Assembly (NCBI GenBank): GCA_965219625.1
Contig: OZ244782.1
Coordinates: 2,343,551 to 2,407,550 of the forward strand
DNA length: 64,000 nucleotides
DNA from: Candidatus Multivoraceae bacterium
Lineage (GTDB): Bacteria; Acidobacteriota; Thermoanaerobaculia; Multivoradales; Multivoraceae
Reading direction: 5' to 3'
In this document: piece by piece, positions 1-64,000 of the stretch
Layout of the letters: every line of letters starts with the position of its first letter
How positions within the stretch are numbered: position 1 is the stretch's first letter
The notes under the pieces: generated by a model
Seen by the model: only the letters and a program-made list of their open reading frames with translations
Told to the model about the DNA's origin: nothing
The model's database searches: none
Position numbers and translations under genes: made by a program

Positions 1-453
1 GACGGCCTGGTCGTCTCCTACATTCACGCCGGCGGCAGGATCGGCGTGTTGCTCGAGATCAACTGCGAGACGGACTTCGTGGCGCGGACCGACGATTTCC
101 AGAAGCTGGCCCACGATGTCTCGCTCCACATCGCAGCGAGCCAGCCGCGGTTCATCGGCCGTGCCGAGGTCACGGACGAAGTGCTTCAGCGCGAAAAGCG
201 GATTCACCGAGAGCAGGCGCTCGAGTCGGGGAAGCCGGAGCAGATCGTCGAGAGGATCGTCGAGGGCCGCATGTCCAAGTTCTTCAGTGAGAACTGCCTG
301 TTGGAGCAGCCCTTCGTCAAGGACCCGGAACAGACAGTCGAGGATGTCCTGAAGGCGGCGATCGCCAAACTGGGCGAGAACATGCGGATCTGCCGTTTCG
401 CCCGCTTCCAACTTGGCGCCGACGCGACGGTCGCCGCGGCGACCGCCGAGTAG
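1..453 (+). CDS. tsf: Elongation factor Ts, C-terminal part (5' end outside window)
   Basis: In-frame from position 1; translation [35 protein letters not shown] is typical of the EF-Ts dimerisation domain; followed by pyrH and frr as in the conserved tsf-pyrH-frr arrangement. Confidence 0.9.
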
Positions 454-478
454 GCGAGGCCGCACGCGAACCCCGTCG

Positions 479-1192
479 ATGCCCGAGCCTGCCTACCGCC
501 GCATCCTGCTCAAGCTGTCGGGCGAGGCGTTGATGGGCGACAAGCCCTTCGGCATCGACGAGGAGGTCGTGCGGCAGATCGCCGTGCAGATCCGCGAGGT
601 GTTCGATCTCGGCGTCGAGATCGGCGTCGTAGTCGGCGGCGGCAACGTGATCCGCGGCTTGGCGGCGAGTCACCGCGGGGTCGAACGTGCAACCGGCGAT
701 TACATGGGCATGTTGGCGACGGTGATCAACAGTCTTGCCATGCAGGACGCCCTGGAGAAGGCGGAGGTGCCGACCCGAGTGCAGACGGCGCTCGAGATGC
801 GCAGCGTCGCCGAGCCGTTCATCCGGCGCCGCGCCATCCGCCACCTGGAGAAGGGCCGCGTGGTCATCTTCGGCGCGGGTACCGGCAATCCCTACCTGAC
901 GACCGATACGGCGGCGGCACTCCGCGCGAACGAGATCCAGGCGGACATCTTGCTGAAGGCGACTCGCGTCGATGGCGTGTACAGCTCCGACCCCCGGCAC
1001 GACGAGGATGCCGTGCGCTTGCCCGAAGTTACCTACCAGGAAGTGCTGGAGCGCAATCTGGGCATCATGGACGCAGCGGCAATCAGCCTGTGTCGTGAGA
1101 ACGACCTCCCGATCGCGGTGTTCGACCTGTTGATGATCGGCAACATTCGTCGAGTCGTGCTGGGCGAGCGTGTCGGTTCCCTCGTTACCTGA
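479..1192 (+). CDS. pyrH: UMP kinase
   Basis: ATG at 479 inside ORF 413..1192; [20 protein letters not shown]...GGGNVIRG amino-acid kinase motifs of PyrH; between tsf and frr. Confidence 0.9.
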
Positions 1193-1335
1193 TTTCGCCG
1201 GGGATCCGAGCGTCGCGTGCCTGCGTGGGGCCCGCGGCCCATTCGTGTCGGAGGTTCGAACCCGCGGCAAGCCCCCTGCCGGCGGCGGATGATCGGTGGC
1301 GGCGGGGTAGGATCGCGGTCCGGGAGGCAGACGTG

Positions 1336-1890
1336 ATGCAGGAGTTGTTCTTGGAGATGGAACTCAGAATGAAGGACGGCGTCGACCACCTTCATGGCGA
1401 GTTGAAGACGCTTCGCACGGGTCGTGCGTCGACCGCGCTGCTGGACGGCGTGATCGTCGAATACTACGGAACGCCGACACCGCTCAACCAGCTCGCCAGC
1501 CTGGCGGTCGCCGACGCCACGCTCCTCGTCGCGCAGCCGTTCGACCCGACCCAGATAGCCGCCATCGAGCGCGCCATTCTCGTTGCCGACCTGGGCCTGA
1601 ACCCCTCGAATGACGGCAAGGTCGTACGCATCCCGGTGCCCCAGCTCACAGAGGAGCGTCGTCGTGAGATGGTCAAACGCGCGCATGACATCGCCGAGCG
1701 GTTCCGGAACACCGTGCGCGGCGTGCGGCGTGAGGGGAACGAGCAGCTGAAGAAGATGGAGAAGGCGAAGGAGATCTCTCAGGACGACGAGCGTCGGGGC
1801 TTTGACGAGATGCAGAGGCTCCACGACCACTACATCGCGCAGGTGAATCAGGCGCTCGCGAACAAGGAGAAGGACATCCTGGAGGTGTAG
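1336..1890 (+). CDS. frr: Ribosome recycling factor
   Basis: ATG at 1336 inside ORF 1225..1890; MQELFLEMELRMKDGVDHLHGELKTLRTGRAS...IPVPQLTEERRREMVKRAH matches RRF over its full length. Confidence 0.9.
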   Translation: MQELFLEMELRMKDGVDHLHGELKTLRTGRASTALLDGVIVEYYGTPTPLNQLASLAVADATLLVAQPFDPTQIAAIERAILVADLGLNPSNDGKVVRIPVPQLTEERRREMVKRAHDIAERFRNTVRGVRREGNEQLKKMEKAKEISQDDERRGFDEMQRLHDHYIAQVNQALANKEKDILEV

Positions 1891-1901
1891 GGGGGCCGTC
1901 C

Positions 1902-3167
1902 GTGTCGGAGTCGGGCTCTTCCCCCGTAACCCTCGCCGCTGGCGGGGAGCCGGCCGCGGCGACGAAGCCTGTGACGATTCACGCCATCGTTCCGGCTGCC
2001 GGCACGGGGACGCGGTTCGGCGGCGTCCGGCCGAAGCAGTTCATCGACCTCCTGGGTCGGCCGCTGCTGGCCTGGACCGTGCAGAGGCTGACCGCGGCAA
2101 TCGGCCTCGAGCGAGTGGTCGTCGCGGCGCCGCCGGGCAGCTCGGCCGCTACGCAGGAGATGCTGCGGCGCGAAACGGCAGCGTCGCCGGGAGTCGAGGT
2201 TCTCGTCGTGAACGGCGGTCGCCGGCGTCAGGACTCGGTGTACGGCGCGCTCAAGGCGCTCGGCCCCGGCAACGATGATCTGATCGCGGTGCACGATGCC
2301 GCGCGGCCGCTGTTGACGGCGCGTGACCTGAGTGCCGTACTCGAGGCGGCGGCGAGCAACGGCGTCGGCGCGGTGTTGGGCCGACCGCTGCGGGACACGC
2401 TGAAGACGGTCGATGGCGGCAGGCTGGGCGCCACCGTCGACCGCGCCGGTCTGTTCCGCGCCGAGACGCCGCAGGTTCTGCGTGCCGCGGCACTCTCGGC
2501 TGCGCTCGAACGAGCGGAGGAGGATCGTGTCGAGGTCACGGACGAGAGCAGTCTGTTCGAACCCGGCGCTTTGACCGCGGTCGCTGCGTCCGACCCGAAT
2601 CCGAAGCTGACCGATCCGGCGGATCGCGAAGCGATCGAGGCGTTGCTCAGGGCGCGGTTGTCTCCGCGACTGCAGACCCATGCCTCGGTCGGCCACGGCT
2701 ACGACGTTCATCGGCTGATCCCGGGGCGCCCGCTCATCCTCGGCGGGCAGCGGATTCCCCACGACCGAGGGCTCGACGGTCACAGCGACGCGGACGTCGT
2801 CTTCCACGCGATCGGTGACGCCCTGCTCGGTGCGGCTGGCCTGGGCGACCTCGGAGTCCATTTTCCGCCCGAGGACGAGGCCTGGGCGGGAGCGGACAGC
2901 TCGGATTTGCTGCGTCGGATCGTCGTCCTGGTTCATGCACGGGGCTTTCGAGTCGGGAACTGCGACGTCACCCTCATCGCCGAGCGTCCATCCATGGCGC
3001 CTTATCGGAGGGCGATCGAGCAGCGGATGGCGGAGATCTTGGGCGTCGACGTCGAACATGTGGGCTTCAAGGCAACTACGCACGAAGGCCTGGGCGCCCT
3101 GGGGCGGGGCGAGGGGATCGCGGCGCAGGCGGTCGCGCTGCTTGAGCGAACGGTAGGGAACGGATGA
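1902..3167 (+). CDS. ispDF: Bifunctional MEP cytidylyltransferase (IspD) / MEcPP synthase (IspF)
   Basis: GTG start. N-terminal half has IspD motifs (IVPAAGTGTRFG); C-terminal half has IspF motifs (HGYDVHRL...GHSDADVV...HAIGDALLGA). Stop overlaps the next gene's start (ATGA). Confidence 0.85.
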   Translation: MSESGSSPVTLAAGGEPAAATKPVTIHAIVPAAGTGTRFGGVRPKQFIDLLGRPLLAWTVQRLTAAIGLERVVVAAPPGSSAATQEMLRRETAASPGVEVLVVNGGRRRQDSVYGALKALGPGNDDLIAVHDAARPLLTARDLSAVLEAAASNGVGAVLGRPLRDTLKTVDGGRLGATVDRAGLFRAETPQVLRAAALSAALERAEEDRVEVTDESSLFEPGALTAVAASDPNPKLTDPADREAIEALLRARLSPRLQTHASVGHGYDVHRLIPGRPLILGGQRIPHDRGLDGHSDADVVFHAIGDALLGAAGLGDLGVHFPPEDEAWAGADSSDLLRRIVVLVHARGFRVGNCDVTLIAERPSMAPYRRAIEQRMAEILGVDVEHVGFKATTHEGLGALGRGEGIAAQAVALLERTVGNG

Positions 3168-3931
3168 GCGACGGTGGCGAATGGCGGCTCGGCTTCCAAG
3201 CCGTGCGCGAGGTTCTCCGGAGCCGCCCGCACCTGGTCGCCGAGCTGATCGTGGCGCGGAGCGCGGGGGAGCGGCGGCGGACGATCGAACGCCTGTCTAC
3301 GCGGCGTCAGGTTCGGGTAACCGCCCTGCCGCCGGGTGAGTTCAGGGAGAGACTCCTGCGGGACGGCTTGGACCCGGCGGCCGCGCGGGGGTTCGTGGCC
3401 CGCATCCGGGTGGGCTTGCGCGGCGAGGTTGGTCTCCGGGCCGGAGACAGTAGCTCCGACCCGGAGTTCGTCGTACTCGTCGAAGACGTACAGGATCCCC
3501 GGAACCTCGGCGCGATGCTCCGAGTTTGCGAAGGGGCCGGTGTGGGGCGAGTGTTGATCCGCGACCGTGGCTCGGCGCCGTTGTCCTCGACTGTCGCTTC
3601 AGCGTCGGCGGGGGCAGTCGACTGGATGGCGCTCGAGCGGATCACGAACAGTGGCATCGAGATCGGACGCCTGAAGCGGGCCGGCTACTGGGTCTATGGC
3701 GCCGATGCGAAGGGGCAGCCACCCTGGACGGTCGATCTGAGCGGTCCGGTCGTGTTCTGCATCGGCGGTGAGGCAAGGGGATTGCGCAAGCGGACGAAGG
3801 GCCTCTGCGATGCGCTGGTCGGTCTGCCGATGCGTGGCCGGGTCGAATCGCTCAACCTCGCTACCGCGGCCGCCGGCCTCCTCTACGAGGCCGTCCGTCA
3901 ACGTCTTGTCATAGCGGGGCCACTGGCGTAG
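3164..3931 (+). CDS. rlmB: SpoU/TrmH-family RNA 2'-O-methyltransferase (RlmB-like)
   Basis: SpoU motifs VVLVEDVQDPRNLGAMLR and ...GGEARGLR...LPMRGRVESLNLATAAAGLLYE; start overlaps the ispDF stop. Confidence 0.7.
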   Translation: MSDGGEWRLGFQAVREVLRSRPHLVAELIVARSAGERRRTIERLSTRRQVRVTALPPGEFRERLLRDGLDPAAARGFVARIRVGLRGEVGLRAGDSSSDPEFVVLVEDVQDPRNLGAMLRVCEGAGVGRVLIRDRGSAPLSSTVASASAGAVDWMALERITNSGIEIGRLKRAGYWVYGADAKGQPPWTVDLSGPVVFCIGGEARGLRKRTKGLCDALVGLPMRGRVESLNLATAAAGLLYEAVRQRLVIAGPLA

Positions 3932-3972
3932 ACTCCGACGTCGCCTTGGCGTTGAGCGCTTTCGGGGCGAGG

Positions 3973-4048
3973 GCCGGCATAGCTCAGTTGGTAGAGCAAC
4001 TGCCTTGTAAGCAGTAGGTCCTCGGTTCGAGTCCGGGTGCCGGCTCCA
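3973..4048 (+). tRNA. tRNA-Thr (anticodon TGT)
   Basis: Cloverleaf read by hand: acceptor gccggca/tgccggc, anticodon stem actgc/gcagt with loop cttgtaa (TGT), T-loop ttcgagt, encoded CCA. Confidence 0.85.
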
Positions 4049-4061
4049 GGGAGGAGTTGCC

Positions 4062-4148
4062 GGAGGTGTGGCCGAGCGGTCAAAGGCAACAGACTGTAAA
4101 TCTGTCGGGCAAAGCCCTACGGTGGTTCGAATCCATCCGCCTCCACCA
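4062..4148 (+). tRNA. tRNA-Tyr (anticodon GTA)
   Basis: Acceptor ggaggtg/cgcctcc, anticodon stem acaga/tctgt with loop ctgtaaa (GTA), long variable arm typical of class II tRNA-Tyr, T-loop ttcgaat, encoded CCA. Confidence 0.85.
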
Positions 4149-4169
4149 CGTTCCTTCCTGACGGCTTCG

Positions 4170-4244
4170 GCGGGAGTAACTCAGGGGTAGAGTCACAGCC
4201 TTCCAAGCTGTTGGTCGCGGGTTCGATTCCCGTCTCCCGCTCCA
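4170..4244 (+). tRNA. tRNA-Gly (anticodon TCC)
   Basis: Acceptor gcgggag/ctcccgc, anticodon stem acagc/gctgt with loop cttccaa (TCC), T-loop ttcgatt, encoded CCA. The tandem repeat array starts inside the 3' acceptor end. Confidence 0.85.
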
Positions 4245-5250
4245 GGCCGGCGCGGAGCGCGGCCTGGAGCGTGAGACGGGAATCGGCGTGCACCGCTCTC
4301 GTCGCATGCTTTCGCCTGCTCCTGGTCGCGTTGCGGGCTAGCGATTCCCGTTTCTGCCAACTGGGTGGAGGTGGCCGGCGCGGAGCGCGGCCTGGAGCGT
4401 GAGACGGGAATCGGCTTAGCCCCGCTCCCGTCGCATGCTTTCGCCTGCTCCTCGTCGCGTTGCGGGCTGAGCGATTCCCGAGTCGGTGGACTGGGTGGAG
4501 GTGGCCGGCGCGGAGCGCGGCCTGGAGCGTGAGACGGGAATCGGCTTAGCCCCGCTCTCGTCGCATGCTTTCGCCTGCTCCTGGTCGCGTTGCGGGCTAG
4601 CGATTCCCGTTTCTGCCAACTGGGTGGAGGTGGCCGGCGCGGAGCGCGGCCTGGAGCGTGAGACGGGAATCGGCTTAGCCCCGCTCCCGTCGCATGCTTT
4701 CGCCTGCTCCTGGTCGCGTTGCGGGCTAGCGATTCCCGTTTCTGCCAACTGGGTGGAGGTGGCCGGCGCGGAGCGCGGCCTGGAGCGTGAGACGGGAATC
4801 GGCTTAGCCCCGCTCCCGTCGCATGCTTTCGCCTGCTCCTCGTCGCGTTGCGGGCTGAGCGATTCCCGAGTCGGTGGACTGGGTGGAGGTGGCCGGCGCG
4901 GAGCGCGGCCTGGAGCGTGAGACGGGAATCGGCTTAGCCCCGCTCTCGTCGCATGCTTTCGCCTGCTCCTGGTCGCGTTGCGGGCTAGCGATTCCCGTTT
5001 CTGCCAACTGGGTGGAGGTGGCCGGCGCGGAGCGCGGCCTGGAGCGTGAGACGGGAATCGGCTTAGCCCCGCTCCCGTCGCATGCTTTCGCCTGCTCCTC
5101 GTCGCGTTGCGGGCTAGCGATTCCCGTTTCTGCCAACTGGGTGGAGGTGGCCGGCGCGGAGCGCGGCCTGGAGCGTGAGACGGGAATCGGCTTAGCCCCG
5201 CTCCCGTCGCATGCTTTCGCCTGCTCCTCGTCGCGTTGCGGGCTGAGCGG
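4245..5250. repeat. Tandem array of ~8 copies of a ~129-bp unit (unit lengths 128/130/129/129/130/129/129 plus a truncated last copy). Each unit holds a GC-rich hairpin and two inverted tRNA-Gly 3'-end-like segments.
   Basis: ggccggcgcggagcgcgg recurs at 4245, 4373, 4503, 4632, 4761, 4891, 5020 and 5149. Units fall into two sequence variants giving a higher-order ~388-bp (3-unit) duplication. Each unit contains the hairpin ggccggcgc-gga-gcgcggcc and the inverted pair gagacgggaatcggcttagccc / gggctagcgattcccgtttc. That pair resembles the tRNA-Gly T-arm and acceptor 3' end (cgattcccgtctcccgctcca). Confidence 0.9.
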
Positions 5251-5253
5251 AGG

Positions 5254-5781
5254 TTACTTCGCGGCTACGACGGCCGTCGCTTCCACCTCGATGAGCAACG
5301 ACGGGAACACAAGCCCCGTGACGCCGACCCAGGTCGAGGCGCGTGGGGGGTCGAGGCCCATGACCTTGGCTTGAGCGCGGCCGACGATCTGGACCTTCTC
5401 CGGGTCGATGTCCTTGATGAAGACGGTCGTCTTCAAGATGTCCTCGGGCCTGGCGCCGGCCTCCTCCGCGCGCTTGATGACGTTCGTGAAGGCGAGCTCG
5501 GCCTGTTCGGCCAGTGTCGCCGCGGGCGCCGCTGCTCCGTCGTCGGCCCAGCCGACTTGACCGGAGATGAAGATCGTCGTCACGCCGTTGGCGGTCGTCT
5601 TCGCGATGTGGGAGAAGCCGGGCTGCGAGCCGAGGAACTCGTTCTTCACTTCTTGGGCCTCCAATGCGACGGCTGCAAGAAGAATCGCCCCGAGACTCGT
5701 CGCGAAGCCGAATCGCCGCGCTATCGATGCAGGAGCCTTCCTTTGCGCCGTGTGGGTCGTTCGCGGTCGTACTCGTTCCAC
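5254..5781 (-). CDS. RidA/YjgF-family protein with N-terminal (possibly Tat) signal peptide
   Basis: RidA-like core (ISGQVGW...AFTNVIKRAEEAGARPEDILKTTVFIKDI...VGVTGLV) preceded by RRFGFATSLGAILLAAVALEA. Confidence 0.7.
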   Translation of the reverse strand: MERVRPRTTHTAQRKAPASIARRFGFATSLGAILLAAVALEAQEVKNEFLGSQPGFSHIAKTTANGVTTIFISGQVGWADDGAAAPAATLAEQAELAFTNVIKRAEEAGARPEDILKTTVFIKDIDPEKVQIVGRAQAKVMGLDPPRASTWVGVTGLVFPSLLIEVEATAVVAAK

Positions 5782-5885
5782 TCGTCGTCCCCTTGGGTCG
5801 TTCCGTGAGTCCGTTGGCGACTGGATGGGGAGAATAGCCGAGCGTGGGGACCGCCGCTGCTACTCTGCCGGTGGAGGTTGCCGAG

Positions 5886-6926
5886 ATGAGGACCGAGATG
5901 AAGACGGATCGTTCCATCGCCCTGTTCGTTGCACTGCTTCTTCTGGTTGCCGTGCACCAGCCCCCGCCCGGGTCAGCCGCCGAAGCCGAGTGGGTGAGGT
6001 ATCCGGGTGGCGACGGCCCCGGTGCGGGACTTCGGGTGGTCCTCATCGCCGGGGACGAGGAGTACCGCTCCGAGGAGGCGATGCCGATGCTGGGAAAGCT
6101 GCTCTCGGTACGGCATGGCTTCGAGTGCACTGTCCTGTTCTCGATCGATGCGGAGACTGGAGCAATCGATCCCGAAGAGCAGACGAACATTCCGGGTCTC
6201 GAAGCACTGGACGACGCGGATCTCATGGTGATCGCCACCCGGTTCCGTGAACTGCCGGACGAGCAGATGAAGCACATCGTCGAGTACGTCGAGTCGGGAC
6301 GGCCGATCATCGGCCTGCGCACGGCGACCCACGCGTTCTTCTACCAGCGAAACCTGGCCAGTCCGTACGCGCATTGGAGCTTCCGCAGCGAGTCTTGGCC
6401 TGGCGGTTTCGGCCAGCAGGTGCTGGGCGATACCTGGATCAACCACCACGGCAGGCACGGGCAGGAGAGCACTCGAGGCGTCGTTGCGCAGACCGCCGCC
6501 GGCCACCCGATTCTGCGCGGTGTCGATGACGTCTGGGGACCGACGGACGTCTACGGGCTCCGGAACCTGGGAAACGACGCGAACATCCTCTTGCTCGGCG
6601 CCGTCCTTGCCGGCATGTCTCCCGACGATCCACCGGTCGACGGCCCGAAGAACGACCCGATGGTTCCGGTTGCCTGGACCCGGACCTACACCGGCGCCGG
6701 CGGCCGGGCGGCGCGGGTGTTCGTGACGACGATGGGCGCCGCGACGGACTTCGAGAGCGAGGGGCTCCGTCGGTTGCTCGTCAACGCCGTGTACTGGGGT
6801 CTCGGCATGGAAGACCGGATTCCTGAGCGAAGCGATGTCCGGGTCGTCGGGGAGTACGACCCGACGGACTTCGGCTTCGGCGGCCACGCCCTGGGGGTCA
6901 TGCCGTCGGCCCACGCGCTGCCTTGA
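5886..6926 (+). CDS. ThuA-like (class-I glutamine amidotransferase-like) secreted protein
   Basis: Signal-peptide-like N-terminus (MRTEMKTDRSIALFVALLLLVAV); ThuA-family architecture (VVLIAGDEEYRSEE...DLMVIATRFRELPDEQ...GRPIIGLRTATHAF). Start codon uncertain (ATG at 5844, 5886 or 5898). Confidence 0.6.
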   Translation: MRTEMKTDRSIALFVALLLLVAVHQPPPGSAAEAEWVRYPGGDGPGAGLRVVLIAGDEEYRSEEAMPMLGKLLSVRHGFECTVLFSIDAETGAIDPEEQTNIPGLEALDDADLMVIATRFRELPDEQMKHIVEYVESGRPIIGLRTATHAFFYQRNLASPYAHWSFRSESWPGGFGQQVLGDTWINHHGRHGQESTRGVVAQTAAGHPILRGVDDVWGPTDVYGLRNLGNDANILLLGAVLAGMSPDDPPVDGPKNDPMVPVAWTRTYTGAGGRAARVFVTTMGAATDFESEGLRRLLVNAVYWGLGMEDRIPERSDVRVVGEYDPTDFGFGGHALGVMPSAHALP

Positions 6927-6956
6927 GTGGGCTCTTCACCGCGAACTCAGCTGGAC

Positions 6957-8489
6957 TCAGGACGAGTTCGCGAGGAATGCTCCCCGTTCGAGCAAGGGAG
7001 ATAGATCGTAGAGCAGTTCCCGCCGCCACCACGCTCCGTCGCCAGGCTCGCTGAACGAGTACTCATAGAGACGTAAGCGGAGGTAGTTCGGCGGCTTCCC
7101 GGCCTGTGCACCGGTATTGCCGAGGAGCCGCATCACCGCCGGTTCACCCTCGAACACCCGCGTCACGAAGGGCGCCAGCCAGTCCGCCCGCTGCGGGTCG
7201 AGCGCTGCGAACCACATCTGCCAGTCGAGGCGGGGCATGTGGGGCTGGGCGGCACGGGGCGCGCGATGAACATCCCCGGGCTTGAACCGGAAGGCGAGTT
7301 CGGTCCAGGTCGACCCGTCCGCGCTCGTCTCGACGACGATCTCCGGGCGTGAGGTCGTCATCGTCCGAAACAGGCCGTAGCCGCTGATCGAACGGAACGG
7401 TGCGACGGCGCGGAGCAGGGTTGTCGTCGGTTGAACCACGCTGCCGTCCACGAAATCGGCGATGGCGGCCGCCTGTGGAGGGGTGTCTGGTCCCCGCGGC
7501 AGCGAGCGGGTGAGTTCCCGGATGCCGACGAGCAGGCTGAGTCCGAGCACCGCAGCGGCCGCCGTAAAGCGGATTCGGCGCGAGGTCATCGCTGCCGATT
7601 CGAATCCTCCCGGCGCCCGGTCCGTATCTTTGCCGCCGTACCACGACAGACAGAGTACGGCGGAGAGCAGGTTGAAGAAGCCGTAGTTGCCGGTCGCCGC
7701 AATGAGGAGTTGCAGACCGACCAACAGCCACATCGCGACGCGGCGCAACCGCGGGACGAAGAGCAACCAGGGGGCGGCGAGCTCGACGACGAACATGACG
7801 AGCACGGAGAGGCGATGAAACGACTCGGGGAGCTGATGGACGTACCAACTCGTCATCACTGGCAGAGGTTGCGTGAAGTAGTGGACCTCGAGCGCGCTGA
7901 GTTGCCGCCAGGCGGGATCGAGGCTGACCAGCTTGGTCGCTCCTGAGAGGAACATCAGCTTGACGACCAACAGGCGGAAGAGCCAGATTCCCGCGCCTTC
8001 GGCCGGGGCGCGCGGCCTGCTCCGGAACAGAGCCGTGACGCGCTCCGCCGGCGAAGGGGGCTGGCTCGTCGAACCGCTCCGCCAGCCCAGGGGCGCCAGC
8101 ACGACGGCGCACAACGTCGCCTCGAGCAGCAGGGAGTCCCATTGGAAGGCCAGGAAGGTCTGGCCAGCCCAGACGAGCGACAGGTAGCAGAACCAGAGAG
8201 CGGCGAACACGGGCAGAGTCACCATGCCGGCGATCGCCAGCAGGGCGAGCACGCCGCCGCTCGCACAGACCAGATGGAGCATCAGGTCGTCTGAGCCGAA
8301 CCAGAACAGAGACGGCGCCCGCGCGAATCGCTCGAACGGTCCCCCTTCCACCACGCGCCGGATGTAGTCGAAGTACTCGCTCGCCGGCAAGATCCCCCGG
8401 GAACCGACGAGTCCCTCAATCTGCGTCCACAGGGACACGAACGCGACGAGGTGGACGCCGGCCAGCAAACGGAGCAGTAACCTCGGCAT
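6957..8489 (-). CDS. Polytopic membrane protein, LMF1 (lipase-maturation-factor)/HTTM-like family
   Basis: Multiple hydrophobic segments; motifs HYFTQPLPVMTSWYVHQLP and NYGFFNLL resemble LMF1/DUF1222-type proteins. Family assignment from memory of motifs, not searched. Confidence 0.45.
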   Translation of the reverse strand: MPRLLLRLLAGVHLVAFVSLWTQIEGLVGSRGILPASEYFDYIRRVVEGGPFERFARAPSLFWFGSDDLMLHLVCASGGVLALLAIAGMVTLPVFAALWFCYLSLVWAGQTFLAFQWDSLLLEATLCAVVLAPLGWRSGSTSQPPSPAERVTALFRSRPRAPAEGAGIWLFRLLVVKLMFLSGATKLVSLDPAWRQLSALEVHYFTQPLPVMTSWYVHQLPESFHRLSVLVMFVVELAAPWLLFVPRLRRVAMWLLVGLQLLIAATGNYGFFNLLSAVLCLSWYGGKDTDRAPGGFESAAMTSRRIRFTAAAAVLGLSLLVGIRELTRSLPRGPDTPPQAAAIADFVDGSVVQPTTTLLRAVAPFRSISGYGLFRTMTTSRPEIVVETSADGSTWTELAFRFKPGDVHRAPRAAQPHMPRLDWQMWFAALDPQRADWLAPFVTRVFEGEPAVMRLLGNTGAQAGKPPNYLRLRLYEYSFSEPGDGAWWRRELLYDLSPLLERGAFLANSS

Positions 8490-8539
8490 GGCGCCTATCC
8501 TGACGGAGTGGAAGAATCCGAGGCGGAGCGAAGAGGACG

Positions 8540-9727
8540 ATGGAACTGGAGACCTTCGAGCTCGAGCGGCAGCAGTCGCTGTTCGAACATCACGTCGACT
8601 ACAACCTGAGCGAGAGCGGGGTCGAGCCGCTGAGCCTGAGGGAGCTTGCAGGTCTTGGCCTGGACCTGGACGCGTTCTGTTCGGTTCCCATCGAATATGT
8701 GCAGACGAATGGCACTCCCGAACTCCGTTCGCAACTCGCCGGTCGCTACGATGACGCTTCGCCGGACCAACTGCTTGTCACGAATGGCACCTCGGAGGCG
8801 AACTACCTGGCAGTCCAGGTGCTCGTCCGCCCCGGCGACGAAGTCGTCGCGCTGGTTCCGAACTACCTTCAGGTGGCCGGCGCGGCACGCGGCCTGGGTG
8901 CAGCTGTCCGTGACGTGCCGCTCGTACCGGGCGCCGACGCCGCGACCTGGACCTTGGACTGGGACGCCTTCGAGGCGGCGCTGTCCCCGCTCACCCGGCT
9001 GATCTACCTGAGTCAGCCGAACAACCCGACCGGGCACGTTTTCTCATCGGCTGAACTCGACCGCATCGCCGCGGCGGCGGACCGGGTCGGCGCCTGGGTT
9101 CTGTGCGACGAGGTTTATCGCGGCGCGGTCCACGACCTTCCGCCCGGCGAAGAGGCGCCCGGATGCTGGGGCCGCGGCGAGCGGATCGTCGTCACGTCCG
9201 GGCTGTCCAAGTCCTACGGCCTGCCGGGCGCCCGGTTGGGCTGGATGATCGGTCCGCTCGACGTCATCGCCCGTTCCTGGGCCCGCCGCGACTACACGAC
9301 GATTGCGCCCGGCGCCCTCTCCGATGCACTCGCGCGGTTTGCGATCCGCCCGGAGGTCGAGGCACGGCTCCACGACCGCGCGCGGGGGATGATGCGGGTC
9401 AACCGGGGTCAGCTCTGTTCCTGGATCAAGCAGCAGTGCGGCGTGTTCGTCTATCGCGAACCGCGAGCCGGCGCCTACGCCTTCTTGCCGTATCGTCGCG
9501 ATGGGCGCCCGGCCGACTGTGTCGCCTTTGTCGAGCAACTGCGACGCAAGCAGAGCGTACTCCTGGTGGCCGGCCGCTGGGCGGGCATGCCCGGCTACCT
9601 GCGGTTCGGACTGGGCGCCGAACCCTCCGTCTTCGCCGCCGGCCTCGCCCGCATCGGAGAGGAGCTCCGGTCGCCGCGCGACAAGCCGACGGGGGGCGTG
9701 GCGGTCGCTGGGGGAGCAGAGCGGTGA
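8540..9727 (+). CDS. Class I/II PLP-dependent aminotransferase
   Basis: Fold-type I aminotransferase motifs, including the PLP-lysine region GLSKSYGLPGARLGWMIGP; ~395 aa. Confidence 0.75.
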   Translation: MELETFELERQQSLFEHHVDYNLSESGVEPLSLRELAGLGLDLDAFCSVPIEYVQTNGTPELRSQLAGRYDDASPDQLLVTNGTSEANYLAVQVLVRPGDEVVALVPNYLQVAGAARGLGAAVRDVPLVPGADAATWTLDWDAFEAALSPLTRLIYLSQPNNPTGHVFSSAELDRIAAAADRVGAWVLCDEVYRGAVHDLPPGEEAPGCWGRGERIVVTSGLSKSYGLPGARLGWMIGPLDVIARSWARRDYTTIAPGALSDALARFAIRPEVEARLHDRARGMMRVNRGQLCSWIKQQCGVFVYREPRAGAYAFLPYRRDGRPADCVAFVEQLRRKQSVLLVAGRWAGMPGYLRFGLGAEPSVFAAGLARIGEELRSPRDKPTGGVAVAGGAER

Positions 9728-10623
9728 CGACTGCCCGCCTCCGGCGCGCCGTCCATTTCGTTCCCGGAGGCAACGAGCGGATGCTGGCCAAGTCCCTGGG
9801 CCTTGCGGCCGACACCTTGATTCTCGATCTGGAAGACGCCGTGACGCCGAATCGGAAGCAGGTCGTGCGCCGGGAGGTCGCCTCGTGGCTCGCGAACACG
9901 GACTTCGGCGGCCGGGAACGGGCGGTGCGGGTGAACGACCTTCTGACTCCCTGGGGGCGCGAAGACTACGAGGTCACGATGGAGCATCCGCCGGACGTCT
10001 ACGTTGTGCCGAAGGTGCGCGGTGTGGACGATGTGCTGCGGGTCGACCGGTTGGTGGCGCAGTTGGAACTGGAACATGGCCACGATCTGGGCGGCATCGG
10101 CCTGATCCTGATTGGGACCGAGACGGCTGGAGGCGCGCTCAACCTGGGCCGTCTGGTCGCCACGAATCGGGTCTTCGCGTTGACCTGGGGCGCCGAGGAT
10201 CTGTCCGTGTCGATAGGCGCCAGCCGGCGGCGCGACGAGCGGGGGGAGTATCTGGACGTCTTCCGCTACTGCCGCTCGATGACTCTTCTCGCCGCCCGTG
10301 CCGGCGGCGCGCAGCCGATTGACAGCGTATTCGTCGACATCGGCGACCTCGAGGGGCTGCGGCAGGACTGTCGACGGGCGGCCTGGATGGGGTTCGAGGG
10401 GAAGATGACGATTCACCCGAGCCAGATCCCGATCGTGAACGAGATCTTCACTCCGAGTGCCGAGGAGATCGCTGCCGCTTCGGCGCTGGTCGAGGCCTTC
10501 GCCGAGAACGAGAGAGAGGGCCGGATGGCGTTTCGTTTCGAGGGACAGATGGTCGATGCCCCACACCTCCACCGAGCGGAGCGGGTGCTCGACCGTGCCC
10601 GTCAGGCGGCAGCGATCGAGTAG
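9724..10623 (+). CDS. HpcH/HpaI aldolase / citrate-lyase beta (CitE)-like lyase
   Basis: GTG start overlapping the upstream stop (GTGA). ...AVHFVPGGNERMLAKSLGLAADTLILDLEDAV... and ...FEGKMTIHPSQIPIVNEIF... are typical of CitE/malyl-CoA-lyase-like enzymes. Confidence 0.7.
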   Translation: MTTARLRRAVHFVPGGNERMLAKSLGLAADTLILDLEDAVTPNRKQVVRREVASWLANTDFGGRERAVRVNDLLTPWGREDYEVTMEHPPDVYVVPKVRGVDDVLRVDRLVAQLELEHGHDLGGIGLILIGTETAGGALNLGRLVATNRVFALTWGAEDLSVSIGASRRRDERGEYLDVFRYCRSMTLLAARAGGAQPIDSVFVDIGDLEGLRQDCRRAAWMGFEGKMTIHPSQIPIVNEIFTPSAEEIAAASALVEAFAENEREGRMAFRFEGQMVDAPHLHRAERVLDRARQAAAIE

Positions 10624-10653
10624 CAGCCGGAAACCGGCTAAGCTGTTTCCATC

Positions 10654-11421
10654 TTGGTCAGCATGACGCCGAGCAGCTTGGTCGTTGGAATCGCGGGTCT
10701 GTTCCTCCTGCCGATCCTCGCAGGCTCTCTGCAGGCAGACGACCCGACGGTCGAGGACTTGATGCTTGCGGCTGACGACCTGCTGCGCGGGGAGTCGAGT
10801 GAGGGGCGGATCACGATGCGCGTCCGTACCGCCCGCTGGCAACGGGAACTGCGGCTCTACCTGCTCTCCGAGGGCAGCGAGAAGGCCTTGGTCCGCATCG
10901 AGTCGCCGCCGAAGGAAAGGGGCACGGCGACACTCAAGGTCGAGCAGAACATCTGGAACTACCTGCCGCGCGTTGACCGTACGATCAAGGTGCCGGGGTC
11001 CATGATGCAGGCGGCCTGGATGGGAAGTCACTTCACGAACGACGACCTGGTGCGGGAGTCGCGATTCAGCGAGGACTTCGAGTGCCGGTTCGAGCAGCGG
11101 CCCGCGGAGGGCGCGGACCACTGGTTCGTGCGCTGTGTGCCGCTGCCCGATGCGCCGGTGGTTTGGGGTGCGGTCGAGGCTCGGTTCCGGGTCGAGGACC
11201 GACTGCTCGACCGGGTCGAGTACTTCGACGAGCGTGATCGGCTGGTGCGCACGGTCGTCTATGACGACATCGGGCCGTTGGGCGGTCGGACTCTGCCGCG
11301 TCGGATGCGGGTCGTTCCGGCGGACGCCCCCGACGAGTTCACGGAGATCGTCTACGACGAGCTCAGGTTCGAGGTCGAGGTGGGCGACGGAGCGTTCACG
11401 CTGCAGGCGTTGCGGGACTGA
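10654..11421 (+). CDS. LolA-like outer-membrane lipoprotein-sorting-family protein (periplasmic, signal peptide)
   Basis: N-terminal signal peptide; size and position immediately upstream of two FtsX/MacB-type permeases and an ABC ATPase is the usual context for LolA-like (PF17131-type) proteins. Family call is tentative. Confidence 0.5.
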   Translation: MVSMTPSSLVVGIAGLFLLPILAGSLQADDPTVEDLMLAADDLLRGESSEGRITMRVRTARWQRELRLYLLSEGSEKALVRIESPPKERGTATLKVEQNIWNYLPRVDRTIKVPGSMMQAAWMGSHFTNDDLVRESRFSEDFECRFEQRPAEGADHWFVRCVPLPDAPVVWGAVEARFRVEDRLLDRVEYFDERDRLVRTVVYDDIGPLGGRTLPRRMRVVPADAPDEFTEIVYDELRFEVEVGDGAFTLQALRD

Positions 11422-11455
11422 ACCGGCGAGCCTCCGATCCGTGCAGACTCTCCGC

Positions 11456-12667
11456 ATGGCTTGGCGCAACCTGTGGCGGAATGGGCGCCGCACCCTGGTC
11501 ACGGTCGGCGCGATGACCCTCGCCCTGTGGAGCATGGTGCTCTACACCTCCCTGATGGAAGGGATGTTGGGCAGCATGGAGAGGACGCTCCTCGACGTCG
11601 AGCTGGGCGAGATCCAGATCCACGCCGCCGGCTACCGGGAGCGCCCGTCCATCTGGGAACGAATCGAAGAGCCGGATGCACTGCTCCAGGCCCTGGACGA
11701 GACGGGTCTGCGGTCGAGCGCGCGTCTGCTCGGAGGCGCCCTGGTCGCCTCGGGCGACGTCTCGACCGGCGCGATGCTCAAGGGGCTGCGCCCGGAGCGC
11801 GACGCGCTCGTGAGCGACGTCCATCTCCGCCTGGACCGGGGCGAGTGGCTCGATGCGTCCGATCCGGAGGGCGTCGTGCTCGGCTATCGGTTGGCGCGGA
11901 CGCTGGCGGTCGATGTGGGCGGCGAACTCGTCGCGCTGAGTCAGGCGACCGACGGCAGCATGGCGAACGATCTGTTCCGCGTGCGCGGCGTTCTCCAGAG
12001 CCTGAGCGAAGAGACGGACCGGGCGACCGTCTTCCTGCTCGAGGAGGAGTTCCGCAGCTTCTTCGCGCTCGCAGACGGCGCCCACCGGGTCATCGTCCGC
12101 AGTCTGGAGGGGCAGGATCTCGCCGCAGCCGCGGGGGCCGCGGAAGAGGCCGCGGCCGCGAGCGCGCCCGGCTTGGAAGTGAAGAGCTGGCGCGACCTCC
12201 TCCCGGGCCTCGCGAACGTCCTCGACTCGGCGCAAGCCGCCGTCCAGGTCGTCGCGTTCATCGTGTACGTCGTCATCGCGATCCTCATCCTGAATGCGAT
12301 GTTGACGGCGGTCTTCGAACGGATCCGCGAGTTCGGGGTGCTCAAGGCGATCGGTGTTTCGCCGCGGCGGGTGCTGGCGCTCATTCTGGTCGAGGGGGGA
12401 TTCCAGGCGGCGCTGGCGATCGCGATCGGTCTTGCCTGCAGTCTGCCCGCGCTCTGGTTCGTCACGACGCGCGGGATCGACGTCGGCGGCTTGGGCGGAA
12501 CGGCGATCATGGGGGTCGCGATGGATCAGATCTGGACCGGCGCAGTCACGCCGGTGGCGATCGCCGGGCCCATCGTCATCCTGCTCTTCGTCGCGGGCCT
12601 CGCGGTCCTGTTTCCGGCAATCAAGGCGGCGCGGATCAACCCGATCGAGGCGATCCACCACGAGTAG
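11456..12667 (+). CDS. ABC transporter permease, FtsX/MacB-like
   Basis: MAWRNLWRNGRRTLVTVGAMTLALW N-terminal TM, large periplasmic domain, C-terminal FtsX 3-TM block (…AIGVSPRRVLALILVEGG…). The track ORF 11461..12741 in another frame is a GC-artifact. Confidence 0.7.
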   Translation: MAWRNLWRNGRRTLVTVGAMTLALWSMVLYTSLMEGMLGSMERTLLDVELGEIQIHAAGYRERPSIWERIEEPDALLQALDETGLRSSARLLGGALVASGDVSTGAMLKGLRPERDALVSDVHLRLDRGEWLDASDPEGVVLGYRLARTLAVDVGGELVALSQATDGSMANDLFRVRGVLQSLSEETDRATVFLLEEEFRSFFALADGAHRVIVRSLEGQDLAAAAGAAEEAAAASAPGLEVKSWRDLLPGLANVLDSAQAAVQVVAFIVYVVIAILILNAMLTAVFERIREFGVLKAIGVSPRRVLALILVEGGFQAALAIAIGLACSLPALWFVTTRGIDVGGLGGTAIMGVAMDQIWTGAVTPVAIAGPIVILLFVAGLAVLFPAIKAARINPIEAIHHE

Positions 12668-12691
12668 CGGGACGAGGAAGGAAGGAGCAGC

Positions 12692-13939
12692 ATGAACGGC
12701 CCGAATGTGGCTACCCTCGCTTGGCGCAATCTGTGGCGTAACCGTCGACGGACCCTGCTGACCCTGGGTTCGATCATCTTCGGCGTGTTCCTCGCCGTCG
12801 TGTTCACCGCGATGCAGGATCGGAACTGGAAGGACATGATCGACCTCGCGGCACGGCTCGGGGGCGGTCACGTGAGTCTCCAGCATCCGGAGTACCTCGA
12901 CAAGCCGACGCTGACCCGCACGATCTTTCGGAGCGGGATCGTCGAAGCCGCGCTCGAGGTAGAAGCGCCGAGGATCCAGCGCTCCGTCGATCGGGTGATC
13001 GGCCCGACGATGCTGGCGACGGCGGGGGAGACCTTCAGCGCCGCGTTCATCGCCTTCGACCCGGAGGTCGAGGACAAGACGACGCTTTCGATCCTCGAGG
13101 CGATCGACGAAGGCTCGGCCCTCGAGCCCGGCGATGGGAACGGCGTCATCCTCGGCTACCGTCTCGCCCTCAACCTGGGAATGGAGCTCGGCGACAAGGT
13201 GGTCTACACGTTGACCGACAAGGACGGGGAGATCGTGAGCGGTCTCGCGAGGTTGCGGGGCACGCTCCGGACGAACGCGCCCACCGTCGACGGCGGCTTC
13301 TGCCTGCTGCCGATCGACACCGTGCGCGGCGTGCTCGGCTACGGCGAGGACGAGGCGACGCTGGTCGCCGTCTTTCTGGAGGATCAGCGGAAGAGCGCCG
13401 CGGTCGCCGGCCGGTTCCGCCGCGAGCTCGGCGAGACGGCCGCCGCCGTCCCCTGGAACGCGAGTCAACCGCAACTCGCGGCGTTCATCGCGCTGAAGGT
13501 CGGCGGCGCGGTCGTCATGGAGATCCTGATCGCGATCCTCGTCGCGGCCGGCATCTTCAACACGATGTTCGTCAGCGTGATGGAGCGGCTGCGGGAGTTC
13601 GGGATCATGCTGGCGATCGGCTGGAGTCCGGGTCGGCTCTTCCGGCTGATCATGATGGAGAGCGCGTGGCTGGCCGCGCTCGGTCTGGCCGGCGCCTTCC
13701 TGATCACCCTGGGCCCCTACGTCTATCTGTCGTCGGCCGGCCTCGACATGACGGCGATCTACGGCGGGACGGTGGAAATCGCCGGCATCGGCCTGGATCC
13801 CGTGCTGAAGGTCGGCATCTTTCCACGCAACGCGGCGCTGATCGCTCTGTTCGCGGTGATCGCGACCCTTGCCTCGGGCATCTATCCGGCCTGGCGCGCC
13901 GGCCGGGTCGAGCCGGTGTCGGCGATCAGGCTGGTGTGA
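12692..13939 (+). CDS. ABC transporter permease, FtsX/MacB-like (paralog of upstream gene)
   Basis: LAWRNLWRNRRRTLLTLGSIIFGVF...; same architecture as the preceding permease; C-terminal FtsX domain. Confidence 0.7.
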   Translation: MNGPNVATLAWRNLWRNRRRTLLTLGSIIFGVFLAVVFTAMQDRNWKDMIDLAARLGGGHVSLQHPEYLDKPTLTRTIFRSGIVEAALEVEAPRIQRSVDRVIGPTMLATAGETFSAAFIAFDPEVEDKTTLSILEAIDEGSALEPGDGNGVILGYRLALNLGMELGDKVVYTLTDKDGEIVSGLARLRGTLRTNAPTVDGGFCLLPIDTVRGVLGYGEDEATLVAVFLEDQRKSAAVAGRFRRELGETAAAVPWNASQPQLAAFIALKVGGAVVMEILIAILVAAGIFNTMFVSVMERLREFGIMLAIGWSPGRLFRLIMMESAWLAALGLAGAFLITLGPYVYLSSAGLDMTAIYGGTVEIAGIGLDPVLKVGIFPRNAALIALFAVIATLASGIYPAWRAGRVEPVSAIRLV

Positions 13940-13940
13940 A

Positions 13941-14633
<693 letters not shown>

Positions 14634-14655
14634 GACGTCGCCGCGGCGGCGAGGC

Positions 14656-15891
14656 ATGGCGGCGTTCGGGCTCGCCGGCGCTCTCGTTCTGCCGCTGGCC
14701 GCTCCCCCTCCGGCGGCGTCGCAGACCGCTTTCGGCGGCGACCTGCGGGTGTTCGCCTTCCGCATCGTCGACGATGTGGAGGCCGACGACGGGGAGGGCG
14801 GTCTGTCGAGCGGCGTCGAGCTCGGTCTGTTGCGGCTCAAGCTCGAGTCGCGTTGGCGATCCGCTGACGGCGACCGACTCCGCTTCGAATGGCACGGCGT
14901 CGCAGAGGCTGTCTCACCTCGGGGAAGCGGTGCGCTGACGTCGATTGCTACCGGCGGCACGCGGCGCTTCTTCGACCTCGAATCGGACGCGTTCGACTCG
15001 GCGGACACCGTGGGCTCGACCGGGATCGACCGGCTGAACCTGCGCTGGGATCGGCCGGGCTTCCGATTGACCTTCGGCCGGCAGGCGATCAGCCTGGGCG
15101 TGAACTACTTCTGGCCCGTGCTCGACCTGTTTGCTCCGTTTCCGCCGCAGCGGATCGACCGCGATTACAAGCCTGGCGTCGACGCGGTACGGGTCACCGT
15201 TCCGCTCGGCGACTTCTCGGAAGTCGAGGTGATCGCCGCGGCGCTTGGGGACCGGACGCCGGATGATCTCAGCCTCGCTTCGTTCGGCCGCTTTCACCGC
15301 GAGCTCGGCGAGAGCGCGAGCATCGACTTCGGTTACCTGGTCGGCAGCGTCCACCGCGACCTCGTACTCGGCGGCTTCTTCGCGGCGGATGTCTGCGGCA
15401 CAGGCCTTCGCGGCGAACTGGCTTGGACGCGCCCCGTCTGCGACGACGCCGTCGCCCTTCCGCGGTTCGCCTGCGGCGGCTTCTGGCGGGCAACCGTGGG
15501 CGTCGACCGTCTGCTCGGCCCTCGCCTGACTCTGGTCGCCGAGGCCGGCTGGAACGGCTTCGGCGTCGGCGATCCGGCCGAGTACGCCCTGCTCGCGGAT
15601 GCCGACCGGGTGCGCCGCGGCGAGGTCGTGTCGCCAGGCCGCTGGTACGCGGGATTGTCCCTCGCCTGGCAGGCGCATCCCCTGGTTGCCGTGAGTGGAG
15701 CCGTACTGACGAATCGGGACGACGGCTCGACGCTGTTCCAACCCGGGCTGACCTGGTCGATGTCCGACCGCATTTCACTCGTCGCGGGCGTGGTCGTCGG
15801 CGGAGGTCGCGGCGCTCTTCGGGGTGAGCTCAGAAGCGAATACGGGGACGTGCCCCTGGTTGCCTGGTCGTCCCTGGTGGCCTGGTTTTGA
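14656..15891 (+). CDS. Predicted outer-membrane beta-barrel protein (signal peptide, C-terminal ...AWF)
   Basis: Cleavable signal-like N-terminus MAAFGLAGALVLPLAAPPPAASQ, alternating amphipathic strands, aromatic C-terminal residue; follows the exporter genes. No family assigned. Confidence 0.4.
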   Translation: MAAFGLAGALVLPLAAPPPAASQTAFGGDLRVFAFRIVDDVEADDGEGGLSSGVELGLLRLKLESRWRSADGDRLRFEWHGVAEAVSPRGSGALTSIATGGTRRFFDLESDAFDSADTVGSTGIDRLNLRWDRPGFRLTFGRQAISLGVNYFWPVLDLFAPFPPQRIDRDYKPGVDAVRVTVPLGDFSEVEVIAAALGDRTPDDLSLASFGRFHRELGESASIDFGYLVGSVHRDLVLGGFFAADVCGTGLRGELAWTRPVCDDAVALPRFACGGFWRATVGVDRLLGPRLTLVAEAGWNGFGVGDPAEYALLADADRVRRGEVVSPGRWYAGLSLAWQAHPLVAVSGAVLTNRDDGSTLFQPGLTWSMSDRISLVAGVVVGGGRGALRGELRSEYGDVPLVAWSSLVAWF

Positions 15892-15934
15892 ACTGCCCCG
15901 CCCCTGTCGACACGCTCCGGAGACGTCCCGCGCC

Positions 15935-15956
15935 TTTACCGAACGTTCATCGACCG
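15935..15956 (+). promoter_or_regulatory. Candidate Pho box (two 7-nt direct repeats at an 11-bp spacing) upstream of pstS
   Basis: TTTACCG-AACG-TTCATCG-ACCG lies ~65 bp upstream of the pstS ATG; the 7+4 periodicity matches the PhoB-box architecture. Confidence 0.35.
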
Positions 15957-16019
15957 TAAGCTACGCTCCGCGGTGTTCGACCGTCGTGCGTGTCCCCGAC
16001 CTGCAGAGGTGTTTCGGCC

Positions 16020-16910
16020 ATGACCGAGTTCCGTGTGCGTTCCGCCGTCGTTGCCCTGACAGTGACCATGCTGTTCACCGGCTGCGGCGGTGGTGACGGG
16101 AGCTCGCGCATCGTGATTCAGAACAAGGGCTCGGACACCCTGGTCAACGTGGCGCAGGCCTGGGCCGAAGAGTACGCGAAAGCGACGGCGGCAACGGCGG
16201 TGGCCGTGTCGGGCGGCGGTTCGGGTACCGGGATTTCGGCGATGATCAACGGCACGGTCGACATCGCGAACTCGAGCCGTCGGATGACCGCCTCGGAACT
16301 CGAGCAGGCGCGGGCGAACGGCCACGACCCGATCGAGTACATCGTCGGTTACGACGCTCTTGCCGTCTTCCTGCACGAGGACAATCCGCTTGAAGCCATG
16401 TCCCTCGATCAGCTTGCCGACATCTACGGGGAGGGCGGATCCACACAGCGGTGGAGCCAGTTGGGCGCGGCGCCTCCCGGTTGCCCGAGCGACAAGATCG
16501 TCCGGGTCAGCCGCCAGAACAACTCGGGCACCTACTTCTACTATCGCGATGCGATCCTGGGCGACCGCCGGGACTTCAAGTTGGGTTCGCTCGATATGCA
16601 CGGGTCGAAGGACGTGGTCGACCTGGTGGAGCACACGCCCTGCGCGATCGGCTATAGCGGCCTTGCCTACGCGACGGAATATGTCGGCATGCCCTGCATC
16701 CGCTCCGCGGAGGACGCCGACTGCGTCGAACCGACGGTGGCAACGGCGATCGATCGCTCCTATCCGATTTCGCGCCCGCTCTTCATGTACACCGCCGGCG
16801 AACCGCAGGGCGCGATCCGCGAGTACCTCGACTGGGTGCTCGGCGATGTCGGCCAGTGCATCCTGCACCAGAAAGGGTACGCGCCGCGCGTCGTGCTCGA
16901 CTGCTCGTGA
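16020..16910 (+). CDS. pstS: Phosphate ABC transporter substrate-binding lipoprotein
   Basis: MTEFRVRSAVVALTVTMLFTGCGG lipoprotein signal, then PstS-like core (GSDTLVNVAQAWAEEY...VSGGGSGTGI...). The track ORF starts earlier at 15990. Confidence 0.85.
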   Translation: MTEFRVRSAVVALTVTMLFTGCGGGDGSSRIVIQNKGSDTLVNVAQAWAEEYAKATAATAVAVSGGGSGTGISAMINGTVDIANSSRRMTASELEQARANGHDPIEYIVGYDALAVFLHEDNPLEAMSLDQLADIYGEGGSTQRWSQLGAAPPGCPSDKIVRVSRQNNSGTYFYYRDAILGDRRDFKLGSLDMHGSKDVVDLVEHTPCAIGYSGLAYATEYVGMPCIRSAEDADCVEPTVATAIDRSYPISRPLFMYTAGEPQGAIREYLDWVLGDVGQCILHQKGYAPRVVLDCS

Positions 16911-17905
16911 ACCGGGGTCTGGAAGCCGAGGCGGCGGCCGCGTCGACCGCCATGGGAAGGGTCGACGCGGACGTCGTGGCCGACCGCAGGGACCTGGCGT
17001 GGTGGGTCGACAAGGTCGCTCAGGTCCTCGTCCTGTTCGGAGGCCTCTCGGCGATCGTCTTCATCGTCGGCATCTTCCTCTTCATCGGCCGCGAGGGAGC
17101 GGGTTTCATCCTCGATGGCTTCAGCTTCCGCGAGTTCTTCCTGTCGCCGCGCTGGACGCCGACGTCGAACCACAATCCAACCTTCGGCGCCTTGGCCCTG
17201 ATCGCCGGGACCGCCTCGGTGACCGGGCTCGCGATGGTCGTCGCCGTCCCCTTCTCGCTCGGCGCGGCGATCTACATCGGCGAGTTCGCCACCGGCCGGG
17301 TTCGAGAGATGCTGAAGGTGCTCGTCGAACTGCTCGCGGCCATTCCGTCCGTCGTCTGGGGCTTCGTCGGTTTGTCGCTCATCAACCCGCTGATCGTTCG
17401 CTTCTTCGACGCGCCGGTCGGTTTGAACGTGCTGAACGCTGGCGTCATCCTGGGGCTGATGGCGGCGCCGATCATGACGACGATCGCCGAGGACGCATTG
17501 AAGGCCGTGCCGGACACGTACCGCGAGGCGGCGGAGGCGATGGGCGCGACGCGCTGGCAGGTCACCTTGAAGGTCGTGCTGCCCGCCGGGCGGAACGGGC
17601 TGGTCGCGGCAACCCTGCTCGGCGTGGGCCGCGGCTTCGGGGAAACGATGGCCGTCCTGATGGCGAGCGGACATGCGGTGAATCTGCCGACGAGCCCGTT
17701 CGACGCCGTCCGCGCGCTGACGGCGACGATCGCCGCTGAACTCGGTGAGACCGCGGAGGGTTCGGAGCATTGGCAGGCGCTGTTCACGCTGGGGATCTTC
17801 CTGTTCCTCGTCACCTTCACGATCAACTTGCTGGCCGACGTCTTCGTGCGGGGAGGCCTCGGCCGCCGGCGCGGTCGTCGGCCGGTCGCCTCGGCCAATC
17901 CCTAG
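16907..17905 (+). CDS. pstC: Phosphate ABC transporter permease
   Basis: GTG overlapping the pstS stop (GTGA); an ATG at 16952 is an alternative start. PstC-like TM protein with EAA-type loop (…EAAEAMGATRWQVTLKVVLPAG…). Confidence 0.85.
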   Translation: MNRGLEAEAAAASTAMGRVDADVVADRRDLAWWVDKVAQVLVLFGGLSAIVFIVGIFLFIGREGAGFILDGFSFREFFLSPRWTPTSNHNPTFGALALIAGTASVTGLAMVVAVPFSLGAAIYIGEFATGRVREMLKVLVELLAAIPSVVWGFVGLSLINPLIVRFFDAPVGLNVLNAGVILGLMAAPIMTTIAEDALKAVPDTYREAAEAMGATRWQVTLKVVLPAGRNGLVAATLLGVGRGFGETMAVLMASGHAVNLPTSPFDAVRALTATIAAELGETAEGSEHWQALFTLGIFLFLVTFTINLLADVFVRGGLGRRRGRRPVASANP

Positions 17906-17925
17906 CAGACGGAAGCGAGCGCCGC

Positions 17926-18795
17926 ATGTTCGAGGCCACACCCAGGAACCGCCGAAACGAGTCGGTCGAGGTCGGATTCCGCCTGCTGTTCCTGTGGATG
18001 ACCTGCATGTTGATCTTGCCGGTCGTCCTCGTCCTCGGCGTGCTGATCTACCGCGGCTGGCCGGCCCTCTCCTACGAGTTCCTGTTCACCCCGCCGACCG
18101 ACGGCATGACCGCGGGCGGCATCCTGCCGGCCCTGATCGGCACGGTCTGGTTGGTCGTCGTCGCCCTGTTCGCGTCCGTGCCGGTCGGCGTCGCTGCGGC
18201 TCTCTACCTGAGCGAGTACGCCCCGGACAACCGTCTGACCAGGGCGATCAACCTGGCCATCATCAATCTGGCTGGCGTTCCCTCGATCGTCCACGCCCTC
18301 TTCGGCGTCGGCGCCTTCGTCATCTTCTTCCGCTTCGGGACGAGCATCCTGGCTGCCAGCCTGACGTTGGCGATCATGACCTTGCCGGTCGTCATCGTTT
18401 CGACCCGGGAATCCCTGCAGACCGTCCCTCGCGCTTTTCGTGAAGCCTGCTGGAACATGGGCGCGACGCGCTGGCAGACGATCCGGAAGGTCGTCCTGCC
18501 GAACTCGGTCAGCGGCATCCTGACCGGGGTCATCCTCGAGGTGTCGCGGACTGCGGGCGAAACGGCGCCGATCATGTTCACTGGCGCGGTCTTCTTCTCT
18601 CCGTTCCTGCCCCAGGGTCTGCTCGATCAGACGATGGCGATGTCGTTGCATCTGTTCGTCATCCAGACACAGGTGCCGAACGTGCCCGAGCACGTGCCCT
18701 ACGGCGTCGCCCTGGTGCTCATCTCCATGGTGCTCGCGATGAACGGCCTGTCGATTGCATTTCGGGTCTACCTGCGGAACCGCAAGAAGTGGTAG
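17926..18795 (+). CDS. pstA: Phosphate ABC transporter permease
   Basis: MFEATPRNRRNESVEVGFRLLF..., …EACWNMGATRWQTIRKVVLP…; PstA-like. Confidence 0.85.
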   Translation: MFEATPRNRRNESVEVGFRLLFLWMTCMLILPVVLVLGVLIYRGWPALSYEFLFTPPTDGMTAGGILPALIGTVWLVVVALFASVPVGVAAALYLSEYAPDNRLTRAINLAIINLAGVPSIVHALFGVGAFVIFFRFGTSILAASLTLAIMTLPVVIVSTRESLQTVPRAFREACWNMGATRWQTIRKVVLPNSVSGILTGVILEVSRTAGETAPIMFTGAVFFSPFLPQGLLDQTMAMSLHLFVIQTQVPNVPEHVPYGVALVLISMVLAMNGLSIAFRVYLRNRKKW

Positions 18796-19571
18796 CGGCG
18801 GCCGCGCAGACCCTCGCCGCGCCGGCCATCGACGTTGCGGATCTGGCGATTCGCTACAACGGACAGCTGGCGCTTTCGGGCGTCAGCCTCCAGGTTCCGC
18901 GGAACGAGATCTTCGGCGTCATCGGACCCGCGAACAGCGGCAAGACCTCGTTCCTTCGCGCGGTGAACCGGATGGACCTGCTGACCCCGGGGATGACCGT
19001 CGAGGGCAGCGTCGTCGTCGAGGGGAAGGACGTCCGAGGCTGGAGGAACCCCTACGCGCTTCGCCGGCGGATCGGCGTCGTGTTTCCCCTGCCGGTGGGT
19101 CTGCCGATGACGATCTACGAGAACGTCGCGCTGTCCGCCCGGCTCCGCGGCACGAGGAACAAGGCCGACTTGGACGTCCTCGTCGAGCGCTGCCTGCGCC
19201 GCGCTGCGCTGTGGGACGAGGTGAAGGACCGGCTCGACTCGCTGGGAAGCCTGCTCTCGGGCGGCCAGCAGCAGCGGTTGACGATCGCCCGGGCGCTGTC
19301 GCAGGAACCGTCGATCCTCCTGCTCGACGAGTTCTCCATCGCGGTCGATCCGGTGACCACGATGCGGATCGAGGAAGTGCTGGACGAGCTTCGCGCGGAG
19401 ATGACGATCGTCATGGTGACGAACCTGGTCCAGCAGGCGCGCCGCCTCGCCTCGCGGACGGCCTTCTTCCTGACCGGCGAGTTGGTCGAAGTCGGCGAGA
19501 CGGAGACGATGTTCGAGGGCGGTGCTCGGGATGCGCGGACCACCGCCTACCTCGAGGGCAGGTTCGGATGA
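18789..19571 (+). CDS. pstB: Phosphate import ATP-binding protein (first of two tandem PstB-like copies)
   Basis: GTG start overlapping the pstA stop; Walker A GPANSGKTS, signature LSGGQQQRLTIARAL, Walker B ILLLDEF; PstB-type N-terminus. Confidence 0.8.
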   Translation: MVAAAAQTLAAPAIDVADLAIRYNGQLALSGVSLQVPRNEIFGVIGPANSGKTSFLRAVNRMDLLTPGMTVEGSVVVEGKDVRGWRNPYALRRRIGVVFPLPVGLPMTIYENVALSARLRGTRNKADLDVLVERCLRRAALWDEVKDRLDSLGSLLSGGQQQRLTIARALSQEPSILLLDEFSIAVDPVTTMRIEEVLDELRAEMTIVMVTNLVQQARRLASRTAFFLTGELVEVGETETMFEGGARDARTTAYLEGRFG

Positions 19572-20374
19572 CCGCTTCGTCGACTCCCGTCGCCGCTGCG
19601 GCCGACGCGACCGCGGCGATTCTGGTGGAGAAGCTGAGTCTCTGGTACGGGGACTTCCAGGCGCTGTTCGACGTGGACTTGAGCGTGCGCGCCGGCGCGA
19701 TCACCTCCCTGATCGGCCCCTCGGGCTGCGGCAAGACGACGCTGCTCCGGTCGGTCAACCGGATCAACGAGCGCCTTGGGTACGTGCGGACGACCGGCGG
19801 CATTCGGCTGTGGGGGCTCGATGTCTACGATCCCTCGGTCGAGCTGGCCCAGCTCCGCAAGCAGGTCGGCATGGTCTTCCAGCGTCCGAACCCGTTGCCT
19901 CTCTCCGTCCGCGACAACGTCCTGTTCGGGACCCGGGTCCACCAGCCGGACGGGCGCCCATCGTCGAAGGCCGAGGGAGACCGGATCGTCGAGCAGGCGC
20001 TGCGCGACGTCCTGCTCTGGGACGAGTTGAAGGATGCGCTCGACCGGCCCGGCACCGAGCTCTCGCTCGAGCAGCAGCAGAAGCTGTGCATCGCGCGCCT
20101 GCTGCCGGTCAAGCCGAGACTTCTGCTGATGGACGAGCCTTGCTCGGCGCTCGACCCCGCCGGCACCGAGGCGGTCGAGGAGCTCATCTGGAAGCTCCGC
20201 GGCGACTACACCATCCTGATCGTCACCCACAACATGGCACAGGCGCGCCGGGCCAGCGAGGAATGCGTGTTCATGCTTCTCGGCAGGATCGTCGAGCACA
20301 GCGACACGGCCTCGATGTTCCTGAACCCCAGCGATCCCCAGACCGCCGCCTACATCGAGGGTCGCTACGGGTAG
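19567..20374 (+). CDS. pstB: Phosphate import ATP-binding protein (second copy)
   Basis: ATGA overlap with the upstream gene; LSLWYGDFQALFDVDLSV...GPSGCGKTTLLRSVNRINE is a canonical PstB N-terminus. Confidence 0.85.
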
Positions 20375-20753
20375 CGTGCGAGGCTGGACACGGACCGGTG
20401 ACCTCCCTCCGTCGTCAAGGGGCTGCGACGTGGGGGAGGCGCTCGATCGCTTCGTCGAACAGTCCCGTGCGCGGCATCGGACCGCGGCAACGCGAGCGCG
20501 CCTTCGGCCAAGGTCAGCATCGCCGCCGGAAGACTCAATTCGAACCCGCCTCGGCGCCGTGCAGTTCGACGACTCCCGTGTCGAACAGCGCTCGGGGGCG
20601 CTCGGCCGCCAGCAGGTCCAGCGAGCCGATGTGGTGCAGCTCGCCTTCTTCCGCCTTGCCGTAAGGCATCGTGAAGGTGCGGGTTCGCTTGAACGGATGC
20701 TGTGGATGAGCGCTCGAGAGAATGAGGCGTTGCATCGTGTCCCGGCGCCGTGC

Positions 20754-20794
20754 CATCATGTCGTCATTTTTCCTGGAAAAGTGACGACATCATG
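20754..20794. promoter_or_regulatory. 18-bp-arm inverted repeat (2 mismatches, 5-nt loop) overlapping the start of the AAA ATPase gene
   Basis: catcatgtcgtcattttt-cctgg-aaaagtgacgacatcatg; the right arm contains the ATG at 20792. Confidence 0.3.
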
Positions 20795-21952
20795 TACAAC
20801 CAAGCCTATTCGCGGCTGGCCCGACCTTCGAGTCGGAGTTTCTTCCTGCTCGGCGTTCGCGGAGTCGGCAAGAGCACGTGGGCACGCCGGGAGCTCGCCG
20901 AAGCGCACCGCATCGACCTGCTCGACGAGGCTCGTTATCAGGACTACCTGGTCGACCCGTCGCTGTTCGCCGCGGAGCTCCGCTCGGTTTCGCCGGGCTC
21001 CTGGGTCGTAGTGGACGAGATCCAGCGCCTGCCGAACCTGTTGAACGAGGTTCATCGCTTCATCGAGGAGCGTCGGCTGCGCTTTGCGCTCCTTGGCTCG
21101 AGCGCTCGCAAACTGAAGGCGGCGGGCGTGAACCTGCTCGCCGGCCGCGCCTTGCGCCGTACGATGCACCCACTGACGCCGGCCGAGCTAGGCGGTGACT
21201 TCGACCTCGAAACCGCCCTTCAGTTCGGGACGATTCCACTCATCTGGATGTCCGAGGACCATCGCTCGACGCTTGAGAGCTACGTTCAGCTCTACCTGCG
21301 CGAGGAGATCCGAGCAGAGGCACTGGTCAGGAACCTTGCCGGCTTCGGTCGTTTCCTGCCGGTTGCAGCTCTTTGCCACGGCGCTGCCGTGAACGTCTCG
21401 GGGCTCGCGCGGGACTGCGGCGTTTCCCGAACGACGGTGCAGGGCTATCTGGACATCCTGGAGGACACCCTGCTCGCGTATCGACTGCCGGCGTTCGAAG
21501 CGAAACTGCGCGTGCGCGAGCGCCGTCACCCGAAGCTCTATTGGGTGGATTCGGGGCTGGTTCGCGCGACGAAGCGGCTGTACGGCCCGGTTGCGCCCGA
21601 GGAGCGCGGAGCGCTGCTGGAAGGATGGGTGCTGCATCTGCTCAGGGCGCACGCGGAAGGAACGGACCTCTATGAGGCGATCCACTACTGGGGTTCTCAC
21701 TCCGCGGCGCAGACCGAGGTGGACTTTCTCCTCCGTCGCGGCCGGGAACTTCTGGCGATCGAAGTGAAGTCCCAGGCCAGATACAACACCGGTCTGCTGC
21801 GAGGACTGCGAGCGGTGGGTGCGCTGACCGGCGTTGTCCGGCGAGTTCTTCTGTACGGAGGCAGACGATCGTTCCGCACGGAAGACGGCATCGACGTCTG
21901 GACCTTCGCCCGGCTGCACCGGGCGCTGGAAGACGACGCGCTCTGGCCCTAG
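20792..21952 (+). CDS. AAA-family ATPase (AAA_14 + DUF4143-type)
   Basis: Walker A GVRGVGKST and Walker B-like VVVDEIQRLP; C-terminal region typical of DUF4143 proteins. GTG at 20750 is an alternative start. Confidence 0.7.
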   Translation: MYNQAYSRLARPSSRSFFLLGVRGVGKSTWARRELAEAHRIDLLDEARYQDYLVDPSLFAAELRSVSPGSWVVVDEIQRLPNLLNEVHRFIEERRLRFALLGSSARKLKAAGVNLLAGRALRRTMHPLTPAELGGDFDLETALQFGTIPLIWMSEDHRSTLESYVQLYLREEIRAEALVRNLAGFGRFLPVAALCHGAAVNVSGLARDCGVSRTTVQGYLDILEDTLLAYRLPAFEAKLRVRERRHPKLYWVDSGLVRATKRLYGPVAPEERGALLEGWVLHLLRAHAEGTDLYEAIHYWGSHSAAQTEVDFLLRRGRELLAIEVKSQARYNTGLLRGLRAVGALTGVVRRVLLYGGRRSFRTEDGIDVWTFARLHRALEDDALWP

Positions 21953-22000
21953 CAGCCCGTGGTGGAAGCGCGTGTCGCACCGAGAGCGGTCAGGCGCCCG
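21949..22000 (+). repeat. Partial copy (~52 bp, ~94% identical) of one end of the MITE-like element at 26825..26988; its CTAG supplies the stop of the upstream ATPase gene
   Basis: ctagcagcccgtggtggaagcgcgtgtcgcaccgagagcggtcaggcgcccg versus the reverse complement of 26935..26988, ctagcagcccgtggcggaagtgcgtgtcgcacggagagcggtcaggcgcccggg. Confidence 0.6.
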
Positions 22001-22082
22001 TCCAGCAAGACGGGGCTAAGCTGCGCCGCGCCCTGTGGCAACATGGGCATCGGTTCCCGAACTCCAGTCGAAGGAAAGTGGC

Positions 22083-23297
22083 ATGGGCAGGTACGGTCTG
22101 ACGGAAGAGGTGGTCGAACTCCGCGAACGGATGCGGGAGTTCATCGACGGCGAGGTCATCCCGGCCGAACCGGAGCTGGAATCCGAGTCCGGAGGCGATC
22201 GGAGCCGCGGCCGGTTGGCCGAACTCAAGTCGCTCGCCAAGCAGCGGGGCCTGTGGGCGCTCGGGCATCCCGCGGAGATCGGCGGCGGCGGGCTGCCGCT
22301 CATGCCCTTCGTCTACCTGAACGAGATGATCGGTCGTTCGCACTACGGCCAGGTCGCCGTCGGCTCGGCGTCGATGCAGGACTCGATCATGCTCCACCTG
22401 TACGCCAGCGACGAGCAGAAGGAGCGTTGGCTCAAGCCGCTCGTGGCGGGCGAGATCTACCCGTCCGTCGGCCTCACGGAGCCGGAAGTCGCCGGCTCCG
22501 ATCCAACCCTGATGCAGACGCGCGCGGTGCTGGACGGCGACGACTGGGTGATCAACGGGCACAAGTGGTTCACGAGCGGTGCCAGCCGGGCGGCCTTCAC
22601 GACCTGCTTCGCCCTGACCGAACCGGAGGCCCAGGGGCACCTGAAGTTCTCGTCGATCATCGTGCCTACCGATACGCCGGGCTACGAGATCGTGCGGGCC
22701 GTACCGACGATGGGCACGACGGCCGGTCAGCACTGCGAGGTGCGCTACAACGACGTCCGGGTGCCGAAGGAGAACTTGCTGGGTGGCCGGGGCGAGGGCT
22801 TCGTCATCGCCCAGAAGCGCCTGGGCCCGGGCCGGATCTTCCACTGCATGCGCTGGCTGGGACAGGCCCAGCGGGCCTTCGAACTGATGTGCGAACGGGC
22901 GAAGTCGCGCTGGGCGCATGGCTCCTACCTGTCCGAGAAGGGGGAGATCCAGCGCTTCATCGCCGAGTCTGCGGCGGAGATCCAGGCCGCGCGTCTGATG
23001 ACCCTCGACGCCGCGGAGGCGATGGATCGTGGCGAGCGGGCCCGGGTCGAGATCTCCTTGATCAAGTTCTGGGGAGCGCGAATGCTCCACAACGTGATCG
23101 ACCGCGCGATCCAGGTCCACGGGGCGCTGGGCGTGACGAGCGACACGCCGCTTGAGAAGATGTATCGGGAGGCGCGCTACGCGCGGCTCTACGACGGCCC
23201 GGACGAGGTCCATCGCATGGTTGTCGCGAGACGCATCCTGCGCGACCCGCTGGGCCGCGTTCCTTGGGGCAGGCTCGGTCGTGGCGAGGAGGAGTAG
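22083..23297 (+). CDS. Acyl-CoA dehydrogenase family protein
   Basis: ACAD three-domain architecture; …YPSVGLTEPEVAGSDP…, …GHKWFTSGA…, C-terminal …QVHGALGVTSDTPLEKMYREARYARLYDGPDEV…. Confidence 0.85.
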   Translation: MGRYGLTEEVVELRERMREFIDGEVIPAEPELESESGGDRSRGRLAELKSLAKQRGLWALGHPAEIGGGGLPLMPFVYLNEMIGRSHYGQVAVGSASMQDSIMLHLYASDEQKERWLKPLVAGEIYPSVGLTEPEVAGSDPTLMQTRAVLDGDDWVINGHKWFTSGASRAAFTTCFALTEPEAQGHLKFSSIIVPTDTPGYEIVRAVPTMGTTAGQHCEVRYNDVRVPKENLLGGRGEGFVIAQKRLGPGRIFHCMRWLGQAQRAFELMCERAKSRWAHGSYLSEKGEIQRFIAESAAEIQAARLMTLDAAEAMDRGERARVEISLIKFWGARMLHNVIDRAIQVHGALGVTSDTPLEKMYREARYARLYDGPDEVHRMVVARRILRDPLGRVPWGRLGRGEEE

Positions 23298-23298
23298 C

Positions 23299-24672
23299 TT
23301 GCGCCTCGGTGCGCGCCCGATCCTCGCGGCGGCGAGTCTCGCCGGCCTTGGAGCCGGCTGCGCGAGTCCGCCGCCAATGACCGCGCAGCTGCGAGCCGCC
23401 GCCGCCGCGGTCGAGATCACGCCGCCGGCCGGCTCGCTCCTTTATGGCTACGGCGCCCGGGGGACGAACCGGTCGGAGGGAGTCCACGATCCGCTCCATG
23501 CGCGAGCCCTCGTGCTTGAGGCAGGCGGCGAGACGGTTGCCGTCGTGACGCTCGATCTCGGCTCGGTCCGCAAGGAGAACACCCTGCACGTGAGACAGGC
23601 GGTGCGCGACGCGGCGGGCTTCGACCACGTTCTGTTGAACGCTTCGCATACGCACTCCGCTCCGCTCTTCGAAGCGGACTTTCCGAGCGCCGAGCGGCCC
23701 TGGGTCGCTGAGCTGGAGCGCAAGATCGCGGACGTGGTGCTCGAGGCCCATGCCGCGCTCCGCCCGGCCCGCGTCGCGGTGGGGTGGGGCCGGGCGAGCG
23801 AGGGGCACAACCGGCGCCGCGTGTTCGTCGACGGCAGCGTGGAGATGTTCTGGCGCAACCGGGAGCGACTGCCGACCGCGCCGCTCGACGAGTCCGTCGG
23901 CGTGCTTGCAGTCGACGGCGCGGACGGCGAACCGATCGCAACCCTGGTCAACTTCGCCGTTCACCCGGTCATCCTGGGGCCTGAGAACATGCTTCTTTCG
24001 GCCGATTATCCCGGCGCGATGGCGGCTCTCTTGGCGGATAGGGGCGTCGGTCTGCCGATGTTCCTGCAGGGCGCCGCCGGCGACATCAATCCGTTCTGGG
24101 ACAAGACGCCGCCCGAGGAAGGCGGTTTCGAGCAGGTACGGATGGCGGGAGAGCGGCTGGGGCAGGAGGTTCTGCGGATTCGCGCCGAGCTGATAGCGGC
24201 CGAGGCCCTTCACGACCCAGGCGCCCTGTCGGTCCGGCGCCACCTGGTCACCCTCGAGCCGCGCTGGGACCTCGACTCTCCGGTGGTCGAGGAGGGATTC
24301 CGGCGCTACGGGCTGGAGGCCTCGCTCCAGAGGTATCGCGCTCGCTTTCCCCGCGAGCGGGAGGCCGAGGTGAATACCCTGGTGCTCGGCACACGCGGTG
24401 AACGGCAGTTCGCCCTCGCCACCTTCCCGGGCGAGTTCTTCGTCGAACACCAGCTTCGCCTGCGCGCCGCGAGTCAGGTGCCCCACGTCTTCTTCGCTGG
24501 CTACACGAACGGCGAACTCGCGTACTTCCCGACGATCGCCGCCGCCGCTCAGGGCGGCTACGGCGGCAGGGAGGCGACGATCGTCGAGGTCGGCGCCGGC
24601 GAGAAGCTGGTCGACCTGGCGGCGATCTCGATCCTCGAACAGGCCGGCTGGCTGCACGACGCACTGCCGTAA
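23299..24672 (+). CDS. Neutral/alkaline ceramidase-like lipoprotein (N-terminal ceramidase domain family)
   Basis: Probable TTG start one base after the ACAD stop; lipobox-like LAGLGAGC; the motif …LNASHTHSAP… and overall similarity to neutral-ceramidase N-domain proteins. Start codon uncertain. Confidence 0.5.
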   Translation: MRLGARPILAAASLAGLGAGCASPPPMTAQLRAAAAAVEITPPAGSLLYGYGARGTNRSEGVHDPLHARALVLEAGGETVAVVTLDLGSVRKENTLHVRQAVRDAAGFDHVLLNASHTHSAPLFEADFPSAERPWVAELERKIADVVLEAHAALRPARVAVGWGRASEGHNRRRVFVDGSVEMFWRNRERLPTAPLDESVGVLAVDGADGEPIATLVNFAVHPVILGPENMLLSADYPGAMAALLADRGVGLPMFLQGAAGDINPFWDKTPPEEGGFEQVRMAGERLGQEVLRIRAELIAAEALHDPGALSVRRHLVTLEPRWDLDSPVVEEGFRRYGLEASLQRYRARFPREREAEVNTLVLGTRGERQFALATFPGEFFVEHQLRLRAASQVPHVFFAGYTNGELAYFPTIAAAAQGGYGGREATIVEVGAGEKLVDLAAISILEQAGWLHDALP

Positions 24673-24855
24673 GGGCGCCTATCCGCGGCCGCGTTCTCGA
24701 ATCCGCGGCTTGGCGATTGAACTCCTCGGACGGTTGGACGCGCGGTTTCGTTCACAGAGACGCAAGAACCGGCTACTGTTGCCGTTCTTGGCGACGATGC
24801 TTGGGCCTCTTCAGGGCCCTGTTCCGGTTTCGCGTTCTCTGAGGGAATCCGACGC

Positions 24856-26808
<1,953 letters not shown>

Positions 26809-26824
26809 GTCGCTGAGCTAGCTG

Positions 26825-26988
26825 CTAGCAGCCCGTGGCGAACGTCGCGCTCGATGCGATCGGCCATGCATCCCGTCCAGCATCGTTGCTTTTCGGTCGA
26901 AGTTGGCCCGATATGCTCCCTCATCGCGCCGCTTCCCGGGCGCCTGACCGCTCTCCGTGCGACACGCACTTCCGCCACGGGCTGCTAG
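26825..26988. mobile_element. MITE-like miniature element (~164 bp) bounded by perfect 16-bp terminal inverted repeats ctagcagcccgtggcg / cgccacgggctgctag
   Basis: Left TIR 26825..26840 and right TIR 26973..26988 are exact reverse complements. No ORF inside. The terminal CTAG of the right end provides the TAG stop (26985..26987, minus strand) of the porin gene. A related half-copy sits at 21949..22000. Confidence 0.5.
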
Positions 26989-28229
26989 AAGTCGAGGTTG
27001 AGCAACAGTCCGAGATGTTCGACCGATCCGGCGCCGTCCGCGTTGGTGGACACGTAGTTCGTCAGAACCCTCAGGTTGCTTCGCAGGTACCAGTTGAGTG
27101 CCAGGGTCAGACTCTGCTGGCGGCCGCCCGGGCCGGCGCCGTCGCTCAGGTCGATGCGATCCCAGCGGGCGGCGAGTTCCCAGGCGCCTCTGCCCTTCGG
27201 CACGGGCGCCCTGGGACTCAGCCGGGTGAACGTCCGCGTACTGCGGCTGTAGGGTCTCCTTTCGCCGGTAAGGAACCAGCCCGCCTCGAGATACTGAGCG
27301 TCGAAGCGGAGAGTCCGGCTGGCGGCCAGGAGGTCCACTCGAGCGGCCAGCAGTTCACCTTGCAGCCAGAAGGAGCGCCGTGCGAGCGCCAACTCGGCGC
27401 CCGCCAGCTGCAGGGTATCGGCCGCCAGCCGTCCGCTGTCGACCCTGCTGGGCAGGGGCCGCGGGCGGACGCCGTCGGCCGGCCACATCGTGTCCCCGGC
27501 GGGTTCGCGATGCGCGAGGCCCAAGCCGAGGTGGAGCAAGAGCTGGGCGTCGACCTCGCCGTCCCGGGCGAGGCCGGTCACGCGGCCGCTCAGGCTCCAG
27601 TCGGAGCCGGGCCGCACATCGTAGCCGTCGCTGTCGCGAAAGGCGCCGACGGCCCAGGCGACGCGATCTCCGGCGAGTCGGTCATGGATCATCAGGCCCA
27701 GGTTGCGGCCCGGCGCCAGAGCGGTGGCCGCCACCGGACGCGCGATGAAGGGGTAGTGGTTGGACGACTGGAGAATCGAGAGGCTGAACGGCTCCTTGAA
27801 GTGTCCGACGCGGACGCTCGCTCTGCCCTGGCCTTGCGTTGCCTCGAGGAACACCTCCGTTGGCAGGAGGTCGCCGTTCGCGATGTCATGCTCGATCTTG
27901 AAGGTGAGTCGATCCAGGAACCTGCCCTCCAGCAGCAGGCGGGCGCGTCGCCAGTCGATGCCGTTCTCGAACTCGAACCGTTCCGCCAGAGCCGGCTCGG
28001 AGGAGGACGTTCCGGCTTCGACGTGGACTCTCCCACCGACGTCGACGGCGAACGTCCCGTCGTCGGTCTCTGCGGCGGCGCCCCCGCCGATGAGAAACAA
28101 CCCCGCCAGTGCCGGGCCTCGGAGCACGCTCTGGCCTCGCCGGTTCCGACCGCGGCGCCGCCGCCGGTACGGGTCGCTTTCCCGTCGGCTGCTCTCCCGG
28201 CTGGGCCCTTGGTCAAGATCTGCAGGCAA
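26985..28229 (-). CDS. Phosphate-selective porin O/P (OprO/OprP family)
   Basis: Signal-like N-terminal region, beta-barrel with C-terminal …LLNLDF; similarity to the Porin_O_P family; sits divergent from phoB inside the Pho cluster. N-terminal start uncertain. Confidence 0.65.
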   Translation of the reverse strand: MPADLDQGPSRESSRRESDPYRRRRRGRNRRGQSVLRGPALAGLFLIGGGAAAETDDGTFAVDVGGRVHVEAGTSSSEPALAERFEFENGIDWRRARLLLEGRFLDRLTFKIEHDIANGDLLPTEVFLEATQGQGRASVRVGHFKEPFSLSILQSSNHYPFIARPVAATALAPGRNLGLMIHDRLAGDRVAWAVGAFRDSDGYDVRPGSDWSLSGRVTGLARDGEVDAQLLLHLGLGLAHREPAGDTMWPADGVRPRPLPSRVDSGRLAADTLQLAGAELALARRSFWLQGELLAARVDLLAASRTLRFDAQYLEAGWFLTGERRPYSRSTRTFTRLSPRAPVPKGRGAWELAARWDRIDLSDGAGPGGRQQSLTLALNWYLRSNLRVLTNYVSTNADGAGSVEHLGLLLNLDF

Positions 28230-28285
28230 CGTGAAGAATCCACGGGCAGGTCGCGGTTGTTCGACCGGTGATGCGGGAGCTCGGC

Positions 28286-28307
28286 TTTATCGCCCGTTCA
28301 CAACCGG
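28286..28307 (+). promoter_or_regulatory. Candidate Pho box in the divergent porin / phoB intergenic region
   Basis: TTTATCG-CCCG-TTCACAA-CCGG has the same 7+4 periodic direct-repeat pattern as the motif upstream of pstS. Confidence 0.3.
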
Positions 28308-28362
28308 GAGACTAACCTTGACGCTCGAGGGCGCGATGCGGGCGAAGCGCGGGAGCGATCGA

Positions 28363-29058
28363 ATGACCGGAAGAAAGGTGGTCGTCGTTGAAGACGACCC
28401 CGACATTCTTGAGTTGATCGAGTACAACCTGCGACGGGAAGGCCTCGAGGTGGCGACCGCCACGAATGGGAGGAGCGGCCTGGCGGTCATCGGTCGGGAA
28501 CGGCCGGACCTCGTTCTGCTCGACCTGATGCTGCCCGGTCTCGACGGACTCGACGTCTGCCGCCGGTTGCGTGCCGTCGAATCGACCCGCGATCTGCCGA
28601 TCATCATCGTCACGGCGCGCGGGGAGGAGCAGGACGTCGTCCGGGGGCTCTCCGCCGGCGCGGACGACTACGTCCACAAGCCCTTCAGTCCGCGAGAGCT
28701 CCTTGCCCGAGTGGAGGCGGTGCTCCGGCGCGGCCCCCTGCGCGAGCGCGAAGCGGAACGCCGGGTCACCCAAGGGCCGCTCGAGATCGACCCGGTCAAG
28801 CACCGGGTCCGGGTCGAGGGGCGGCGGCTCGAATTCACGCCGACCGAGTTCCGATTGCTGCTGGTGCTCGCGTCGCATCCAGGGCGCGTGTTCACTCGCT
28901 CCCAGCTCGTTGATCGGGCGATCGGCGATCGGGTGATCGTCATCGACCGGAACATCGACGTCCACGTCCGGGCGGTACGAAAGAAGCTGGGGCCCCACCG
29001 GGACCTGATCGAGACGGTGCGCGGCATCGGCTACCGTTTTGCCGAAGGCGAGGAGTAA
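28363..29058 (+). CDS. phoB: Phosphate regulon response regulator (OmpR/PhoB family)
   Basis: MTGRKVVVVEDDPDILELIEYNL…DLVLLDLMLPGLDGLDVCRRLR… receiver domain with conserved Asp; C-terminal winged helix (…IETVRGIGYRF). An ATG at 28336 is an alternative start. Confidence 0.8.
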   Translation: MTGRKVVVVEDDPDILELIEYNLRREGLEVATATNGRSGLAVIGRERPDLVLLDLMLPGLDGLDVCRRLRAVESTRDLPIIIVTARGEEQDVVRGLSAGADDYVHKPFSPRELLARVEAVLRRGPLREREAERRVTQGPLEIDPVKHRVRVEGRRLEFTPTEFRLLLVLASHPGRVFTRSQLVDRAIGDRVIVIDRNIDVHVRAVRKKLGPHRDLIETVRGIGYRFAEGEE

Positions 29059-29103
29059 CCGCCGCAGCCCCCGGCTCGGCGCCGATTCGCACTGGAACTT
29101 CGG

Positions 29104-30531
29104 ATGATCCGCTCTCCTCTCTTCTGGCGGCTGGCCCTGAGCGGGATCGGGCTGCTCATCCTCGGTGCGGTCCTTGGTGCAGGGCTGGTCGGGGGCCGGG
29201 GTCTGCTTGCCAGCGGCGTCCTGGCGGCGGCCGGAGTCCTTCTCGTCCTGTTCGGCGCCGGCAGGCTCTCGGGTCGTACCCGGCGGCTGCTCGCGAAGGC
29301 GTCTGCACTCGGCGGCCCAGAGACCGGGCCCGAGGCCCCGGCGCCGACGCCTCCCGGCGACGAATTCGCGCTGCTCGAGGAGCGGCTCGAGGCGGAGAGC
29401 GGGCGTTTGCGGCGTGAGGTCGAGAAGCTCGAGGCCGACCGCAACCGGTTGACGGCCGTGTTCAGCGGGATGGTCGAAGGAGTCGTCGCGATCGACTCTG
29501 ACCGCCGGGTCATCCACCTGAACGCCGTCGCCGCCGAGCGGTTCGGGAGCTTGGGACCTGCTTCGGCGGTCGGTCGTTCAATCTACGAGCTGTCGCGTCA
29601 GCCGGAGATTGCGGGCGCCCTGATCGAGGCGATGGAGAAGCGGCGCCAGATCAGCCGGACGTATCGCAGTCCGTCGACCTTCGGCGAGCAGCGCGAGAGG
29701 CGGAAGTTCGAGTTGAACGCGTCACCGTTGCTGGCGGTGCGGGCCGGCGGCGAGCAGGTCGACGGCGCCGTCCTGGTCATCCATGACGTTTCGGAGCTTG
29801 AGCGGCTCGAGGGTATGCGCCGCGACTTCGTGTCGAACGTCTCCCACGAACTGAAGACGCCGCTCACGGCCATCCACGGCTTCGTCGAGACACTGCTCGA
29901 GATGGAGCGAACGGGTCGCAGGGATCGCGCGAGGCGGCGTCGCTTTCTGCGGAAGATCCGGAAGCAGAGCAAGCGGCTGGGCGCCCTGGTCTCGGACCTC
30001 CTGACACTGTCGAGGATCGAGTCCGCGACCGGGAATCCCGGGGAACTCGTCGATCTCGGAGCGGCCGTCGACGACGTCCTCAGCCTGCTCGTCCCGACCG
30101 GAGAGGAACGCGGCCTGGACGTCAGATTGGCGCGTCCCGAGGACCCGGTGACCGTTCGAGGCGAGGAAGAAGCGATTCGCCAAGCGCTGTCGAACCTGGT
30201 CGACAACGCGGTCAAGTACTCGCCGTGCGGCGGTCGCGTCGAGGTTCGCCTTCATGCCGGGAATGGCCGCGCGCTACTCGAAGTGGAGGACCATGGGCCC
30301 GGGATCGCGTCGGAACATCTGGACCGGATCTTCGAGCGTTTCTACCGCGTCGACCGGGCGCGTTCGCGGGAGCTCGGCGGTACCGGCCTCGGCTTGTCCA
30401 TCGTCAAGAACGTCGTTGAGCGCCACGGCGGCGGGGTGGAGGTGGAGAGCGAGCCGGGCCGGGGCTCGACGTTCCGCTTCTGGTTGCCGACGTCGGGACC
30501 CGCAACGGACTCGGGTAGGGCGGCAGGTTAG
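29104..30531 (+). CDS. phoR: Phosphate regulon sensor histidine kinase
   Basis: Two N-terminal TM segments; H-box SHELKTPLTAIHGF; N, G1, G2 boxes (…DHGPGIASEHLDRIFERFYRVD…GGTGLGLSIVK…). Confidence 0.8.
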   Translation: MIRSPLFWRLALSGIGLLILGAVLGAGLVGGRGLLASGVLAAAGVLLVLFGAGRLSGRTRRLLAKASALGGPETGPEAPAPTPPGDEFALLEERLEAESGRLRREVEKLEADRNRLTAVFSGMVEGVVAIDSDRRVIHLNAVAAERFGSLGPASAVGRSIYELSRQPEIAGALIEAMEKRRQISRTYRSPSTFGEQRERRKFELNASPLLAVRAGGEQVDGAVLVIHDVSELERLEGMRRDFVSNVSHELKTPLTAIHGFVETLLEMERTGRRDRARRRRFLRKIRKQSKRLGALVSDLLTLSRIESATGNPGELVDLGAAVDDVLSLLVPTGEERGLDVRLARPEDPVTVRGEEEAIRQALSNLVDNAVKYSPCGGRVEVRLHAGNGRALLEVEDHGPGIASEHLDRIFERFYRVDRARSRELGGTGLGLSIVKNVVERHGGGVEVESEPGRGSTFRFWLPTSGPATDSGRAAG

Positions 30532-30541
30532 GCTCTAGCGC

Positions 30542-31198
30542 ATGAGAGCCCATCTTCAGCGCGATCTTGACGGGCTGACGCACGATCTCTTGGAGATCGC
30601 CGCCATGGTCGAGGACATGATCGCCAAGTCCCTGCAGGCGTTGCGCGAACACAGGGTCGACCTGGCGCATGAGGTGCAGCGGCAGGATCGCGAGATCGAC
30701 GCGCGGGAGATCGAGGTCGAGGAGGACTGCCTGAAGGTGCTCGCACTCCATTCGCCGGTGGCGAGGGACCTGAGGCTGGTCGTGACCTACCTGAAGGTGA
30801 ACAACGACCTCGAGCGGGCCGGCGACTTGGCGCGCAACCTCGCCGAGCGCGCGGAGAGCCTGGCGGTGGCGGCGCCTCGGGATGCGCCGGCCGAGATCTG
30901 GGCAATGGCGGAGCGCATCCCTCGGATGCTCCGCCGGGCTCTCGACGCGGTCGTCCGCGAGGACACGGAGCTTGCGCGATCGGTGATCGCCGAGGACGAG
31001 GTCGTCGATCGCGCGCACGAGGCGATGTACGAAGTTGCCGCGTCGATGATCGCCGCCGACCCCGAGTCGGTGTCCGCAGTCATCCAGTATCTCTCCATCT
31101 CCCGCTACCTCGAGAGGATGGCGGACCTCGCCACGAACGTCGCGGAGGACGTCGTCTTCCTCGTCGACGGCGAGGTCGTTCGGCACCAATCCTCCTGA
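30542..31198 (+). CDS. phoU: Phosphate transport system regulator PhoU
   Basis: Two PhoU repeats (…HSPVARDLRLVVTYLKVNNDLERAGDLA… and …ISRYLERMADLATNVAE…). Confidence 0.85.
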   Translation: MRAHLQRDLDGLTHDLLEIAAMVEDMIAKSLQALREHRVDLAHEVQRQDREIDAREIEVEEDCLKVLALHSPVARDLRLVVTYLKVNNDLERAGDLARNLAERAESLAVAAPRDAPAEIWAMAERIPRMLRRALDAVVREDTELARSVIAEDEVVDRAHEAMYEVAASMIAADPESVSAVIQYLSISRYLERMADLATNVAEDVVFLVDGEVVRHQSS

Positions 31199-31239
31199 GG
31201 GGGTTTACGGCGGGAGAAGAAGTCGCTACACTCCGTCTC

Positions 31240-31288
31240 TTCCGCGCGGAGTACCGCGGAGCTGCGCTCCGAGGTGCGGGTTTTTGTG
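31240..31288 (+). terminator. Possible intrinsic terminator after phoU (short GC hairpin followed by a T-run)
   Basis: cggag-ctgcg-ctccg hairpin (31257..31271), then gcgggtttttgtg. Confidence 0.3.
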
Positions 31289-31369
31289 CGCGTCGAGGTC
31301 ACTCGGGAGCGAACAACGGGTGAATGGGACACGGATCGGAGACTTGAGGGCGGGAAACCTGAGACGGCT

Positions 31370-31444
31370 GCCCACGTGGCTCAGGGGTAGAGCACTTCCT
31401 TGGTAAGGAAGGGGTCACCGGTTCAAATCCGGTCGTGGGCTCCA
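31370..31444 (+). tRNA. tRNA-Thr (anticodon GGT)
   Basis: Acceptor gcccacg/cgtgggc, anticodon stem cttcc/ggaag with loop ttggtaa (GGT), T-loop ttcaaat, encoded CCA; sits immediately upstream of tuf (thrT-tufB-like). Confidence 0.85.
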
Positions 31445-31514
31445 GACAGCAGCGAATCGAGACAGCACTACACGGACAGTTGAACCGCTGGAGCGGGAGA
31501 GGCATACGAGCGTC

Positions 31515-32708
<1,194 letters not shown>

Positions 32709-32748
32709 CTGAAACCGGAGTAACGCGACGACTGGACTTGGGAGACTC

Positions 32749-32824
32749 AGGCCAGTAGCTCAATTGGTAGAGCATCGGTCTCCAAAACCGAAGGTTGGGG
32801 GTTCGAGACCCTCCTGGCCTGCCA
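32749..32824 (+). tRNA. tRNA-Trp (anticodon CCA)
   Basis: Acceptor aggccag/ctggcct, anticodon loop ctccaaa (CCA), T-loop ttcgaga, encoded CCA; located between tuf and secE as in many bacteria. Confidence 0.85.
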
Positions 32825-32909
32825 GACCTGCCTGCGGCCTGGACGGTGTGGCGGGAACGGGAAACGGAGAGGACGAAGCGGAGACAGATCGGCTGGGGAG
32901 ACGAGACAG

Positions 32910-33131
32910 GTGACAGAGAGTACGCAGATGACGAAGGTGGGCAGGCTCGGCGCGTTTCTCGGTGAAGTGCGCTCGGAGATGAGGAAGGTGACGTTCCCTT
33001 CGCGGGAGGAAGTCATCGGCACGACCGGCGTCGTCCTCATCACAAGCGTCATCTTCGCCATCTTCCTGTGGGTCGCCGATGTCGTCATCCTGCGTCTCTA
33101 CAACGGCCTGAACGACCTGTTCCTGCCGTAG
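32910..33131 (+). CDS. secE: Preprotein translocase subunit SecE
   Basis: Small single-TM protein, …KVTFPSREEVIGTTGVVLITSVIFAIFLWVAD…; directly upstream of nusG. Start could be ATG 32928. Confidence 0.75.
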   Translation: MTESTQMTKVGRLGAFLGEVRSEMRKVTFPSREEVIGTTGVVLITSVIFAIFLWVADVVILRLYNGLNDLFLP

Positions 33132-33164
33132 GCCGGCTGTGCGGAGAGGCGAGAGGGGAACTCG

Positions 33165-33794
33165 ATGAACGAAGTCGAAGCGGCTGCCAGGGATGCGGCG
33201 AAGCCGGCGAGCAACGGCGACGGCGGGCCCGCGCCGCAGCGGCAGTGGTACATCGTGCATACCTACTCGGGTTACGAGGAACGCGTGCGCGAGACGCTGC
33301 GGCAGCGGGCCGAGGCGCACGGCCTCGGATCGGCCCTCGGCGAGGTGCGGATCCCCACCGAGACGATCGTCGAACTGAAGGGCGGCAAGAAGAGGGAGAC
33401 GCAGCGGAAGTTCTTCCCCGGCTACATCCTCGTCGAGATCGAGTGCGAGCCGCGTGGCGACGGTCGCTTGAAGATCTCCGACCAAGCGTGGCACGTCGTG
33501 AAGAACACGCCGAAGGTGACCGGCTTCGTCGGCACCGGCAACGACCCGACTCCGCTCGACCAGGACGAGGTCGACGCGATCATTCAGAAGGTGGTCACGG
33601 CGAAGGAGAAGCCGAAGCCGAAGTACCTGTTCGAGAAGGGCGAGCAGGTGAAGATCGTGGACGGGCCTTTCAACAACTTCACCGGCACGGTGGAGGAGAT
33701 CAACCTGGAACGGAACACCCTGAAGGTCATGGTGACGATCTTCGGGCGCCAGACTCCGGTCGAACTCGAGTTCCTCCAGGTTCAGAAGACCTAG
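33165..33794 (+). CDS. nusG: Transcription termination/antitermination factor NusG
   Basis: NGN domain ([14 protein letters not shown]…) and C-terminal KOW (…[25 protein letters not shown]…). Confidence 0.9.
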
Positions 33795-33892
33795 CGCAGA
33801 AGAACCAGAGAAACGGAAAGCGGCCGCGCCGCGCGTTCTCGAGCGGAACGGCGCGGCGCGGACGGAATCGCGACAGATTCAGGTGAACAGCG

Positions 33893-34333
33893 ATGGCGAA
33901 AGCAACAGGCGGTAAGCGAGCGATCGGGCAGATCAAGCTGCAGATTCCTGCCGGCGGGGCGACCCCGGCCCCACCGGTGGGGCCTGCGCTCGGCCAAGCC
34001 GGTCTGAACATCATGGACTTCTGCAAGGCCTTCAACGCCCGGACCGAGGGGGAGGGGGGCCTGATCATCCCCGTCGTCATCACCGTCTACGCCGATCGCT
34101 CCTACACGTTCATCACGAAGACGCCTCCGGCGGCCGTGCTGCTCAGGAAGGCGGCTCTGATCGACAAGGGGTCTGCGGAGCCGAATCGCGACAAGGTCGG
34201 CACGGTGACCCGGGCGCAACTCGAGGAGATCGCTCGTACGAAGATGCCGGATCTGAACGCAATCGACCTGGACGGAGCGTGCGAGATCATCGCCGGCACC
34301 GCCCGTTCGATGGGCCTGGAGGTCGTCGCCTGA
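33893..34333 (+). CDS. rplK: 50S ribosomal protein L11
   Basis: …[36 protein letters not shown]…. Confidence 0.92.
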
Positions 34334-34367
34334 GCGGCGGTCTGGGAGAGAGCAGGGAGAACGGGCA

Positions 34368-35072
34368 GTGGCCAAGACAGGCAGAAGACACAGAGAGGCG
34401 AAAGCCCAGGTCGACGATCGGCCGTATGGGCTCGCGGAGGCCCTGGAGAGGGTCAGGAGCGGCAGCTTCGCCAAGTTCGACGAGACCGTGGAGATCGCGG
34501 TCCGCTTGGGAGTGAATCCGAGGCATGCGGACCAGATGGTGCGCGGCACGATCGTCCTCCCCCACGGAACCGGGCGCAGCGTGCGGGTCCTCGTGTTCGC
34601 GTCCGGCGAGAAGCTGCAGGAGGCCGAGGCGGCCGGGGCCGATCACGTCGGCGGCGAGGAGCTGGCGACGAAGATCCAGGGCGGCTGGCTCGATTTCGAC
34701 GCCGTCGTGGCGACTCCGGACATGATGCGGGTCGTCGGTCGCCTGGGTCGCGTACTCGGCCCCCGCGGCATGATGCCGAATCCGAAGACCGGAACAGTTA
34801 CGCCGGACGTTGCCCAGGCGATCGAGGAGATCAAGGCCGGCAAGGTGAACTTCCGGGTCGACAAGGCGGGCGTGATTCACGCGCCTCTGGGCAAGGTGTC
34901 GTTCGACGTCGAGCAGCTCCGGGAGAACGCCTTGGCCCTCCTGTCCGAGGTCATGCGGGCGCGGCCGAGTTCAGCCAAGGGCGCCTACGTGCGTTCGGTG
35001 AATCTGACGTCGACGATGGGCCCGGGGGTCCGCGTCGACACCGGCGTGACGACGGCACTGGATGCCGCCTAG
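34368..35072 (+). CDS. rplA: 50S ribosomal protein L1
   Basis: GTG start; …[34 protein letters not shown]…. Confidence 0.92.
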
Positions 35073-35105
35073 GCCGGCAGGCTGGATTGCGAAGGAGTTG
35101 AACGA

Positions 35106-35645
35106 ATGGCACTGACGAGGGAGACGAAGGCCGAGCTCCTGGCCGGCTATCAGGACGAGATGGCAGGCGCCGCGCACGCCTTCGTCGTCGGCTTCTCGGG
35201 CATCACCGTGCGCCAGGTCGACGATCTGCGGCGCCGCGTGCGAACTGCCGGCGGCAAGTACTCGGTCGTCAAGAACCGGATCGCCCGGATCGCGTTCGAG
35301 GACAGCAGCATGGGTGAGCTGTCGGAGCATCTGAGCGGGCCGACGGCGATCGCCTACAGCAGCGACGACCCGGTCGGTCTCGCGAAGACCCTGACCGAGT
35401 TCGCCAAGGACGTTCCCGTACTCGAGTTCAAGGGTGGGCTGGTGGACGGGCAGAAGGTGTCGGCGGACGCGATCGAGGAGATCGCGAATCTGCCCGGCAG
35501 GGATGCTCTCATCGCGAAGCTCCTGTTCCTGTTGCAGTCGCCGATGGCGCGGCTGGTGCGGGGCCTGGGCGATGTGACGCCGCAGTTGCTGCGGGCGTTG
35601 AACCAGATCGCGGAGCAGAAGGGACAGGGCTCTGAGCAGCCCTGA
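35106..35645 (+). CDS. rplJ: 50S ribosomal protein L10
   Basis: MALTRETKAELLAGYQDEMAGAAHAFVVGFSGITVRQVDDLRRRVR…. Confidence 0.9.
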   Translation: MALTRETKAELLAGYQDEMAGAAHAFVVGFSGITVRQVDDLRRRVRTAGGKYSVVKNRIARIAFEDSSMGELSEHLSGPTAIAYSSDDPVGLAKTLTEFAKDVPVLEFKGGLVDGQKVSADAIEEIANLPGRDALIAKLLFLLQSPMARLVRGLGDVTPQLLRALNQIAEQKGQGSEQP

Positions 35646-35708
35646 ATCGATGACTGGAATGGCGGCGCTCCACTGGGCGCCGTCGAGATCGGAAGGGGAT
35701 TGAAGACG

Positions 35709-36089
35709 ATGGCAGTAGCAGCAGCGGATCTGATCAAGCAGATCGACGAGATGACCGTGCTCGAGCTGAACACGCTGGTCAAGGAACTTGAAGAGCACTA
35801 TGGCGTGTCGGCGGCAGCCGCGGCGGTCCCGATGGCCGCGGCGGGTGGAGACGCGGTCGCCGAGGAGGCGGAAGAGCAGACCGAGTTCGACGTCCAGTTG
35901 ACCTCGTTCGGCGACAAGAAGATCGCGGTGATCAAGGTCATTCGCGAGGTGACGAGCCTCGGCCTGAAGGAGGCGAAGGATCTCGTCGAATCGGTGCCGG
36001 TCGCCGTCAAGGAGGGCGTTGCGCGGGACGAGGCCGACGAGATCAAGGGCAAGATCGAGGAGGCCGGCGGCCAGGCCGAGGTCAAGTAG
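35709..36089 (+). CDS. rplL: 50S ribosomal protein L7/L12
   Basis: [33 protein letters not shown]…[27 protein letters not shown]…. Confidence 0.92.
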
Positions 36090-36306
36090 CCATTCCGGCT
36101 TTCGATCCCTTCGCCGGTCGGTCTGGACTTCCAATCGACCATCCTCGACCCGGCATGCGGCCCCGGGGCGCCATCCGTATGGCCGTTCCGCCGCCGCGTT
36201 CCCTCCTGCCGCCTGCGAACCGCAGCGGGGCTCTCTTCGCGAATCGAAACAAACCTGCCTTGCCCTCGGCCTTGTCGAGAGGACTCGGAACAGAGGACAT
36301 CGAAGC

Positions 36307-40593
<4,287 letters not shown>

Positions 40594-40604
40594 GAGGTCG
40601 CCTG

Positions 40605-44795
<4,191 letters not shown>

Positions 44796-45126
44796 GGGTG
44801 ACTCCGGGGTTGCTGGAGCACTCTCGTTTCTGCTAGCGTTCGCCGTCTTGTGCGGCCCGCGCGGCGCGGGTCGAGACCAGATCATCCATTCACGTCTGCG
44901 AGTCAGGCCTCAAACCGGGTGCGAGCCCGGTGCCGAGATCAGCGTTCACGCTGTGCACGGTTGTCGGCTTGGCCGTTCCGGTCTCGGTACCGGTTGGTGG
45001 TTCCGGTGTCGTCGTCTTCTGGCGACTTCGCATTCCCGCTCTTCGGCGGGTTGCTTGGCCTGGGCCGATCTCGACCGGTTGTGAGATGAGCTAGAGAGTA
45101 GAGAGACTGCGAGAGTCAGGAGATCC

Positions 45127-45501
45127 ATGCCCACGATTCGTCAACTCGTCCGCAAGGGCCGTCAGCGCCAAGTCGTCAAGACGAAGAGTCCGGCGCTCCA
45201 GGGTTCGCCGCAACGGCGGGGCGTGTGCGTACGGGTCTACACGCAGACGCCGAAGAAGCCGAACTCGGCTCTGCGCAAGGTGGCGCGGGTCCGGCTGACG
45301 AACGGCATTGAAGTGACGACGTACATCCCAGGCGTCGGCCACAACCTCCAGGAGCACTCGATCGTGCTGATTCGCGGAGGACGCGTGAAGGACCTTCCCG
45401 GGGTCCGCTACCACGTGATTCGCGGCACCCTGGATGCCGTCGGCGTCGACGAGCGACGTCGCGGGCGATCGAAGTACGGCGCGAAGCGCCCCAAGAACTG
45501 A
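45127..45501 (+). CDS. rpsL: 30S ribosomal protein S12
   Basis: [52 protein letters not shown]…. Confidence 0.95.
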
Positions 45502-45511
45502 GAACCAGACG

Positions 45512-45985
45512 ATGCCTCGACGCCGCGAAGTACCGAAGCGCCAGATTCTGCCGGACCCGCTGTATCACTCGCAGTTGGTCAGCAAGTTCGTCAACGTCCT
45601 GATGAAGGACGGCAAGAAGTCGGTTGCCGAGCGCATCCTCTACGATGCACTCGCGACGATCAAGGAACGCACTGGCGAGGACGATCCGATCGCCGTCTTC
45701 CAGAAGGCGATCGACAACGTGAAGCCGGCGGTCGAGGTCAAGTCGAGGCGGGTCGGCGGTTCGACCTACCAGGTGCCGATCGAGGTGCGTCCTGCGCGGA
45801 AGCTGGCCTTGGCGATGCGGTGGCTGATTCAGGCGGCGAAGGGACGTGGCGAGAAGACGATGAGACTGCGGTTGGCTGGCGAGCTGCTCGACGCAGCCGA
45901 GAACCGCGGTGTAGCGATCAAGAGGAAAGAGGACACCCACCGAATGGCAGAAGCGAACAGGGCCTTCTCCCACTACCGCTGGTAG
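45512..45985 (+). CDS. rpsG: 30S ribosomal protein S7
   Basis: [42 protein letters not shown]…. Confidence 0.95.
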
Positions 45986-46173
45986 CGACCGCCTTCGGGC
46001 GACCCTGGTCGGGTCGCCGGACGCGCTGCGGCCACCGGTCGGTCTGTGCCCGTCCCGGCGTCCGCCGCCCCGAATCCCGTGGCGGCGTAGCCCGCGCCAT
46101 GCCTGCACGCCCTGGCCAATCCCAGACGACCCGTTCCGCTCGACGACTCCTCCCCCTAACGACCTCCGTCATC

Positions 46174-48246
<2,073 letters not shown>

Positions 48247-48299
48247 CAGGGCCTCGGGCGTTCGACACAGTGATCATCCAGGTATAGCAGGAGCGGAAC

Positions 48300-49493
<1,194 letters not shown>

Positions 49494-49548
49494 CTGAAAC
49501 CGGGCTTGCTTCAAGGCGATTCGCGCAAGGTTGGAATTCGAGGGAACG

Positions 49549-49863
49549 ATGAACGAGAAGATCCGTATCCGGCTCAAGGCCTTCGACTACCGCATCCTGG
49601 ATACCTCGACGCACGAGATCGTCGACACCGCTCGGCGTAGCGGCGCCCGTGTCGTGGGTCCGATCCCGTTGCCGACCCATATCTCCCGCTATACCGTGAA
49701 CCGATCCCCGCACGTGGACAAGAAATCGCGGGAGCAGTTCGAGATCCGTACTCACAAGCGGCTCCTGGATATTTTCGAGCCCACGAGTCAGACGGTCGAC
49801 GCGTTGATGAAGCTCGAGCTTCCCGCCGGTGTCGACGTCGAGATCAAGGCGTTCGGAAGTTGA
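49549..49863 (+). CDS. rpsJ: 30S ribosomal protein S10
   Basis: [43 protein letters not shown]…. Confidence 0.93.
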
Positions 49864-49891
49864 GGCGACGAGGCGAGCGGGAGGAGACGCG

Positions 49892-50524
49892 GTGAGCGCA
49901 AGCAAGGGGCTTCTGGGGCGGAAGATCGGCATGACGCAGATCTACGCCGAAGACGGCGCGGTCGTGCCGGTGACGGTCATTCGGGTCGGTCCGTGTCGCG
50001 TGGTGCAACGCAAGACGGAGGCCTCGGACGGTTACGAGGCGGTGCAGATCGGCCTCGTCGAGGAACGTCCCCAGCGGCGGGTCAACGAACCCCGTCGGGG
50101 CCACTTCAAGAAGGCCGGCGTGGAGCCGATGCGTCACCTGGCGGAGTTGCGGGTTGAGGCGGGCGACGAATCGGCGCCCGGCGACGAAATCGAGGCCTCG
50201 ATTTTCGAGGTCGGCGCCCAGGTCGACGTGATCGGCACCGGCAAGGGAAAAGGCTTCCAAGGCGTCATGCGCCGCCACGGTTTCGGCGGCGGTCGCGCTA
50301 CCCATGGTTCGATGTTTCATCGAGCGCCGGGTTCGGTTGGACAGTCGGCGAGTCCGTCCCGCGTCTTCCCCGGCATGCGTTTTCCGGGCCGCATGGGCGG
50401 CAAGCGGGTGACGACGAAGGGGCTCCGAGTCGTCAAGGTCGACGCCGAAGAGAACCTGCTCTATGTGCGGGGCGCAGTGCCGGGCGCGAAGCAGGGGCTC
50501 GTCCTCGTGCGGAGTTCGGTCTGA
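49892..50524 (+). CDS. rplC: 50S ribosomal protein L3
   Basis: GTG start with upstream gggaggag RBS; …KGLLGRKIGMTQIYAEDG…. Confidence 0.9.
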   Translation: MSASKGLLGRKIGMTQIYAEDGAVVPVTVIRVGPCRVVQRKTEASDGYEAVQIGLVEERPQRRVNEPRRGHFKKAGVEPMRHLAELRVEAGDESAPGDEIEASIFEVGAQVDVIGTGKGKGFQGVMRRHGFGGGRATHGSMFHRAPGSVGQSASPSRVFPGMRFPGRMGGKRVTTKGLRVVKVDAEENLLYVRGAVPGAKQGLVLVRSSV

Positions 50525-51177
50525 TGGCACAGGTGGCAGTCAGGAGTCTCGACAACGAGGCGAAGGGCAACCTCGAGCTGCCGGACGAGGTCTTCGGCTA
50601 TCCGTACAAGGAACACCTGATCCACCTCGCGGTCGTGGCCGTCCGTGCCGCAGAGCGGGCCGGGACCCACCAGGTCAAGGGTCGCCACGAGGTCCGCGGC
50701 GGCGGGGCGAAGCCCTTCCGGCAGAAGGGGACGGGGCGAGCGCGCGCCGGCAGTCGCCGCTCGCCGCTGTGGCGAGGCGGCGGCGTCGTTCATGGTCCGC
50801 GACCGCGGAGCTACCGGAACAAGCTGTCGCGGAACGAGAAGCGCAACGCGCTGAAGTCGGCGCTGTCGCGGAGGTTGCTCGAGGAGAGGATCGTCGTTGT
50901 CGACTCGCTCGAGCTCGACAGTTACAAGACGGCCGCTCTGGCGGCTCGTCTGGCCGGCCTGGGCATCGACGAGAAGGCGCTCATCGTCGACCGCCACGAC
51001 AATCGAAACCTCATGCTCGCGTCACGCAACCACCCGCGGCTCAAGGCGGTCGACGCGTTGGGCGTGAACGTCTACGACGTCGTCGACCGGACGTATCTTG
51101 TCTTCAGTTCGAGCGCGATCGAGCTGCTGTCGACGGTCCTGCAGCGGCGAAGCGGCAAGGAACGGAGCGAGTCATGA
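50524..51177 (+). CDS. rplD: 50S ribosomal protein L4
   Basis: ATG overlaps the rplC stop; …GGGAKPFRQKGTGRARAGSRRSPLWRGGG…. Confidence 0.92.
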   Translation: MAQVAVRSLDNEAKGNLELPDEVFGYPYKEHLIHLAVVAVRAAERAGTHQVKGRHEVRGGGAKPFRQKGTGRARAGSRRSPLWRGGGVVHGPRPRSYRNKLSRNEKRNALKSALSRRLLEERIVVVDSLELDSYKTAALAARLAGLGIDEKALIVDRHDNRNLMLASRNHPRLKAVDALGVNVYDVVDRTYLVFSSSAIELLSTVLQRRSGKERSES

Positions 51178-51461
51178 GGATGCAGGAGATCCTGCGGCGA
51201 CCGCTGATCACCGAGAAGTCGACCGCGCTTCGAGACGAGCGGAACATCATCGCCTTTGCTGTCGATTCCCGGGCGAACAAGATCGAGGTCCGACGCGCTG
51301 TCGAAGCCCAGTTCAAGGGTGTCAAGGTCGCCGAGGTCCGGATCGTCAACGTTCACGGCAAGGTCCGGCGCCAGGGCCGCTTCGTCGGTCGACGCGCCGA
51401 TTGGAAGAAAGCATACGTACGGCTGGCCGAGGGCCAGATCGATCTCTTCGACAACGTCTAG
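51174..51461 (+). CDS. rplW: 50S ribosomal protein L23
   Basis: [39 protein letters not shown]…. Confidence 0.92.
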
Positions 51462-51471
51462 TCAATCTGCG

Positions 51472-52302
51472 ATGGCGATCAAGAAACTCAAACCGACGAA
51501 CCCCGCGAGCCGCTTCCAGGAGTACGCTGAGCGGACCCAGGTAACGGCCGAACGGCCGCACAAGGCGCTCGTCGAAGGCAAGAAGCGGATCAGCGGTCGG
51601 AACAACAGAGGCCGGCAGACTCTTCGCTTCCGCGGCGGCGGGCATAAGCGGCGTTACCGGCGCATCGACTTCAAGCGCGACAAGGTGGGCGTGCCGGCGA
51701 AGGTGGCCACCATCGAGTACGACCCGAATCGGAGTGCGCTGATCGCCCTGTTGCACTATGCCGACGGCGAGAAGCGTTACATCCTTCATCCCCAGGGACT
51801 CAAGCTGGGCGCCGTGGTTCAGTCCGGCGAGGGCGCCGAGATCGATGTCGGGAATTCCCTGCCAATCCGATTGATTCCCCTGGGCACGATCATCCACAAC
51901 ATCGAGCTCCAGATCGGTGGTGGCGGGCAGATGGTGCGGAGCGCAGGCGCCGGGGCTCAACTCATGGCCCGGGAAGGTTCCTACGCCCAGATCCGACTGC
52001 CTTCGGGCGAGGTGCGTCGAGTGCATATCGACTGCTCGGCGACGATTGGTCAGGTTGGCAACCAGGAGCATTCGAACGTCGCCCTCGGCAAGGCGGGGCG
52101 CAGCCGCTGGCGTGGCCGTCGTCCGCACAACCGAGGCGTGTCGATGAACCCCGTCGATCACCCGATGGGCGGCGGCGAAGGCAAGGCCTCTGGCGGTCGC
52201 CATCCGACGACGCCGTGGGGCAAGCCCACGAAGGGCTACAAGACCCGACGCAACAAGCGGACAGACAACATGATCGTGCGGCGACGCCGACGCCGCAAGT
52301 AG
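51472..52302 (+). CDS. rplB: 50S ribosomal protein L2
   Basis: [16 protein letters not shown]…[15 protein letters not shown]…. Confidence 0.95.
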
Positions 52303-52332
52303 GGCTGCGGGCAGCACGAGACAGAGGGCAGC

Positions 52333-52620
52333 ATGGGACGTTCACTCAAGAAGGGCTACTTCATCGACAATCACCTGTTCGACAAGGTTGCCGCGATGAA
52401 TGCGACCGGCGACCGCCGGGTGATCAAGACCTGGTCGCGTCGGTCGACGATCATCCCGGAAATGGTCGGACACACGATTGCCGTGCACAACGGCATGAAG
52501 TTCATTCCGGTCTTCGTCAGCGAGAACATGGTCGGGCACAAGCTCGGCGAGTTTGCGCAGACACGGACCTTCCGCGGGCATGCCGGCGGCGCCAGGGAGC
52601 GTCGCGCGCGGCCCCGCTAG
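52333..52620 (+). CDS. rpsS: 30S ribosomal protein S19
   Basis: [19 protein letters not shown]…[22 protein letters not shown]…. Confidence 0.93.
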
Positions 52621-52632
52621 CAGCGAAAGAAG

Positions 52633-52989
52633 ATGGAAGCGATAGCACGACTCAAGTACCTGCAGGCGTCGCCGCAGAAGGTGCGCCTGGTCGCGGATCA
52701 GATCCGCGGGATGAACGTGGAGGAAGCGTCGGCTCTCCTCCAACTCAGCGCAAAGTACGCGGCGAAGCCGTTGGCCAAGCTGCTGCGGTCAGCGGTCGCC
52801 AACGCTGAAGATCGTGATCCGGCAGTCGATATCGCGGAGCTCTACATCCGGGAGATCTTCGTCGACGGCGGACCGACGCTCAAGCGTCTTCGGCCGCAGC
52901 CGATGGGCAGGGCGTTTCGCATTCTCAAGCGGCAGAGTCACGTCACGATCAAGCTCGATTCCCGCGGTTCCGCGGCGAAGGCAACCTAG
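52633..52989 (+). CDS. rplV: 50S ribosomal protein L22
   Basis: [37 protein letters not shown]…. Confidence 0.92.
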
Positions 52990-52997
52990 GAGCGGTC

Positions 52998-53648
52998 ATG
53001 GGCCAGAAGACACATCCGTACGGCTTCCGCCTGGTCTACAACCAGGGCTGGCACTCGCGCTGGTACGCGGAACGGGACTACGCGGGTACCCTGCATTCGG
53101 ACATTCAGCTCAGGACCGGTCTGAAGAAGCGACTCATGCACGCCGGCGTCAGTCAGATCGATATCGAGCGCGCAGCGGACAAGCTGCGGGTGACGATCTA
53201 CACCTCGCGGCCGGGGATCATCATCGGCCGCAAGGGCGCCGAGGTTGACAAACTGCGGGACCACCTCGCCCGCCAGATGGGCCAAGAGGTGCATATCAAC
53301 ATTCAGGAGATCCAGCGGCCGGAACTCGACGCGCAACTCGTCGCCGAGGCGATTTCCGGTCAGCTCCTGCGTCGTGTCGCCTTCCGGCGGGCGATGAAGA
53401 AAGCGATGGAATCGGCCTTCCGGTTCGGCGCGAAAGGTGTCAAGATCATGGTCGCCGGTCGGCTTGGCGGCAACGAAATCGCTCGTACCGAGTGGTATCA
53501 GGAGGGTCGGTTGCCGCTTCATACGCTGAAGGCCGACATCGACTACGGGTTCGCCGAGGCCTACACGACCTACGGCGTGATCGGCGTCAAGGTCTGGATC
53601 TACCGTGGCGACCTGTCGCGGGAGCGGGGGCGCCGCACGGCGGCGTAG
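52998..53648 (+). CDS. rpsC: 30S ribosomal protein S3
   Basis: [28 protein letters not shown]… (KH domain). Confidence 0.93.
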
Positions 53649-53687
53649 ACCGACGACCGCTTGGGGATGTGAGGGAGCAACAAGAAA

Positions 53688-54107
53688 ATGTTGATGCCGA
53701 AGAAGGTCAAGTTTCGCAAGCACCACCGAGGCCGTCGTCGTGGCATGGCGAAGGGCGGCAACGTGGTTTCCTTTGGCGAGTACGGCCTGCAGGCACAGGA
53801 GGCCGGCTGGGTGACGGCCCGTCAGATCGAGTCGGCGCGAATCGCGATCACGCGCCACATCAAGCGGACCGGCAAGGTCTGGATTCGCGTGTTTCCGGAC
53901 AAGCCGATCACGAAGAAGCCACTCGAGACGAGAATGGGAAAGGGCAAGGGCAACCCGGAGGAATGGGTCGCGGTCGTGCGCCCCGCCCGGATCCTCTACG
54001 AGCTGGAGGGTGTGTCGGAAGACCTGGCGAAGTCGGCGATGCGGCTTGCATCCCACAAGCTCGGCATCAAGACCCGGTTCGTCAGCCGGCAGAGCGTCCG
54101 GATGTGA
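53688..54107 (+). CDS. rplP: 50S ribosomal protein L16
   Basis: [25 protein letters not shown]…. Confidence 0.93.
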
Positions 54108-54120
54108 AGGTGGCGAAGCG

Positions 54121-54309
54121 ATGAAGGCAAGCGAACTGCGGGAACTTACCGACGACGAACTGCGGCAGAAGGAGGACGAGCTGGCTGATCAGTTGTTCGC
54201 GCTTCGGTTGCAGAAGTCGATCGGACAGCTTGAAAAGCCAAGTCGGATCAGGAACGCCCGCGTCGAGTTGGCACGGGTTCTGACGGTCCTGCGCGAGAGG
54301 GCGAAGTGA
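54121..54309 (+). CDS. rpmC: 50S ribosomal protein L29
   Basis: MKASELRELTDDELRQKEDELADQLFALRLQKSIGQLEK…. Confidence 0.9.
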   Translation: MKASELRELTDDELRQKEDELADQLFALRLQKSIGQLEKPSRIRNARVELARVLTVLRERAK

Positions 54310-54590
54310 ACCAAATGAACGTGGAACAGAACACCCAGCGGGGGCGCCGCCAGGTCCGGGTGGGCCAGGTAGTCAGCGCGAAGATGGACAAGACGGTGGT
54401 CGTCGCGGTCGAGAAGACCGTCATGCATCGGCTCTACCATCGGCTGATGAAGAAGTCGTCGCGGTTCGTCGCTCATGACGAGTCGAACGACTGTCGCGAG
54501 GGGGACACCGTGTCCCTGATCTCGACCCGTCCGCTGTCGCGTCGCAAGCGGTGGCGCGTGCAGCGGATCGTCAAGCGGGCGGAAGGTTAG
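54306..54590 (+). CDS. rpsQ: 30S ribosomal protein S17
   Basis: GTG overlapping the rpmC stop; …[33 protein letters not shown]…. Confidence 0.9.
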
Positions 54591-54598
54591 GCCGGGCG

Positions 54599-54967
54599 AT
54601 GATCCAGATGGGGACAGTGCTCGAGGTCGCCGACAATTCGGGTGCGAAGCGCATCGCCTGCATTACGCTGCGGGGCGGTTCGTCCGGCCAGTACGGCGTG
54701 CTGGGCGATGTGATTACCGCGTCGGTCAAGGAAGCCGTGCCGGAAGGCACGGTGAAGAAGGGCCAGGTCGTGCGCGCGGTGATCGTGCGCACCCGAAAGG
54801 AGCGCCGGCGTCGTGACGGCAGCTACATCCGCTTTGACAACAACGCTGCCGTTCTGATCAACGAGGCGCGGGAACCGATCGGTACGCGCGTCTTCGGACC
54901 GGTCGGTCGCGAACTTCGTGAACGACGCTTCATGCGTATCGTGTCGCTGGCGCCGGAGGTGATTTGA
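54599..54967 (+). CDS. rplN: 50S ribosomal protein L14
   Basis: [27 protein letters not shown]…. Confidence 0.93.
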
Positions 54968-54968
54968 C

Positions 54969-55292
54969 ATGCCCAAGGTGAAAGTCAGGAAGGGCGACGA
55001 GGTTCTGGTCATCGCCGGCCGGAATCGAGGAGTCCGCAGCCGAGTGCTGCGAGTGTTGCCGGCTTCGAATCGTGCGATCGTCGAACGCGTGAACATGGTC
55101 AAGAAGCACGAGCGCCCGAACCCGCAGCGCCAGGTGCAGGGAGGCATCCTGGAGCGGGAGGCGCCGATTCACATCTCGAACCTGAAGGTGATCTGTCCGG
55201 ACACCGGCAAGCCGACCCGGGTCGGCTTGCGGCGGCTGTCTGACGGCAGGTGGGTACGCTACGCGAAAGTCAGCGGCGCGACGCTGAACTGA
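54969..55292 (+). CDS. rplX: 50S ribosomal protein L24
   Basis: [29 protein letters not shown]… (KOW). Confidence 0.92.
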
Positions 55293-55302
55293 GGAAGACG
55301 CG

Positions 55303-55854
55303 ATGGATCCCCGACTCAAGACTCTCTACCAGGAGGAAGTCGCTCCCAGCTTGCAGCGGGAGTTCGGCATTGCGAACGCGATGGCTGTGCCTCGGCTCGA
55401 GAAGATCGTCCTGAACATGGGAATCGGCGAGGCGATTTCGAACATCAAGGTGCTCGAGAACGCCGTGCCGGAGCTCGCGTTGATCGCCGGCCAGCAGCCG
55501 GTCATCACCCGCGCCCGCAAGTCGATTGCCGCGTTCAAGCTGCGGGCCGGCATGCCGATCGGCTGCCGCGTCACCCTGCGCCGGAACCGAATGTGGCACT
55601 TCCTCGACCGGCTGGTCACCGTCGCCCTGCCTCGGGTACGCGATTTCCGCGGCATCTCGGACCGGAGCTTCGACGGTCGCGGCAGCTACACCCTGGGTAT
55701 CCGCGATCATCTTATTTTTCCCGAGGTCGACTACTCGAAGAGCGACGGATCCAAGGGCATCAACGTGACGCTGGTGACCTCCGCCGAGTCCGACGCGCAG
55801 GCGCTGCATCTTTTGCGCGGCCTCGGTCTACCGTTCGCCTCCCGCAACGAATGA
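55303..55854 (+). CDS. rplE: 50S ribosomal protein L5
   Basis: [44 protein letters not shown]…. Confidence 0.93.
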
Positions 55855-55906
55855 CGACGGCGCGGCGTCGCACCTCACCGGATAGGACGTATAGGACCTG
55901 TAACAG

Positions 55907-56305
55907 ATGACGATGACCGACCCCATCGCGGATCTTCTGACGACGATCCGCAATGCCCTGACCGTCAAGCATGACCAGACCGAGGCGCCGGCTTCCAAGC
56001 TGAAGATCGCGCTCTGCCGGGTGCTGCGCGACCAGGGGTACATCAGCCACTACGAGGTCTTCGACTCGCCTCCGGGACGAACCCTCAGGATCTTCCTGGC
56101 CTACGACGGGCAGGGCGTGCCCGCGATCACCAGGGTGCGCAGGATCAGCAAGCCGGGACGTCGCGTCTACCGCGGCGCCGACGAACTGAAGCCGGTGCTG
56201 AATGGTCTGGGGGTGGCGATCCTGTCGACTTCCGAAGGGCTGATGACGGATGCCCAGGCCCGCCGCCAGCGGGTCGGCGGCGAGGTGCTGTGCGAGGTGT
56301 ATTGA
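55907..56305 (+). CDS. rpsH: 30S ribosomal protein S8
   Basis: MTMTDPIADLLTTIRNALTVKHDQTEAPASKLK…; no S14 gene lies between rplE and rpsH. Confidence 0.93.
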   Translation: MTMTDPIADLLTTIRNALTVKHDQTEAPASKLKIALCRVLRDQGYISHYEVFDSPPGRTLRIFLAYDGQGVPAITRVRRISKPGRRVYRGADELKPVLNGLGVAILSTSEGLMTDAQARRQRVGGEVLCEVY

Positions 56306-56306
56306 G

Positions 56307-56849
56307 ATGTCGCGGATAGGAGAGATGCCGATTGCGTTGCCGCATGGCGCGAACGTTGCGGTTGGCGCGGACAAGGTGACGATCGAAGGGCCGAAGGGCC
56401 GACTCGAGCAGGCGCTTCATCCGGGCATCGATGTGCGGGTCGACGACGGCATCGTCACCCTTCATCGTGCCGGTTCAGGCGGCCCGGCGCGCGCGCGGCA
56501 CGGCTTGGCTCGGGCCCTGCTGGCGAACGCGGTCGTCGGCGTGACCGAGGGCTTCCGCCGTGACCTGGACATCGTCGGGGTGGGTTATCGGGGCGAAGTC
56601 AAGGGACGCGAGCTGCATTTCTCGCTGGGGTACTCCCATACGGTCATCTACACCGTGCCGGAAGGCATCGAGGTGTCGATTGACGGCCGCGCGAACCGAA
56701 TCAGCGTTAGCGGCATCGATAAGCAGCAGGTCGGACAGGTGGCGGCTGATCTGCGCAGCCTGCGCAAGCCGGATGCATACAAGGGCAAGGGCATTCGTTA
56801 CAGCGACGAGGTGCTCCGACTGAAGGCCGGCAAGACGGCCGCCGACTAG
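56307..56849 (+). CDS. rplF: 50S ribosomal protein L6
   Basis: MSRIGEMPIALPHGANVAVGADKVTIEGPKGRLEQ…. Confidence 0.92.
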   Translation: MSRIGEMPIALPHGANVAVGADKVTIEGPKGRLEQALHPGIDVRVDDGIVTLHRAGSGGPARARHGLARALLANAVVGVTEGFRRDLDIVGVGYRGEVKGRELHFSLGYSHTVIYTVPEGIEVSIDGRANRISVSGIDKQQVGQVAADLRSLRKPDAYKGKGIRYSDEVLRLKAGKTAAD

Positions 56850-56880
56850 AGCGGAGCCCGGAGAGTAAGGACACCAGGCA

Positions 56881-57267
56881 ATGAGCGACCTGCGCAAGAA
56901 GAGGACACTCGACCGCAATCGGCGGCGTCAGCGCGCGCGCTACCGCGTGCGGAAGAAGCTGCGCGGCTCCGAGGAGCGTCCGCGGTTGGCGGTGCACAAG
57001 AGCCGGCGGCACATCTATGCCCAACTCGTCGACGATCGGGCCGGCCGCACCCTGGCCTTTGCCAGCTCGCTTGAAGCGGACCTGCGCGACCGGATCGAGG
57101 GCTCGACCGGTAGTCGGAGCGCGGCGCAGGCGGTTGGCGCGGCGTTGGCGGAACGGGCGGCCGATAAGGGGCTGCGGTCCGTATTGTTCGACCGCGGTGG
57201 TTTCGTCTATCACGGCAGGATCAAGGCGCTCGCCGACGGCGCGCGGGCCGGCGGTCTCGAGTTTTGA
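56881..57267 (+). CDS. rplR: 50S ribosomal protein L18
   Basis: …[31 protein letters not shown]…. Confidence 0.92.
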
Positions 57268-57294
57268 TCCGGCGGCGGATCGAAGGAGCAAACA

Positions 57295-57873
57295 GTGGCT
57301 AGGGATATCGATCTCGACAGCGAGTTCTTCGAACAGGTTGTCGACATCAATCGGGTGACGAAGGTCGTCAAGGGCGGCAAGAACTTCTCCTTTACCGCGC
57401 TGGTCGTCATCGGAGACGGCGCCGGCCGGGTCGGTTACGGTTCCGGCAAGGCGAAGGAGGTTCCCGCGGCGATCCGCAAGGGAATCCAGATCGCGAAGCG
57501 AAGTCTGGTCCGGGTGCCGCTCGACGGCACGACGATTCCGCACGAAACGGTGGGCGTTTTCGGCGCCGGACGGGTGATGCTCAAACCGGCCTCCGAGGGG
57601 ACCGGCGTGATCGCCGGCGGTGCCGTGCGCGCCGTCGTCGAGGGCGCGGGCATTCAAGACATCCTGACAAAGTCGCTCGGCACGACGAACCCGCAGAACG
57701 TGGTCAAGGCGACGTTCGCCGGGCTCATGTCGTTGCGCAACGAAGCGGAGGTCAAGGCCTTGCGCGGGCTCGCCTCGCTCGACGGGAGCAGCACGAACGG
57801 CGGCGCGATCAGCGAGGATCAGGAAGGAACGGCGAATGGCAGCGAAGACGATACGGATTCAGCAAACTCGTAG
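57295..57873 (+). CDS. rpsE: 30S ribosomal protein S5 (with acidic C-terminal extension)
   Basis: GTG start; …[49 protein letters not shown]…; C-terminal tail …[20 protein letters not shown] overlaps the rpmD start. Confidence 0.92.
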
Positions 57874-58021
57874 TCGCATCGGACGGCCGAGGCCTCAGCG
57901 AGAGGTCCTCCGGAGCCTCGGGCTACGGCGGATTCGGCACGTAGTCGAACGCGAGGACAGCCCCGCCGTCCGCGGCATGGTGAAGAAGATCCCGCACCTC
58001 GTTCAGGTGTTGGAGGACTGA
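57836..58021 (+). CDS. rpmD: 50S ribosomal protein L30
   Basis: [49 protein letters not shown]…. Confidence 0.9.
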
Positions 58022-58022
58022 G

Positions 58023-58457
58023 ATGAGACTGCATGAACTGAAACCGGCGGCTGGCAGCCGGCGTTCCCGCAAGCGGGTCGGTCGGGGTCCCGGTTCGGGT
58101 ACCGGCAAGACGGCCGGGCGCGGCCACAAAGGGCAGCGTTCGCGCTCGGGCTTCTCTCGTCGCGCCGGATTCGAGGGCGGTCAGATGCCGCTCGTCCGCC
58201 GAGTCCCGAAGCGGGGTTTCACGAACATCTTTCGTACCGAGTACACGGTCATCAACGTTGGCGATCTGGCCGGCCTGGGTGACGTGGTCGACGTCGACCT
58301 CCTGGTCTCCCGCGGCCGCGTGCGCCGGGGCATGCGACTCAAGGTGCTGGGGGAGGGCGAGGCGCCGGCGGCGCTGACCGTCCGGGCGCACCGCTTCAGC
58401 GCCGCCGCGCGTCTGAAGATCGAAGCCGCAGGCGGTTCCTGCGAAGAAATCGCCTGA
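58023..58457 (+). CDS. rplO: 50S ribosomal protein L15
   Basis: [38 protein letters not shown]…. Confidence 0.93.
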
Positions 58458-58470
58458 GGAGAGTCACCGC

Positions 58471-59856
58471 GTGGGCGTCGAGAGTTTTCGCAACATTTTC
58501 GCGATTCCGGACCTCCGGAATCGAGTCCTGTTCATGTTCGCGTTGCTGGCGGTCTACCGGATCGGCTGCATCATTCCCACGCCCGGAATCGATCCGCAGG
58601 CGCTGCGCGAGTTCATGGACCAGATGCAGGGCACTGTCCTGGGTTTCGTCAACACGTTCACCGGCGGCAGCCTTGGCCGGGTGGCGATCTTCGCCCTCGG
58701 CATCATGCCCTACATCTCTGCGTCGATCATCCTGCAGCTTCTGACCGTCGTCTGGCCGTATCTCGAGAAGCTCTCCAAGGAGGGTGAGATGGGTCGGCGC
58801 AAGATCACGCAGTACACCCGTTACGGCACGGTGATCATCTCGATCATCCAGGGCACCAGCATCGCCTTCTTCCTGGAGAACCTGACCGCGCCCGGCGGTG
58901 CGGACCTGGTCTTCAACCCCGGCTTCGGCTTCAAGTTCATGACGGTGCTTTCACTGACGACGGGCTGCGCCTTCGTCATGTGGCTGGGCGAGCAGATCAG
59001 CGAACGGGGTATCGGCAACGGCATCTCGCTGATCATCTTCGCCGGCATCGTCGTCGGGTTGCCCGGGGCCGTCATCACGCTCTTCGATCAGCTGCAGAGC
59101 GGCGCGATGTCGCTGCTCAAGATCGTCGGTCTGTCGGCGTTCATGCTCGTCGTCGTCGCGTTCATCGTCTACATGGAGCGGGCCCAGCGCCGCATTCCCG
59201 TGCAGTATGCGAAACGTATCGTCGGTCGTCGGCAGTACGGCGGGCAGAGCACCTATCTGCCCCTGCGAGTGAACACCGGCGGCGTCATCCCGGTCATCTT
59301 CGCCAGTTCAGTCGTGACCGTTCCGTCGACGGTGGCGGGCATGATTCAGTACGAGCCGATACAGCGAATTTCGACTGCCCTGCAGTGGGGACAGCCGGTC
59401 TATTACCTGCTCTACGTCGCGGCGATCATCTTCTTCTCGTACTTCTATGTGTCGATCATCTTCAATCCGAACGATCTCGCCGAGAACATGCGCAAGTACG
59501 GCGGCTTCATCCCCGGCATCCGCTCTGGCCGGCGGACCTCGGAGTACATCGACCGGGTCCTGACCCGGCTGACCCTGGTCGGTTCGCTCTATCTCGCCGG
59601 CGTGTCCGTGTTGCCCGAGTTCCTGATTGCCGGCTTCCGGGTGGGGGGTATTCCGTTCATCGGCGGCGCCTTGGACAACCTGGCGCCGCCGTGGTTGACG
59701 AACGGCATGGGAATCAACTTCTACTTCGGCGGCACGTCGCTCCTCATCGTCGTCAGCGTGGCGATGGACACCCTGCAGCAGATCGAGAGTCAGCTCGTCA
59801 TGCGGAACTACGAGGGCTTCATGAAGAGAGGCCGGATCAAGGGGCGGCGTGGCTAG
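58471..59856 (+). CDS. secY: Preprotein translocase subunit SecY
   Basis: GTG start; 10-TM SecY with …GIMPYISASIILQLL… and …YGGQSTYLPLRVN…. Confidence 0.95.
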   Translation: MGVESFRNIFAIPDLRNRVLFMFALLAVYRIGCIIPTPGIDPQALREFMDQMQGTVLGFVNTFTGGSLGRVAIFALGIMPYISASIILQLLTVVWPYLEKLSKEGEMGRRKITQYTRYGTVIISIIQGTSIAFFLENLTAPGGADLVFNPGFGFKFMTVLSLTTGCAFVMWLGEQISERGIGNGISLIIFAGIVVGLPGAVITLFDQLQSGAMSLLKIVGLSAFMLVVVAFIVYMERAQRRIPVQYAKRIVGRRQYGGQSTYLPLRVNTGGVIPVIFASSVVTVPSTVAGMIQYEPIQRISTALQWGQPVYYLLYVAAIIFFSYFYVSIIFNPNDLAENMRKYGGFIPGIRSGRRTSEYIDRVLTRLTLVGSLYLAGVSVLPEFLIAGFRVGGIPFIGGALDNLAPPWLTNGMGINFYFGGTSLLIVVSVAMDTLQQIESQLVMRNYEGFMKRGRIKGRRG

Positions 59857-60415
59857 GCCGCTCCGTATCGTGTTGCTCGGCGCTCCCGGTTGCGGCAAGG
59901 GCACCCAGGCTGAACGCCTCCAGGCGAGCCTCGGCGTTCCGGCGATTTCGACCGGCGAGATGCTCCGCGCGGCGGTTGCCGGCGGTACCGAGCTGGGTAC
60001 ACGGGTCGAAGGGGTCATGGCCTCCGGCGCGCTGGTTGACGACGACCTGATGGCCGACGTGGTTCGGGATCGCCTGGGCCAACCAGACGCCGACAGGGGC
60101 TTCCTGCTCGACGGGTATCCGCGTACGGAGCCCCAGGCGGAGACGCTTGGCGAGATTCTCGACGGCGCGGATCTCGACCATGTCGTGATGATCGACGTGC
60201 CGGACGACATTCTGGTCGAGCGGATCGTGCAGCGCGGCCGCGGCGCGGATGACCGGGAGGAGGTTGTCCGCGAGCGGTTGAAGGTCTACCGTCTGCACAC
60301 GGAGCCTCTGGTTGCCCACTATGGCGCCCGGGGTCTGCTTCGTCGGGTCGACGGCAACCGGCCGATCGATCAGGTGACGAGCGCCATCCAGGGCGCCCTG
60401 GGTCTGGCCGCTTGA
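59849..60415 (+). CDS. adk: Adenylate kinase
   Basis: GTG overlapping the secY stop; P-loop LLGAPGCGKGTQAERL, …GFLLDGYPRTEPQAE…; short LID (no Zn-finger Cys). Confidence 0.92.
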   Translation: MARPLRIVLLGAPGCGKGTQAERLQASLGVPAISTGEMLRAAVAGGTELGTRVEGVMASGALVDDDLMADVVRDRLGQPDADRGFLLDGYPRTEPQAETLGEILDGADLDHVVMIDVPDDILVERIVQRGRGADDREEVVRERLKVYRLHTEPLVAHYGARGLLRRVDGNRPIDQVTSAIQGALGLAA

Positions 60416-60453
60416 GCTGACAGGTACGTTGGGAGAGCGAAGGGAACGCAGAT

Positions 60454-60675
60454 GTGAAGAAGGAAGAGGCGATCGAGGTCGAGGCTACGGTGTTGGAGAC
60501 GCTGCCAAACGCGGTGTTCAAGGTCGAACTGGACAACAAGCATCAAGCGCTGGCCCATATCTCCGGGAAGATGCGCAAGCACTTCATTCGCATCCTGCCC
60601 GGCGATCGTGTTCTGGTCGAGCTTTCGCCATACGACCCTGGTCGCGGCCGAATCGTCTACCGACTGCGGACATAA
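60454..60675 (+). CDS. infA: Translation initiation factor IF-1
   Basis: GTG start; …[54 protein letters not shown]…. Confidence 0.92.
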
Positions 60676-60708
60676 TCAAGCTACTGCGGCAATCTGGGAA
60701 ATCGCATC

Positions 60709-60822
60709 ATGAAAGTACGAGCTTCGGTCAAGAGAATGTGCATCAAGTGCAAGATCGTCAGGCGGCGCGGCGTGATTCGCGTCATCTGCGAGAACCCCAA
60801 GCACAAGCAGCGACAGGGCTGA
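60709..60822 (+). CDS. rpmJ: 50S ribosomal protein L36
   Basis: 37-aa [40 protein letters not shown] (too short for the 60-aa ORF track); Zn-ribbon C-x2-C-x12-C-x4-H. Confidence 0.9.
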
Positions 60823-60843
60823 GGGACAGCCAGGAGAGATTTC

Positions 60844-61224
60844 ATGGCGAGAATCGCGGGTATCGACCTACCGAGCAACAAGCAGGTCGGCGTCGGCCTG
60901 ACGTACATCTACGGCATCGGACGGTCTCGGGCGCTGGTCCTCTTGGACCAGGCGGGCGTCGCGGCGACGATCAAGGTGAAGGACCTCACCGAGGACGAGA
61001 CGGGTCGCATTCGGCGCGTCGTCCAGGAGGCGGGATCGGTCGAGGGCGACCTGCGCAAGGAAGTGACGCAGAGCATCAAGCGCCTGATGGAAATCGGCAG
61101 CTACCGCGGCGTACGTCACCGGAAGAGCCTGCCGGTCCGGGGACAGCGTACGCACACGAATGCGCGTACCCGCAAGGGCCCGCGCCGGGCCACGATCGCA
61201 GGCAAGAAGAAGACGAAGAAGTAG
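60844..61224 (+). CDS. rpsM: 30S ribosomal protein S13
   Basis: [30 protein letters not shown]…. Confidence 0.93.
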
Positions 61225-61243
61225 GCAGCAAGAGGACACCAGG

Positions 61244-61621
61244 ATGGCAAAAGCGAGAAAGAAGGAGAGGCGCGTCGTGCCCCACGCGGTGGCGCATGTC
61301 AACGCGACCTTCAACAACACGCTGGTCTGCATTGCGGATCCGGACGGCAACGTTCTGACTTGGTCTTCGTCCGGGCGCAACGGCTTCAAGGGCTCGCGCA
61401 AGGGCACGCCGTTCGCGGCTCAGGTGGCCGCCCAGGCGGTCGGCTACCAGGCGAAGGACCTCGGCGTAAGGTCGGTCGACGTGCTCGTCAAGGGTCCTGG
61501 CGGCGGCCGCGAATCGGCGGTCAGAGCGCTCCAGGCGACCGGCATCAGCATCCGGTCGATTCGCGACGTGACGCCGATTCCTCATAACGGCTGTCGGCCG
61601 CGCAAGCGGCGCCGGGTCTGA
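61244..61621 (+). CDS. rpsK: 30S ribosomal protein S11
   Basis: …[48 protein letters not shown]…. Confidence 0.93.
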
Positions 61622-61697
61622 GCCCGCGCCCGGGCTTTCCGCCCCGGAACTCAACGCCTCAAGATCAGAAACGCAACCGAGATTTGTAGGAGTCAAC

Positions 61698-62684
61698 ATG
61701 CTCTGGAAGGGTTTCCAACGCCCGAAGTTGGTGGAGATCGATAGCGAGACACTGACCGAAACGTACGGCAGGTTCTCGGCGCAGCCGTTCGAACGCGGCT
61801 TTGGTTCCACCGTAGGCAACGCTCTGCGCCGTTGCCTGCTGTCGGCAGTCGAAGGCGCCGCGATTTCGGCGGTGAAGATCGACGGTGCGCTGCACGAGTT
61901 CTCCTCTCTCGAGGGGGTGGTCGAGGACGTGACCGACATCATCCTGAATCTGAAGCAGGTACCGCTTCGTTCTCACGACGGCGCCTCGAAAGTCATCACG
62001 CTCGACGTAAAAGGCCCTCGCGAGGTGACCGCCGGCGATTTCGAGGGCGGCTCGACGATCGAGGTGCGGGACCCGGCCGCGAAGGTCGCGACGCTGAACG
62101 AACGGGGCGAACTGCGCATCGAGGCGCTGGTCCGTACCGGCCGGGGGTACGTCAGCTCGGAGCGCAACCTGGACGAGTCGATGGGCATCGGCTGGATTCC
62201 GCTCGACTCGGTCCACAGCCCGGTCAAGCGGGTCAACTACCGCGTGGAGGCGGCTCGCCTTGGCCGCACGACGGACTACGAGCGGCTGATCATCGAGGTA
62301 TGGACCGACGGGACCGTGACGCCGGAGGAAGCCGTATCGCGTGCCGGCGCCCTGTTGCGTGACCACTTGACGATCTTCATTGACGCCGAGGAGAGCCTGG
62401 TTCAGGAAGCCGCCGGCGACGAGAGCATGGACGGAGGCGATCTCGTCGCGCTGCTCAGCCGGGAAATCGAGGACCTGGACTTGAGCGTTCGATCGAAGAA
62501 CTGTCTGAAGAATGCGAACATCAGCACCCTGGCCCACTTGGTCGTGAAGAGCGAGAAGGAGATGCTCGAGACGAAGAACTTCGGCAAGAAATCGCTCGAG
62601 GAGATCCTGGGTGTACTCGACGGGTTGGGTCTGCAGTTCGGCATGACTGTGCCGGAGAACCTGGAGGACGGCCTGCAGGCCTGA
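61698..62684 (+). CDS. rpoA: DNA-directed RNA polymerase subunit alpha
   Basis: NTD (…FERGFGSTVGNALRRCLLSAVEGAAI…) and CTD (…DLDLSVRSKNCLKNANISTLAHLV…). No rpsD lies between rpsK and rpoA. Confidence 0.95.
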   Translation: MLWKGFQRPKLVEIDSETLTETYGRFSAQPFERGFGSTVGNALRRCLLSAVEGAAISAVKIDGALHEFSSLEGVVEDVTDIILNLKQVPLRSHDGASKVITLDVKGPREVTAGDFEGGSTIEVRDPAAKVATLNERGELRIEALVRTGRGYVSSERNLDESMGIGWIPLDSVHSPVKRVNYRVEAARLGRTTDYERLIIEVWTDGTVTPEEAVSRAGALLRDHLTIFIDAEESLVQEAAGDESMDGGDLVALLSREIEDLDLSVRSKNCLKNANISTLAHLVVKSEKEMLETKNFGKKSLEEILGVLDGLGLQFGMTVPENLEDGLQA

Positions 62685-62732
62685 CGCTTCGCCGGTGCGC
62701 TCGGCGCCCGGCATTGGAGGGAGCTAGAAGAG

Positions 62733-63095
62733 ATGCGTCACGGAGTTGGCTACAAGAAACTGGGTCGGACCTCGGCCCACCGTCGGGCGATGTTCCGCAA
62801 TCAGCTTGCGTCCCTGGTCGAGCACGGCCGCATTCGGACGACGCTGGCGAAGGCGAAGGCGCTTCGTCCGGTGGCCGAGCGCATCATCACGAGGAGCCGC
62901 GACGACTCCGTCCACTCCCGCCGTCTGGTGCGGCGGTGGCTCTCCGACCGCACCCTGGTCAAGAAGCTCTTCGACGAGATCGGTCCACGCTACGCCGACC
63001 GCCCGGGCGGGTACCTTCGGATCACGAAGCTCGGCCGTCGCCGCGGCGACGCGGCGGAAACCGCAGTCATCGAGTTCGTCGACGCGGACGAGTAG
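62733..63095 (+). CDS. rplQ: 50S ribosomal protein L17
   Basis: MRHGVGYKKLGRTSAHRRAMFRNQLASLVEHGRIRTT…. Confidence 0.93.
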   Translation: MRHGVGYKKLGRTSAHRRAMFRNQLASLVEHGRIRTTLAKAKALRPVAERIITRSRDDSVHSRRLVRRWLSDRTLVKKLFDEIGPRYADRPGGYLRITKLGRRRGDAAETAVIEFVDADE

Positions 63096-63182
63096 CCCGC
63101 GCCCTGTCGGCGCCGATCAGGCGATGACGAGCAGCGTCCGCAGCGACCGCGCCGCGGACGCTGGCAGGGCGCGAACGACGAA

Positions 63183-64000
63183 CTACTCCTCGTCGTCCTC
63201 GCGCTTCGCCTCGGCGATGATCTTCTCCTGGATCTGCCGGGGAGCTTCCTCGTAGTGGGAGAATCCCATCGTGAAGCTCGAGCGGCCCTGGGTCATCGCG
63301 CTGAGCGCGGTGGCGTAGTTCAACATCTCGGCCATCGGCACGGTCGCGTTGACGATCTGCGTGGCGCCCTTCGCCTCCATGCCCTGAGGACGACCGCGAC
63401 GCGATGAGAGGTCGCTCATGATGTCGCCCATGAAGTCTTCGGTCGTTCTGATCGTGACCTGCATGACCGGCTCGAGCAGCGTCGGCGCGGCGTTGGCCAT
63501 CGCGTCCTTGAAGGCGAGCGATCCGGCGACCTTGAAGGCCATCTCGGACGAGTCGACATCGTGGTACTTGCCGTCCTGAAGGCGGACCCGGAAGTTGCCG
63601 ACCGGATAGCCGGCCAGGTAGCCGCGCTGGGCGGCCTCGAGTAGGCCCTTTTCGACTGCCGGCCGGTAGTTCTGGGGAATCGCGCCACCGAAGATCTCGT
63701 CGACGAACTCGTACTCCTCGGCGGTGGCGACGGGTTCCATCGTGATCGTGCAGTCCGCGAACTGACCGCGGCCGCCGCTCTGTTTCTTGTGCCGGCCGTG
63801 GCCGACGGCGATCTTCTTGATCGTTTCCCGATAGGGGACCTTCGGCGGGTGGAGGATGACCTCGACCTTCGAGCGGGTTTTCAGCTTGGCGATCGCGATC
63901 TCGACGTGAAGTTGACCGGCGCCCGAGAGCAGGAACTCGCCGGTCTGGGGGTCGCGCCCGGCGTGGAGGCTCGGGTCCTCCTCGACCAGGCGCAGGACCG
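63183..64000 (-). CDS. Elongation factor G paralog (EF-G2-like), C-terminal portion; 5' end outside window
   Basis: The minus-strand frame stays open to the window edge; domains IV-V of EF-G (…HKKQSGGRGQFADCTITMEP…, …LEPVMQVTIRTTEDFMGDIMSDLSSRRGRPQGMEAKG…); distinct sequence from the fusA at 46174. Confidence 0.8.
   Translation of the reverse strand, partial: VLRLVEEDPSLHAGRDPQTGEFLLSGAGQLHVEIAIAKLKTRSKVEVILHPPKVPYRETIKKIAVGHGRHKKQSGGRGQFADCTITMEPVATAEEYEFVDEIFGGAIPQNYRPAVEKGLLEAAQRGYLAGYPVGNFRVRLQDGKYHDVDSSEMAFKVAGSLAFKDAMANAAPTLLEPVMQVTIRTTEDFMGDIMSDLSSRRGRPQGMEAKGATQIVNATVPMAEMLNYATALSAMTQGRSSFTMGFSHYEEAPRQIQEKIIAEAKREDDEE

Follow-up and report, generated by a model that had tools for sequence, protein, structure and literature searches.

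The tRNA operon and the array behind it

The window (the whole 64-kb stretch of DNA analysed here) carries an operon of three tRNA genes, Thr-Tyr-Gly, the last of which, tRNA-Gly(TCC), is followed without a gap by a tandem array that reaches almost to the stop codon of a convergent gene (Table 1). The flanking genes, IspDF, SpoU, RidA, ThuA, LMF1 and aminotransferase, stand in the same order as in relatives, with ridA at the same position in L121, L123, L127, L129, L131 and L135, and the GC content is flat across the array region. The ridA coordinates are those of a mechanical open reading frame (ORF), and the true start of this ridA-like gene probably lies further downstream than the ORF start. 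The promoter-like site in front of the operon is the sole sigma-70-like match in window positions 1-20000. When read from the relatives' sequences, both hexamers are kept in L121 and L128, where the 17-nt spacer differs, and in L131 TTGTCA is paired with TAGAGT in the inverted block, which suggests that the operon promoter is conserved and would read into the array.

Table 1. Coordinates of the features at the locus, given as positions in the window
Feature	Position	Strand	Description
Promoter-like site	3906-3934	+	TTGTCA-17-TAGACT; before the Thr-Tyr-Gly tRNA operon; overlaps 3' end of SpoU-family methyltransferase gene
tRNA-Thr(TGT)	3973-4048	+	First gene of operon; ARAGORN; Rfam tRNA, 73 bits
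tRNA-Tyr(GTA)	4062-4148	+	ARAGORN; Rfam tRNA, 60 bits
tRNA-Gly(TCC)	4170-4244	+	Last gene of operon, CCA encoded; ARAGORN; Rfam tRNA, 67.5 bits
Long near-perfect palindrome	4222-4287		tRNA 3' end (a), H1 and antisense copy a'
Tandem array	4245-5249	+	Unit: H1, a', middle hairpin region (H2), a'', then spacer
Unit 1	4245-4372	+	128 bp; GGCGTGC motif kept after a'; unit alignment and cross-genome alignment
H1 hairpin	4245-4264		GGCCGGCGC-GGA-GCGCGGCC
a' antisense copy, unit 1	4265-4285		
a'' of unit 1	4341-4358	+	Degenerate sense copy of tRNA-Gly T-loop/acceptor 3' strand, GCGATTCCCGTTTCTGCC
Two copies of 388-bp higher-order repeat	4373-5148	+	Each B-A-A (130+129+129 bp); period 388, 99%
Truncated eighth unit	5149-5249	+	B type, 101 nt; ends 4 nt before ridA stop codon
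RidA/L-PSP-family gene, convergent	5254-5781	-	Pfam PF01042, E = 1.9e-16; translation; mechanical ORF

Tandem Repeats Finder reported 4245-5249 as one array with a period of 129 (7.8 copies, 95% matches, score 1829) and the same array at a period of 388 (2.6 copies, 99% matches, score 1975). The units start at 4245, 4373, 4503, 4632, 4761, 4891, 5020 and 5149 and measure 128, 130, 129, 129, 130, 129 and 129 bp before the cut-off eighth. The module consists of a GC hairpin, H1, abutting the CCA of the tRNA gene, a 21-nt antisense segment, a', a second GC hairpin, H2, which is variable, and a partial sense segment, a''; the last 21 nt of tRNA-Gly(TCC) itself are called segment a. An invariant 43-nt block, GGCCGGCGCGGAGCGCGGCCTGGAGCGTGAGACGGGAATCGGC, is present in all units, and its minus strand copies the tRNA-Gly 3' end and the next five bases downstream with 25/26 identity (inverted repeats I1-I8). 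A 20-mer of the tRNA tail, with up to three mismatches, matched nine times in the window, against 0.02 expected, a'' was found again in each full unit, and covariance model R1 matched all eight units (E = 1e-12 to 6e-5).

The units follow one another in the order A' B A A B A A B, the B units being marked by a clustered change in the a'' tail, GAGTCGGTGGA replacing GTTTCTGCCAA, and by one additional base; a template for this B-variant patch was looked for and none was found. A preliminary description had given tandem units of about 129 bp with these lengths and a cut-off eighth copy, alternating variants in a higher-order repeat of about 388 bp and a minus-strand likeness to the tRNA-Gly 3' end, and Tandem Repeats Finder, the unit and variant tables and the 25/26 copy bear this out. 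Its proposal that the array grew by duplication of a three-unit block is supported by the 388-bp period and the order of variants, and this duplication appears to be the last growth of the array. Unit 1 is probably the oldest copy because it shares GGCGTGC after a' with L123 and L135, whereas the internal units carry the derived GGCTTAGCC. Recombination between a and a'' was considered as the source of the tandem duplication in the window and rejected, as the distance from a to a'' is 118 bp against a period of 129, and the junction lies at the start of H1.

Codon-position GC in the array (GC2 0.62-0.68, GC3 0.74-0.79) departs from that of the neighbouring genes (0.46-0.54 and 0.80-0.89), no Pfam match above cutoff was obtained in the array and the frame drifts from unit to unit; the repeat is non-coding, as had been claimed. 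The array is also neither a CRISPR array nor an integrase att duplication, two further points on which the earlier reading was right: the whole 129-bp unit repeats at 95-99% identity, hence there are no unique spacers, the flanks hold no integrase within their conserved gene order, and a'' is without the terminal GCTCCA.

The same module in related genomes

Ten related Holophagales-like acidobacterial genomes, counting that of the window, have the tRNA-Gly gene, and in nine of them the module lies behind it. H1 and a 20-21-nt antisense a' occur in all nine, H2 and a partial sense a'' in seven as well, and the SpoU proteins of the module-bearing relatives are 65-71% identical to that of the window. 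There is one copy in L121, L122, L128 and L135, H1 and a' only in the inverted tRNA blocks of L130 and L131, and no module in L127, the sole such genome of the ten. Tandem copies occur in L123 (7 units of 109-117 bp and a degenerate eighth, period 116 bp, x7-8) and in L129 (2 x 285 bp). Unit 1 of the window aligns over its full length with L121, L122, L123, L128, L129 and L135. The array is thus a local amplification of a conserved single-copy module rather than an invention of one genome, and tandem amplification occurred three times independently, in the window, in L123 and in L129. The three periods, 129, 116 and 285, are incompatible with a single reading frame common to all. In L129, a 266-aa ORF is called across the repeat; the module can mislead gene callers.

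The tRNA-Gly sequence is identical in seven of the relatives compared, bar one T-loop base, and a' tracks this variant in seven genomes: GATTCCC goes with GGGAATC in the window, and GAATCCC with GGGATTC in L121, L122, L123, L128, L131 and L135. The complementarity of a' to the tRNA amounts to 20-21/21 in seven of the nine genomes and 17/21 in L130, and a' has diverged in L129. At the variable T-loop base a'' agrees with a' in only four of six genomes; relatives carry GCGAATCCCGTCTCCC at the a'' position. Conservation extends to motifs that do not derive from the tRNA, GGCGTKCG after a' and GGCTAGCGA before a''.

In the DNA compared, the module is restricted to tRNA-Gly of this clade. When the 150 nt downstream were searched for inverted matches to the final 16 nt of the tRNA, the best scored 15-16/16 in the clade and 7-11/16 in 111 tRNA-Gly(TCC) genes of other lineages, which come from a pattern scan of genome contigs and served as a negative control; none of these 111 genes has the module. 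The scan itself gave 120 ordinary tRNA-Gly(TCC) genes with a TCCGATT T-loop and no arrays. Within the 64-kb window no other tRNA has such an antisense copy and no copies lie outside the array, and profile searches of 975 kb of DNA found full-length copies behind tRNA-Gly only. A 12-nt motif resembling a' lies in the tuf leader (31489-31500). The many dispersed copies that define REP, BIME and MITE families are absent from the window and the 975 kb searched, and a REP/MITE family without a link to tRNA-Gly, which the preliminary description had set against its own reading, was not found. Exact matching of a 21-mer of the unit to JGI metagenome contigs and of a 23-mer to viral contigs gave no matches; the architecture as a pattern (tRNA tail, 10-34 nt, antisense copy) gave one metagenome match, L128 itself, and none in viral contigs, and blastn of the 388-bp block against plasmid and phage records returned no match. 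In Rfam, the tRNAs alone match at the locus, and sub-threshold miRNA-like matches merely mirror the palindrome. A pseudo-tRNA on the minus strand was rejected, since neither ARAGORN nor Rfam calls one and the tRNA similarity ends inside the T-loop.

It had also been noted that the array sits where a tRNA-tuf cluster appears to have been split. The ancestral Thr-Tyr-Gly-Thr-tuf cluster is intact in Terriglobia, and the module lies exactly at the clade-specific breakpoint. The order SpoU, tRNAs, ridA, ThuA is common to relatives with one, several or no copies of the module, and because it is shared whatever the copy number the split is older than the array, which did not cause it. What stands of the earlier claim is that the conserved module coincides with an old breakpoint; the array as such is unconnected with the split.

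Folding of the trailer

The arms of the palindrome that joins the tRNA 3' end to a' (inverted repeat I1, 26 nt) are 96% complementary, and the energy of its RNA fold is -58.6 kcal/mol, with z values of -9.0 on the + strand and -10.4 on the - strand. Segment a' can also pair with a'', closing a long hairpin around H2. This interrupted a':a'' stem, put forward in the preliminary description, gives the lowest energy when the stretch is folded by itself (-43 to -46 kcal/mol, z -2.5 to -3.5), but it is challenged by rival pairings in whole-unit and three-unit folds, where z is about -2 to -3 against shuffles, a modest value. In six genomes the trailer alone folds alike, as H1 plus a':H2:a''. The stem sequences of H1 and H2 vary between genomes and the hairpins usually still form (z down to -5.3), G-U pairs over seven trailers number 18 on the + strand against 4 on the - strand, and TGGAGCG, the 5' part of a', is conserved although it has no partner in a''.

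When the full precursor is folded, the tRNA is unfolded in favour of a long a:H1:a' hairpin, whose energy is the lowest and beats that of the cloverleaf plus a':a'' by 7-23 kcal/mol. A plain MAFFT alignment with RNAalifold misaligned H1 and H2 and recovered the a':a'' core alone, hence the module was realigned with covariance model R1, which finds L135, outside its training set, at E = 2e-12. After realignment, 78.6% of cells pair, compared to 40-51% with partners slid, and covariation likewise scores higher, 0.154 compared to 0.088 at most. Covariation between the arms of a palindrome can come from template switching without selection.

A consensus scan of 3800-5900 found no canonical terminator of hairpin and T-run; nowhere in the window do such sites exceed their frequency in shuffled sequence, so the scan speaks neither for nor against a terminator. 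In L123, L129, L121 and L128, a'' is trailed by short runs rich in T.

Origin and possible roles of the antisense segment

We favour, with moderate confidence, the reading that the array arose by recent amplification (7.8 x 129 bp) of a structured non-coding 3' trailer of the Thr-Tyr-Gly tRNA operon. This keeps the central proposal of the preliminary description, that a structured element stemming from the tRNA-Gly 3' end was amplified; as possible roles, that description had put forward a recombination hotspot, a terminator or insulator array and a source of small RNAs. We infer the transcription of the array, its termination or processing and its mutational mechanisms. The module would be transcribed with the operon from the 3906-3934 promoter and, once transcribed, would fold into H1 and the long a':H2:a'' hairpin. 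In cis it may serve as the structured 3' end of the operon, for termination, as a barrier to 3' exonucleases or as a processing site, and it may insulate the operon from the convergent ridA gene. Replication template switching over the H1 hairpin probably gave rise to segment a' and has kept it in step with the tRNA, and the tandem copies may have arisen by slippage or unequal sister-strand exchange promoted by the hairpins and repeats; the additional copies would most likely bring redundancy rather than new function. A trailer that is purely passive would not explain why the dangerous antisense segment a' is retained.

The closest known case is the tyrT/tyrV repeat of E. coli, annotated as RttR/RtT (PMC3318445), which is reported to give a processed RNA (PMC3318445, citing Bosl and Kersten 1991; bioRxiv 10.1101/2024.07.17.603846). 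In both species a tandem array stands directly behind the last tRNA of an operon, abutting tyrV in E. coli, and every unit contains a copy of the 3' end of that tRNA. When we examined the E. coli K-12 locus, the repeat measured 178 bp x3.1, with the exact last 19 nt of tRNA-Tyr in each unit and, as read from the sequence, a short antisense stretch, GGGGAAGGAT. The E. coli copy is therefore an exact sense 19-mer, whereas at the present locus it is the antisense copy that is near-exact (25/26), the sense one being degenerate. The array described here further differs in unit and copy number (129 bp, 7.8 copies), in phylum, tRNA and neighbours, in having no Tpr-like ORF and in that its single-copy ancestor is visible in relatives. 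The two share no homology of sequence or structure: the RtT RNA family RF00391 gave no match in window positions 3000-7000 even at E <= 10 and none at gathering score in six relatives, while the E. coli locus, used as positive control, gave 4 matches of 133-138 bits. E. coli tRNA trailers, too, have a terminator hairpin directly after the CCA of the last tRNA of a transcript, and PNPase, RNase P or RNase E take such trailers off (PMC2811032, PMC5291269, PMC4176162); unlike these, the trailer here has no detected T-run terminator, carries antisense as well as sense tRNA copies and is multiplied eightfold.

Of the alternatives, we rate highest, although still as unlikely, that the module is a regulatory anti-tRNA RNA with a' as its functional core. 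In cis, a' and the cloverleaf would be rivals for the tRNA-Gly 3' end, and the three segments would form a switch, a:H1:a' against a':a'', gating the maturation of tRNA-Gly(UCC) or read-through; in trans, a' would pair with tRNA-Gly 3' ends or fragments, and the eight copies would multiply the dose like a sponge. The near-perfect complementarity of a' in seven of nine genomes and its tracking of the T-loop variant argue for such a role, but homogenisation by template switching predicts perfect matching of the arms equally well (PMC8794818), and a'' agrees with a' at the variable base in four of six genomes only. The partnerless but conserved TGGAGCG head, the mutually exclusive precursor folds with their 7-23 kcal/mol in favour of a:H1:a', and the G-U asymmetry, which favours a + strand RNA, are consistent with it too. 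Against these points, nothing that could be regulated lies downstream except the antisense ridA, the helices bury the mature tRNA 3' ends (NCCA excepted) and L127 has lost the module without visible compensation. Trailers of tRNAs can have functions as RNAs: the 3' trailer 3'ETS-leuZ is reported to act as an sRNA sponge (PMC6191717, citing Lalaouna 2015).

Ranked after this, and also improbable, is that the module is a function-less by-product of DNA repair: the cluster broke after tRNA-Gly, fold-back or template-switch repair left direct and inverted copies of the tail at the breakpoint, recurrent template switching keeps the arms identical to the constrained tRNA, and the unstable structure spawns neutral, satellite-like arrays. 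The position of the module, exactly where a cluster intact in Terriglobia is broken in this clade, fits such an origin, as does the repeated instability of the locus: three amplifications, the loss in L127, an IS21 element inserted in L126 and, in L131 and L130, inversions of the block that broke within a''. The palindrome is, moreover, equally strong on both strands as DNA. Long palindromes are, however, normally counter-selected through cleavage by SbcCD; the non-tRNA motifs and the pattern of a hairpin at the same place are conserved despite SpoU proteins that have diverged by about 30%, the module is still attached to the tRNA after block inversion, and the G-U asymmetry suggests a constraint at the RNA level. 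Template switching as such is known to create and maintain perfect stems and to homogenise the arms of inverted repeats (PMC8794818, PMC8604942, PMC7202029), and the quasipalindromes that it leaves have, as here, near-perfect inverted arms around a short hairpin with one arm tracking the other. It is a mutational mechanism and not a family of elements; it accounts for the origin and the matching of a' but leaves the conserved flanking motifs and the tandem arrays unexplained.

We consider it very improbable that the array is the remnant of a mobile element, be it a decayed tRNA-integrating island with a as attL and a'' as attR, or a MITE, later duplicated in tandem, with a' and a'' as terminal inverted repeats that mimic the tRNA tail. 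Integration at tRNA 3' ends is classic, the direct copies of the tRNA 3' segment (a and a'') lie about 100 bp apart, and the a'/a'' pair forms an inverted repeat of about 25 bp that flanks about 40 bp. Like att duplications and REP, BIME and MITE elements, the locus has a tRNA 3' segment copied close to the tRNA, and palindromic units of about 100 bp. It differs from them in having no integrase, island, dispersal or spacers, and antisense as well as sense copies within a conserved gene order. Neither in the window nor in most relatives does an integrase or transposase adjoin the locus, which is flanked by housekeeping genes, the GCTCCA expected of attR is missing from a'', no second copy was found in the 975 kb searched, and viral contigs, phage records and plasmid records gave no match. 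A further likeness is one of resemblance only: a' begins with TGG and its complement is the last 21 nt of the tRNA, CCA included, which is the form of a retroviral or LTR primer-binding site. No reverse transcriptase or retroelement context was found among the genes called at the relatives' loci and the few window ORFs scanned, and the palindrome that the site forms with its own tRNA gene is a simpler explanation of the complementarity.

We give almost no credence to the copy number being an assembly error or the 129-bp (43-codon) unit encoding a repeat protein: 129 is divisible by 3 and open stretches in the array reach 277 codons, but the 128- and 130-bp units break the frame, codon-position GC and Pfam do not point to a gene, the ordered B-A-A pattern is unlike the noise of assembly collapse or expansion, the relatives' independent assemblies carry arrays of their own, and the flanking SpoU protein is on a 3.7-Mb contig, which usually means long reads that would span 1 kb.

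For repeats distal to a tRNA operon that carry pieces of the tRNA, we found one classic example, the tyrT/RtT array of E. coli, and the locus described here is a second, unrelated example in a different phylum. The three independent amplifications show that such trailers are prone to grow into arrays. The conserved oddity is a perfect antisense copy of the last 21 nt of a tRNA directly behind its gene, which should compete with the folding of the tRNA. That this antisense tail of tRNA-Gly(UCC) is a working RNA element is a claim to which we give still less weight than to the two leading alternatives. It might act as a cis switch in which the tRNA 3' end is the anti-terminator or anti-processing partner, a:a' against a':a'', and through which the yield of tRNA-Gly or the formation of the operon 3' end would report on tRNA folding; or the array might titrate tRNA-Gly 3' ends or fragments, with up to eight anti-tRNA sites per transcript. 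If it were true, it would be a previously undescribed bacterial control of one tRNA species from its own trailer, and, were the antisense segment functional, tRNA maturation would be subject to a form of cis control that is new. If the segment is not functional, the locus would be a clean natural case in which template switching keeps one arm of a palindrome matched to a constrained gene.

Anatomy of the array downstream of tRNA-Gly

Tandem Repeats Finder detected a tandem array with a period of 129 bp (95% matches) in the window, and scored the same stretch as 2.6 copies of a 388-bp period (99% matches). Given the position of tRNA-Gly(TCC), the array begins at the base right after the CCA of the last tRNA; its 3' limit is 4 nt short of the stop codon of the convergent RidA/L-PSP gene. 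Every unit starts with an invariant 43-nt head, consisting of a GC hairpin (H1) and a', an antisense copy of the last 21 nt of the tRNA, and about 75 nt beyond the head carries a degenerate partial sense copy, a'' (GCGATTCCCGTTTC). Read on the minus strand, the head matches the tRNA-Gly 3' end plus five downstream bases at 25/26 positions, and the 20-nt tRNA tail, with up to three mismatches, is matched nine times in the window against 0.02 expected. Together with the tRNA tail, H1 and a' form a near-perfect palindrome, with a predicted RNA fold of -58.6 kcal/mol (z = -9).

The unit variants are ordered A' B A A B A A B, a B-A-A higher-order repeat. Unit 1 (A') retains a GGCGTGC motif 3' of a', as in the related loci L123 and L135, and the internal units share derived changes, which is the pattern expected if the edge copy is the oldest. 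The B units have a clustered change in the a'' tail, GAGTCGGTGGA replacing the GTTTCTGCCAA of A units, and one extra G; this patch looks like one multi-base event and not separate point mutations, and no donor sequence for it was found in the window. A preliminary description had portrayed the array as two alternating variants of a palindromic unit of about 129 bp, with segments resembling the tRNA-Gly 3' end, and its descriptive statements are all borne out; as far as can be judged, the array is genuine and not an artefact.

Within the first 20 kb a single sigma-70-like site was found, just upstream of tRNA-Thr(TGT). Its hexamers are kept in L121 and L128 with a variable spacer, and the inverted block of L131 has one change (TAGAGT); the operon is therefore predicted to read into the array. 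No hairpin followed by a T-run was found in the array, a test that is little informative since nowhere in the window do such sites exceed their frequency in shuffles. In the relatives, short T-rich stretches follow a'' (CCCTTTTGCTG, CCCCTGTGTTTTGGG, CCCTTGTGCTG).

Features of the tRNA-Gly locus in the window and in related Holophagales-like loci (L numbers)
Locus	Feature	Position	Detail
Window	Sigma-70-like site	3906-3934	TTGTCA-17-TAGACT
Window	tRNA-Thr(TGT)	3973-4048	ARAGORN and Rfam
Window	tRNA-Tyr(GTA)	4062-4148	ARAGORN and Rfam
Window	tRNA-Gly(TCC)	4170-4244	ARAGORN and Rfam
Window	Tandem array	4245-5249	7.8 x 129 bp
Window	Unit starts	4245, 4373, 4503, 4632, 4761, 4891, 5020, 5149	128, 130, 129, 129, 130, 129, 129 bp and a 101-nt stump
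Window	B units	4373-4502, 4761-4890, 5149-5249
Window	H1-like 20-mer	8875-8894 (+)	GGCCGGCGCGGCACGCGGCC, 2 mismatches
Window	tuf-leader 12-mer	31489-31500 (+)	TGGAGCGGGAGA, exact
L121, L122, L128, L135	Module		Single copy
L123	Module		Tandem, 7 units of 109-117 bp and a degenerate eighth; likewise reaches ridA stop
L129	Module		Tandem, 2 x 285 bp
L129	Public gene call	3853-4653 (-)	266-aa ORF
L130	Module, H1 and a' only	6390-6720	Whole promoter-tRNA-module block inverted
L131	Module, H1 and a' only	3762-4220	Whole promoter-tRNA-module block inverted
L132 (Holophagales GCA_009839125.1)	Module, H1 and a' only		Whole promoter-tRNA-module block inverted
L127	Module		Absent
L126	IS21-family element	3723-5845	rve and IstB
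L124 (Logan SRR33991079)	Variant region	2560-2872	Short-read contig

A tRNA-Gly trailer module in related genomes

The SpoU protein of the window has a 100% identical match recorded on a 3.7-Mb contig. Its next relatives are 65-71% identical, one of them named Holophagales, and the order SpoU, tRNA Thr-Tyr-Gly, ridA (minus strand), ThuA is common to most of their loci. The module lies directly 3' of tRNA-Gly with its parts as in the window: an H1 segment of 19-23 nt that adjoins the CCA and is a GC hairpin in all but L129, an a' of 20-21 nt that is antisense to each genome's own tRNA tail, a second GC hairpin (H2) of variable sequence, and a'', a sense copy of the T-loop/acceptor 3' strand (for example GCGAATCCCGTCTCCC). 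The array junction is at the start of H1 in the window and within the H1 5' arm in L123, and the L129 repeat unit takes in about 190 nt of downstream spacer; as period and junction position differ, the three arrays arose independently. In single-copy relatives a 250-300-bp spacer with other hairpins precedes ridA and is replaced in both long arrays, which is compatible with the array substituting for the lost spacer hairpins.

Other rearrangements were seen at these loci. The promoter-tRNA Thr-Tyr-Gly-H1-a' block of L130, L131 and L132 is inverted relative to SpoU, with one L131 breakpoint in the former SpoU 3' end and the other within a'', which is thereby lost, a' remaining intact (20/21). 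In L126 the IS21-family element directly follows SpoU, and no tRNA genes were found across the 6.7-kb locus. The SpoU proteins encoded by L124 and L123 are identical; L124 has a different tRNA-Tyr sequence and unrelated DNA where tRNA-Gly would be, and could represent either a variant strain or the chimeric end of a contig. The ORF called across the L129 repeat has no Pfam domain and is probably spurious, caused by the repeat.

The best inverted match to the last 16 nt of the tRNA within 150 nt downstream reached 15-16/16 in the clade and 7-11/16 in 111 control tRNA-Gly(TCC) genes from other lineages, and none of the other tRNAs in the window has such an antisense copy. Across 975 kb searched with an nhmmer profile and a covariance model, full-length modules matched solely behind tRNA-Gly, including that of L135, which was outside the training set (E = 2e-12). 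The tRNA-Gly gene is identical in eight genomes (window, L121-L123, L127-L129, L131) bar one T-loop base, and the complementary base is present in a' of 7/9 genomes: GATTCCC with GGGAATC in the window, GAATCCC with GGGATTC in L121, L122, L123, L128, L131 and L135, a' having diverged at this site in L129 and L130. The variable base is also matched by a'' in four of six cases. Among the control loci (L001-L120), 118 tRNA-Gly(TCC) genes (Acidobacteriaceae, Bryobacterales, Burkholderiales and others) have the T-loop TCCGATT, with C at the position of the near-universal U55 (pseudouridine 55).

In Terriglobia, Thr-Tyr-Thr-Gly-(tuf)-Trp is kept together; in the window, Thr(GGT)-tuf-Trp is 27 kb away. 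Clade members share the same flanks whether they have one module copy, many or none; thus the split is ancestral and the array, which the preliminary description had located at the split, is not its cause, although the conserved module does sit at the old breakpoint, now the end of the shortened operon. Immediately downstream of tRNA-Thr(GGT), the tuf leader contains a 12-mer complementary to the last 12 nt of tRNA-Gly(TCC), 15 nt ahead of the ATG at 31515. Chance alone would give about 0.6 matches per window with up to one mismatch, and far fewer exact ones; the 12-mer could be a remnant of the former linkage of Gly and tuf, or a purine-rich Shine-Dalgarno sequence that matches by coincidence.

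Predicted folding of the trailer

Without the tRNA, the trailer is predicted to fold into H1 and a long a':a'' hairpin capped by H2 (six genomes). The plus-strand fold is as stable as that of the minus strand or more so, and G-U pairs summed over seven trailers number 18 on the plus and 4 on the minus strand. The H1 and H2 stems vary in sequence among genomes and the hairpins are usually kept, with z down to -5.3 and weak in some genomes. In the model-based alignment 78.6% of cells pair versus 40-51% with partners slid by 1-3 columns, and the covariation score is 0.154 versus at most 0.088, with double changes in five pairs; since the alignment was built to fit the structure, and from related sequences, these statistics lend no more than moderate support to the module structure. 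Adding the tRNA switches the minimum-energy fold in 6/6 genomes, and the last 20-21 nt of the tRNA are predicted to pair with a' across H1, a fold favoured over cloverleaf plus a':a'' by 7-23 kcal/mol; in the cloverleaf-preserving fold, UCCA:UGGA extends H1. For whole units and the three-unit block, the predicted folds are only modestly better than those of shuffles (z of -2.1 and -2.7), with competing inter-unit pairings.

Origin and possible role of the array

The reading we favour, at somewhat better than an even chance, is that the tRNA operon has a 3' trailer whose amplification produced the array and which serves as the operon's structured 3' end. The module would be co-transcribed with the operon and fold into H1 and the a':H2:a'' hairpin, and would act in termination, as an exonuclease barrier, as a processing site and in insulation from the convergent ridA. 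The tandem growth would have come about by slippage followed by unequal exchange of 129-bp units, as established repeat instability leads one to expect; the three independent amplifications and the 99%-identical 388-bp block support this. Most plausibly, a' was created by replication template switching across H1, and the same process would keep it matched to the constrained tRNA; template switching is known to generate perfect stems and preserve them, and to make the arms of inverted repeats uniform (PMC8794818, PMC8604942, PMC7202029). The analysis demonstrates the anatomy of the module, its conservation and specificity, the separate origin of the three amplifications and the lack of a coding function; that the array is transcribed, its part in termination or processing, and the mutational routes are inferred.

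A regulatory anti-tRNA RNA would best account for the perfect a', down to its TGGAGCG head, which is left unpaired by a'', and for the two exclusive folds, but we regard it as unlikely. Locus instability (amplifications, inversions with a breakpoint in a'', the IS21 element in L126, loss in L127) is what a function-less palindromic scar with neutral satellites would explain; the conserved motifs that are not tRNA-derived, the G-U asymmetry and the passage of the module through an inversion argue against such a scar, which we judge rather improbable. The array could also be a mobile-element remnant, which is very doubtful: no dispersed unit copies were found elsewhere in the window and no matches in viral contigs, phage records or plasmid records, and the flanks, with IspDF, SpoU-family methyltransferase, RidA, ThuA, LMF1 and aminotransferase genes and flat GC content, showed no integrase, transposase or compositional island. 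The H1-like 20-mer within the aminotransferase gene is probably due to chance in a 67% GC genome. An artefact or a coding repeat is scarcely credible, and the latter, already disputed in the preliminary description from the frame shifts at 128- and 130-bp units, is ruled out by these together with the codon-position GC of the array ORFs (GC2 0.62-0.68 and GC3 0.74-0.79 versus 0.46-0.54 and 0.80-0.89 in neighbouring genes) and their lack of Pfam matches above cutoff.

The closest case to the amplified trailer is E. coli tyrT/tyrV, annotated as rttR/tpr (PMC3318445; bioRxiv 10.1101/2024.07.17.603846). There, as checked in the sequence, 3.1 repeats of 178 bp abut tyrV, and the last 19 nt of tRNA-Tyr recur as an exact sense copy at the end of each repeat; the unit also holds a 10-nt antisense stretch. 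Classic tyrT work (Kupper 1978; Rossi 1981) reportedly placed a Rho-dependent terminator and processing sites within these repeats, which would fit the trailer reading. The E. coli locus matches Rfam RF00391 (RtT) at 133-138 bits, whereas the present array does not, the Rfam search having matched only the three tRNAs; it shares the layout of tyrT/tyrV and is not a member of the RtT family. The two also differ in how the near-exact copy is oriented, in unit size and copy number, and in the tRNA and phylum concerned. Also relevant are known terminators that adjoin the CCA and are trimmed off by PNPase, RNase P or RNase E (PMC2811032, PMC5291269, PMC4176162), and 3'ETS-leuZ, a functional tRNA trailer (PMC6191717). 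The present array is not a categorically new system; it is an expanded form of a tRNA-Gly trailer module that is conserved in the clade, is not confined to one genome and has repeatedly grown into arrays. Within the module, it is the conserved antisense copy of the tail that merits experimental attention.
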